From contig JBLDXI010000013.1 of NCBI GenBank assembly GCA_047495785.1, positions 930,001 to 994,000 on the forward strand: DNA of 64,000 bases. Reading direction: 5' to 3'. Each line of letters opens with the position of its first letter. Positions within the stretch are counted from its first letter, which is position 1. The notes under the pieces were generated by a model. That model did not search any database. It was given only the letters and a program-made list of their open reading frames with translations, and was not told the DNA's origin. Of this stretch, positions 1-64,000 are shown piece after piece. Source of the DNA: Lepidodermella squamata. Lineage: Eukaryota > Animalia > Gastrotricha. The position numbers and the translations under genes are program-made.

Positions 1-326
1 GCGGTGAACAACATCAACAAAACGACGCGCTATGAAAGAACCACAGGCAGAGAAAAAAAACCAATAATATATATTTATATCTCGAAGCTCATCGAATCTC
101 TCGAAGAAGCGTGTCAACTACTAGAGCAGCTAACGAAAAATATGACAATTTTTTATTTACAATATAAAGAGGCTCGATTCGTTTTGTTTTTTTCGTTAAT
201 TACAGGGGGAGACGATGAAGAGAACAACACGTGTGAAAAAAGAACGGAAAGAAAAGAAAGATCTCTAGATTGAATAAATGCTCAGGGTTTTTTTTCTAAC
301 AATGGTTTCTATGGTACAACAAGGCA

Positions 327-3300
327 TCAGGTAAGCAGCGCCGGCGAGGGCGAGTGGTGGTTGTTGAGGTGGTTCGGCGTCGTCGCTTGCATCAGATTCA
401 GCTCGGCATTCACCGACTCCGACTCGGACGACGATGAGTACTTGCCGTTGATGTTAGGCGGCAGCGGCGCCGTTGCGTCCTGCTCGTCCGATGAATCAGC
501 CCCGCCCAGCTTCGTCTTCAGCGCATCGACGTGAACCTTCGAGATCAGGTGATCGACCAGAGACGGCCCGACCGCTTCCAGGCAGTCAGGGCACGAACCA
601 CCGGCTACGAGTTGCTGCATGGACCCGGCCGCGTTCAGGCCAGTCACAAAACCCAACTTGGCCTTCTTCTCCTTGGCACGCGCGTTTTGAAACCACACTT
701 GCACGACCGATTTTTGCAAACCAAGCTCAGAACCTAGGAAAAAAATTAGGTAAAAACCTAAATTTTATGGCTAATTTTTCAATAAATACCTAGTTGAATG
801 CATTCAGCTTGAGTCGGCGTTTTGTAGTATTCGAAAATCGCCCTCATAATTCTGACTTGAAGCGGCGATAGCTGGGTTCGAAAGCGCCGCCGGCTGTTCG
901 AAGAACTGACAACGCCGTTGTTGTTAGCAAACGGCAGGCTGTTGCTGTTCTCCCGAATTTCGTCATCGTTTTCTTCCATGTTTGAATCGAGCGACGAAAT
1001 GATCGAGTCTTCATTCATCGGCTGGTTGCTCTGCGAGCCGCCGTTGCGCGAATTTTCAAAGGCAAGAAGCGAGGCAAGATCCGGCCGGTTCGCCAAGTTG
1101 TTGCTTTTACGCTCGCGAGACCGCTGGTTCTGGAACCAGACTTGAACCGTCCGCCGCGTGAGCCCCGTCTCAGCGCACAGAAACTCCAACTGATCACGGG
1201 TCGGATTTTGGCATCGTTGAAAGCTCTCGTACATGATGTTGTGTTGAGCAGCTGTTATCGTCGTGCGGCTGCGTTTCGCGCCGTTCGACGTCGTACCAAC
1301 AGCCATCGAAACCTGGTTATCTTCCGCCTCATCGCCGCCTTCGTTGTCCTCAGGCATGTTCTCCTCAACTTCATCCTCGTTATCGCCGATGTTCGAAAAC
1401 TGGTCGTTTTCAATGGTCGTCTCAGCGGGCAGCAAATGCGTGACGCTGGTCGCAGATTGCTCGCCAGCGATCGGCCGTTCGTGGGCTGATGACGCGGCTG
1501 ACGCAACTGACAGCACACTGCCCTGGCTTGACCGCCTCGTTTTCTGCCGCTGGTTTTGAAACCAGACAATGATAACCCGCTGACTGAGGCCAAGCTGCTG
1601 CGACAGTCGTTTTTGGTCTTCTTCACGTGGATACGCGTTCTTTTCGAAGGCTTCCATCAACGACTGAAGCTGGTGGTCGGAGAATTTCGTCCGACTCGCC
1701 CGCCGCCACGACCGGCCAGCCGGCGACCCGGACCGAGACCCGAACTGGTCATCGGGGCTCATGCGATCGCGCGGCTGTTCGATTTCGTCCTCGTAATCGT
1801 CGTTTTGATCGTAGTAATCGTTATTGCCAATCAACTGGTCATCGATTTGTTGCTGCTGCTGTTGTTCCTTCAAATCTTCAACATCCATAGGATTGCTAGG
1901 TTCGACCTTCATCTCCGGCGCAGGCGTCACGTCTAACCGCTCGTCATTCACCGGCGAGGTTGATAGTGGCGGTGGAATGTTGAGATTGTACGGCGAATTC
2001 TGGTTGCGTTGCCGCTCTTTAAACAACGTATTCCTAAACCAGTGCTTCACCACTTTCCGGCCTAAATTCGTCCGACGGCAAATCTCCTCAATTTCCGAAT
2101 CACTCGGCAGATTGTTGATGTTGAAATATTCGCGGAAAATCGCGCGCTGATCATCCGTAATTCGAGTCCGCCCTGAATCATTCGCGATTGCTGAAGAATT
2201 CGTCGCCTTGTCATTCGAACCCGTCGACGGCTGTAATTTCGGCTGTTGAGCAGCTAGCAAAGCCGTTGAAGCTGCTGTCAGTGGATCCAGCAGGCCAGAA
2301 GCCGCGCATAACGATAGAAGCGGGTCAAGCTGGCTGAGCAGATCGAGAGAGGCCTGGTTTTGAGCTGCCGCTGCTTCCAACTGCTTCTTTTCCGATTTGT
2401 TTTGAGTCTCAACCGCCGGCTTTTGCTCGCCTGCTTCATCAGTGCCAGCGGCTTTAAACTCGCTGCCGACCTTCGAACCGAAAACATCCGGATGGTTGCG
2501 GATGACCTCTTCGACGTCCTTAGCAGAAATCGACAGGCCATGTGTTGATTCTTGATGTTCCATCAACGGCATCGGGTCTTCGAGATCCTGCAAAGTCGAA
2601 CAGGTCGAGCAGGACGACGAAGACGAGGCATTCAAATCGGTGTTTGCCTTCCTCGGAATAGCCCCCAGTGAGACGAGGCGAGATTTCACAACATCACTGC
2701 CGACGTTTTCCAACATTTTCAAAATCCGAGTCGCACATTTCGTTTTGCGTTCATTCGCCGTAATCGGCGTAGAGGCTGATAACGGAACTTGAGGCAGCGA
2801 TTGCTGCGTTTCGTTGCTACTACGAGCTGGCGATGATTTACCCGGAGATTTCTTCTGGCTGGTCTGCTGTTGCAAAGTCGGGAGATTGAACGAGGAAGTC
2901 GACGCCATGTTCAACTGGGGTTGAAAGGCGGACGACCAGAGAGAGGCCGGGGTTGACGGGAATGACGACGCGCCGAGCCCAGCCAGTAACTGGTTCGCCA
3001 ATAACGGGTTCAAAGCGGCGGCGGCTGTCGCGAGATCAAGGCTGCTAAATGAGTTCAAGTTATTCGAGTTCGATTGCTGCAGGGCCGGGAAGGTCGACTG
3101 ATAAGCCTGTTGCAGGGTGTCCATAATCGACATACGGCCACGTTCCATCAACGTGTCCTGCAGCCGTTTAACACTGCGCTGGTGATAAGGCGATAGCAAG
3201 TGCTGTTGCAGGTAAGTTTGTCTAGCAAACGAAATCTCGCAAATGTCGCACGTGTAAGAACCGGACGGCGTCGCGCCGTAAACCCCGGATATCGCCTCAT

Positions 3301-6300
3301 CCTTAGTCGAGGATTTCTTCGACGCCGAAGAGGTCGACCCGGCCAAGCTCAACCCGCCATTTTCGGCTGAATTAATTTTGTGAGCGACTGAATGGCAGTG
3401 GCCTCGAAATAGATCTACATCGGGAAAGGACACGTTGCAAGCGTCGCATCTGAAAGAATTCGTCGAGGTCGATGGCGCGGATTTGACGTCTAGATTAAGG
3501 CGATGGCTGTTCAAATGTTCCGTGTAGTCTTGGAAAGTTTCCTGCCAGGCGCCGCACACGGCACAACTGAAGCCGGCCATGTTGGCAAGGTGCAGTTTGC
3601 CGTGAGATTCCAGCGCTGCTGCCGAGTCGAACGACAAACTGCAGTGAGAGCACTTGAATTGCGCAGATTTCGAAGATTGAGACGCTTTCGAGCCATTACT
3701 CAACGGCGATGGAGTTGGAGCTTTCGAAGATCCGTTTCCCGATTCCAAAATAAAATCAGGCAATGGAAAATTGTGGATTTGGCGGAAATGCATCTAAATA
3801 GGAAAATTAAAATAAATTAATATATTTACAAATTAAATTAAACTAAAATTAATTAAATTAAATTAAATTAAATTAATTTAATTTTTCTCCCAAATTTCGA
3901 AAATTAAAAAAATATTGATTAAAAAATTACCTTGAGAGTATGGACTGATTTGAAGTATTGATTGCAGCCTTTTTTCCAGCACAGCAAGCCGGGGCCTTTA
4001 ACAGTCGCTGTATTGCTGTTCAAATGCTGACTCTCGGCCAGATGATTGAATAAATTATCAACAGCGCCGAACAATTTCGTGCACGAGTGGCAGCGAAACT
4101 GTTCTTCGATTGACGCGACTGCGGCCGCCGCCGGCTGCGATGCAGCAACGCTAGCCGCAAGTTGGTTAATAGCTGCAGACGCCGAGTTGCCGAGGCTTAA
4201 TGTTTGATTCGATGAAAACATCGATTGAGGTAAAGCAGTCGATAGCAAACTCTGGATCATTTGCTCATAATTAATCTGAGAAGTAAGAGCAGTTAACGCG
4301 TCAGTAGCGCTGCTTAAATTAATAGTCTGAGCCGGCTTTGGCTCATCTAAATTTAGAAAAAAAAATTGATTAGAAAAATTTTCATTATTAGCACAGTAAG
4401 TTACCTTTAACATTGTGAAGTTTCGAGTGGTTGTTCGACGACATTTTCGCCTGCTTCTTTGGCACTGACAAATCCATGGGCGAACCCGTTTGCCTGGTGT
4501 TGTCACTTTGGTCGCGGGAAAGGGGCCGTTTACGGCTCGATTCGCTAGTCAAAGCTAACGGAGCCGGCGAATTGTCGACACCAGGCGATGCTGCTGCGTT
4601 GCCATCGACGAGGGCCATCAATTCGAGGAGGCGAGGCACATTCGCTTTCGGCACGCTGTGAACATCGGTCAAATGATCGACGCGGCTCGCGTGCGAGTCA
4701 AACCCAACTTGACAAATCGGGCAGGTCACCGAGGGCGATTTTGACTGCGCCAATAAGCCAGGTATGGCCAGGGATGAGCCCACCTTCGACGGCATTGGTG
4801 AACAATTATCTATAAAAATTTAACAAAAATGTTCAAAGTCGCGTTGAATTCAAATTAGTCCGACGTAAAATGTTGTGCATGATTGTGAAAGTGTTTAACC
4901 ACCGCCAAGTTATTAGTTGAAACAACTACTATATAATATCGCTTGTGCGCGCTACAGAAATTCAAACGTTCGTTCATTATTGAGGTTACGTGCACAAGCG
5001 GGCCCGATTGCGCAACTGTTAGGTTTCTTCGCGCGCGCGTCCAAGCAAGCAATCGAGCTGGCCCGCCGCACCTTATGTAACACGGCGCCCTATTGTCGTG
5101 CGCGCTGTGTAAACAAGCGAAATAGCACGGCGTTACGTCGATTAAGGAGGACGACGGTGAGCGAAACACAGCACAAAACCCGAATCGCGCACTGCTATCT
5201 TCCGCTAGGCGACGCACATCAAATAAACGCGCACGAAAGCGGCACTGTGACGTAATCGCGACCTGACATAACAAGCGACACGAACGTGAATTTAGCAATA
5301 GAAAAATTAACTAAGTATTCAGACACAACGCCGCGCGCCATTATTGTTTCAAGGAATTTTTACCTCGTTGATCGGCCGAAGATGACACGAAGGAGGAAGA
5401 TGCGGGGGAGATTGCGCGGCCGCCGCTGTTATTGCTACCGCTGCCGCTAATCACCTCGACTTCTATCAACTGCCGGAGGTCCACTTCGGGCATTCCGCCC
5501 GCCAGACCAGCCGCGTCAAATGTCGACCGTTGCGCTTGATAAAATGTTTCTTGGCGCATGTGCTCAGGCGAAGCCAAATGGCGAGATAATTGGCCCTGAA
5601 AAAAACGAAAAAAATGAACCTTAAAAAGTCCCAAAAATTCGCAATTCAGGTTTCAAACGTGATAGAACTAATAATGAAAGAATTTTGCATTGAAATTATA
5701 ATTGCATTTTTTTACCAAAATTTATTCGGATTCTGTGAAAGAAATTGAAAGATCCTCGGAAATTACGAAACTATTTTTAATTGCGTCAATTCTAAGCCTC
5801 CATGGGTTTGACCCTTTTATATAAATTTTATAAATAATTGCTGACCTTGGAAGAGAAGGTATTTTCCGAGATTCCAGCGTTCGAACACAACCGGCACACG
5901 AAGTGGTATTTGGCATCACGAGGCATCTGAGCGATGTCCGTCGCCAGTTTGCAAAACAACTCGTGGCCGATCGACAGAGCGTGCTGGTCGAGCCGATGGG
6001 CGGAAGCGGCCGGGAAGTCGCATGCGATACACCGTACCGATGTCACCACGTTAGGGAAATTGGCTAATTTTGACTCAGATTTCGCGCCGCCCTCCAAAAT
6101 ATGAAGTAGCATTTGAAATTTCTGCAGGTGCTTTTCGGTTTTCGAGTGGACCTGGAAGTTGGCCTTCAGCGGGGTTTTATAGCTGCACAGCTTGCAAAAA
6201 TAGTAGTTATCGACCATGGCCAAGATTCGCGAGTCGAAATCGTGAATCGGCGGGTTGAGGGTTCGATCGAAGTCCATGTGCGCCTTGAGATCGAGCAACG

Positions 6301-9063
6301 AGTCTGTGCTGAAGTTGTCGCAAAGTAGGCACTCGAATAGCTTATTCGACGAAGCGCAGCTCTTCGCCGGCGTCGTTTGGACTAGAGAATTCGACGAAGA
6401 GGAGTTATTAGTATTCGAAGTCGGCGCAGGCTTCGCTGCCGGTTTCGAAGCAGGCGGCAACGGGGTGGTCGGCGCCGTGGCGGCCAGCGCGGCTGCGGCG
6501 AGTTGCTGTAGCAAGAGACTAGCTGTCGATGAGTCGCAGCCGGTTTGCTGCTGGAATTCGTTGCTCATCACGAGATCGCGGCACATATTGAACTGCTGTA
6601 GCAGCGCGTCAATACCAAAGTCGGCCAGATTTGGCAACGGGGTGGGGGGAGGTAAGGCGGAAGACGTTGAAGCGGCGGCTAGAGATGCCAAAGTCGCCGC
6701 TGCGGATGACGAGGCCGACGCCGCAGTTGGGAAACTTGGCAGTGACAATGTCCGATCCTGCTGACTTTTCTCCGATTTAACCACAGTTTTCTGCGGCACC
6801 AAGTTACTCGCACGCCGATGTTCGCTGGGCTTAGCCGGTGGGAAATTTGGCTTCGGAATAGCTGGCGAACTTTTCGACGCGGCGTTCGACGATGAACCGC
6901 CAAAGTCGCTCGACAATTCCACGGCTGATTTTGAGGCCTTTTGCTGCTGGAAGTTGGCAGCGGCTGCCGCCAGGGTCGACGCTTCGATGGCGGCGGCGGA
7001 CGGCACTGGGCGAGTATCGGCGCCTTGGCTGGCGGCGTATTCCTGGACGTTATGCAGGTGCTTGTCCGACTGCATGTGGATCGAAAGGTTGCCCTTAGTT
7101 GTCGTCGCGTAGTTGCAGATTTCGCACCGGTACGGCTTGTAACCGCACGAGTAGTTCTCGCCCCGCGACAACCGTGGGTGTTCACGCTTCGTGGCGCAGT
7201 AGACGCACTGCGACGAATCGGCATCCGGGTGCTTTTCGCGCATATGAATTTCCAAGGTTTCTTGATACTAAAAAAAGAAAACACCCGCGTTATCAATTGC
7301 GTCAAAGATAAGAAGAATTTTTCAGCGGTTTCAGAAGTGATGACGTTAGAATTCGAGAGCGTACTCAATTTGGAAAAATAGGTGAGAAATTTAGGGATTC
7401 AGCATTAATTTTGAGGCTCCGGCACTAGATTTTCCCACAATACAGTTTTCGATGAATCTCTATATACTACGCCTACTTGACGATATGAGCGGTCAGTTAA
7501 TGAGTAATAATTCAGCAAATATCAATTTTAAGTATCGATTTTAAAAAGCAGTGATTTTTCCGATATTATAAAAATAAAAGCTGAACTAAATCGAAAAGTG
7601 ATTTTGGTTTTGATTTTTTCGACTGTTCAATCGGGAATCCAAGTATGCTAATTTTAGGGAAGGTAGATAGGACTGAAGGCAAATTGCCTGCAAAAAATTA
7701 GGCCAATCAGGCGAAAAATAAAAAAAGTTGACCGATTTGAAATAAAATTGGAAAACAATGTACAAGCCGCGATTTTAGCAATTGGAAAATACATTCGGAA
7801 CCTTTATTTTAATGGAATGAAATGTAGAATTCAGACCCACCTTATAATGCCAGTTGCACCTTGGACATTTGAGAGTTTTTGACACACATCTCGTTGTTCC
7901 AGCGTTATTACCGCTGTTGTTGTTGTTATTGGAAAGTGTAGGATTTGGCGTTGGTTGAGCGCGAAGTGGCGCGGGGGAGGCGCGTGGAAGGCTGGCGGTA
8001 TGGTTAATATTATTAGTAGTAGGCACCGGCGTCGCCATCGGCGCCTTGTTCGCGGTGGTGGAGGAGGAGCCGGACGAGGTGGACGAAACGTCGTCGCTGT
8101 CGGCGGCGTGTTTCCGCAGCGGCGTGTTCAACGACTGTTTACAGTTGTTGAGCGAGTCGCCGGCGAAACTCGGCGGCATGACGACGGACAAGTGTTGCCA
8201 CGGAAGCGCTTCGACGAGTTGCGGCGAGGAAGACGGCGATTTTGGCGTGAAGAAGGCGGCGAAGGGCCGCGGCTCGGCCTGGCACCGGCGCCGTTCGATG
8301 GCGTCGGCGAGCACGCCGCCATGCACGGCGACCATGTGGCTGGCGAAGGCGTCGGCGGCGGCGGGTGTTTGACTACTGGGATGACTCGGCTTGTTAATAT
8401 TAATAAAAAATAGATTGCAATCTAGACAGGCACCAGAGACCGCACTGAGCCGGCTTTGACTATCGGCCGTGCTGTCGACTACGAGAAGAGCTTTCGGACA
8501 CACGTCCGATATCACCTTGGCCACATCGTCCTCGCCTGTGTCATCAGCCCGGTCAGGCACGCGGAACGAGAAAACCGACAGATTGTTGCGACTGTTGTTC
8601 GTTTCCTCGCAGTCGTCGTTTTTAGCGCCTAAATCCCGCTCCCCGCACACGATCAAAAAGATGTCACATGCGACGACAGGTTTGTTGCTGCTGCTGCCAG
8701 CCGCGTCATCATTATCATCCGGCGAAGTTATCGTGACTAATTGCTGTGACGTCGGCGCTGCATCTTGCAGTTGCAGATTAACCCCTCTGTCAGCGGCTAA
8801 TTCGCTCGCTAAAATAGCACAGGTATTGTGCAGCGAGCCGATTGACGTCACTAGGCTGCGGCGACTTAATTTAGCCGCCTTTGCGTCGGGCGATCCGGGA
8901 AACCGCTCATTCATAGACATCGTCGCGTGCCGCCGTCTGACTTTTAATTCGAGGCGACGCGCACCGCACAAAAAAATCAGACTTCTGTTAGTTTCACTGT
9001 CTACCTGATTTCTGCTGCTGAATCATCGGCGCCACTATTAAACGTACAAGTGATTCTGCTCAT
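327..9063 (-). CDS. zfh2: ZFHX3/ZFHX4 (zfh2)-like zinc-finger homeobox transcription factor, ~2,320-2,350 aa. Exons: 9063-9005 (tentative), 8936-7841, 7267-5846, 5595-5364, 4809-4405, 4346-3931, 3793-790, 733-327. Fallback start is ATG at 8920.
   Basis: Spliced junction rebuilds the conserved [13 protein letters not shown]|[14 protein letters not shown]...[41 protein letters not shown]. Four homeodomains ([42 protein letters not shown]) and many C2H2 fingers. All introns are GT-AG and phase-compatible. The first exon is less certain. Confidence 0.93.
3830..3880. repeat. Imperfect (AATTA)n pentamer tract inside zfh2 intron 3794-3930
   Basis: aattaaattaaactaaaattaattaaattaaattaaattaaattaatttt read directly from the sequence. 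Confidence 0.8.
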
Positions 9064-12000
9064 TATTAACAATCATTTTTTTGCAATTAATAAATCTATA
9101 GAAAAATACGATAAAAACGCACATAAATAACTGTAGCCAAAAAAGCGTGTGCTCAAGTTAGATGAAGCATCAACAAGACAGCGATGAAAAAAAATTCGAT
9201 TGTTGCCTAATTAGAAAGCATCGAGCCAAAATAGTTTTAGTGATGTAATGAAGATTTTTGGTAATTAAAATCATGGGAATGGCGTCTATATAAGAAAAGA
9301 TATTCGGGGGCTAAATTATTATTATTTATAATATGATGTCATTATTTCTATTAATATAGCCGAGCAACTACTGGCGATGAACGCGCGAGATTGAGGCAAA
9401 AAGGTAATAAGTGCAAACAGATGGAGCTGCTGCAGCAGTGTTTGGCCTGATGGCTTGTTGTGGTGTTTTTCTTCGACGGCTGCTTCCTCAACAGCAGCAA
9501 CGCGTAGGTAACAGCGGCTATTTTTGCGCGAATTATTCTCGCGCGATCTTGATCGCCGAATCGCTGCTCGATAGTGGAACAATAATACCTAATCATAATC
9601 ATAATGATGAGCGCAATCGCGCACGCGGTACAAGCCGTTTGCTATTAAAAGAATAAGACTCCGATGCGAAAGAAACGAAGCCAAAAACATTAACCAAAAA
9701 TACCTACCTGGTATTTAACTGCACAATCAAATAATAATATTAGGAGGAGATAAAGAATCCATCGGCGAGTAATCTAATAAGCCGAAGAAGAGCCGCAGTT
9801 TTCTTCCATCACACAACTAAAATCTAAACCGGTAATACCAGAATATAGCCCTACATACCGGCAACTAATTAGAAATGTGCACACGCGCAGTTTTTAGAGA
9901 CCGCGCCGTGTTATAATCTCTCGTTATCTACCAGGTTCGGAAAATATTTCCAGAGGGCACAATTTATTATTTCTAAGACGATAACTCTTTCTACCATAAT
10001 AGAGATGATGATAATAAGAATAGTGAAAACTATAAATGAAGATCAGCATTAAAGTAATTTTCAAGTCCGATAGTCACTAATGGGTGCAAGTTACGAGGGT
10101 TCGATAAACATGCCATGGGACATGGCAATTATCCAGTTCACGCCCAAGTCAATTAATCACAGGAAATGTCTCCAAAGACTTCAACTTCGATGACATAATT
10201 ACGGGAACTAATCAAGTGTTCCTTGAAATGCGAACATTTAGCAGGTATTTTAATGAAAAGCCATTCGTAAATGGACGCTTTGTTAGAGTGGATTGCTGGC
10301 AGAGGGCGGCAGGCAGGCAGACAGTCTGTTTGGATGACGCATCATTAAAAACGAAAACAATTAGCGAAGACGAAGCGATTCGCCTTTTCGCATGCTTTTA
10401 TCTCCATATTTATAATTTGCCTGGTAATAATATGTAAGCAATTTTGTAATGAGAAGCGCGCGATTCCGGACACATGATCATTAGAAAAGTAATGCATATA
10501 CACATATATAGATAGATATTTTCTAGGATAATTTAAAAAGGCGGCGTTTCTCAATGGATGGGCATGTTTTGTAATAAAATTATGGATCCATATTAACTGC
10601 TATTATTACTTATTACAATACTTTGGTCTATAGTTTTTCGACTTTGAATCAAACGCACACAAATTGGGCGATCGAAAAAGCCTCCGGGTCTTTGATCATC
10701 ATCATCAGCATCATCATGTGAGCGCACCCGCAACTTGTTGTTTTGGCTTAATATGTTTTAAAATATGCCACAAATGGCCCATCATCTTCCGATATCTTAT
10801 ACTATACAGACAACAACGTAGAAGAGGCAAATTAGTATGAAAACTGTGTGATCGCGCGCGCGCGAGCGCTCAAACTACGCGCGCGGTATAATTATCGGAG
10901 ATAATGATGAGATCGCAAAGACCAAGCACGAACGCGCGGCCAGCCGCCGAATACTCGACAGCAATCATAATAATAAAAGTAATCGGAGAAAATAATGATG
11001 GTAACAATAATAAATACTTTGTATAATATTATCTCCCTACCACCACCACCACCAACACCACAACCAACACCACAATCACCACTCAGAGATGAGCGGCTAA
11101 ATACCGAGCGCGCACCAGCACAAAATCCGCACTAGCAAAATCCGGGTAAACTAGCATCAGCACAGCGTTAAATGCCTGAACGCGTCGATTCGGGCCATAT
11201 TTCAACCGGGCCCTCACTATCATCGTATATCGTAAATAACATAACAAAACAAAACAACATCGAAACAGCGCGGTGTTGTGGGTTCAAGGCTATAATAAAG
11301 GTACGCCGTTTTGATTGGCGACTAATTACCGCAACGAGAGCAGATGGGCGCTTGAAAAACAAGCAATTACTATCTATCAATTTTGACGATAAGCACCCAT
11401 ATTACCGGAGAAATAAACAACTTTTTCACCACGCCTCAACGAAAGCCTAATCAGAAACATCCACCTTAAACAGTTGCAGCTAAGCTAAACAACCTTCAAG
11501 ATTCTATTGAAAATGAAATAAAAGATGAAATGATAGCGAATCGCTGAAAACAACGGTCACTTTCTTGCATGATCATCCTTTAGACGCGTGTCGCACACGT
11601 TGCCAAATTTGAACTCGACTACAAATTTTTTATAACGTATTTGTGTGAGATCAAAAATAGGGCAATTAAATTTTGTCTATACTGGAAAACAGGAAGAAAA
11701 TAAATCAGTTCAGTTAAACATTTCGTCAGGAGAAGAGGCGTCATAGATAATTAAAGTGATCATATACTCCTCCATCTTCTATCTATAATGAAAGGCAGAC
11801 TAATTAAAAAGATGCGTGGGGTTGGGTATGACGGACGGCGACACAAATCACATGTTTGGTTCGTTAATAGTAGAGGTGGTAGTTATTAAAAAGAACGCTA
11901 TTCCATTGATAATTTTTTATAGCTAATAATTATTATTATCAGTGTGATGGAGAACTTGAGAGATGGATCATAGTGATGACAAAAATTTGAAAAAGACACG

Positions 12001-15000
12001 TTTGAGAGCAGGGGTCAGGGAAATCTTTATTCTAGAATAGGAGCCCGACTAAAGAATATTATAATCGCGAATAGTAATTATAAGCTCTCGAGTGGTAATA
12101 AAGCAATATAATACGGCGATAATTATTTATAAGGCAACAACATACGGCGCGTCTGTCGCCGTGCGCGCTTGCGATCATCGCGCCGTCGAGATGATAGATG
12201 ACGGCGATTTCGTTGAACGAAGCGCGTGCGCATTTAAAAGGCGACCCGGGCCATCTATCGGGAAGTGATCGGCGGAAAAGACATCATATTATGATTAGTA
12301 ATAATGAATTAAGACGACCGACCGGCGACTACGAAGACGAAGACGACGAGGACGACGACGTAAATTCGGCCGATGCGCGGCCAAACGGCAACTAATAAGT
12401 AGAAGACGTTTTACTTTGGCCCAAGAGCGCTTGTGTGATATAACTAACGACTAAGACGCGACAACCCAATTAATTCATTTGCATACTATTTATTCTATCC
12501 AGCGATAGTAATAATAATGATGAACTGCTCCGCTATTATATAAGGTCGCTGTTAAATTCGACAAGCGGGGCGCGGACGGGCAACTAATTACCAGTGCCGC
12601 GCTGCGGTCATTCGCCGTCTCTTTCTTCAGTTTCTTCAAAGTTCTTCTTTGAACAACAACAGCAGCGACAACAACAACAATAACAACAGACGGCAAATGA
12701 CGGCGATGATTTGGTAATATGGCGACGCGTTAAATACATACACAACCATCTAAAATCGTAGTGTTTCTTTCTCGGTCCGCCCCCGGCCCGCCGCTGTCGA
12801 CGGCTAAACGTATATGAATGCAAACATTTTACAAGGCAATCATAATTATTCAAGTAATTATACGAAGACAAAGTGTCTTACAGGTGCGCATTTCGGCATT
12901 TAGCGTTTGTTTGCCAAGAGAAGTCATCAATTAATTACAAGCTCCTACACCAACCCAGCGCAGACAGAATAATTAGCCGTACACCTTTTGAATAAAGGCA
13001 TGCTGACTCTAGAAATTGGAGAAATCGAAAATCAAAGCTCAAGTTGGTAGTCTTACTACGTATTTAGGCGTCAGAAAAGCGGAGGTCGTGAGTCGCGAGT
13101 GAACGAGTCTTAAATAGTATTGACGAAATTTTTTAATTGGAAATGGGGCTGGCTCCCACTAAATCACACGAGCACGAAAGCGGCGCAAGACCGTGCCGGA
13201 CTTATTAGCGGCTCATTATTCGCGATATTATGATGAGGGGGAAGAGCGCGCGCAAATCGTCGTGCGCGTCCGCTTTTTTCGCTTACGCAGCCTTTATTAA
13301 CACGCGCACATATTAATGAAGTATTTTTTAAGTTGCCCTCTGCCTCACTCGCTCGCTTTGATAAAGACGCAAATTATTCGTCATTAATTTTGCTAAAATT
13401 ATAATCACGCACAGAAATTATGGTCAAAGAGCGAAAGAATGGCGAAATCTACTCACTTATAGCAATCGCGTAAAAGAGCGACCCTATTTATTGCAGTTGC
13501 TAGTCCGAAATAGCCGAAGCGCGTCGTAAAAATAAATTAATATTATTATATGGCCGGGGCGAGGCGAGGCGCGGGCGAAAAGGGGGAGATTGTGAATCCG
13601 CCGTCATTATTAGTTCAAGCTCAGTGATTATTACTGATGGTATTACTATTTAAAAGTTACGTACACTAACAATAAAAGGAAGCGAAGAAATAATTTGAGG
13701 CCATTCTATCGCTAATAATAATTGAGCTTGGTGTAATAATCGCCTATAATAGTAATGAGACAAATCAATATTATTACTCGCTCGCGCCCGAGACCAAGTC
13801 TCGGCCTATTATGACGAATAAATAACATCATTAAATACTTCGCGGCAGTGTATGTTTGCGTTAGGTTCGCGATAATAATAAAAATGTAAAATGCGATGCC
13901 CATGGTCGGCGCCCAGATCGAGATGATGGGCTTTTCTTTGTTATGGCGTCGTCGTTGACTAATTGGCGCCTAGACGCTGTTCAGCTCTTATCGGCTCTCG
14001 CTAAATTCCTCTCTCACTTGACGCGCGTGTGCGCAAACGAAAACGGACGATTATACTATTGAAAATAGCAAAAATCAGGTATTTTTCATCGCAAGTTAAT
14101 TTCATCCGACGCCAAAATATACTTACTCGCTCAATTATTATAATTACATGAGCAATAATATCGTAAGGGGTGCTTATTATACCTATAGCATAGATAAAAT
14201 TAGTGGCCTTGCTAATGAAGAGTGCACGTGTTGAGATCGAAATTCGGCCTGTGAGTAATTAAGCTATTTTTGCGAGCTAGCATAAACAAGTCCGAAGCGA
14301 GCGATACGTTCGTTACAGCGAGAAAGGGCGAGAAAAGTGACGTCAGCCGCTAATTAGCTGAAAATAATAATTTTTTACGCCGGCGCAAATATGTCATCAT
14401 CTATCAAGGAATAGCGGCAACGCGCGCCATGCGAAGGTAAAGTGGGCGAAGGGCGCTAAATGCATTATAATAACAATAATTATAAATGGAAAGACAAGTT
14501 TTGCCTTCGTTCGACGTCTAGCGACTGTAAACAATAATTAGGCAATTTTTTCACTCGTTGTTCGGGCGCGGTGCAAAAGTGACGTCAAAATCCCTGCACT
14601 AGCTGGTTGACACCTGATGACGATGACAAGAAAGATTAGCATTTTATTATATACGCGCGACATACACGAACAGCGAGCACACAGGTGCGTTAATTATACC
14701 AAGTAATAAACCGGCGCAAAAAATACCTTAATGCCACATCATATAATTCAGAACCGAGCCATATGCGCGCACATCTAACAGGGAATCCAAGTCAGGTTAT
14801 CGCACAAAAACAGCTAATGAAGTCATCTGTCGACCATAATGAAAATATCTTTATAGTCTAAATATCACAAATAGGTAGAGATAATCGATATATATTCAAA
14901 TAAAAACGTTTGCTTATCAAACGCGTTTCGCTTAAAATTGAAAATCATGGCGCTGACGTAACTCAGACGTAACTGATTTTGACAGTTTATTACCGATTTT

Positions 15001-18000
15001 GTTCTCCCACAAATGCCACGTGGCTGCAGGGTGCAGTGAAGAGCAAACGTCAGTGCTCTAGTCACTAATTCGAGACATATTTTAATTGAATTTTTCCACG
15101 TAAATATGAGGTAAGCCTTGACTACCCAAGGTGAGGTAAAGAAACGGAGACATCAAATAAACGTTGCATTCCAAAGCGTCAAAGCGTGGAATAAAAGCCT
15201 AATTGCTCCGCTAATGAATATGTAATTCCAAAGTCGCTCCCATTTATCAAGTGTTATATATATTAATAATAAAATCGCGAAGATCTTGGTACCGGGGCGA
15301 ATATCGACCGCAGGGTGAGAAGTTTGGCAGTGTGGTACAGCCCCAATGCATAATTGTGGTGAAAGGCGTAAATTTTTTCGCACGCTGTCCCTAATAGAGT
15401 CGGAATACGAATAGGAGGTACGAGCCATTTTGATGACGGCGACGACGACGGCGATGATGATAATTACGAGAGCAAGTACCACGAAAATCAATTAGTAATA
15501 CGAACGATTAGATGATAGTAGGCTCACGTTGAATAATGCTATAAGCGTTTTTGATGCAATTTGGCTATTTATATTAATTATTATAATTACCACAGCACAC
15601 AGTCGAGAACCTCATAAATTGCATGTATATGCCGTAAGAACAACAAATAATGATAATTAATGCGTAAAAAATCGACGACAACCCTGCAGCAGGTAATAAG
15701 CACAGGTAAAGCAGCGGCTCATTAAAAGCGAGATCATTAACATGGCGGCGATGTAAATAACAGCGCGGTCTCGGTCGTCATTATCATCTTCTTCTTCTCG
15801 CGAGTTGAAAACTTTCGCACGAACGAAACATCACAAGAAATTATACGATAGTGCAGAATGCTGAATAATTAACAGAGGAATATAATTGAAATGCAACCAT
15901 TTTTTGCTTCTGGGAACGGGCAAATGAAATTAAAACTCAGCAGTGGCGCAGCGCTGAGGAAACTCAACGACCAGCTGTTATATAATTAGTAATTTACCAG
16001 ACATAATTTTGTGCAGCGTTTTTAATTATAACGGAAAATTAATTAAAAGTACTCGACGCGCTGAACATGGCATCCGATGGCGAAGAAACGAAACAACGCA
16101 ATTTTCATATGATAGCAGGGTGTGTATATATGTCTAGGGCAGTTTTGGCCGAAAATTTGCGCCTTGAGAATATCCAGGTGAGGACGATTAAGCGATGAGA
16201 CTATCAGCTCAATTAAAATTCTGCACAAGATTAGATTACCATGGATGCTGATCGATGAACACAAAGTCTGTTTTCATCGGGCTGTTACCATTCTTATTCA
16301 TCATCGTAGTTCTCGCTAATCAAAAAATGAATCAACAAGATAATTATATTCGAAAAATAAATTGAAAATAGCATAAGACAATTAGCAAAACGGTTAATTC
16401 ACGAGAAACCGACGATCCCATGTCAACCTTGAATATTCCGTCTGCCATAATTATGATCTGACCAGATTACAAGTAGGAAGAGATAGACAAAAAACGTTAA
16501 TAGAAATCGTTAATTAGTGTCTCAGGAACAGGGGAACGCCTAAAAGAGATTAAAACCAGCCGTGACCTGAGGCTACTAAAAACGCGATTAAAATTCTCAT
16601 GTCCATATTGGCCTAGTAAAAGAGAAATTGATCATAGAAGAGACAACCCAGAATGCGATGACTAATTAGCCGCGATTTTTTGAAATGTCACGAAAATCGA
16701 CAGTTTCGATATAGTTCAGATATTGATTGATATCGACAGTTATTAACTTGAATTTTGTCACCAATTTATTTCGGAATTCGCCGACATATCGAATTTCTAT
16801 ATTAAGCGGAAAAAACGAAACAAATTCCTAGTTACAGGATGCAAGATCGAGTTATTGTCCACTGCATATGGTTAGTTCTAAATAGGGCATGGCAGGATGA
16901 GGACGTCTCGCAATTGAGATAAAGAGTGGGGAATTTCGAGTCCTTTAACGTGATTAATGGCTCCGAGTCACAGACAAGGCAAAAGTTAATAGAAAGAAAA
17001 TAGCGGCAGCGCCAGCAGAAAGCGGCGATGAGAGAATTAGTAATAATATCACATCATGAGAAAATGAGTAACAGAGGAGCTATAAAAATGGGGCTTATAC
17101 AAATAGCGAGCCTATAGCATTTCTACGCACGCTCTCGTGCGACCAATGCAGGCCAAAGACCAAACATCATCATCGCAACGGTGTTATTTTATTAAAGTTT
17201 TTAATGAAATTAATAAAATAATAAGATGAAAAACGTGTCATGTACTCTGTTTGCATGTTATAATTGCAATTATAACATATAGAACAACGTGATATCACCG
17301 TCGGGATGTATTTAACTACATTCTCGCTCATTATATTAATAGGCGCAGGTAGTAAAAACGTTTCATTTTTGTCGGCAGCTCAAAAAAGCGCGCCAGCTCG
17401 GCGTGAATTTTTTGTTTTTTAAACTTTTAATTATTTTGCTCCTCGAGATTTTCCGTCGAGCCATTAATGTTATTATATACCAAGCGCGTTCAATTTATAA
17501 CGATCTCCCCGTTCATTAATCCTAAACGGCTCAACTCGGGGAATTATCAGGGAAAAAAATTAAATTGGTCTTTCACCAAACGAAAAACAATTTAGGCGAT
17601 AATTTCCAATATGCTAAGCAAATTTTCTGCGCGCGAAACGTGCAAATAAGCAATTATGAACAATTATTAGCCGGGCGAGCGCAAGAAAGCAAAAATGAGC
17701 ACCCAAAAACTGCGGCCTATTAGACCGCCTGCTTTTTAGCACGTCGCAAACAAAAGACTGCAAATAAAAATACTGAAATATAATTAAACGAAATGTAAAA
17801 CGTGAAAAATAAATACGAACAACAAAGGGCGCCACAGGAAAGGTGACAAATATACAGCCTATCAGAGCAGGCTAACAACAATATAATTATTCAGAAATAA
17901 TTTAGCCCAGAAAAAAATTGAAATTTTTCTTTTGGCTGAAAAAGGCTTGAAGTTTGTTTGCCATTGCGAATTTTTCTACATTCATTACACGAAGGCATGA

Positions 18001-20913
18001 GGTTGCCAGCCCCAAGATATTAATGACAAGTTACAGGTGGTGTTTGTGCGTGTGACCCGCGATGAAGATACCGCGCCTCGGTTTCTTTGTCGCTAACACG
18101 CCGAGGCAAAAATGATATTATACCTTACTATGGCTATATTTCATCATCGTATAATGTAAAAGTAGTTTGATGCGCGCCGGGTGATGAATTGAGGTCGCGA
18201 CGGCACTAAAAGACAGTCAAGGAGCCGTCTGTATTAACGATGACAAATAAAGATGGTGTGAACACCGTCGCAGGCAAATGTAATTGGGTAGGGCTTTGTA
18301 TTTGTTATTATTATTATTATTATTATCATTGCTATCTATCATCTTGGTATCAACCACGCAGGTAGGTTTTGGCTGAAAGATGCACGCGCGCCTGTAATGG
18401 TCTTGCGGGGCCAAAATATATATATAGTATCTCTCGCACGAGCGTTAAATACAAGAAGTGTTATAATATACTACTTACTGAGAGGCAACACTACTTGACG
18501 CTCGGCGCGTAAAACAATTGTGACACAGCAGACCGGGCCGTGATGTGATAGGTATACATTATCGAGCTCATCATCGTATGATTGCAAGAAGCAAAAAGGT
18601 ATGATGATAACAAACGCGAATTAGTTGTCTCTTGCGCTGCGTGTTTGTGACACTCGTTCACTTTGTGTCAAGAGCGCAAGCCTTGCGACGCGAAAGCCAT
18701 ATATACCATCATCATCATCGGCATCGCTTACAACGGTGATCAAATAAAGTAATGACAATAATAACAATAACAAATAAAACCAAAGAAAGGCGACGTTTGC
18801 GCGGACGGCGCGGGAAACGTGCGGTTGGACAAAATACTAACCAAGGGTAAGAAGGTGGTGCTGAAACTGACTGGGCGCCAAAACATTTGTGTTACGTGGT
18901 TTTCTGCTCGCAAAGTGTCATGCTGTGTACACATTTTATAATCACTTTAGGCCAACGAGACGACAGGTATACAGCGCCGGCAATATACTCGCTAAGTGTA
19001 TATCGGTCCTAACACACGCTCAGAAAGATATCGCGGCAACACCTCACAAAAGTAGTAATATATATATAGAGGAAAACAATTAAAATTTTCAAGCTGTATA
19101 ATTATTGCGGCGAACCCAAGCAAGATATGAAATGCTTGTTTGATATCTAAATTTACTACGAAGTGCTACTGGAACGTGATGTTTTTGAAATTTGAGAATT
19201 CTCGCGCGTAGAAATCGGTTCAATTTTTTCTGCGTGGCGGCCACACTTCATTATATTCCTCGCCCACGCTGCATTCACGTGACAGGACACCGATGCCGTC
19301 CGGACATCGTCGCGAATGAAACTAACATTCAAACACGTACACAAATCAGGCAAACAAGTACACAAACTGTTTCGGTAAACAAATTATAGGTAATATAGCT
19401 CACAAAAGGACACCTAATTGATTTGGCAAGGAAATTATGAAAATTAAATTTGGAGAAACAGCAACTTTGATCCAATAAACTGTCCTTCTCGTGAATCAAA
19501 ACTGACTATCGAAAGCTGACCTTCGCAATATTCAGATTCGAAGTTCGAAGAACACAGCGATAAAAGTAGGTAAAAAGACAGATTAACATATAACTCTATC
19601 TACCACCAGGCTTTAAAAACCAGCAATAGACTGAAGCTTAAAGGTCAGCGCCCATTGAAACGAAGAATCGATTGATTGTTGAAATTATTCCTCGCTAAAA
19701 ATGCGCCCAATCGAATTTCAGAGGCTTTTCTCGCATTAGACCACGCGAAAGCGCTCCAGGCTCAAGCATCTAAGGGCATGTAATTATTCTCGACGATTTT
19801 GTTACAAGATTGCTGCTGTGTACATCTTTAAACACAACAGCTAACAACCATAGTCGGCTCAGCAGCTGAAGCAGAGGCGTGCATAAAACCCTACTGCGAA
19901 TGATAATAACAGCGACGAATAACGCCGGTTTTGGTCTTGTATATTATTGCCCTATATAACTGCGGCAACGTGTGATGTAACAGAAACTGACTGGTATACA
20001 AGCGCTTAAGCGTGCGTAATTATACTGCGCCACGAAGGCGCCTCGTGCGAGCAGTAGAAGAAATAAATTTGGCGTTAAACGTCGACGGCAAATTGCAGGC
20101 GCGGCTATATACATAGGTACTCCAGCGATGGGTAATTAGGAATGCGAAGATAGCGGCAAAATAATTAATATGGACCAAAAAAACCTGGAGAGGAATCCAT
20201 CGCCATCTGCCTATGGTTTGCGAAATAGAATCAATCGATTTTGGAATAGCTGGAGAATCCGATTGCGGCGGAATCGAAGGTCGAAGGATCGAATTGCCGG
20301 CTCACGGCTGTCGATAGATCGGAAGCCGCATGATTGAAGTTGAACAATTTCGAAGTGATTATACTACCGATTATACCGAACCGTATCATAGGCGAAAGTC
20401 GTTGATACTGACTTAAGCATTTGGAACATATGTTCCTGTTTCTTCAAGCTTCAATAACAAATTCAAGCTCTTCTGTTTTCAACGATCATATAAATCTAGC
20501 AAAAAAAGCCTGAATCATCGATATGATAAGTATGATAAGATATGAAGCAGAGTCAGCTTAATATTTTTAGACTTGGGTCGATTAAATTAAGTAGATGAGA
20601 ATTTATAAGGACCCGTGAGGGAAATACAGGAGAACCAGTTTATTGAAAAAACGTGTCCAGTTACAGAGGCTTAGGTATGGGTTTTTTCACTTCTCCAAGC
20701 AGTTCAAATTTTACTAGGCCTTGGCTTAATCTGGAACACGCGATCAAGTTTTCTCTGTGGTAGGCCGTCTGACTTTTAGAGGCGACTGTATACGCCAGAC
20801 GGGTGCAGACGGGTGTTTACAAACTCGGTGGGACTGATGAAAAAAATGTAGTCGCGTGTGATTTTGACCTCGAGAACGCGAATGTAAGGGTCAGACTGTT
20901 TTCATCCGATCGC

Positions 20914-21266
20914 CTTATTTTTCAGACAAATGCCTCATTTCATCCGACAACCTAAATTGTGACATTCGAAAATAAATTTCACTCGAACCAAGATTCACCG
21001 ATATTTTTTAGCAAATGAGGGAAGTCAAATAAATTAAGCAGAGATTTGAGCAGATGGCCGTTTACTAAAAGTCGTGAAATCGGACTGAATTCGGACTATG
21101 GGATATTCTTGAGATCGCAAAAGCATGGAAAAGAGGTGCGGATAGCATAACACTAACGTAATTTTCAAGTCCTTAAACTGAGCAGATATGATTAGCCGAG
21201 TTCAAATGTAGGCTCCGAGTCTTATTTTTGGATGTCGGATGAAATGAGGCTGTCTGACAAAAGAAG
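20914..21266. mobile_element. MITE-like element or foldback remnant with ~70-bp imperfect inverted arms
   Basis: GCCTCATTTCATCCGACA (20932-20949) is the exact reverse complement of 21233-21250. The match extends imperfectly on both sides. No coding capacity. Confidence 0.5.
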
Positions 21267-22633
21267 ACATTTGTTGGATAGCAAACGTTTTTCTCTAATG
21301 ATAATGCCCGCAATTCGATTACAATCAATCGAGCTAATTTTCTTCGAGTAACTTGATAAAAATTCCTGAATAGCAAAGATGATATTTCAACAAAATTCGA
21401 AATAATAGCCAAAACAAATATCTATGAGCCATGGGCAGAGTTTGACGTTTGGTTGCGAATAATCTATGCGATAAAACTAGTACAGGTCAGGTCAAGGTAA
21501 AATAAAGCGCAATGCCGCTTGACCTAAATACGGGCGATCATTACTACCACCCACCTTAAACAAAAATATAATTATAGCTAATCAGCCTAACCGCGACGAT
21601 CTGAGGAATATGCGTGACAAGCGACATACGATGATAGAAGATGACAACGATGAAATATGAGGGAAAACATGTGAAGTTATGTGCTGTATAGAACAGGGAT
21701 TTTCCCTATGGTACCAATGTTACTATGTCCTCAAGGCCTTGCGAAGTTCTTAGCTTCATGGACTTCTCGCATCTTAGCTAATCCGATCTTCTAACCAAAA
21801 ACAATGACGGGTTTCGAATTTCACAACCGAATTTCCAATACAAGTTGATTGAGAAATTCTGGCCTAATTATTCAAGAGAAAAGATTTCAAGAAGAGTTGA
21901 AAGTCATCTTGAGGTACCTATTTAAACTGCGAATTTTGATGGTATTTTTTTACCCGATTTTTAGCAGTTTTTCTGCCAATTAAGGCCTTGATCAAGCTTG
22001 ATTGAGCTCCACGCTCTGTTTCGAAAGGTGAGCGTAATTAGGAAACCTACGCAAATTTCGATCACGCTGCACGAGGACATATACGTTGATGCGAGTGCGT
22101 GTTAATTACTGAGATATTTTTGAGGGGGTGACAAGTGATAGTCAGTAACGGAAAGAGCTCTTAGACAACTTAAACAACTTTGTCTTTTGAGATGGCGACT
22201 TCCCACAGACGTGACGTCACGTCGCCTATTAGCGAGGCGCAACTTTTTTGTTGGAAAGACGCGTTAATTACTTGTCAATTCGTCGCGAGTGGGCATGAAA
22301 AAATCTACCTGGCTCACTTATCTGCAGTGACTGGATGAAAATAATCCGGGCACGTTAAGATATGCATAGCGTTTACAGCCACACAGGTAGAAAGGCGTTC
22401 TTCTTATTGTTATTTGGACATACAATTTATGAAGGCAGGAACTGCGCGATAGATATGCAAATTGCAGCGGCAGGGTACAACGTAGACCTACAGTTATGAA
22501 CCTCTATACCGCCCATCTGCTCGAGTCGGCTGCAAGTTTAACGCAATTAGCGAACTTTATATGATGACAACAATCGCGACAACAACTGAAGCGAGCCAAG
22601 TTTTAATGGCACTCCTTTGCTTGTTCATCTTTT

Positions 22634-22667
<34 letters not shown>
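22634..22667. repeat. (ATG/GAT)n microsatellite, ~11 units
   Basis: atgatgatgatgatgatgatgatgatgatgatga read directly. Confidence 0.95.
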
Positions 22668-24301
22668 GTGGAACAAGATAGACGATTGTGATGATGAAAT
22701 GAACAAATTATTAAATAGATTCTCGAACATGTGTAATTCAATTACCCAGTAGCGCTGGATTTCTTTATTATTTTTATTACTTGTTATTATACATACTTTC
22801 GCACTGCGGCGGCGCGATTCTGGGCGCGCGCTCCTTTTTACGGTAATATTTATTATTGTAAGATTATAAATTTACAAACGAGGCGACACATTAAAACTTT
22901 TGAAAAGTTAGAGCGGGCTGAGATGTTGGCGGCGCGCGCGCCCGCAGTTCGGCGACGCAGTTTCCTGGCGAGCTCGCGATGATTAAACTCATTAAAGGCG
23001 TACGGCAAGCCGGCCGACCATCGTCACTCGTTATCTAATTATAAGCATAATTTTATCGTCTATCGTCGAGCTTAAATTTTATTATCGTCATTATTGTCAT
23101 CATTATTTGCAATCAAAGTTTTTACGCGCCATTTGCGCGCTAAATCAAAATCAAAGCCGTCGCACGCAGCCGTCGACATATTTATTGTTATTATTTTTCT
23201 TTTATTAGCACAGTGCTGCGAAGCGTGAATTATTTTTCTGGCACGCATACTTTTACTTACCATCGAAATTATCTCGCTCCCCTCCCTCTCGCGCTTAATG
23301 CAAAAAGCTATTCACGCGCTCATCACCGCGATTTTTATTGGTGCGATGTAGACGGCGGCAACAGCAGTAGGATGTTCATCATCGAGATATAATCATTGTT
23401 ATTCGAAAATTATTTTCTCGTTAAGCTTCCATTTATGTAAATCAAGAGCAGCTCCAGAGAGGACATAATTGAGTAATAACAGCGTGACGACAAAAAATTT
23501 AGCGACGAATGAACTGATAAATTTTACAAACTTGAAAATTTCTGCCGCTATGTCCCGATTCGAAATCAAGTGTTCTGGATAGAATTTTCCTGTTAAATAA
23601 AACCTCCTGATACATTTTTATTGTGTTGCGTATTATAGCAGCTTGGGCTGCGGTAGGGTGACATCACGAAATTTCAAGCCGCGGAACACCCTCGATTCAT
23701 CATCATCATCATCGTGGCTCGACCTCAAAATTTCGAAGCCGAGCAGTAGGTTTAATAACTTGTGAAAATCGATGCATTTTTGCAAAATCAGTATCCACCT
23801 TGAGGAACTCATTAGAATATTCAAATTTGCTCAATAACCCTCAGCGTTTTATTGGCTAAGCGAAAATACCAGTGACAGAAGCAGCTTTACAATTAGCGCA
23901 GTCAAATAAGATTTTTCCTATTCAAAAGCTCGGCTTATTATAGTTAGAGCAAGTCCAGAAAGCGATTGCTAAAAAAGCAGGGTAACAAAAATAATGCGAA
24001 CCGAGTCAGGATCAGGGTGAAAACAAACAGGATAAAATAACTGAAGCAATCTTTTCCAAGGTAGTATATAATATTAAAAATAAAAAGCTGTGGACATATA
24101 AATGAAGAGTTCCTCATGCGAATATCACAGACCGCAAAATTATTATAATGATCTCAACATACAAAATATAACTCACGATTCATCATAATTCGACTCAACG
24201 AAAATGCAATGAAAAGAATTGAGAAAGTAAATAAACGGAGTGAAAGCACCGACACGGTGTGAAAATACCAACGTCTCGAGTCAATTAACGACATAAGTCA
24301 T

Positions 24302-27281
24302 TCAAAATCGCCGGCTGCTCGATCGAGGCGGGCCGAGGGCACTAGCCGGGCTGCTTAAAGGCTCCAACCGCGATGGTGGCTTCGAAACTCGCATTTCGGC
24401 AAGCTGCTGAGTCGCTCGCGCTTCTTGGAGAATCGCCTCGCGACGTCGACTTTGCTTCCACTTTTCAGAGTAAGAATCGGAGTTGGCAATTCTTTCCTCT
24501 AAATGCTAGGATCAAGCGAAAATATAAACCCAAATTATATCAAAGAAAGATGAACTAACCCGTCGATAGTCATCATCCTTTGGATCATAATCATCATTCA
24601 GCGGAACGGGCCCCCTCGATTCGCTGTGAACACCTGGCAGCCCAACAATCGAAGAAGGACCCGGCGTAAACCCTCCCGCCGGATTGTAAGCTTCAGCTGG
24701 GCTTTGAGGACCTGCACCTGCACCGGGCAGAGACACGGCTGGTAGCAGCCAACTTTGGTCTTCTTCATTCCATTTTGCCTGCGATCGGATCTGAAATTGT
24801 AAAATAACCATGACAAATGCATTTTTTGGCACTTTTTGACCGAGCTTACCTTATCCGTGTTGTAATAATTACAGTCTCGTCGAATAAGTGGTTGCATTTT
24901 AGTGACTAGAGCATTTAAATATTTAATCTCGCGCTCATGCTTCCGAATTGTATCCAGATAATCAGCCCGTTCGGTTTGAAACTCAGATTGTATGTCGTTA
25001 ATTTCTCGTACTAGGGATTCGACATTTTGTTTCTCTTTCGCAGTTTGCTTCGCGTTGGCCTTTATCTCGTCGTGAAGATCTTCGTAAATTGAAACCATTA
25101 TGTCTTCGTCGGTAGCGTTCGCAAGGGCCTCAGCGACCTTGCGTCGCCTATCTTCAGCAGCTTTCCGCTTCTTTTCGTGTTTTGCCCTCAGCTCAGAGTT
25201 TTGTGTCGACTCGCCTCCGACCATTTTGCCCTGCAAAGCTTGTAAACGTTGCAAGGCGATTTCTCGCTCACGTTGCAAGTCACTGTGAAATAAATATAAG
25301 AAAAATGCATAATTTCGGAAGTGCAACTTACTCATCAGTTATTGTGTCTCCCAATACGTCACCCGCTGTTGTTGCCCCAACAGGAGTGGCGTTATTAGCT
25401 GCTACGGCAGCCGATGGCTTGACTCCTTTCCCTCCAGGAATGGCTACAGACTGCAGGTGAACGGCGACTTGAGATGCGTTCATTTTCAAGGGCTTTCCGC
25501 CTATTCCGTCAGATGTAACACCTGTCGCACTGCCGTATCCGGGTGCTAGAGGGTCGGTTTGGATATCTGTCGAAGTCGTAGCAGCAGTTCTTCGACGAGG
25601 AGGAGCAACAGCAGGCGTCATTCCTATGAAATTCCCCTCCTCGTCCAAAATAGGTTGCGGCTGCGCCGCCTGAGAAGACTCCGTGCCATCATCTGATCCA
25701 GCTCCATCATAGCCATAGCCTCCTTCATCGTTTTGAATTGCCGTTGTAGGGTCAGTATTTCTTAGCCGCATTATTTCTTTTTCAAGCCGATCTCTCGATG
25801 AGCGTTCCTCTTCCCACATCCTCTGCATTTCAGCCAACTTCCCTTCAAGTTCTTGCACTTTTCCCGTCGATTCACCTTGCTCAGGAGCGTAGTCTACGGA
25901 ACGGCCTTCTAGCAAGGCTTTCAGCTTCGCGACCTCTTCCTGATACTCTCTGAGAAGAGCGTCTTTCGGATCTGACGGAACACGAATTCAAATGTTGGTA
26001 TTTGTATACAAGACAATTCAATTTTCAACATACCTTCGTTAATTTTCGGCTTGTTCTTGATGTTTTTCGCTCTGTTCGCATACCGAAGTGTGGATAGTGT
26101 TTCATCGTAGTTATTGTCAGCGGGCGAAATAGCTATCGATAGGTAAAAGATGCAAAGATGTTATTAAGAAGTAATGCAAAGCATTTACAATATTACCTGC
26201 AATCATTAACGTTTTTGTATTGCCACCAAGAGAATCTTGTAACAGGCGCGTAAGCTTTGAGTCACGATAGGGAATGTGCTTGCTCTTTCCGTCAACAAGC
26301 GCACTTATTACATTGCCAAGTGCACTAAGGGACAGGTTAATCTTGGTTGCTTCTTTCAAACGATCACCAGTGGCACCGGTCTTCGACTGGCGCTCGCTAC
26401 CAGCCAAATCGACAAGGTTCAATTTACCAACTCGAAGATGCTCCTCGCCTGAGTCGTCTTTATCAACCGCTTCCACTTGACAAGTGAAAACACTATGCGA
26501 TCTCGACGAATCGGCGTTCATCAGTGTAGCGCCAGTATGACGATTATACGCCCCTGTGATAGCAAAACACGTAAGAGAAACAGTAAGACATCTCTACTGG
26601 ATTACCTTTTTCCAGCCACTTTTCACATTCTTCATAGCTAGTCACAGTATGCAACGACAATCCAGCGACAAAGACGCCTTTTTCGGGATGCTCTTTCATC
26701 TCGAGCTTCTTGTTACTGTCCTTTCCCAAGAGATCGCGAATCTCTTCATTGTAAATCTCCAAGTAAGAAATAGCTACTAAAAATTTCTTGTCAGTTGCCA
26801 GTGATGTCGTCTCGAAGATGTGTTCGAATGCCCTATCGTTCATAGAGCGTCAGAAAGATTACTAAATTAAATTATAAACACTAACCGAGGAATAATGCCA
26901 CGCTGTGTGGGAGGATCAGGTATACCCTGCATTGTGAAGCTCTTACCGCAACCAGTTTGACCTAAAAAGAAATAATTTAATCATCCGAATTTCAAATTCA
27001 CTACAATTCTTACCATAAGCAAATACAGTTCCGTTGTAACCCTCGGTGACGCTCTCCACCAGCGAATATGCCACGTCATTATACACGTTTTCTGTGATTG
27101 AGTCAGGCCCGTAAACGCCATCAAATGTGAACTGCTTAGGAGGGGTTTTAGGTTCAGCAGGATTTGTTAAAATGCACTGCATTCCAGCCGAATTCATCTC
27201 CACGACGCAACCACAGTTGAGGTCTTTCTCACGTCGATTCATAGGTCGACAGCGGACGATTACTTTAACACACTCCCCCAT
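24302..27281 (-). CDS. KIF17: Homodimeric kinesin-2 KIF17/OSM-3-like, ~844 aa. Exons: 27281-27014, 26961-26886, 26832-26606, 26553-26197, 26132-26034, 25971-25332, 25282-24850, 24790-24560, 24505-24302.
   Basis: [13 protein letters not shown] start; P-loop AYG|[12 protein letters not shown]; NADSSRSH; LVDLAGSER; [19 protein letters not shown]|DPKD. Tail has the KIF17-type [21 protein letters not shown]...RRDCNYYN and RLEPL. Every intron is GT-AG with matching phase. Confidence 0.92.
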
Positions 27282-30251
27282 CGTGCCTAAATCTTTAATT
27301 TCTAGCAAAAATAATTAACAAAATAGACTCAAATACTATCAAAGAGATCAGAAGTGCAAGTTTTCTTGGAGCGTTCAACTGTACACCGATACATTTAACA
27401 CGCAAGAGGCAACGACTCCAACGATACTTCATCAAGTCTACAACGGTCAGCGAATTCTCAAGAGCACAAAAGGCCTGCCGGAATCGTTAGATCTCAACAT
27501 TTTAGCCGTTGCAGTTGACAGTTGGCGCTATTGCAAGCAATTATTCGAGGCTCTCATCTCCATCGTTGATCCATGTAAGATTGATGGATTGAGCTCCAGA
27601 TCTACAACCTCTAGAAAGCTCCTCCACGACTATGCGCGGGCTACAAGCGTCGCCAAGGAAAAAATTTACGCTTTCACCTTTTTAAAATTTTCTTAGTTAA
27701 ATAGTACTATTTATATTTTATTTGAGTATATGCAAAATTGAATCAATTATAGCGCGAAATTCGAATTTTTTTCGATTTGATTTGGAGATCGATAATCAGG
27801 CACTTTCTGAAGCTTTGTTTATATGTTATGTGACATGGGTTAAAATGCATCTGAAGCAAGTAGCATGGGGATAAGGCGCTGCCAATGATAGGAAGGTTTA
27901 ACACAAAAGCTCGCAGCGTTGTTGTGGCGGAAAAAGTCAATAGAAATAATATGATAATAACAATACTGACTGATACCTCAATTAAAGTCCGGCATTGATC
28001 AAATACCCGATCGTCATTACTGATGCTGCAACCAAATACGCCTGCCTTCGTAAGACATATTTCTCAGAGTAATGCGCTTAGCAAAGAAGGAACATCGAAA
28101 TGATCGTCATAGGAGTATGTTTTGTTTCGTAGTTAACGAACAACTTTAATGGTTGTGAACAAAGCCTAAATCACTTTTGACTGTTTATGTTGATGGTTTA
28201 ACTAGTTGATTTTCCCATAATTCACATGATCGCACCAGTTAAATCTGAGGTCTGCAATATATATTCAAATATCCAGGTGGTTAATTGAGAAAAAATAGCT
28301 TCCGGAATCGCCGTTAAACAGTTCCATATTCGAAAATCCTATGTCAACGCCTGCGAGTTGCTTGGCTCAAGTCTCTCATCCAACAAGAAACGCATTGAGG
28401 ACTATATTTCTTCCCAGGTATCTCTTCCGATTAGGCTAGATAAAAATGCAGGGGTCAATGTTATACACGAGGTAACAACTTGGGCAAACCCTGGTATAAC
28501 AAGGCTGCCTCTTTTGGTTTCATTTCAGCCATCGAATACACTGACAGTTACCTACGCTTTTTCGGAAAATCTTGGCAAAAAGACAATTAACGCGGAGCTG
28601 AAACTAATATCCAAACAGCTGAAACATCAAACGTAGTTTCATGAACAATTTGCCGTCTTAGGTGTCGCGTTATCTTGATAATCTTCTGTCATTTCAAGTG
28701 AAATCCCGGTGAACCACTTCTACGGTGTCAAAGCTGTCTCTTTGCTCTATCTTACGACATCGTTGCTGGTTGGCAAACATCGAGCCATAATTGAGCTTTG
28801 CCCGTTCACTGATTCCGGTGTTATTCAGCGTATCGAAAAGGCGAAGATGTTAATGGCTATCGGTCAAACACGTTTTGTGATATAGTATTGTATCTACGAC
28901 TAGCAAACGTGTGTGATGTGGCGCAAGAACCAATAATGTTGACAATTATCAGCTCGCATCTCTTGACAGTTTTCATTACCGAGGGGGACTGTAAGCAGCG
29001 CGGCGGATGTTCCCATACAACAAAGCAAGTTACATGTTCGTGTTAGAGCACGGTACCAAACTATATGTTGACAGTTTCTGCGCGTAAGCAAACTGTATGC
29101 TGCATCTTTGATGATTGCATTATCAAATTGGTAATAGGACCGTGAATGTCTCTTCGTGCGTTGAATCACCCGAAGCCGCGCGCGGTGCCAAGAAAGGCCG
29201 GGTACATAAAACTAACACACCCCGGTTTGTGACAAGGTACACAGCCACAACGCACGTCAGGGGATTGCCTTTTCTCTGTTGCGGGCATCCGATTGTTGAC
29301 GATTGAGATTCTAAGCCGGCGACGTCCACAGAGGCAAACAAACCCCGCTGCTTTATAGTGGTTATATCCCGTTTGCTTATGTTGTCGCACCCTCTTCACG
29401 GGACTACCCATATAGTGCTTTTGCCTTGACGTCATACTGCCGGGTGCCTTTAATTTCGTTATATTATTACAGCTATTACTATCCAAAGAACCGGATTTTA
29501 TGTAATAATATAAACACAGCAGCCGAAATGGACCTGTAAAACCCGGTTGGCGTCTTTGAGGTGGGTACGCCTTCTATTATCACAGGTAGATTGCTCGAGC
29601 AATGGCGGCCAATGGCTGGTATCCGTAGATCAACAATAGCTGTAAACGCTGTTCGGCCGCGGAAAGAGCAACTTTCCCTTCCCGAGAGCATTTTTACTAA
29701 AGACCCGACGCCCACTTACTCACAACACAAAGCAAGCTAAACAGCGCTTCACCTCCGAAAATACTGTCTCATATACAATCACACGATATTATGCGTTTAT
29801 TTATTGCAAATATTTCCACCACCAAAGGTATCATCTTTGTTCTGTTTTTATAATGACGGTTTGGTTGCAGCAACAATGACGACAAGCGTCCGCCATGACT
29901 AGGAAGTGCGCGGAGAGTGCGAAGCCGAGCGTGGCTAAAAAGTGCGCGCCCACTGTGGTAGAATTGCGGTGTCATACCCTCAACACGCGTCGTTTCTGTT
30001 GCGACTTACATCGCGTTTGGTTGTTATGTAACGCATGTAGCCACGCTGATATGGTATTTTGCTACTTAGAAAGGCTGACCGTCGCCGCAAAATGTATCAA
30101 GCGACACGACGCTAATGATTTACCGGTGCATGCAAACTCAACTCTAATTATTGTTTCCTTCTCCTGTTTAGAAATTGCCGAACTAATATATTTGGATGGG
30201 CTAAAAATATGGCCAACTAATACTTGAAAATAATTCCGTTTTCCTCGAAAA

Positions 30252-33200
30252 ATGGCAAAAAGCCAATTCTGGATTCTATTATGGAAAAATCTACTTCAGC
30301 GATGGCGGCAGCCTGTAATTTTGGTTTTTGAAATCCTTTGGCCGCTATGCTTATTGGCCCTTTTGTTAATCATTCGCCATGCTTCCCCACCAGAATTTCA
30401 GCCGGAATGTACGTTTATAATTAGCTTAATGATCGCGTAATAAATTTTCCGATAACAGGTCGCTACCGGCAACGTTTACTACCTAGCTCAGGGGTTATGC
30501 CATTCTTGCAGTCATTTATCTGCAATTTACAAAACGATTGCGAACTCGGCGACGATCGGCCTCGCCCGGGTGCGTCGGCGAATTTCACTCAAAACTACGA
30601 TGGTTCCAAGGTTGCCGATCTTTTCGTTGATCTCAACAAATGGGCAGCTGGAGAGAGGGGCGCGAGGGCCCTGAAAGTATTGCCAAAAGGCCTCAAAATT
30701 CTCTACGCTGTCAACAACGAACTGAGCCGGCCGGAAATTCAGCTCGTGCTAAACTCCGGTCTCAACGTCGGCAGTTTTCTTGTCGATCAAGATAAGTTCA
30801 TAAAACTGGTTTCAGACGAGTACAAGTACATGAGCCGGCCAAGCCTGGAGAAGCTGCTGAACAGCACGCTGTCGATCACTGAGCTTTACGGCCTTTCAGA
30901 ACTAACATCACTAAGGACTCTGCTCTGCGATCCGACGAAAATGGCTCATATTTTAGTACTACCGGACGCGCTGACCACCTCGCCAGATGCGCTGAAAAAA
31001 GCCAATGAGAATCGACAAGTCGTCACCCTGATATCCGACGAGCTGTGCCACCTTACCGACGAGCAAATGTCGCATCTAGCGATGTTGGTCCAAGAGCAAT
31101 TGAATATTAGTTCACTACTGCGCAAAGCGGCGTCTTTCGCGTTAGCTGTAAACGAGATTGATACTGCGAAAATGTTGAATAATTTCGCTGATATGGTATC
31201 CGTTGTGTCGGTTGTACCAGGGCTTGATTCAGCTCAGAACGCTCTAAATAAATCGATGACCGTGGCGCAATGGCTTGCGGATACTAAGCCGTTATGGTCA
31301 ACTGCGTCTGACGAAAAGCGTCGCGAGGCCGTTCAAAAGCTGGACAAGGTCCTGAAACAGGTCGAACCCTTCATACACCAATTAGCTGGCGGTGCAAATG
31401 TGCCGTCGTGGAAAGGTTTCCGCCAGTCAATGGCAACTCTCGCGGGTTTTTTCAAACTTTTCGATATGTTGATGACAACGCCGATGGATATCGACGGAGC
31501 TAATTTTGCCAACTTTTTCACGAATGCCGACGAATTCGGGCTACAGGTGGCGGAAACTTTGAAGCCATACGAGCTTGGCAGCCCTGAGAACGTCTCAGCC
31601 ATTCTAAATAGCAAGCTTAGATTCGACAAGGTGAGCATAATTTTTCATAATTTCCAAGTATGCAATCTGTTTTTTAGTTTGCGGCAGTTTTGGCGCGGGT
31701 AGAAAACGGAACAGCGGCAAAGCGACTTCTTTGCGAATACCCAGGTCTGATGGAGCTATTCCGCTTCCCAGACTGGTTCGTCGCTAGCTATCAGATGCAG
31801 GTGCAAAACATAGTATGCACGATGCCTGGCGATAGTTTTCGCCTCGACTTCATCCGTAAAATAAACACGAATAAGGTCGTTGACGAGTACGTCAAAGTTT
31901 CGAAGCGCAGCATTCGCGCGTTGCCCGATGGAAGCTTTGTCTCGGTCGACCAGGGTATTCGAAGAGCAACCCGCGAACTTCGGGACATTGCGAAGAACGT
32001 CGACGATCTGCTTGATGTTTACGAGCAGGTGCAGCCAGCTCAGCTATACCAAAGTCTGATGGGGGTAGTTCGGGGCGAAGTTGCCGAAAATATCGACCCG
32101 CTGCTTCTAACGGGCGCAACGGTTTTCCAGTTCTTCCTCGAACGACTGCCAGATATGTGGGGACTGTTCAAAGGTCCGATCGCTATGACCGATGTTGCGT
32201 TGGAATTTCTCGAACACATTCTGTACACACCGTCACTAAGTGATGACTACGCCGCGTATCGGCTCATGTCCAGCCCTGAAGGTCGATCGGTTGGTCAGCT
32301 GATCATTTCGGAAGGCGCCCCAGCTCTGAGCGCCTTTCTCGAAACTTTGCGTAAGGACAACAGCTTTCAACTAGTCTACAAGCACCCGGTAGCTTTGGCC
32401 GAGTATGCTTGCGATAAAAATTACCTTCGCAACGCTATTAATATGGATACTAACCGCCATTCTTTGTCTCAAATCATGGACGAAATTTGCACGGAGCAGT
32501 TCAAGCTGTTGCTTCTACGGCTACGTCGTGATGCAGTAACAGATCTCAATTTCGGCCGCATTTCATCAGCAGCCAGCGAGATGGCAAGGGCATTTAAAAC
32601 CTACCCAGTCCTGGAACCTGCCGTCGAAAATCGAGCTAATGTCTCCTCGGTTCTAACACGGCTCAGTCGAATTATTGGCTATTCCGAACACCCGCTGTTT
32701 AACGAAGATAAACTCGATAGTATCGTTGATTCTTTCCGATATGAATCACTTTCCGACCGTCGAGTTGCTTGGGAAGGCTGGTCGAATTTGAAGAAGCTGA
32801 TGAAAAAACGGTGGACTATTGAGCAATTTGTGCGATCATCCGACTGGCTCGGTCCGTTGTTGGAACAATTGCCGAATTGGAACCAACTGCGACCCGGTTT
32901 CGAGTTGACGCGACTCGTAGCCAAGAGAATGAATGACATTTTGTGGTTCTCAAACACGATTTTCCACTACAGCGCGACTATGGTTGAAGCTGCTTTGGGC
33001 AACTTCGAAACCTTCGACGAGTACCTGAAAGCTGTGGGCGCGCCTTTGGATGGAGTCCAACACAAATTGTCGATCGGGACAAGTCGATATTTATCGAAGA
33101 TGCTGTTCTACGTCGTCAAGTACTCACCCGCCATAGTAAAAGGCACCCTCGAAGCGGCGACTGATCCTTCCAAGTTGCTCCAATTATCGCTAACCATGAT

Positions 33201-36200
33201 GCGGGATCCAAGTTCGATCTGTGCCGGTCGTTTGATCGATAACGTGTTCGGGGATCTCGACCCAAGCGTGCCCATGGACGAATTGCGCCGCTTCATTTGC
33301 TCGGACCGGTCGATGGGTTTCGTCGATGAATTGCGCGAACTATTCGATTGGACAAACTTCACGCGTAGAATCGACGAAGTAATGAAACAGCAGAATGCGA
33401 TTATTTTTAGGGAGGATGGCACACCTGAGCATATCTCTTTCGACTGGGCGGGTCTGACCGATTCTGCTCTGCAAATGTTCGAATCTGGCAATGTATTACT
33501 GACGGCTGGCGATCGGTGGGCTGACTTCATTCGAAAGGCTATGACAGGGAAGCAGAAGGTCAAGGTCTCCGTCGATTTCTTCAAGCTGATGAAACCGAAC
33601 CTCAACTTTGACAAACTTTTTACCACTGACACTATTGTGCGAATGGTGCCATTTTTCATGCAACTGTTGGACTCTGGATCGGCGCCTCATTCTCAACAGG
33701 TCTTTCGCAGAGGCTCGCAACTACTGACTGATACAATTAGCGGTGCTCTTACGAGCCACACCCCTCGGCCGATGCTAATCCAGCCTAATATGGGCAATCC
33801 TAATAAAATGGCGTCGGGCTACTACATGCCATACCAGACACCACCGCAAGCCACTTTCACCTTCGCACCGCCTTCTTTCGGCAGCGAGCGACCTATGTTG
33901 AACTCTTTGCTTGGAGGGGCGAGTCAGTTCGCATCGCCGCTAGCGAAATTGTTCTCGAACCCATCTCTATTTGACGGCTTGCCTAACATGAGGCACAAAC
34001 GATCGGCCGACAATGTGACCGAAGATATGAACGATTACACGCCTAGCATTAATGACGTTTTTCTACGCATCGATAAATTCATCTTGAACCTACCGAAAGG
34101 TGTAGCAGCGCTAGCTTCGGGTAAGGAGTGTGATTTCGGTAAGGCAATAGCCGAGTCGCTTGACATTGTCCTGCCACCTGACATGGCTCCTCATGAGAAA
34201 CTTCGCAACCGCCTTAACGACGCGCTTTGCCGCGTTGACTGGGGCGCATTCGCTACAGCCTTTGAAAATGACGTTCAATTCGGCCCGATCGCTAAAACTC
34301 TGGCGCAGTTGTCTAATTACGGTCGATACGTCCGCGGCTCGTTGCCATTTGACAACGCGAGGATGGCATCTTGGATGTCACCCATCGTCACTAATTACTC
34401 ACAAACAATTGAGTTGGTGAACAAATTTATCGAAATGTCGCTTCCAAGTCCAGCGGAGAAAACTGCGACTGACGGCAAATCCGCATTCAATTTGGCTACT
34501 TTCGAAGTTGCTTACTCCGAACTTGCGAAAATGCTTGAACTCGACATTGATGATCCGAGATTGCCTGGCCAAATTTTCTACTACGGAGCTCTTCGCGATG
34601 TCTATGACGTTCTGGAGGAGGCGAAGCTCTGGGAGCTTCCCCCTGGTACTTTCAAACAAGTCTTGCTCGATAATTTCCCCGCAGCTGACCAACGCTATAA
34701 GCGGCAAGCTTACCCACGTGATAATACCGGCGAAATTTTTCTCGGGGGTCGTGGCAATATGCCTTCTTTCGGCCTCGGGGATATTGGAAAACTGGCTAAA
34801 GCGGCAAGCGCTTTGGGTGAAATGTTCAAGGTTTCCCAAGCTGCGTCCAAAACTGGCAACGACCTAATTCCACCAAACTCGATGTGGGCTCGCGCGAAGA
34901 ACGAAAACGGAACAACTTTGCCTATTCATAAAAACAGCAATTTAAAGACTCTAGCCGAGTCATTTTACAGCTCGGGTAAAATTGGAGATGTTGCCGGTAT
35001 CTTGAACTCGGCTGACAGGTTGGAACCAGTTTTACGCGATCGCGATTTTGTATCTCAACTCGGGCGGATGACGAAACTATCTTCTTCCATCACCGATCAA
35101 CTGGGAACAGTTGTTGATACAATGTCAACTGGCCAACAGGGATCGAACAACTCATCAGAGAGGATTGAAACGACAACGCTACCAACTACGTCAACTACGC
35201 GGCCTTCTACTACAACTCGGATGGTTAAATCTGCCCCGGCTGGAAATATGATGCTTGGCGGCCTAGGTGGCATGCTGGGAATGCTTGGAGGCGGCGGAGG
35301 AGGCGGTAGCGGGGGAGCTCTCGGTGGCGCTGAAGCCATGCTAGGACTTCTGTCGACGGCCTGCAAAATGCCGGCTCTTCGAACTATGGCTGCTCGAATT
35401 CTACCAGCTGGCTTAGCCCCAGCTTTAGACTGGATCTGCGTAATGCAAGAGCTGCATCCCTCGGAAATTCGTCGACTACTATCCACTGCTCTCAGTGTTT
35501 TGCAGGCACCTCCTCCGATGCCCGAAAACAGCCAGGCGATGAATATGTTTCCTAGTTCCACTGGAGGTCTGATCGACGGCCTTTTTTCAATGCTGAACGT
35601 TCCGAAGCCTGGTCGGGAACTTGAACCTTTCCTCGGGCCAGCCACCCAGCCAACCAATGGACCGGACCCTATGAGCATTCTAGGGCCGTTCAAAGTTATC
35701 GCTGACCTGATGACTGATGTAGCTGTTAATCACCCTGGGTTTCTATGCGATGCTGTCTTAGCGCCGTTTGTTAACGTGCCGTCTTTCGCCAGTACTCGGC
35801 TCTACTTAAACTGGGTGCAAAATACGGCTCAACTGTTGTCTGACATATTTTCGAAATCTAAAACAATTCCTGACTTTATTTGCGACTTCGTTCGAGCTGA
35901 TTTCGAAAGTGTCTATGAGCGCATTCGCAATGGGACAGGAATTGTTGACGTCATAAGGAAATTATCTGAACTTCAGTCTGGAAATACTACCATGCTGTTC
36001 TCATGCGATTCGCTCATTCATTCAGTTCAGGCCGTTGTTGAAACCTCTATTTACTACTCATCTAAAAAACCGAGCTGGCCTAAAATTGTTGGCCAGTGTA
36101 GCGATGAAACGAAGAAAGCTCCATCGGCTAATGCGGTTCTGCATGCTGTCCCTCCGATTTTGGAAGAAGTCGACAGTTTGTTCCGCATTCTTTCATCAAT

Positions 36201-39200
36201 GCGCCATAGGACTGCGACGAAAAGCCTGCGTGCCCTAACTAGTTTGTTCAGTGATGTCGAACCGGCTTTGGATAATCTGGATATAACTCTTAAACCCGAG
36301 CAATGTATGAGGTTTTGTGAGAAAAATTTCGCCATTTTTAGCTTTTATATTTTTCAGCTTTCAAAATTTATGTGTCCGAGCTGTTTTCGGACAAGTATCA
36401 AACGGAAAAGCTGTTGTTGAATACGCTTCAACTCGATCCAATCGTAGTGAAATGGCTGCTAAACACGGCTGTTATCGATTTTGAGCAAATTCACTCCTTC
36501 AACTTGACGCGGCCTATGATTCAACATGTACTGTGCAACGCCAGTCGCCTTCAGAGCTACTTGTCATCATCACCCCAATCTGGTTACTATTCTCGAGACA
36601 TCTCACGTGGTGCCTGTGCGTCACCGGAAACTCTGGAGGCTGTGTTCCGTCACATAACCGATTCATTTAGCTTCACGAAACTACTCGAGAAGGTGAGTTC
36701 CAAACCCCTGATTAAAACTCTATTTCCCCCAAACGGTGATGGTACCATAATAATAGATAGAAAAGCTTCATTCACGATTGGATGTAAGTTTGAAAGCCTG
36801 GTATAGTAAACCCGTTGTCAACTTGAATTGAAAATTTAATTTTTCTATTTAATTAACGATTGATCTTAATTTTCCCGAAACAGCTTTCTTGGTACACAAA
36901 TTTGATGAATGTGGACTGGCTATCGGATGTATTACGGCATGGGGCGACGGCTGCCGAACTCGCTGATCAACTGGTGCCATTGCAGTTTTTAAGCAACGGC
37001 CTAACCCTCAAAGGCCTATTCCACGCCCTGCCGCAGCTTGAGGAATTCATAGGGCGAGGTGGGCCTCAAAAGCTGGCGGCTGAACTACGGTCGATGGCTC
37101 TAGACCTTGAGCCGATGCGGTCACTCTTCCCTGGTCTAGATACAATTTTAAATCAGATGGAGGTCGTGGCTCGAGGCGTTGAGTCTATGCGTTATTTTAC
37201 GGTACTCAAGCGACATAAAGGTATGAAAATCGATGCAGCATTGAATGGGTTGACATCATTATCTATTATTAGTTGTTTTCGCGGAAATTGTTCCTGATCA
37301 GCGTGGCTTCAGTGAGCGTTTATTTGAGGCTGGGTTCAATAAATCAGTCATCAATACCATCCTACACTCACCCATCAATGTCATTAAAGCTATCGCAATG
37401 CATCAGACTGAGTTCGAGGAGATGCTATGCGATCCTTACAGGTTGATGGGCTTGATCAATACAGCCGACTGGCCAGTCGACCCAGCCACTTTTGTTTTCG
37501 CTGTTTGCGCGCCAAGAGCTACCAAAACTACAATCGAACCCGAAGGCCATGATGAAATGAACGACGTCACTTTCCCACCGTTGCGGCGATTGAGGCCCTA
37601 CAACGACGACGCCTTCCCTTCAGCGCCAATGACGCTTCAACATGCCCCGATTTCGATGACTTTGACGAAAAATGGCGCGGCAAATGCTGGCGGAATGGCC
37701 TCGGCCGTCGCCAATAGCCACCCTCGGCATCAAGTTGACCAGATCTTTGTGAAACCCCAGCTACGTCTTCGCCGCGATGTTTCATCGCAAACATTGGATG
37801 CTATTAAGGGCAAAATTGGAGGCGTCTTACGCGACGTCGTCCAGTTCGGTATGGCGTCGTTCCTCGGCAAATACAACATCAGCCACGGCGATTTGCTCGA
37901 ACTTGGCGGTTTGCTAGCGGTGGAAAATGTTCGAGATGTCAAAGCTGGGTTCGAGCACTTCATCGGCGAATTACCGCCCAGTTTCCGCAATTGGGCAGCC
38001 GACGTCACCGAGCGAAGTCTTAGCGGCACGCAATTACTGCAGTCAGCTAGCCAGATGATTTGCGGCAGAACGCTGAGCTTTTCGATACTACCCGAACAAG
38101 ATGCTCAGGCTGTTCAGGAGAATCTACAGGCTCAACGCGAAAACCAGGCGGAACCCGATAAGCCTGACGATATTTCAGCATTGCTGTTCAACTCAAGTTT
38201 CGATTGCGAAGATTTGTACGATTTGATACGACGCCAACCCATCGGAAGTTTGATGTGGGGTGTTTTGAAACCGTTGCTATACGGCAAGATTCTCTACTAC
38301 CCAAATACAAGCGAAGCAGATTTGGTTATGTTACGAGTGCGAGCGTTGTTTAACGAAGTGCGGAGTCTGCAAGACCTATCTGCAGCCTGGGCGAAAGGGA
38401 CGACTGAATTGGGCCTGGTTTTCAACAGCACTGACAATTTGGCTTCTTTGAAAGCAGCTCTTGATAACCCGTTCATAAGCGTGGCTCTGTTGAACCGATA
38501 CGGCATGTCCGGGGCTGACTTCTTTTCAAACCTCGAAATCATTCGAACAGTGGCTGATAAGCACTTGGACACCGTATCCTTAGTCGCTGGAGCTATGTCT
38601 CGTTACACGAAATGCATAGCTGTCGATAGGTTCGAATCGTTCGGAAGTGAAGCTGAACTCGAGCAGCGGGCGAATGAGCTAAATGCTAACAAAAGCATTT
38701 TAGCCGCTGTAGTTTTCCAGAACCTGAATGGAACCCAGCGCTACCCAGACGGTCGACCGATGCCCGGCCACTCTATTGGTTCACTGTTTTTCCCGACCCA
38801 TTTACGGTATAAAATCCGAATGGATCTTGATACGGTGATGCCAACTGATAAATTGAAGGAAAAAATGTGGCAGCCGGGCAGCGATCTGTTGATTTTCGAC
38901 AGTGATACGCGTTACCTGCGAGGTTTCATGCAAATTCAAGACACTATAGACCGCGCTTTTATCTCGATCATCCAGTCAGTTTTGAAGGCGAATGCTAGCG
39001 GTGTGAATTCCAACGCAGCTTTGGCCCAAACTGCCGACTCGGCCGCTCAGCTTCGCGAATCGTTGATGGTCACCCTGCGCCAGTTCCCACACGGGTGTTT
39101 CGAGCAGGACCGATTAGCAGTTGCCAGCGCTTATTTCATGCCAGTTCTCGTTACCATGGCCTGGCTGTTCATTTTCGCGAGTATTGTGCGAAATCTTGTG

Positions 39201-42200
39201 CGAGAACGTGAGGCTGGCTTGATTGAAACTCTGCGCGTTATGGGCCTCGACAGCCGGGCTTACTTCTGCGCTTGGTTCGTCAACGTTTTTATCGGACAGC
39301 TCGCTACAGTCGCTGTATTTTTGATAACATTCAAAATCGGGAACATCTTCCGCCTGGCAGACCCGGCTCTGTTGTTCTTGTACTTCGAACTCTTCTCGTT
39401 ATCGAGCATTTCCTTTGCTTACTTAATGAGTTCGTTCTTCTCGAACACAAATTTAGCCGGGCTAGTCGGAGTTCTGGTTTTCCTGTGTTCGTTCCTACCC
39501 TACGTTTTCTCGTTCAGTCTCGATGTTAACTTCCCAGTTTGGGCTAAGCTAATATCGGGTATTTTGTCTACAACCGCCTTCAGCCACGGTTGTTTGATTG
39601 TAACCCGCTTCGAGCTGCAAGGCGTTGGCCTGAACTGGAGCAATATGAACACAAATCCTGTAAGCGGCGAGCCGTTGACCTTTGTCATGTGCCTCGTGGT
39701 CATGTTTCTAGACTCGATTGCTTATCTCGTTCTCGGTGCTTATATTCAACGGATTAGACCGGGTCGTTTCGGGCAGCCGCGACCTTGGCATTTCCCAATT
39801 ACCGACTGTTTCCGATCGAGCCGGCGCCGCCGCATGCCGCGTTTGATGAACGCCCATCAACGAAACGACAAGAATCCTGTTTTCGAAGAGCCGGAGGTAA
39901 AAGCGGATTCGGGTAACGTTACTATGGGTGCCAATAGGCGGCCAACAGTAGGCGTTGCACTCAGGAGCTTGACCAAAGAGTTTGGCGGAGGCCGTCTCGC
40001 CGTTCGAAACTTGACCATGGACATTTACGAAGGCCGAGTTACTGCTTTACTTGGCCACAACGGAGCAGGCAAAACTACGACAATTTTGATGCTGACTGGC
40101 GTGTACAGCCCAACTGTAGGAACAGCTTACGTCTACGGGCGTGACGCGGCTGCCTCGGGCGAGTCGAATGCCGCTAAACTTCAAATCGGCTTCTGCCCAC
40201 AGCAAGACGTGTTGTTCGAATTCATGACCGTTCGCGAGCATTTACGCCTGTTCGGGCATATTAAAGCTGGCTGGTCGGGTGACGAATTGAGCCGAGAGGT
40301 CGAACGCATGTTAACCGCGCTCGATCTCGTCAAACAGGCGAATGTTCGTGTTGTCCACCTATCAGGCGGTCAACGGCGCCGATTGTCAGTCGGTATTGCT
40401 TTCCTGGGCGGCTCACGTGTTGTGATCCTGGACGAGCCGACCAGTGGGGTTGATCCACACGCGAGACGGTCGATCTGGCACGTGATTTCTCGATTCCGCG
40501 AAAATCGAACCATCCTACTCTCCACTCACCACCTCGACGAGGCTGAAGTTATGAGTAACCGCATTGCGATCATGCACCAAGGCCGTCTGTTATGCTACGG
40601 TTCAGCCATGTTCTTGAAGAGCCAGCTTGGCACAGGGTATAAGCTAACGCTATCCCACACCCGGAAAAAGACTACGGCTCAACAACGCGCGCAAGAGGCT
40701 GATGTGAAAGATGCGTTCACCCTGCAGTGGATGCAAAATTTTGTTCCGGAGGCTAGGTTGTGCGAATCCTACGGTAACGAAGTTTCATTCACCCTACCCG
40801 CGACGAACTCGGCCGGAATGTCTGCGATGCTGAGCTCGCTCGATCAACAACTCCCGACTCTCGGCTTTTCGAGTTACGGCATCTCGCAGTGCACGCTGGA
40901 AGATCTTTTCCTTAAGGTCTGTGCCGCGGCTGATGCTGGCGACCCGATTGACCCGGAACACATGCGTTATGCCTCGTACAACCCTCATGATGACGATTAT
41001 CTGGAGACTAGCGATGTTGTTTCAATCGACTCGGCTGTTAACATGGCTGGCTTGAAGGCGATGGTCGCGAAGCAGTATACAAATCCAAACGGCATGCCGC
41101 TGCCTCGAATGAATGCACCTCGCCCGATTGTTTCATTCTCCAGCAATACGAAGGTGACTGGGGCGAGACTGCTAGGCTACCAGATCAGCGCATTGGTGGA
41201 AAAACGGCTTCGTCACCACTGGCGATCTTCGTCCAGCTACGTGTCTCAAATGCTGCTGCCATGTTTGTTAGTCGCCCTGGCTATGTCAGTTTCAATGATG
41301 CGGCCTAGGGTCAAACCTCAGCCAGCCCTTGAGCTCTACCCGGCGCTGTATGCTCAACCCGAGACTGATATTTTCTTCCGGCCAGCCGGTTTCGACCGGC
41401 CTGGTGATTTGAGCTCTCCACTGTCTCAAATTCACACTGCAATTTTGACTGATCCTGTTGGACTTGGGCCGGTTTGTGTTTCGAAGCGAAGACCTTCCTC
41501 AGAACTGTTGAGATCAGCTGCTGTTTCTCCATTCTTGTCCGCCGAATTTCCTCGCCTAACAACAGAGCCGTGTTCAGTCAGCGAACCTTCTATTATCAAT
41601 GTAATCGCTGCTAATCGAAGTGCAGGTCTGAAGGGAGTTTACGCCGCGGCTGGAGTTCCGTTTGAACTCGACCTTGGCGCCGATTTCGGCTGTCGCAATG
41701 GTTCTGGCGAGATCAAGTTACCCCACTGGCGGCTTAATAGTTCGGAATCTCTGTGGCTCTTGCCGCCTAGCTCCTGGAACGAACCAAGTGACGTTGATAT
41801 CGACGACTACCTACTAGCGACTGAGAGAAATTTTATCGATAAACGTTACGGTGGTTTCAGTTTGGCTAAGGGCAGGGACGGCCGAGCCCGGGCTACAGTA
41901 TGGTACAACACCAAAGCCTACCACGCCTTACCAGCTTTTTACAATGCTTTGAACAACGCGTTACTAAGAGCCGGAGTTGCATCAACAGGCGCGCCGGCTT
42001 ACAGCTCAGGCTCGTACGGTATCACAGTTTCGAGCCATCCTTTGATGCCAAAGAATGCTCAGTTATCTGGAGACACCCTGCAGGACGGTTTTACTGATAT
42101 GAGCGTCGCCATTATAATTCTGTGTGGTGTTTCATTCGTGCCGGCTAGTCTCGTGGTTTACGCGTCTCGCGAGAGGCTGACCCGCCAGAAGCACATGCAA

Positions 42201-44568
42201 CACATCTACGGCGTCGGTTATATGACCTATTGGATGGTTGCGTTTTGCTGGGACCTTTTCAGCTACCTGTTAACCGTTGCCTTAATCGCCGGGCTCATGC
42301 GTATTTTCGCTCTTGAAGTATTTGTTGTCGGGCAAAACTTACAGGCAGCTGTTATGCTGCTCGTCCTATACGGATGGGCTACTATACCTTTGATGTATTT
42401 GCTGTCTCGCTGTTTCGACGACCTGTCAATCACGTATTTAGTCATGTTTTCGATCAACATTTTTATCGGAATTATGACAACGGCATGCGTGTATTTGCTT
42501 CAATTCTTTTCGTGGGTGCCGACGGCTCAAGTCGCTCTCCAACATGCCTTCTTACCGTTTTTCCCGCAATACGCATTGGGCGCTGGTTTATTCAAATTAA
42601 CTCGAAATCATTTGATGACGGCACTTGTGAACCGTTTCGGCGTTCCTGATGACGAGGATTCGTCGCCCTACCTTTCGCCGTTTTCGTTCTCAATGCTAGC
42701 CTGGCATTACATTGCCCTGATTGCGCAGGGCGTGGTGTTTTTCGTCATCAACTTGATTCTGGACCTGAATTGGACACCTCGCTCTATCGACCCGCCGCTA
42801 CGACGTTCCCGTCGATCGCCCGCCGATCCGGCTGATGGCGAAGATGACGATGTTGTTAACGAGAAACGTCGAGTAATTGAAAGCGCTGGACCTAGCGCTG
42901 CCACATCTGCCGCGAAAATGGCGGCTGGTCGTAATTGGCTGCTTACTTTGTACCGTTTGAGCAAGGAATTCGCTTCACGCGGACGAAAAGTTCGTGCGGT
43001 TGACGAGCTCTGCTTGGCAGTCGGCCAGGGTGAGTGCTTCGGCCTTCTGGGAACGAACGGCGCTGGTAAAACAACGACGTTCCGCATGCTATCGGGCGAA
43101 ACTGTGCCAACTTATGGTTCGGCACGCTTAGCAGGCGGGCGATTCGATGTATCGAAATCGATTGGCCGTTCTATGCAGATCCGCATCGGATACTGCCCAC
43201 AATCTGACGCGGTTGACGAGTGAGTTTTTTTGTTAATTTGGAATAATATTATGGTTTATCATCATTTTTTCATTAAGGCTCCTTACTGCAGCCGAACACA
43301 TTCAAATTTACTCGCGGATTCGAGGAATTCCGTCTCGTGATACTGATTTCATAACGCTCAATTTGCTTCGCCACTTGGCACTTGAGCCGTTTGCCTCTCG
43401 AGCGGCAATCACATACAGCGGTGGGACCCGTCGCAAGCTCGCCGTAGCTTTGGCTCTACTCGATGACCCGGATGTTGTCCTATTGGTATATAATTTTGTT
43501 CGATTTTCAAGCATCATTTAAATTCGTTTTTTAAAGGATGAGCCGACCACGAGTATGGACCCCCGAACTAGGCGAATGGTTTGGTCTGCGGTTCTTGATA
43601 CCATCCGAGCCGGGCGATCTGTGGTGCTTACCTCACATTCGATGGAGGAATGTGATGCCTTGTGCACGCGCCTGGCTATCATGGTCAACGGCCGACTTCG
43701 TTGCCTGGGCAACCCGCAGCACATTAAGAACAAATACGGCGCGGGATACACGGTAATGGTGCGATGCAAGGGCGCCGATAACGTCGCCCCAACACTGGCC
43801 TACATGCGCCACAACCTGGGCAGCCAAGTGGCGCTGATCGATCGAAATGTCGAGACGTTGGAACTGCGTGTCTCGCCTCATTTCACCGATCAAACTACTT
43901 CGCGGCAACTCAATGCGCTGGCTTTGGCTGGAGGTGCGAGTTGCGTAGGACCAGCAGCTCAACACCAACCGTGCCAACTAGGGACTGTTTTTGAACTGTT
44001 AGAAAGGGCCAAGAGCCAGCTGCATATCATAATTGACTACAGCGTATCGCAAACAACCCTGGACCAGATTTTCGTCAACTTCGCACGCCACCAAACTGAT
44101 GCGGATGAAAAGCGTCAAAATGCGAGGAGCAAGTCGAAGAGCAAAAAAGATCGCCAGAATGACAAGAAGAAGTTTGATAATGGCGGAGTTTGGTCCACCG
44201 AGAGCACTGACAGCCCGTGGTCTTCAGCTGAACGAGTGCCTAGAAAGCGCTCCAAGGGAGGCAAACCTCGTCGTTCGTCGTCTCTCCATCACGTGAGTCA
44301 TAACTCAGACAGCCGTAGTACAACTTCGTCGTCGCTAGGCAGCGGTTCTCCCCACATGCCGAGCTCATCTTCACGGCTGAATACCATGAATAATCGGTAC
44401 AATGTAGACCCAATGCGTGTACCAACTTTACCACCACCTGACGTCATATCAACGTGTCCTTACGTGACGACGGCGAATAACAGGCAAACTTCACAACAAC
44501 AAGCTATCAGCAACATGCAAACGTATCAACGAAATCAGCGTCTGCATCAACATCTTCACCGCCACTGA
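30252..44568 (+). CDS. Giant ABCA-subfamily full transporter (ABCA12/ABCA13-like size), ~4,604 aa. Exons: 30252-30408, 30459-31630, 31678-36304, 36358-36692, 36884-37220, 37273-43219, 43278-43485, 43537-44568.
   Basis: ABCA N-terminus LLWKNLLQRWRQP...EILWP...C.Y....LPSSG.MPFLQSFIC. NBD1: GHNGAGKTT, LSGGQRRRL, ILDEPTSGVD. NBD2: GTNGAGKTT, YSGGTRRKL, LLDEPTTSMD, TSHSMEEC. C-terminal YSVSQTTLDQIFVNFA. Exon lengths sum to 13,815 nt in frame. Confidence 0.93.
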
Positions 44569-44779
44569 AAATAATGCTCAAAATAACTTGTTTTCGGTTT
44601 TATATTGTGTATTTATATGAGACGGCTCAAAATTTATTGTGACTTCGGTAGAGTTTTTAGACTGAACATACTGCTTCCAAACAGAGTGCAAACCTGTTGA
44701 AATAGTGTTAGCTCTGTTGTGAATACCTTTTTTTTATACAAAAAAACACGCAATCAAAATAAAATTTATCAATTTATTA

Positions 44780-45841
44780 TCATTGGCTTTTTTCGTTGTA
44801 AATATCCCACAGTGAAACAGTTTTATCGCGGCAGCTAGCCGCCAAAATGGAAGTGCCAGGTTTAGTCAAAATAAAGTCGAGGGCAGAAATCGACCGAGAT
44901 CCAAAACCTGAAGGTTGCCGGTGCAGTTCAAGCGATCCCAAAATGGAAAGACTTTTCGGTGATATCAGGGCAATAGTGCCATTACTAAACCCAACAGCGC
45001 ACAGTTTCCGATCTGATCGCAATCGAACAGCAGTGACGCCCGTAGAAGGAGTCCGTGCCATTGATGTTTTAAAACTGGTCATATCGTCGTTCAAAACAAG
45101 CTTGAAAATCGCATTCGTTGTAGAGCCGACAATTAGAAATGCCGGGCGATTGCGTAATTTATCCGGCCCAAGCCCATCCGCGTTTGTTGGGCAAGCTTCC
45201 ACGTCATCCTGCTCTGCATTTTCGAATAATGATGTCAAAGAGAAACTGTCCAAATACCGGCAGCTTGAACCGTGGTCAATAGACCACAGTAAAACGCAAG
45301 AATTCTCGAAACCGCAAACTAAACGCGTTGATTTTGATTCTGAATCCGAGATAAATTTAACAAACATTGGAGCGCCTAGTTTGCCAAGAGATTCGGGAGG
45401 AATTAGTTTTAAATCCTGCTTCATTGTTGGACCTTCCACAGCTAGTGTTGAAACGGCAATTGAGCTGTCTTCACCAGGCCGGGCTATCATTTCGTTGAGC
45501 TCATCGAATTGGCAAAACGAGGGCGAAATGGCATCGGGTGGGACAGAAATATTAGAAACCAGTTGAAATTGATTGTTGAAAATCGCCAATTCGTGGACTT
45601 TCGATTCGGCGACAATTAGACGTTGAGATCCAGAGGTGACTCGCAAGGTGAGAACAGGTGCTTCTACCGAAAAAACTGCCCGGTTGGATTTGAAAACTGG
45701 CCTGTATGTCACCAGGTCCCAAAACTCAATTGAGCCATTGGACAAGCCAACTGCGACATAGGCCTTGCCGTCCACATTAAACCCGCATAGTGCACTCGGT
45801 TCACTTGAAAACCCTCGCAAGATGAACTCAGGTAAAATCAT
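44780..45841 (-). CDS. GNB1L: GNB1L/ASA1-like WD40 repeat protein (TTT-complex associated), single exon, ~353 aa
   Basis: N-terminal PEFILRG, central GAPMFVK...VCGFENSCVLLW, GVTAVRLRSDRKLCAVGFSNG and C-terminal LAASCRDKTVSLWDIY match the GNB1L/Asa1 pattern as I recall it. Confidence 0.75.
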   Translation of the reverse strand: MILPEFILRGFSSEPSALCGFNVDGKAYVAVGLSNGSIEFWDLVTYRPVFKSNRAVFSVEAPVLTLRVTSGSQRLIVAESKVHELAIFNNQFQLVSNISVPPDAISPSFCQFDELNEMIARPGEDSSIAVSTLAVEGPTMKQDLKLIPPESLGKLGAPMFVKFISDSESKSTRLVCGFENSCVLLWSIDHGSSCRYLDSFSLTSLFENAEQDDVEACPTNADGLGPDKLRNRPAFLIVGSTTNAIFKLVLNDDMTSFKTSMARTPSTGVTAVRLRSDRKLCAVGFSNGTIALISPKSLSILGSLELHRQPSGFGSRSISALDFILTKPGTSILAASCRDKTVSLWDIYNEKSQ

Positions 45842-46757
45842 TGAATCTAGGCGTGACAAAAAACAGTTTCATCGAAGTATGCTCCTCTTTATTACTATAA
45901 TTTATATTTATATATAATGTAATTATCGCATGGTTTTAACATGGATAGTCAGATTTTGGCCCGAATCGAGCTCTTTTTTCTCGGTCCCGATAAATTAAGT
46001 AATAAATGCCACGATTATTTTGAACAAATTATTATTATCATCAACAGCAAACCGTCCCAACAAAAGTTGACAGCCAGCAGAAAGCCAAAGTGATGCGATA
46101 ACTCATATTCATTTGCAGTAGATTTTACACAATAACACAGACTCTCTCGATCTCTCGATTAATTAATTAATACTATTTCGAAATGGATATAGTCATTTTC
46201 CAGGACCTTGGCGACTTTCTACCACAACAACAGTCGTTTGGAGCCGCACTTAACACCTCATTTACAGTACAACATAAAAAAGTAAATTCTACTCGAATTT
46301 CGAAATAATTACATACTGGAATATATACGTTACAGAGGACGAGCCCGAGTCACTAGCAACCGCAACAAGGGCAAGGTTGTGTACAAAAACGACGCAACAA
46401 CGGGCGATCGGTGGCAGTTGAATGAGCGAGTCTTAACCTTATATCGGAATGCCAAGAACGTGTCACCGCAAAATCGCAACAGAAAAATTTCACTTATTCC
46501 CTTAAATATTTGCATGCAAGTTCAATCAAGTACATATAAGACATCGAAATAAAGAAAGCACCGCTCACGTTTTAGTGATAACCAAGAAGTAGTTGCAAAT
46601 TAACGCAATGGGAGCCCAATTTTTCACCAAAAAATGAGACCGCTGCAAAAATACGCGTGAAGTAGAGTAAGGAAAACACGGGTTTGCACTTAGATCATTA
46701 TCATCACCATATTATAATAAATCAAATCAGTGTTTCGTTTGATTATAGTTGTTGCGA

Positions 46758-49697
46758 TTACACTTCGTAGCTGGTTACTGCTATTTTTCGGCAAAGCGGC
46801 CAACGAGCGGTGAAAAATGATTGAACACGCCGGTTGTTCGCCATTTTCAATATTTCAGATACAACCATGATACTCGACGATATGCACACCAAGAAAACGA
46901 GATCTAGAAATATAGCAATTCAACAAAAAATTACGGAAATATTTCTTATACTTACCCATGAGACTCAAGGCTTCAGTTTGGAAGATTTTTTGGAACGGTG
47001 CGAAGTAGATGACGAGGAGTTGACAGATCAGCGAGGCCCCAACAGCGCCAATGAAGAGTTTGTTCGCGAAGAAATTGATTTGGAAAACGCTTTTGGTTTG
47101 CGACCGACTAGCAAGCGCGTTGAACATGTCGAAGAGCACGAAACACGTGAATGTCATCGTCGTGTCTCGCGGTGTGATTTTGTTGTCGATCAACTCGCGC
47201 CAGAACACGAAAAGCGTACCGCAAACGATAGTAGCTGCGGAGATGACAATCGAGAACAGCAGGTTCGGCGACAAAATCGAGTCGCGAGACCGACGCGGAG
47301 GCTTTTTCAGCACGTCTGGGTCGACAGGTTCAACTCCAAGGCTGTAAAGAGTACATTTTTTAAGAATAAAAATGGGCAACCGGGTAAACCAGAACGTACC
47401 TTTGAGCAGGTGGCCCATCCATTATAATATTAATCCATAAAATTTGCATAGCATTGAGAGGTGTTGGCAGACGCATCAGAGTTGAGATAGCAATCAAGCT
47501 CAACGCTGCAATACTCCTGAAATTTCGGAAATTAATGAAAAATAGCCCGCAATAATGGAAATCGCATGACTCACGTGCTCAGCTGGAATCGAACGAAGCT
47601 CCGGATGTTGTAGAAAATACCTTTGCCTTCCTCGATTGCATGCCTATTTGAAAGAAACATTAATTTCCGAGTTTTATGGTTTCAAAATCGAGCTTACAAA
47701 ATCGAGGTGAAGTCATCATTGACCAGGATCATATCGGCAGCCTCGCGTGAAACATCGGTACCCGATCGGCCCATTGCGATGCCAATGTCAGCCGCTTTCA
47801 GGGCGACGGCATCATTGACGCCATCGCCAGTCATTGCAACAACACAGCCAGTCGCCTGCAGGGTCTTGACAATTTTCAGCTTATGCCGAGGCGTGACGCG
47901 GTAGAACACGTTGACTTGCGAAATCAAACTCGGCAACTGAGTCGGGTCGACCTTATCGAGCTGCTCGGCTGAGAACGCGCCCGCACCCGTGTCAATGCCA
48001 AGTCGAATCGCAGTCGCGACAGCCGTTTCCTCCGAATCACCCGTTAGCATTTTCACGCGAACCCCAGCGCCGAGCAGCGTTTTCACAGCATCAGGCACGT
48101 CTTCCCTCGGCGGGTCCATAATGCCGACGAGACCAAGGAAGGCCATGCGATTTTCGGCAGTACCACCTGCGATGCCGACAACTCTCAATCCGGACGAGGC
48201 CATGCGAGTGGCTTGGGTGTAAAACATGCGAATCATATCCGGCGTCAGCTGGCGGGTTTCGCCCGGTGCGGAATAGAACAGCGTACAACGGTCCAACACC
48301 ATTTCAAGCGCGCCCTTCATGTAATACATCGTCTCTTCAGTCCGTTTATGCCTAACCTTTACTTGCATCCATTTAGTCTCACTCGAAAACGGCCATTCGT
48401 ACAAACGATGCCACTCGTCGCGTAAATCGTTCTGAAACCCGGCTTTCATCGCTGCCGTAATCAAAGCGCCTTCGGTCGGTTGCCCCATCAACTCGCCATT
48501 CGTGACGAAGGCATTATTGCACAGACAGCCAGCCCGTAGAACGTGCGTAATTGTCGGGTGGCTCTCCTGGTGGACGGTCTGGCCCTGACAGAAAATCACC
48601 CCGCTACAGCTGTAACCGATCCCCGTGACTTCGGCGTGTAAACCGTCTGAGGTGCAAATCGACGTGACTGTCATCTCGTTCTTTGTCAGCGTTCCAGTTT
48701 TGTCCGAGCATATAACGTTGACACAGCCCAACGTTTCGACAATCGGCAACTTTTTCACTATAGCCTGGCGTCTGGCCATTCGCATGACGCCGATAGCAAG
48801 GGTGACAGTAACTACGATAGGCAGGCCCTCTGGAATAGCGGCGACTGCAAGCGAGACGGATATGGTGAACAACTCCAGAACTTGATGGCCTTGTAATAGC
48901 CCAATCAACATAATAAGGCCGATAATCATGAACGAGTAGAAGGATAATTGTTTGCCCAAGGCGTCCATCGAGCGTTGCAATGGTGTTTTCGGCGACTCCT
49001 GGGCTTGCATCATTTTAAACATTTCGCCGAACTGAGACGCATCAGCCGTGGCTGTGACTATACCCCGGCCATGTCCGCCCCGAACTAGACTGCCCATGAA
49101 CATCATCGAGGAAAGGCTGGCCATCCCACCCGAATTCGCGACTGGTTGCGTAGTTTTGTAGACCGGCTCAGTTTCGCCGGTAAAAGACGACTCGTCGACG
49201 GCAAGATCGACCGCTTCGATAATGCGGCAGTCGGCTGGCACGCGGTCGCCAACCGAAAAACAAACAATATCACCAGGTACGAGTTCCCTAGCCAGGAAAG
49301 TCTCCACCCTGCCCTCTCGCAAGCAGTGGCATTGCGGCGGGACTAGCTTGGTCAACGCGGCCAGCGATTGTTCAGATCTGTACTCCTGGACGAAAGCGAC
49401 TGTAACGACGATGAGAATGGCTAGGGTGATTGAGATGCAATCGTCGAATTGGCCCATGATCAGACTGATGGCGGCCGAGGCGAGCAGCAGTAGGATCAAC
49501 GGGTTCTTGAATTGTTCCAGATACTTCTTCCATAGCGGCTCGTTCTCTGTAACGTCAAACTCGTTGAAGCCATTTTCGCGCTGCCGCATCTGCGCCTGTT
49601 GCTGAGTAAGGCCGTTGTCGATGTCGGCCTGCAAGATCGACGCAACCTCGGCGACGGCCAGCGATGAAGCTTGTGCACTCGGCAGACATGTTATCAT
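46758..49697 (-). CDS. ATP2C1: Secretory-pathway Ca2+/Mn2+ P-type ATPase (SPCA/PMR1), ~905 aa from the first ATG. Exons: 49697-47698, 47643-47575, 47516-47400, 47341-46956, 46903-46758. The frame stays open upstream to 49910.
   Basis: EVASILQAD...NEF...EPLWKKY; TGE; IPEGLP; DKTGTLT phosphorylation site; GDGVND; MDGPPAQS; [17 protein letters not shown]. Confidence 0.95.
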
Positions 49698-49910
49698 TCT
49701 TTTCGCCGCTGGCGCGCCTTCTTTATTCGTTGTATTGTTGTTACTATGAATCAACAGTGATTCGCCTATTTTGCCCGAATCGGCTTCAAACTTGCCAGAA
49801 CTTGGCGTCTGCACAGTTTTCGTGCCAAGTTCAGGCGAGGGCAACGGTTCGTAGCGGCGAAATCTGAACTTCTTAACGAGATCCGTCGTAGCTGTAGCGT
49901 TGTTGCCAGT

Positions 49911-50012
49911 CTACTTAATAATTTAACAGACCTATAAAAATTCAGTAAAATCGTAATTAGCCTGCTGAAATAAACAAAACAATATTCTTCGGATTTATTT
50001 TTCAGATTTTTT
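49911..50012 (-). promoter_or_regulatory. Intercistronic-like spacer between KLHDC4 and ATP2C1: polyA signal, U-rich tract and splice acceptors
   Basis: Minus strand after the KLHDC4 TGA: AATAAA (49999-49994), TTGTTTTGTTTATTTCAGCAG, GCTAAT, TTTTTATAG (acceptor 49932), AAGTAG (acceptor 49911). Confidence 0.6.
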
Positions 50013-51750
50013 TCACTCGTCGTCGTCGTCGTCGCTGGACGTGTCGCTCGAATCGTCATCACCGATATCATCGACATCCATCAAGCTTTCACCATCGTCA
50101 TCGTCTTCATCGCTACTTTCAACCCACTCTTGCTTTTCGGCCGTATCGGCGATCAAAGTCGCCCAGCCATCGTCCATTCGCATTAAATTAAGCGTGTAAA
50201 AATCCGACAGCGTAACTTGCCGGTCTTTTACCTCGCACATGCCCCCGTACAGAAACAACGAGTGGCCTTTTACAGCTAACATCGTGTTCATTCGCGGTCT
50301 AATCGGAGCCGCGCCTTCGCCCTGCATTTTCACCGTCAATTGAGCCCATTTGCGCTTATCGGCGTCGAATACGTAGACATCGTTGAAAAAATTACCATTA
50401 ATCGCGTCTTCGCTTTCCTGGTCGGAAACGCCGCCGAAAAACAGTACACGGTTGTTTTGACCAGGAAGCAGCACAGAGGAACAGCCGCAGCGGATCGGAT
50501 TAGGCTTTTCGCCACTTTGTCTAACTTGAACCCATCGCCACGGCATGTTAACGAGCGGGGTTTTCGACGCGCCTGAGTCGAATTCACTTACACCGTCGAC
50601 TTGCAACATGTACATGTCAGTGTGGGTGACCCCGGCGTCAACTTGTTTCGCCACCCGATTTTTGCTATAGCCACCGTAGACAAGAATCGATGACATAGAT
50701 GGCAAGTAGACAACTTGAGCATTGGAACGAGGCGGTGGTGCGTCGCCCAGCGGTTTAACCAGCTTCCATTTTCGGGTACTCGGATCGAAAACGTGGACAT
50801 CATTGTAATACGTGAAGTTGTTGTTCGTCTCGAAGAAACCGCCGAAAACAACGAGGTGCCGCTTGAATTCTACCATCTTGTGACCAGACCGTGGTGACGG
50901 GCATTCGCCAGTAGCACTACGAAAAAAGCCATGAAAAACAGTTGGAAATGAATTGGCAGGGTAAATGTGTATTAACACCTGCTCGAGTGCAAATAAAGCT
51001 CTAATCCTCAGAACAAAACAAACCGCCAAGCAAACCACATAAATAAGCTAGTATAAACCTTATGCTCTCCCAGCGGTTTTCTTTGACATGAAAGCACCAC
51101 AAGTCGCTGAAGTGGTGGAATTGAAGCTGTGAAGGACTGGCGAACTCGCCACCATATAGCCATAATTGTCCGCCACCGAGATGTGACATCACAGTCTATC
51201 GCAGGATCAAGAAATAGCATTCACCAAGATCATGATGAAATGCGGATCTAACCTGATGAGACGCTCTAGGCAATGGCCTTGCATGATCGGCAGGTGCAAC
51301 AAATTGAAACCACTCATTTGTCTTAATTTTGTATTGAAATAAGTCGTCGTAAACGGTTGCTTTCGAACCGTTGAAAAAGTCACCACCGAAAAAGTACAAC
51401 TCGTCACGTTCGGGATGCACAGCTATGCTGATATTGCACCTAATTTGTTAACACAAATCCTAAGAATACTTATTTACTCAAAGTTATTCACGCTTACCTC
51501 GGTGAAGGAGCCGCACATGGGACGAATGACGGCTTGGTGACCGCTGACTTGATTTGTGACCTTTGCTGTAAGATGTCTTTCACGTCAGCCTATAAATAGC
51601 GTAAAATCATCTGTCAATTTTGGTCATATGAAAAATTACCTCGCCAATTTCGGCTAAGAGCTTTTTCAGTTTTCTGTCAGCTTTCTTCTGTTCCCCCTTG
51701 CTTGATTTCTCCACAGCTCCGCCCTTGCTTCCTTTCTTTTGCTTCCCCAT
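50013..51750 (-). CDS. KLHDC4: Kelch domain-containing protein 4, ~476 aa. Exons: 51750-51640, 51589-51498, 51439-51253, 51195-51059, 50916-50013.
   Basis: MGKQKKGSKGGAVEKS start; HPERDELYFFGG; GGQLWLYGGEFASPSQLQFHHFSDLW; PSPRSGHKM; LFLYGGMCEVKDRQVTLSDFY; acidic tail. Confidence 0.92.
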
Positions 51751-52256
51751 TTTAACGACTAAATAGAGGAAAATCAGACAGTTTTAGAATAAGTTTTAAT
51801 CATGAAAAGACCAATCTATAAAAAATCAAAGTAGTATTAGCGACCAATCACTTAAATTATTCGTTCTTCATTGATACAAATGTTAAGATGTCTCAGAAGA
51901 TGAATCAAAAAATAGTTAGTATCCGAATATCGAACGAGCCTGCAAAATTGGCAGCACAAATTATTCTTCATGATCGCAGCTGAAACAGCTACGTGTCACT
52001 AATTACCGCATGTAGATGTGTTCTTTGAAAATATATATGTATTAGGCGCTTCGCCTATTAGCATAAGGAATTAGTATTCAGCATCGATCACCGATTTCAA
52101 AAGTAAGTACAGCCAAACTATCACGTAAGTAAAAAACTAGAAGACGCATTGGTCCAACTAGTTTCACCTAGACACAGTATACCACAATTATACCAGCCTG
52201 ATAGCCTAAGCAAGCAATATAGCTTGAAGTCCCTTGTAAGTTTATCAATTGGCGAA

Positions 52257-53384
52257 TTAGGCCTTATTCAGCAACCCAGAGATAACTTCTTTAAGTTTCT
52301 TGTTATCGGCGGCAAATCTGCGAACACCATCAGAGAGTTTGTCGGTGGCCATAGGATCTTCATTCAACTGCCAACGGAAGGACTTCTCGTCCAACCCGAC
52401 GTGAGGAAGAGGATCTTTCGACGCACGGGCTGCTTGAACATCCAGAACACGCACAACTGGCTCGTTCATGGCAGCAAGTTTGTCCAAAAGAGAGGGAGCG
52501 ATAGTCAACATGTCACAGCCACTTAAACCCAAAATTTCATCAGTGTTACGGAATGAAGCTGCCAAAATTTGCGTGTGGGCACCCACTCGTTTCAGATAGT
52601 TGTAAATCTGAACTACTGAAACCACACCGGGGTCAGTTTCGCGAGTGAAGCTCTTCTTGTCAGTATTATTCACATGCCTGAAATATAAACATGAACATGA
52701 AACTAAGGCGAGAAAAATAACACATACCAGTCCAAAATTCTACCGACAAACGGTGAAATAACTGTGGCCCCTGCATTCTGGGCAGCAGCAGCGGCTTGGC
52801 ACAGGTGAAACATCAGAGTCATGTTGCAATGAATGTGCTCTCCCTCAAGAACACGGCAGGCCTGAAGGCCCTCCCAAGTGCTAGCAAGCTTGATTAGGAT
52901 TCTGTCAGAGGAAATTCCACGAGCCTTGAACATGTCCAAGTAGTGATGCGCTTTGTACAGCGAAGCGCATGAATCAAATGATAAATCAGCATCAATCTAG
53001 ACGGGAAAATTATAGAGCGATTATTTCAACATCGAGTTCATACCTCAACGGAAACACGGCCTGGAACGATTTGGAGAAGCTCGCTGGCAAAAGTAACATA
53101 AAGCTCATCGACAGCACGCTGAACCAGATTTTGGCTGCCCTGATCCTTGACTTTTTGCAACGTCGAAGCAATCAAAGAGCTGTAGCGTTCGTTTTGGCAT
53201 GCCTAACATGCAGTAGTTGCTTTCAACAATTAATATTAATAGCGCATTTCAGCAATACCTGAAGTAGCAACGTCGGATTGGTCGTTGACTCTTGCGGTTT
53301 GAATTTTTTCACCGCCTCAAAATCCCCGGAGTCAGCAACGATAACGCTGACTCGGCGAAGTTGTTCAAGAGTTGACTCACTCAT
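52257..53384 (-). CDS. TALDO1: Transaldolase, ~324 aa. Exons: 53384-53259, 53202-53044, 52996-52728, 52677-52257.
   Basis: VADSGDF...[10 protein letters not shown]; GRVSVEID; catalytic [11 protein letters not shown]; [11 protein letters not shown]; LAASFRN; GCDMLTIAP. Confidence 0.96.
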
Positions 53385-55078
53385 AGTTCAAAGTTTGTAT
53401 CAAGCCTACAGCCAAACAAGGCAGTGAAAAAGCATTGAGCATGAGAGTTCCGAATGTTCAGTGTCTATTTCAAAAGAACAAAAAATGATTCTACAACCAA
53501 TGGGGAATCTGGAACAGAAAAGCCGTCATCGATCTGTTGCGGAAGAAATCCCCGAGAAAAATGGCTGTGCACCGTAATCCTATTCACTTGGCAAGCTTGG
53601 CCTGCGAAAACACTAAACCCTGAGAGCGTAAACGGTAAACGAGAGTGTTTCAGCGTTTGCTCGTCCAGGAATCTTCGCGACAAGTCGCGCAAAAAGCCTT
53701 CTTTTTGCTCGACTTAACGAAGATGTTTCGAACACTCGAAAGGGACTGTAAATATTTAATTGCCACATCTAGGATTTTATTTCTTTAGTCTAAAACGTAT
53801 TGTTTATTATAGCGCCCGAAAATAGTTTGTACTAATCCTTCACCTATATAATAATTAACCAACCCAAAATCATGCCGGTTATTTTGTAGGGTTTTGCACT
53901 GCGAAACGAAGTAAGGCCCTCTGGTGGCTGCGATCGAAGCCTGGTGACTGTAGACAGTAGGAACTGCAATAACTGCAATATAACTGGCATATATGTCACA
54001 TTTTGTATGCAAGAGATAGCTTAACCGGCTGCCAACTGGCTTTTGATCTCAGCGACCACGAAGTTCTTCGCGATCCCCTCATATCTAATCCACTCAACCG
54101 AGTAGCCAGCGGTGTCTGTTAAAGAAGGCGAAGGGCTGCTGGCTGCTGTTATTTTTATATCCACAAACACGCTTCGGCTGTTTCGTATAGAACATAACTT
54201 GATCCAACTTAATTTCTGACCCCCTCCCATTCTCCTAAACTTTGGCCATGGGGTGTGCTTCAAACCGAAGCGAACCCCGGCCCAACGCGCCTGGGGCCTT
54301 ATGGAGCTTATACTCGACTTATACTTCGTTTCGTTGCATTATAAAAAACATCAAGCACTCCATAATTGAAAACCAGTTACCCAATGGAGACTTATTACGT
54401 CACGTTGTCGCTTACAGATATGGCAATACTTGGGGCCGAAGATCGAATTAGGAAAAATGCCCGCAACCATTCATTTGATTGTAATGGTTTAATAATGTCC
54501 GCCGAATTAAGCCACCGACTACCTGACCACTCACTGACTGCAAGTTTTACAAAGAAAGCTACCTGCTGTCTATACTCGATGAGTCTGGGCATCGATCGCG
54601 CCACAAGAGACAGACAATGTCGTGTTTTATGTGTCATCAGAGTTGAACTATAGTAGGTAAATGTTCCACATGGGCCTGAAATGTAGGCAAATATGGAAAT
54701 TCTTCTGTGACAGTGTGGAAATCGGAAATGATCCAGATGAATTATAGGTAGTCATTTAGCTAAATAACTGCAATACCTGGGTTATGCAAAATGTTTCCGG
54801 CGAGGTCTTCCATTTTAGAATAAATAGATCAAATCCTCAACAAAATCCGGTCAATCATAATCGAAATCAGATGCCATTGTCAGGTTGCCTTTTCTCCGCG
54901 GTATCCAACTACTATTAAATGACCCCACTGCCCAGAGTCACCCGATTGTGCGTAGTGTTTTTCGTTTATATGTTCTTTAATCACTCCCCCTTCTCTTGGA
55001 AAGTCGGCTTCCACCTGTTAAACTTGTAATTGAAAGGCATTTGTTATTACATAGGAATGCTTTGTTGCTCTTGAAAGA

Positions 55079-55991
55079 ATGGGAAGTTCAGACGGGATTT
55101 TCGAAGCAGAAAATATTTTGAAAAAGCGCGTTCGAGGTGGCCGCGTCGAATATCTTATCAAGTGGAAAGGATACAGTTCAAAACATAACACATGGGAGCC
55201 TTCAAAAAATATTCTTGATGTTCGGTTGATAAAGAGTGAGTATTAAACACTGCAAAATATTCTTTATCTCATCGATTTTTTCAGCTTTTGAACAGGAACA
55301 AGCTGCACTAAAGTCGGGATCCAAGACCCAAACCAAAAAGCGGCGTATACCTTCAACTTCATCTAGTGACGAAGGACATGAAAGTGACGAAGATGATGGC
55401 GAGAAAAAAGGAAACCACGAGCAGAAATCCGACACCGAGACCAAATCGTCAAAACCTGAACAAGAGCCTCCAATCATCACCCTCAAAATGTCGTCCGGCC
55501 AGGTTGAAATTTCCGAAAGAAAATCAAGTAGCAAAGATCAATCAGCAACGCCGACTCACTCGCACAAATCTCACAATGCAGCCTCGACTTTAAATGATGG
55601 CCATAAGAAAAGTCAACATTCCAGTAGTGAAGGGCAATCATCCTCTGCAGCTAATAAGCTGGCAAAAACAGCATCTAGCTTCCATTCTTATTATTATAAT
55701 CCATCAAGCGATGGAAAGGTCAGAGCGCATGACATGGTTGAAACCACCACCGGCGAAAAAGCGCGGTCAGGGCTTGCTAAAATATTGCCACTGGATAGAC
55801 CTTCAGCATCGGCAGCTGCTGGAAGCTTGTTAGGGCAGCTAGTTGGTAGCTCACCTGTTTGGCGACCAAGTCCTGTGATCACGGATGTGACAGTGGGTAA
55901 GCTAATAAATAAATTATTTAATTCATTTATTCCCTCGTATATTTTCACAGGTGGAAAAACGGTGACATTTGTCGAAAGAGTGCCTTATTGA
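55079..55991 (+). CDS. Pc: Polycomb / CBX2-4-6-7-8 family chromobox protein, ~269 aa. Exons: 55079-55235, 55285-55896, 55951-55991.
   Basis: Exon 1, missed by the ORF track, encodes a chromodomain: [45 protein letters not shown]. The spliced C-terminal Pc-box is [13 protein letters not shown]|GKTVTFVE. Confidence 0.92.
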
Positions 55992-57517
55992 AGCCAAGCT
56001 TGGAACGAATCCATTTGCGTTGCCGTTGTTATTGTGCATTTTGTTTTTGGACGCGTCGTTTTGTTACTTGCTATTTTCTAAGAGAATTGTTAGATGGGAA
56101 ATGATCTTAATATTGACTGTTTCTAATTTATAAAAAAATATGTTAACGTTGGATGAAAATACGCCGACTTAAATAATCAGCTTTCGCCACTGTTGCAAAG
56201 ATGTCATGTGCAAAGAGAAGTGAAATTTTGAACGCCGTTTCACTGTTTTTAATGTACATATTCGAGATCGTAAAATGATACGATAAATCATATTACAATT
56301 ATTACTTGAGTGAATGGAAACTAGGTTGTTTCTTATACATGTTTATTTGCCGTGTCACCCGCTTCTCTACTAGAGACTTCGAATCGGACGTGAGACCGCT
56401 ACATATATATATACATATAATTTGTTGCGTTTCGAATGGTTACATCAAATATTACTAACCTTCGTGATTTTTGCAAACTGGAAAGTAAAACAAGTGAAAG
56501 GCTGATGAAAAATGACGGCATTTTGACCCACTATTTTTATTTTGGAAGGTCAATCCATACAATTGCACCGAAACAAGTGCATAGACTCTCTCTCTGAAGC
56601 TTCTACCGAGTTACGTATGAGAGCTAGATTACAAACTAAAAACAACAACACTTTATAGGCAGTACATATATTTGTATCAATCAATCAAGTTTTCATCACC
56701 ATTTTCATCAAAATAAAAAGGAAAGATTTTAAGATATAGCAATCACCTCTGAAGAGTTCGAACGGTGCTGTGATGTTCCGAACAGGAATACGGTGCGATA
56801 TAATAATAACATTATTATCAGTAGTATTTATCAAGAGTCAAAACAACTTCGCGTCGTGATCACAACTACATTTTAGCTGGAATGTAGAACATAAATATCG
56901 GGCGAGTTTCTCCGTTACGAAGGAAAAGCAAGCGTTTCTAAGCTCGGGAACTCAAGTAACAACCTTGCAATAGCAATAAAATCACATGTTACACAGGAAT
57001 AAAATGTGACCGAGCCACCACGCTTGCACGGATCGTCTTTGTTAAAGCCTTTGTCGACCACATCCAAAGCAAAAGTAATTAAAGCTCTCAAAGCGGTGAA
57101 CGAAAAGTGAGCAGTTTGATGTAATAAAGCTGACACGAGTGAAATCAAGTTCAAAATTTGATAACGAGGCTATGAATATACTGCTATAAGCACACGGAAC
57201 ACATAACTAACTACTCGACGATAACTGCCAACCAAAAAATTGTTGTAGCACCATATCAGCACTGAAGGTACATCGGGATTCTCGTTGCTAACAACCTCGA
57301 ATATGAATCAGAAACAACAAACAGAAACATTAAATAGGCGTTGTCATCATTATTCGAAGCACACAATAACGGTTTTTTTCTCATATTGGCGGAGGGTGAA
57401 TGTCGAACAGAGTTTCGAAACATTTCGTTGAAAAATGAGCTTTTATAGGTGGGAAAAGGCTTGCAGTAAAAAACGAGAAGAGATAACTCTATTCAGTGCG
57501 ACCTGAGGACTTTAATA

Positions 57518-60500
57518 TCAGACTTGTTCTTCACGCATTTCTTCACTGTCACTAGCGGCGCTTTCCGGCACACGTTCGAGCTGATGCGCCCGGGCAGCGG
57601 CGTCGTGATGCGAACTCCTCGGCGACACAGGTTGATGACTCCGAGGGTCCAGAGGCGGCGAAGAGGACGGGTAGTCATCGTCACTGACGACAGAAGACAG
57701 CCCCGGACTTAACGCCTCGTCATCGGGTACTACCCGGTACACATCATGACCGCCAAATTGCGGCTCGTCGTCAGTAGACGCATCCTCTCTAAGGGCTACG
57801 GCTGGCTCGGTGGTTGGGCGCCGCCATGGCAATTGCCGCTCGGCAGCCGTGGGTTGCCGCGGCGGAGACGCAGCGACTTGAATATGAATTCCATCCCCGT
57901 CGTGATGTCCGTTAGTTGGCTGTGTTTCGCTACTTGTTCCAGTGGTGAAGTCTTCCTCAGCACTGCTAGATGCAATGTGCATCTCAAGACCTCCTTCGTC
58001 AATTTCAGTCACCAACGGCCGGCGATGGGAACCATTGCGTTCAGCAGGCCGACCGAACGAAATTGGCGGCACAGCGAGAAGATTCGCTGATTTACGCGTT
58101 GGCCTGGAATCCGTACGGTCGTGGCCGCGTTCTTGCGCATATCGCTTCTGATGACGACTACTGCTAGCCGGAGCGGGTGGTGGAGATAGAGTTGACATCA
58201 GCTCTCGCATTTGCCATCGGGTATTCGGGTTTTGGTTCAAAAAGCTTGGCTCTGAATTAACAAAGAAATAGTCATTTTTAATTTGGGGTAAATTTATGTT
58301 AACCCAATAATGCGTGAAGTGTCCGGCATTTAAAAGAACGACAATTGATTTTGAGTTACAATCCCCGTAATTTATCGTATTTAATGAAACAAAAGCCCTG
58401 GCTTATGCAAAGTTGAAGCCTCGAGAACTACCAAAAAGTGATTTTCTATTTAAGACTAGGCTTGTATTCCAGATAGTGCTAAGCGACAAGGAAACAAAAA
58501 ATAGGACGCGCCAATAGCACTTGTGGCGCGACGTCAGCCATGTCACATTTTCGCAATCAAGCCTTTAATCCAGCATTTACGTCTCCTGCTTTTAGGTGAG
58601 AGCGTGAGGTCCGCATCTTGAGTAGACATCCATATACGATATTCGTAATTGCGCTTTTATCGCCTGTCACAAGTGTTTTAGCGCAGCAAAGAGGGTGCGA
58701 CATACACACCCATGTTACTAATCAAAGTAGGGCTATGCATGTGAAAAATCGAATTTACCCAGGTATGTAAACGATGGCGCTACAATTTCAGCAAATACGG
58801 CATTTCTATTGCTACTTTCGATAAATATCGGTGGTCCCACGCATTAATCGCGAAGTAAAACATGAGGGAATCGAACCCCAAAGGTAAATTAGCAAATATT
58901 CGCTCATACAATTGAACATTTCAAAGAATAAATTGATGGAACAGCGACTGACTTATTACCATAAATTGATAAAATTAAAATGGGGTGAATGTAGATAAAA
59001 TCAGATGTGTTCTGATTATTAAATGAAAATGCTGCCAAAAGCCTTATCACTATCAACAACTCACCATGCTCAACGATAGTGTTCTTGGAAACGATGGCTC
59101 GACTCTTGCCGCGATGTCTTGGCTTGTACATAGCATCGTCGAGAATGTGACGAATTTTCGCGTCATCCATGTCCTTTTTCCGCACAGGAGCGTCGAGAAT
59201 TTGCAAATCGAGCGCGGTTTCGGTGGGCGTGATTGTCGCAGGCATACTTAAATAGGGAAATATGTAACGAATTATCACATACATCTACCGTATAATTTTT
59301 TGTCGTACCCTTCAACGGATAACCGTCGGGAAAATACCATGTTGAGTGCCTCCGCCACAGATTCATGAGTAGTGATTTTAGACGGAACCCTGCCACTCAT
59401 TCCGCTCATTGATAAGCCTCGGCGACTTTGCATGCCGCCAGCCTCAGCGAGTTGAGCGGTCGAGCCGCGTTCTCGTGCACTCTTGATCGCATCTTGTACG
59501 TTCAACTTCGAGAAGGTTTTGATGATACCTTGCTCGCGAGTTTGAGGCACCTCGCGAAGCAATATCGGCTTCAAGAATTTAGCGTCAAACGCTTCCCAGT
59601 TAACCCGCATGTAATGCGACCCATGCACGCCGGCAATATCTTCGATACCGGCCATGGCATGGTCGAGAAGCCGCTCATGAATGCGCTGATTCATAGTAGG
59701 TCTCACTTTTGTGGCTCTTTTAACATGAAGTCCCTCGACCAGGAACCGAATAGTTCCTCCCTGTACGTATACCGTGAAGAATATCACGCCCATACAAGCG
59801 CTTAGAAGAACTTCACGCTCAGGTACCAACTCCTTGTTAATCAAAGCGCACAGTGCGTAGGCAATTGGGCCTCGCAAACCCCCATACGACATGATGAATT
59901 GGTCGAGCCACGTCAATTTTATGGTTCTGAATCTGTTTATGAAAGCTGTTTGAATCACAACTCCTATCGGGCGGTAAACAGCGCAAGCGGCAAGGCTCGT
60001 GAAGAAAAACGCCGCGTTGAAATCGACCAGGTCGAGCACCGAGGTCATACCGATGAACATGAAAACTACAGTTTCCGATACGACGGCCAGCATTTTTACG
60101 GCATAATTAATCGTCGTGGCTGACTTTCGGTGCACGTTTGTGTTGACGTAGCGGCGCATTGTAATCCCGCAAAAAACCGCACTGTGTTAAGTCAAATAAT
60201 AGCTATTATTGATTTTAACGTCATTTTTTTCACACCACTCACGCCATAATTCCCGACATACGCACCATGTCGGCTGTGAGGTAGCTCAGGTAAGCGAAGA
60301 TGAAGATGAAAATTGGTTCGATGACTCGAACATGGTCTAAAAATGTTATTTCACTGGTATTTTCCCCATCATCCGAAGCAAAAATTTACCAGTAAAACGA
60401 GTAACGAATGCGGTCAGCAAGCCGAAGAGTACACCGACCACGGTACCTCCGATTCCAACAACGAAGAACGATATAATGCCGAAAATGATGTCTTGCGTGT

Positions 60501-61735
60501 TAATTGCACCGTGTGTGCTAATTTCCACGAAGCCGTTGAACACATTATACAGAACCTGTAATGGAAAGCACACTTTACATGTAATATTAATGGTTGACAC
60601 AGTTATTTTCAACACAATACAAGGGAGCTGTGGTCAGCAAAACGCACAGCGCTCATATACAAAACTGAGCAGGAAACTGGTCGTCAGAAACATACCACAG
60701 TGACAGCGTCGTTGAGCAATGACTCGCCAAAAACGATGATATACAGCATCTCATTAACATGCACTTCCTCGAAAACGGAAAGCACGCCGACAGGGTCCAC
60801 GGCGGAGATCAGGCTACCATACAACAGGCAGTCCAATACGCCAACTTTGGTGTCTGCAAAAAATATAATATGTATCTTCAAAATCGACGCGGCTCATGCG
60901 GCATTTGATTTTCCACCGAATATATGCCTCACAACTTACAATTTACGGCCTGGCAAACTCCGTAAATCGTCAGCCCAATTGTCATCGCATTGAAAACCGT
61001 CCCAATAACGGCGTAAAGCAATATAGCACCAATGTTGCCGAAAAAGGCTCGATTGGGCATGTGAAATCCTGAGTCGAAAACGATCGGTGGCAGCATGAAA
61101 TAAAAAAATGTGTAAGCGTCGAGTTTATAGTGCTCGCCGCCGACTCCAGAGAACCGTAAAATTAGGCCCAAGATAATTCCCAAAGTTATTAGAGCCGCGC
61201 TTTCGGGAACGTGGCCAGATAACCAAGGGGCCATGTGGAAACCTTGAAAGAAGAACAATACATCGTGTAGGGTTTGATGAAACAGCATGTTTCACTGAAA
61301 CTAACATATTTTCAAAATGCAGGCAGCTAATAACCAACATGTGATGATATACATGGGTTTCACGTGTTCGAACATGAATTCTAAAATTTGAAACCGCGTC
61401 TTCGGCTCCTGGTAATGACCACCGCTAGATTGACCGTGGCCCACAGATGCAGATCCATTGCACACAGGTGGCTTGGGTGTAGAAGAAACGGGGCTAACAT
61501 CTTCAAGAGGAACAGGCGACTCCAATGTGGGATTCAAATAAAGCTCAGTCTCTGAATTTTTAGGCTCGGCTGACAACGGCAAAGACGTGTCCACCAACGG
61601 AACTTCGAATTTATCATCTAATTCCGAAGTATTGTTCACAGCAACAAGCGAGCCATTTTGTCCAACAGTGCATTCAAAATAAAAACACAACAATGAAGTA
61701 AACACACAAAATATCTTTATAAACTCTAATGCCAT
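57518..61735 (-). CDS. Plasma-membrane-type Na+/H+ exchanger (SLC9A1-5/NHE2-3-like), ~979 aa. Exons: 61735-61306, 61242-60940, 60853-60696, 60555-60390, 60336-60243, 60181-59309, 59246-59065, 58251-57518.
   Basis: Signal-peptide-like N-terminus; VPESA; [14 protein letters not shown]; SAVDPVGV; [15 protein letters not shown]; YGGLRG; HAMAGIEDI. The donor at 59308 is inferred from phase. Confidence 0.92.
58581..58616 (-). CDS. Candidate 36-nt cassette exon of the NHE gene (adds [12 protein letters not shown])
   Basis: CTCAAG|ATGCGGACC...AGGAGAC|GTAAAT; phase 1-1; no stop codon. AAG acceptors and a GTAAAT donor are used elsewhere in the same gene. Confidence 0.45.
58759..58779 (-). CDS. Candidate 21-nt cassette microexon of the NHE gene (adds APSFTYL)
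   Basis: TTGTAG|CGCCATCGTTTACATACCTGG|GTAAAT; phase 1-1 matching the host intron; no stop codon. Confidence 0.45.
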
Positions 61736-64000
61736 CTATCGTGAAAAGAAGAAATATAATAGCCGTTCTCAATTTCTCATACTGAGTTATAACCTACAAA
61801 TACACTAAAAAATCACAAAGAACGAAAAAATGATCAGTTTGATGAAACATTGAATATCACGGGAATGACGACGTAAGAACAAAGGCAAATAACATGAGTG
61901 ATTTGGCAGCATTAATACCAAGTTTTGGCATACATACAACACTCAATATTCATTTCTGGTCTTCCTGCTTCCTGCAATAGCATTTGGTACTTGTGACAAG
62001 TTGATGAAAAAGGAGAACGAGTTAGTAAAGAGATAAGAGAGAGAGCAAGACAGTTGACAAGTAGAGTCCAAGTAGACGCATGTTCATAACTTAACATCAA
62101 TTAAGCACTCAAAGAGAAAACAGAAGGGCCCGGGGCCTAACGGCTAACAATTCTCCACAATTTACAGAACATTGCGAGCCAAAATTATGAAATGCGAAAA
62201 ATCCGAAGTTGTGAAAGAGTGCCGTGTGTCGTAGGCGCTAAAAACTCTCGCGTGAGCGCTTTGTGATCATGAGAATCGCAAGCTCTGTAGCATCAGATAA
62301 TTCTGAAGCTGACTATTTAGCTGAAGAGGATGAAAGAACTGTTGACCCCTATGAGTGCATGGCTGTTGGCTGCCTTCCGCGAAATCTGGAGCGGAGAGCA
62401 AACAAACCACTGAGGGGGCGTAAGATCGGCGCACTTTGCTGAGTTACCAGCGGAAAGAGAAAGATCCCGCGCAAACACTTTTAAAATCCATTGGAAAATA
62501 AATTCTACGTAAATCAAAATAATTTTTTGCCTTCAATAATTTGGTCTTTTACAGTGAATTGTGGTAGCTGTTTAAGTTTACATTTTGCCGCATGTTTTTA
62601 ATTTTTTTTTGAAAATGGTTTCTCAGCCATTAGCAGCCGCTGTCACCGCCTGCTAATCCCCATAGCGTCCTTCCGCAGCCCGCAGATACATACGCTTATT
62701 ACGCATCTTTTAAAGTTACGTCGAGCAACTAGGGAACTTACTGGAGAGTGTGAGGTTACACAACAATAACGTCAACAACAAAATGACACCTCGGTGTTGA
62801 CCATTTGTCTTGGGAATAAGTATAATGGGGACTACCGCATATCATGGTTGACATTTTATTCCGATTCGGAAGATTCGAGCGCTGAGTGTTGGCTTCATGA
62901 AACTTCCAGGCAAAAATTCATTTACTGACCAAAATAATCAGGCATTACGTCGTGCGCTCCTTCGATCATCGAACATCCGATATCTTACTTTTCTTTAGCT
63001 TGTTGACATCCATTCCAACCTTGCCATTACTTCGAGCCTTATAACAAGACGGCCTTGGCCCGGCAGCTGTAGACGCGCATCTTGGTCGTCTTTCGACTTG
63101 CGAAGGTGCTTCGGTCACCAGACCGATTTCAGCGAGGAGAATCATCGTCTCATGTTCACCACCGGTTACGTTGATGTGTTCGATTTTATTGATTATGGGT
63201 TGATTATTGATTCCACGTCTTATTGCCGATGTAGCTCCATTTGAGCTTTTGAATATCCTTGTGGGGCAACAAGGAGCCACGGATCGCTCCAGGTAGCCAA
63301 ATAATCAGCAAATCATTGTCGCTTCGGGTGCCTGCCCATACACTGGCCGTAGCTGGTATTGTAACTCCAACCTTAGCACTGGGTAATTTAGATTATGCAA
63401 TGACGCACCCGGGATCTCACTTCGTTGCCACTATATCAGGCGGTTGTTCATAAATCCCAACCGACCAGCACTAGAGCTTTCAACAGCAGCAGACGCCTCG
63501 GTGATGATGAAAATAGCTTCCAGAAAGGAGAAACACAGAGCCGCTGGCAGGATTCCCTTTCCAACCCATCTTATTTCAAACAGAGCGAGAGAGAAATGTC
63601 CGTAATTCCCTCTTGTCCTCTGCTAGAGCGATCGTCGTAGTTACTAGTAGCGTTGGCACATCAAGTGTCCCAACTCTCGAAACCTCAACCGTCCTATCGG
63701 CTTTGGGCCAATCGAGTCATATAGCGCCCAGGTTCACCGGCAGCTTTCAAGACCTATAGAGGACAACTCTGAACGTTTAGTCGTCCCCTATAGCCAACTG
63801 TCGCCACCTTAGCTAAAGTCCACTCGCCGCAGCAGGGTATTAAAACGGGGAATTATAATGCTAGGATCTTCAAGTAAGAAGACAATTTGGTTCTGAGTGA
63901 GAGACTCTCCACAAGGAATACGAATCGCGCCCAATTTAAAATTTAACTCTAAGCGATTTACGAATAGCCGGATGCGAACGAATTTTAGTTTATTAAGAAT

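Follow-up and report, generated by a model that had tools for sequence, protein, structure and literature searches.

How is the 5' end of the ATP2C1 mRNA made in the gastrotrich Lepidodermella squamata, where the gene follows closely behind another one? KLHDC4 and ATP2C1 are unrelated housekeeping genes, and they lie only about 80 bases apart. Both are found in the window, the 64-kb stretch of DNA analysed here (GCA_047495785.1, contig JBLDXI010000013.1, positions 930,001-994,000), and both are read from its minus strand as members of a co-oriented run TALDO1>KLHDC4>ATP2C1>GNB1L. The original prediction was that ATP2C1 is co-transcribed with KLHDC4, possibly within this longer run, and is released from the precursor by spliced-leader trans-splicing. 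All statements on transcripts of the KLHDC4-ATP2C1 locus are drawn from the DNA. The reading that is considered probable here, at roughly 0.6, places an internal junction of a spliced-leader-resolved operon comprising the four genes in the KLHDC4-ATP2C1 spacer.

Gene content and conservation of the run

The ATP2C1 assignment is solid. The predicted protein contains the Pfam domains Cation_ATPase_N, E1-E2_ATPase, Cation_ATPase and Hydrolase, and it shows 61-63% identity to vertebrate ATP2C1. The KLHDC4 product is a kelch-repeat protein of the KLHDC type. The GNB1L-like identity of the WD40 protein at the end of the run is a lead only, suggested by language-model features (score 0.97), and an exact look-up of this single-exon protein gave no match. 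In human, TALDO1, KLHDC4, ATP2C1 and GNB1L are located on four separate chromosomes. The cis introns of the run are about 50-140 nt long. Eight of the 11 that are readable end in TAG, and the local donors are GTATGT, GTAAGT and GTGAGT.

At the head of the run, ATGs occur just 5' of the TAG acceptor of TALDO1, and none occurs between this acceptor and the start codon (Table 1). A chromodomain-like ORF (55079-55991, plus strand) is divergent to TALDO1, and the 1.6-kb region between the two is likely the promoter region of the run. At the other end, an AATAAA begins two bases past the GNB1L stop. A very large ABCA-type transporter gene (30497-44568, plus strand) converges on the run and ends at 44568, leaving about 210 nt between its stop and that of GNB1L. 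Elsewhere in the window, a ZFHX-like zinc-finger homeobox gene (779-9008, minus strand) gives three homeodomain hits. It is adjoined by an AT-rich stretch of about 14 kb (10000-24000, GC 0.37-0.43) without long ORFs, which could be a regulatory desert or large introns.

When a protein collection was searched with the first ATP2C1 exon, its N-terminal 203 residues and the last KLHDC4 exon, one relative alone was found and no L. squamata protein. The search for further relatives in JGI metagenomes gave nothing useful. The relative was found through the best ATP2C1 match (P0001) and is represented by four ENA metagenome contigs (L001-L004), of which L001 carries a locus of 14.8 kb. These contigs show the same order and orientation as the window, with TALDO1>KLHDC4>ATP2C1, a 348-aa WD40 protein and then the convergent ABCA gene. 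The proteins of the window and the relative are 75% (ATP2C1), 68% (KLHDC4) and 39% (GNB1L) identical. At identical residues the same codon is used in a fraction of just 0.35-0.43, which means that synonymous sites are saturated. Both the tight spacing and the gene order are kept in L001-L004 at this saturated divergence. The predicted co-oriented run is real, and it persists in a distant relative, its status as an operon aside. The neighbour upstream of TALDO1 differs (a kinase gene in the relative, the chromodomain gene in the window), and the ABCA neighbour is common to both. Because the convergent ABCA gene cannot be part of the unit and is conserved too, the gene order supports an operon constraint without proving one.

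The KLHDC4-ATP2C1 spacer and the other junctions

The features predicted for the spacer were all found on the minus strand, running from the KLHDC4 stop through AATAAA, a T-rich tract and CTAAT to two acceptors and the ATP2C1 frame (Table 1). The gaps between the stop and the acceptors, estimated before at about 80-100 nt, measured 81 nt (49932) and 102 nt (49911). Since the acidic tail of KLHDC4 aligns to within three residues of the relative's end, this TGA is the true end of KLHDC4. The T/GT-rich tract also holds a canonical acceptor-like TTTCAG (49970-49965), which was absent from the original prediction. At 49910, the GC content jumps from 0.2-0.33 to about 0.5.

Table 1. Positions of the features of the run in the window, with counterparts in the relative.
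Feature	Position	Strand	Description	Relative
Head of run	53382..53408	-	TAG acceptor 53408-53406, 21 nt before TALDO1 ATG 53384-53382	
TALDO1>KLHDC4 junction	51748..51800	-	ATTAAA 51800-51795; acceptor TAG 51761-51759 (36 nt); KLHDC4 ATG 51750-51748 (8 nt on)	
KLHDC4>ATP2C1 junction		-	AATAAA 49999-49994; 62 nt to acceptor 49932, or 29 nt to TTTCAG	
KLHDC4 stop	50013..50015	-	TGA	C-terminal acidic tail aligns with relative's KLHDC4 end
AATAAA	49994..49999	-	Sole A[AT]TAAA of spacer; starts 14 nt past stop; presumed KLHDC4 poly(A) signal	
T/GT-rich tract	49965..49982	-	Ends in TTTCAG; poly(A)-site downstream element or third possible acceptor (TTTCAG/49964)	
CTAAT	49956..49960	-	Branch-point-like word, 23 nt 5' of first acceptor	Not conserved in L001
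First acceptor	49932..49940	-	TTTTTATAG; exon would begin 49931	TAG kept
Conserved block	49905..49934	-	TAGGTCTGTTA exact	22/30 ungapped matches to L001:9823-9852
Second acceptor	49911..49916	-	AAGTAG; its TAG is the in-frame stop opening the ATP2C1 frame	
ATP2C1 extension	49698..49910	-	71 codons, ATG-free, in frame, coding-like; last 213 nt before first ATG	L001:9842-9964
First ATP2C1 ATG	49695..49697	-	MITCLP...; matches vertebrate ...ETMIPVL	MIQCLP
ATP2C1>GNB1L junction	45839..45893	-	AATAAA 45893-45888; acceptor TAG 45849-45847 (41 nt); GNB1L ATG 45841-45839 (5 nt on)	
End of run	44773..44782	-	GNB1L stop TGA 44782-44780; AATAAA 44778-44773	

In the relative, the KLHDC4 stop lies at L001:9749-9751 and the spacer measures 74 nt, versus 81 nt in the window. 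Further on come a T-rich tract and then TAG with GTCTGTTA (L001:9823-9833); the position of the T/GT-rich tract of the window is not conserved in L001. The spacer layout is more than chance. The block at the TAG 49934-49932 is kept in a relative whose synonymous sites are saturated. Two of the relative's contigs (L004:1481-1641 and L001:9740-9900) differ from each other at three positions of the junction, one in the T-rich tract, one directly past the in-frame TGA (ATT to ACT) and one, synonymous, in the ATP2C1 extension (GCC to GCA). The conserved block is invariant between them.

This block, which begins with the TAG of the first acceptor, is the sole significantly conserved non-coding DNA among the three spacers of the run. 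Its score was reached in 6 of 3000 dinucleotide shuffles, and the scores of the two control spacers in 112 of 300 and 159 of 300. The 11-mer TAGGTCTGTTA has a single copy in the 64-kb window and a single one in the relative's 14.8-kb locus, and the two places are orthologous. The 11-mers shared over the cluster of about 10 kb are nearly all exonic. The block reads AG/GTCTGT, which is like a 5' splice site and resembles the local donors save for the C at +3. It lies 21-23 nt 5' of the second TAG acceptor.

Several other identities were considered for the block and rejected. It is not coding, as the ATP2C1 frame falls on it differently in the two species. It is not a general junction motif, as no second copy within two mismatches occurs at the other junctions. 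It matched no Rfam family, and Rfam was likewise without matches in the window. A conserved RNA hairpin was dismissed: the sequence folds no better than shuffles (z = -1.2 and +0.6), and the pairing is lost in the relative. A tiny intron of 21-23 nt (GTCTGT...TAG) that joins an upstream ATG would be in frame in the relative, yet it was rejected because the upstream piece in the window lacks an ATG and is closed by an in-frame TAG, and because 21 nt is far below the 50-140 nt of the introns. A conserved longer intron starting at GTCTGT was rejected as well, its downstream acceptors being at non-homologous positions.

The simplest reading of the block is that its TAG would be a used 3' splice site and that the bases following it would be the first of the mature mRNA. 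The conserved bases are mostly 3' of the AG, which is not an acceptor's need and would also suit a transcription start element. ATP2C1 might start at an ordinary cap site in the spacer; the block would then serve as a core-promoter or initiator element, and the acceptor-like words would be by-products of AT-rich DNA. Conservation centred just past the AG and off the pyrimidine tract fits such a start, and so does the TCTGTT of the block, one base off the Inr-like TCAGTT. The ATG-free leader described below is equally compatible with it. However, no TATA-like element is present 25-30 nt upstream in either species, a T-rich tract and a TAG stand ahead of the block in both, and the promoter would overlie the KLHDC4 poly(A) region. 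The ATGs of TALDO1, KLHDC4 and GNB1L are likewise preceded by TAG acceptors, at distances of 5-21 nt. A capped start in the spacer is considered unlikely.

A common layout was found at the junctions along the run. Each of the three spacers has exactly one A[AT]TAAA, located 36, 62 or 41 nt before a TAG acceptor. The sole hexamer sits in the last 8% of the 498-nt TALDO1>KLHDC4 spacer and in the last 5% of the 913-nt ATP2C1>GNB1L spacer, and under uniform placement both would fall that close to the acceptor, within 62 nt, with a joint chance of about 0.008. With the hexamers at the far ends of the long spacers, the upstream transcripts seem to reach the acceptor of the next gene, so that a promoter would have at most about 40 nt. 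The same layout is seen at the relative's ATP2C1>GNB1L junction (AATAAA at L001:13384-13389, acceptor at 13425). The relative's other two spacers, KLHDC4>ATP2C1 and TALDO1>KLHDC4, lack a canonical poly(A) hexamer, and the generality of the layout is weakened by these two. The hexamer positions in the window imply long 3' UTRs that extend up to the next cistron, of about 470 nt for TALDO1 and about 880 nt for ATP2C1.

The layout also bears on a promoter of ATP2C1's own. ATP2C1 could be transcribed from within the body or the 3' end of KLHDC4 and joined to a leader at the conserved acceptor, the outron being discarded, and no operon would be involved. Trans-splicing is possible without co-transcription, and the last part of KLHDC4 could hide regulatory DNA: over its last 60 or so codons the same-codon fraction is 0.48-0.56 versus 0.43 overall, but with 25 codons per bin this excess is not significant. 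Read-through transcription is instead favoured by the hexamer-acceptor layout, which recurs at each of the three junctions and, in the long spacers, has the only hexamer close to the downstream end. In our estimate, trans-splicing of ATP2C1 from such a separate promoter is improbable.

The ATG-free coding leader of ATP2C1

The ATP2C1 frame is open for 71 codons back from the first ATG, up to the TAG of the second acceptor. The codon score of this extension is +12.9 in the ATP2C1 frame versus -25.8 and -37.7 in the other frames. Taken by itself, its upstream part of 144 nt gives +9.2; the averages are 11.7 for coding chunks and -8.5 for non-coding ones. The peptide SGKI..LL(I/V)H..TTN is conserved, and the pair of ATP2C1 frames aligns best (score 44 versus at most 25). 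The gaps in the alignment to L001 are 6 and 18 nt, both multiples of 3, and the one polymorphism in the relative's extension is silent. The codon score, the conserved peptide, the gap pattern and the synonymous change indicate that the N-terminal extension is very probably translated.

The extension lies in a region free of start codons. From 49931 to 49698 there is no ATG in any frame, which is the case in 1.8% of shuffles; real coding chunks of that size contain 5.2 on average and never zero. Moreover, no ATG occurs anywhere in the 315 nt from the KLHDC4 stop to 49697. In the relative, the 139 nt past the conserved acceptor contain no ATG (9.6% of shuffles), and going upstream the first ATG is met 29 nt ahead of the acceptor. 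An ATG-free stretch that starts at the conserved acceptor suggests a 5' boundary of the mRNA at or near there.

Near-cognate codons in an A(-3)/G(+4) context are available, namely ACG 49886-49884 and ATA 49769-49767 in the window and ATA 9845-9847 in L001. Leaky scanning, in which some ribosomes initiate at a near-cognate codon and others go on to the main AUG, predicts a leader that is free of ATG and yet coding, and both the upstream in-frame coding signature and the lack of an earlier AUG are present here. This suggests a scanned leader with a long ATP2C1 isoform that is started at a non-AUG codon. Non-AUG N-terminal extensions produced by leaky scanning are known from FGF2, MYC and dual-targeted tRNA synthetases. 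ATP2C1 is similar to the FGF2/MYC type in its conserved, coding-like, in-frame upstream frame, in having no AUG before the main AUG and in its near-cognate codons in context; it differs in that the candidate start codons are not the same in the two species. A read-through fusion of KLHDC4 and ATP2C1 was rejected, with five in-frame stops between the two.

The open frame could also be an internal exon, if ATP2C1 were cis-spliced from an earlier exon, located inside KLHDC4 or ahead of it, from which the 5' UTR or the extension's ATG would come. Consistent with this, the frame is open without ATG up to the AAGTAG acceptor, and the coding-like composition begins exactly there. But the 315 nt between the KLHDC4 stop and 49697 could not supply that ATG, and the phase of the acceptor by the open frame differs (0 in the window, 1 in the relative), which would be unusual for a coding intron common to both. 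The ATG depletion in all frames favours a scanned leader over an internal coding exon. KLHDC4 itself spans about 1.75 kb, whereas the introns of the run are much shorter, at 50-140 nt. Cis-splicing of ATP2C1 from such an exon is very unlikely.

Gastrotrichs have been proposed as the sister group of flatworms. By analogy with flatworms, the first methionine of the ATG-less long form of ATP2C1 might come from a leader with a terminal AUG, spliced at 49911/49910, which we regard as unlikely. According to PMC12582326 (citing Cheng et al. 2006), flatworm spliced leaders with a 3'-terminal AUG can start ATG-less frames, and genes separated by same-strand gaps of at most 300 bp are trans-spliced. The locus is like flatworm operons in its short same-strand gap, and AAGTAG/ACT in phase 0 would fit a leader AUG. 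It is unlike them in that the relative's acceptor, TATAG/AG, is in phase 1; only a weak GAG acceptor would be in phase there. An AUG-ending leader would furthermore create long, out-of-frame, overlapping upstream ORFs over the KLHDC4 start in both species. The ATG depletion would then be without a cause, and it favours scanning. If an AUG-ending leader were real, it would point to a single shared origin of spliced-leader trans-splicing in gastrotrichs and flatworms, and the block, 21-23 nt upstream, would act as a docking element within the sequence that is discarded.

The proposed operon and known systems

The DNA itself shows the anatomy of the junction and its conservation, a leader that is ATG-free and coding in character, and the layout common to the junctions. 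For the spliced-leader operon that we favour, we infer co-transcription, leader addition and the start codon used. The run would be transcribed from the divergent region upstream of TALDO1. The KLHDC4 mRNA would be cleaved and polyadenylated about 10-30 nt past AATAAA 49999-49994, with the GT/T-rich tract helping. The 5' end of ATP2C1 would be made by joining a short spliced leader at the conserved TAG acceptor, which would make 49931 the first base of the exon, and 49910 or 49964 may serve as alternative exon starts. The mature ATP2C1 mRNA would carry an ATG-free leader of about 234 nt. Scanning ribosomes would reach the AUG at 49697, and a fraction of them probably initiates earlier at a near-cognate codon, giving the N-terminally extended isoform. 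As in an operon, the genes are on the same strand with a very short gap between the 3' end and the acceptor (81 nt), and the hexamers precede the acceptors by 62, 36 and 41 nt. TAG was counted for the operon reading, as it is the usual acceptor of the run's cis introns (8/11).

In the SL2 operons of C. elegans (summarised in PMC12582326), the 3' splice site of the downstream gene comes within about 100 nt of the poly(A) signal and U-rich tract of the gene before it, with no room for a promoter. Some 50 nt ahead of the trans-splice site these junctions have a Ur element, made up of a stem-loop and UAYYUU, and they receive a dedicated SL2 leader. The run is similar in that unrelated housekeeping genes lie on the same strand, and in that a poly(A) signal and a U-rich tract are followed by an acceptor within about 100 nt. 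The SL2 layout of the original prediction is upheld with respect to the 3'-end signal, the U-rich tract and the acceptor about 100 nt on, and a full SL2 analogy with a Ur element and a specialised leader is hypothetical. In the spacer, the U-rich tract is present and no significant stem-loop was found. The sole conserved element is like a 5' splice site and not U1-like. Where C. elegans has UAYYUU in a Ur element, none was seen at this junction, and a gene-specific, 5' splice-site-like block is present instead. The distance from hexamer to acceptor is 36-62 nt in the run; the intercistronic region of C. elegans measures about 100 nt.

Spliced-leader operons are known from nematodes, flatworms, tunicates, chaetognaths and rotifers (PMC12582326, PMC12460157). 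In the operons of chaetognaths, tunicates and rotifers, the gaps are below 250 bp, the gene content is of the housekeeping type, no operon-specific leader is needed and the leader genes are in rDNA clusters (PMC12460157). The locus is like these operons in its gap below 250 bp and its housekeeping content; it belongs to a different phylum. A literature search found no published report of spliced-leader trans-splicing or operons in gastrotrichs, and the L. squamata genome paper mentions neither spliced leaders nor operons. The KLHDC4-ATP2C1 locus is probably a case of a known mechanism in a phylum for which no published record was found.

The locus adds an instance and its anatomy, not a new principle. 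It contributes a junction kept across deep divergence, a conserved element of 25-30 nt and a coding leader without a start codon. Through its conservation, the junction also lends itself to finding out which bases of the spacer matter. Together, the conserved junction, the block and the leader make a good test locus for the definition and translation of downstream cistrons. If confirmed by RNA, the run would be a clean four-gene operon that is conserved between two distant species of one phylum, probably Gastrotricha.
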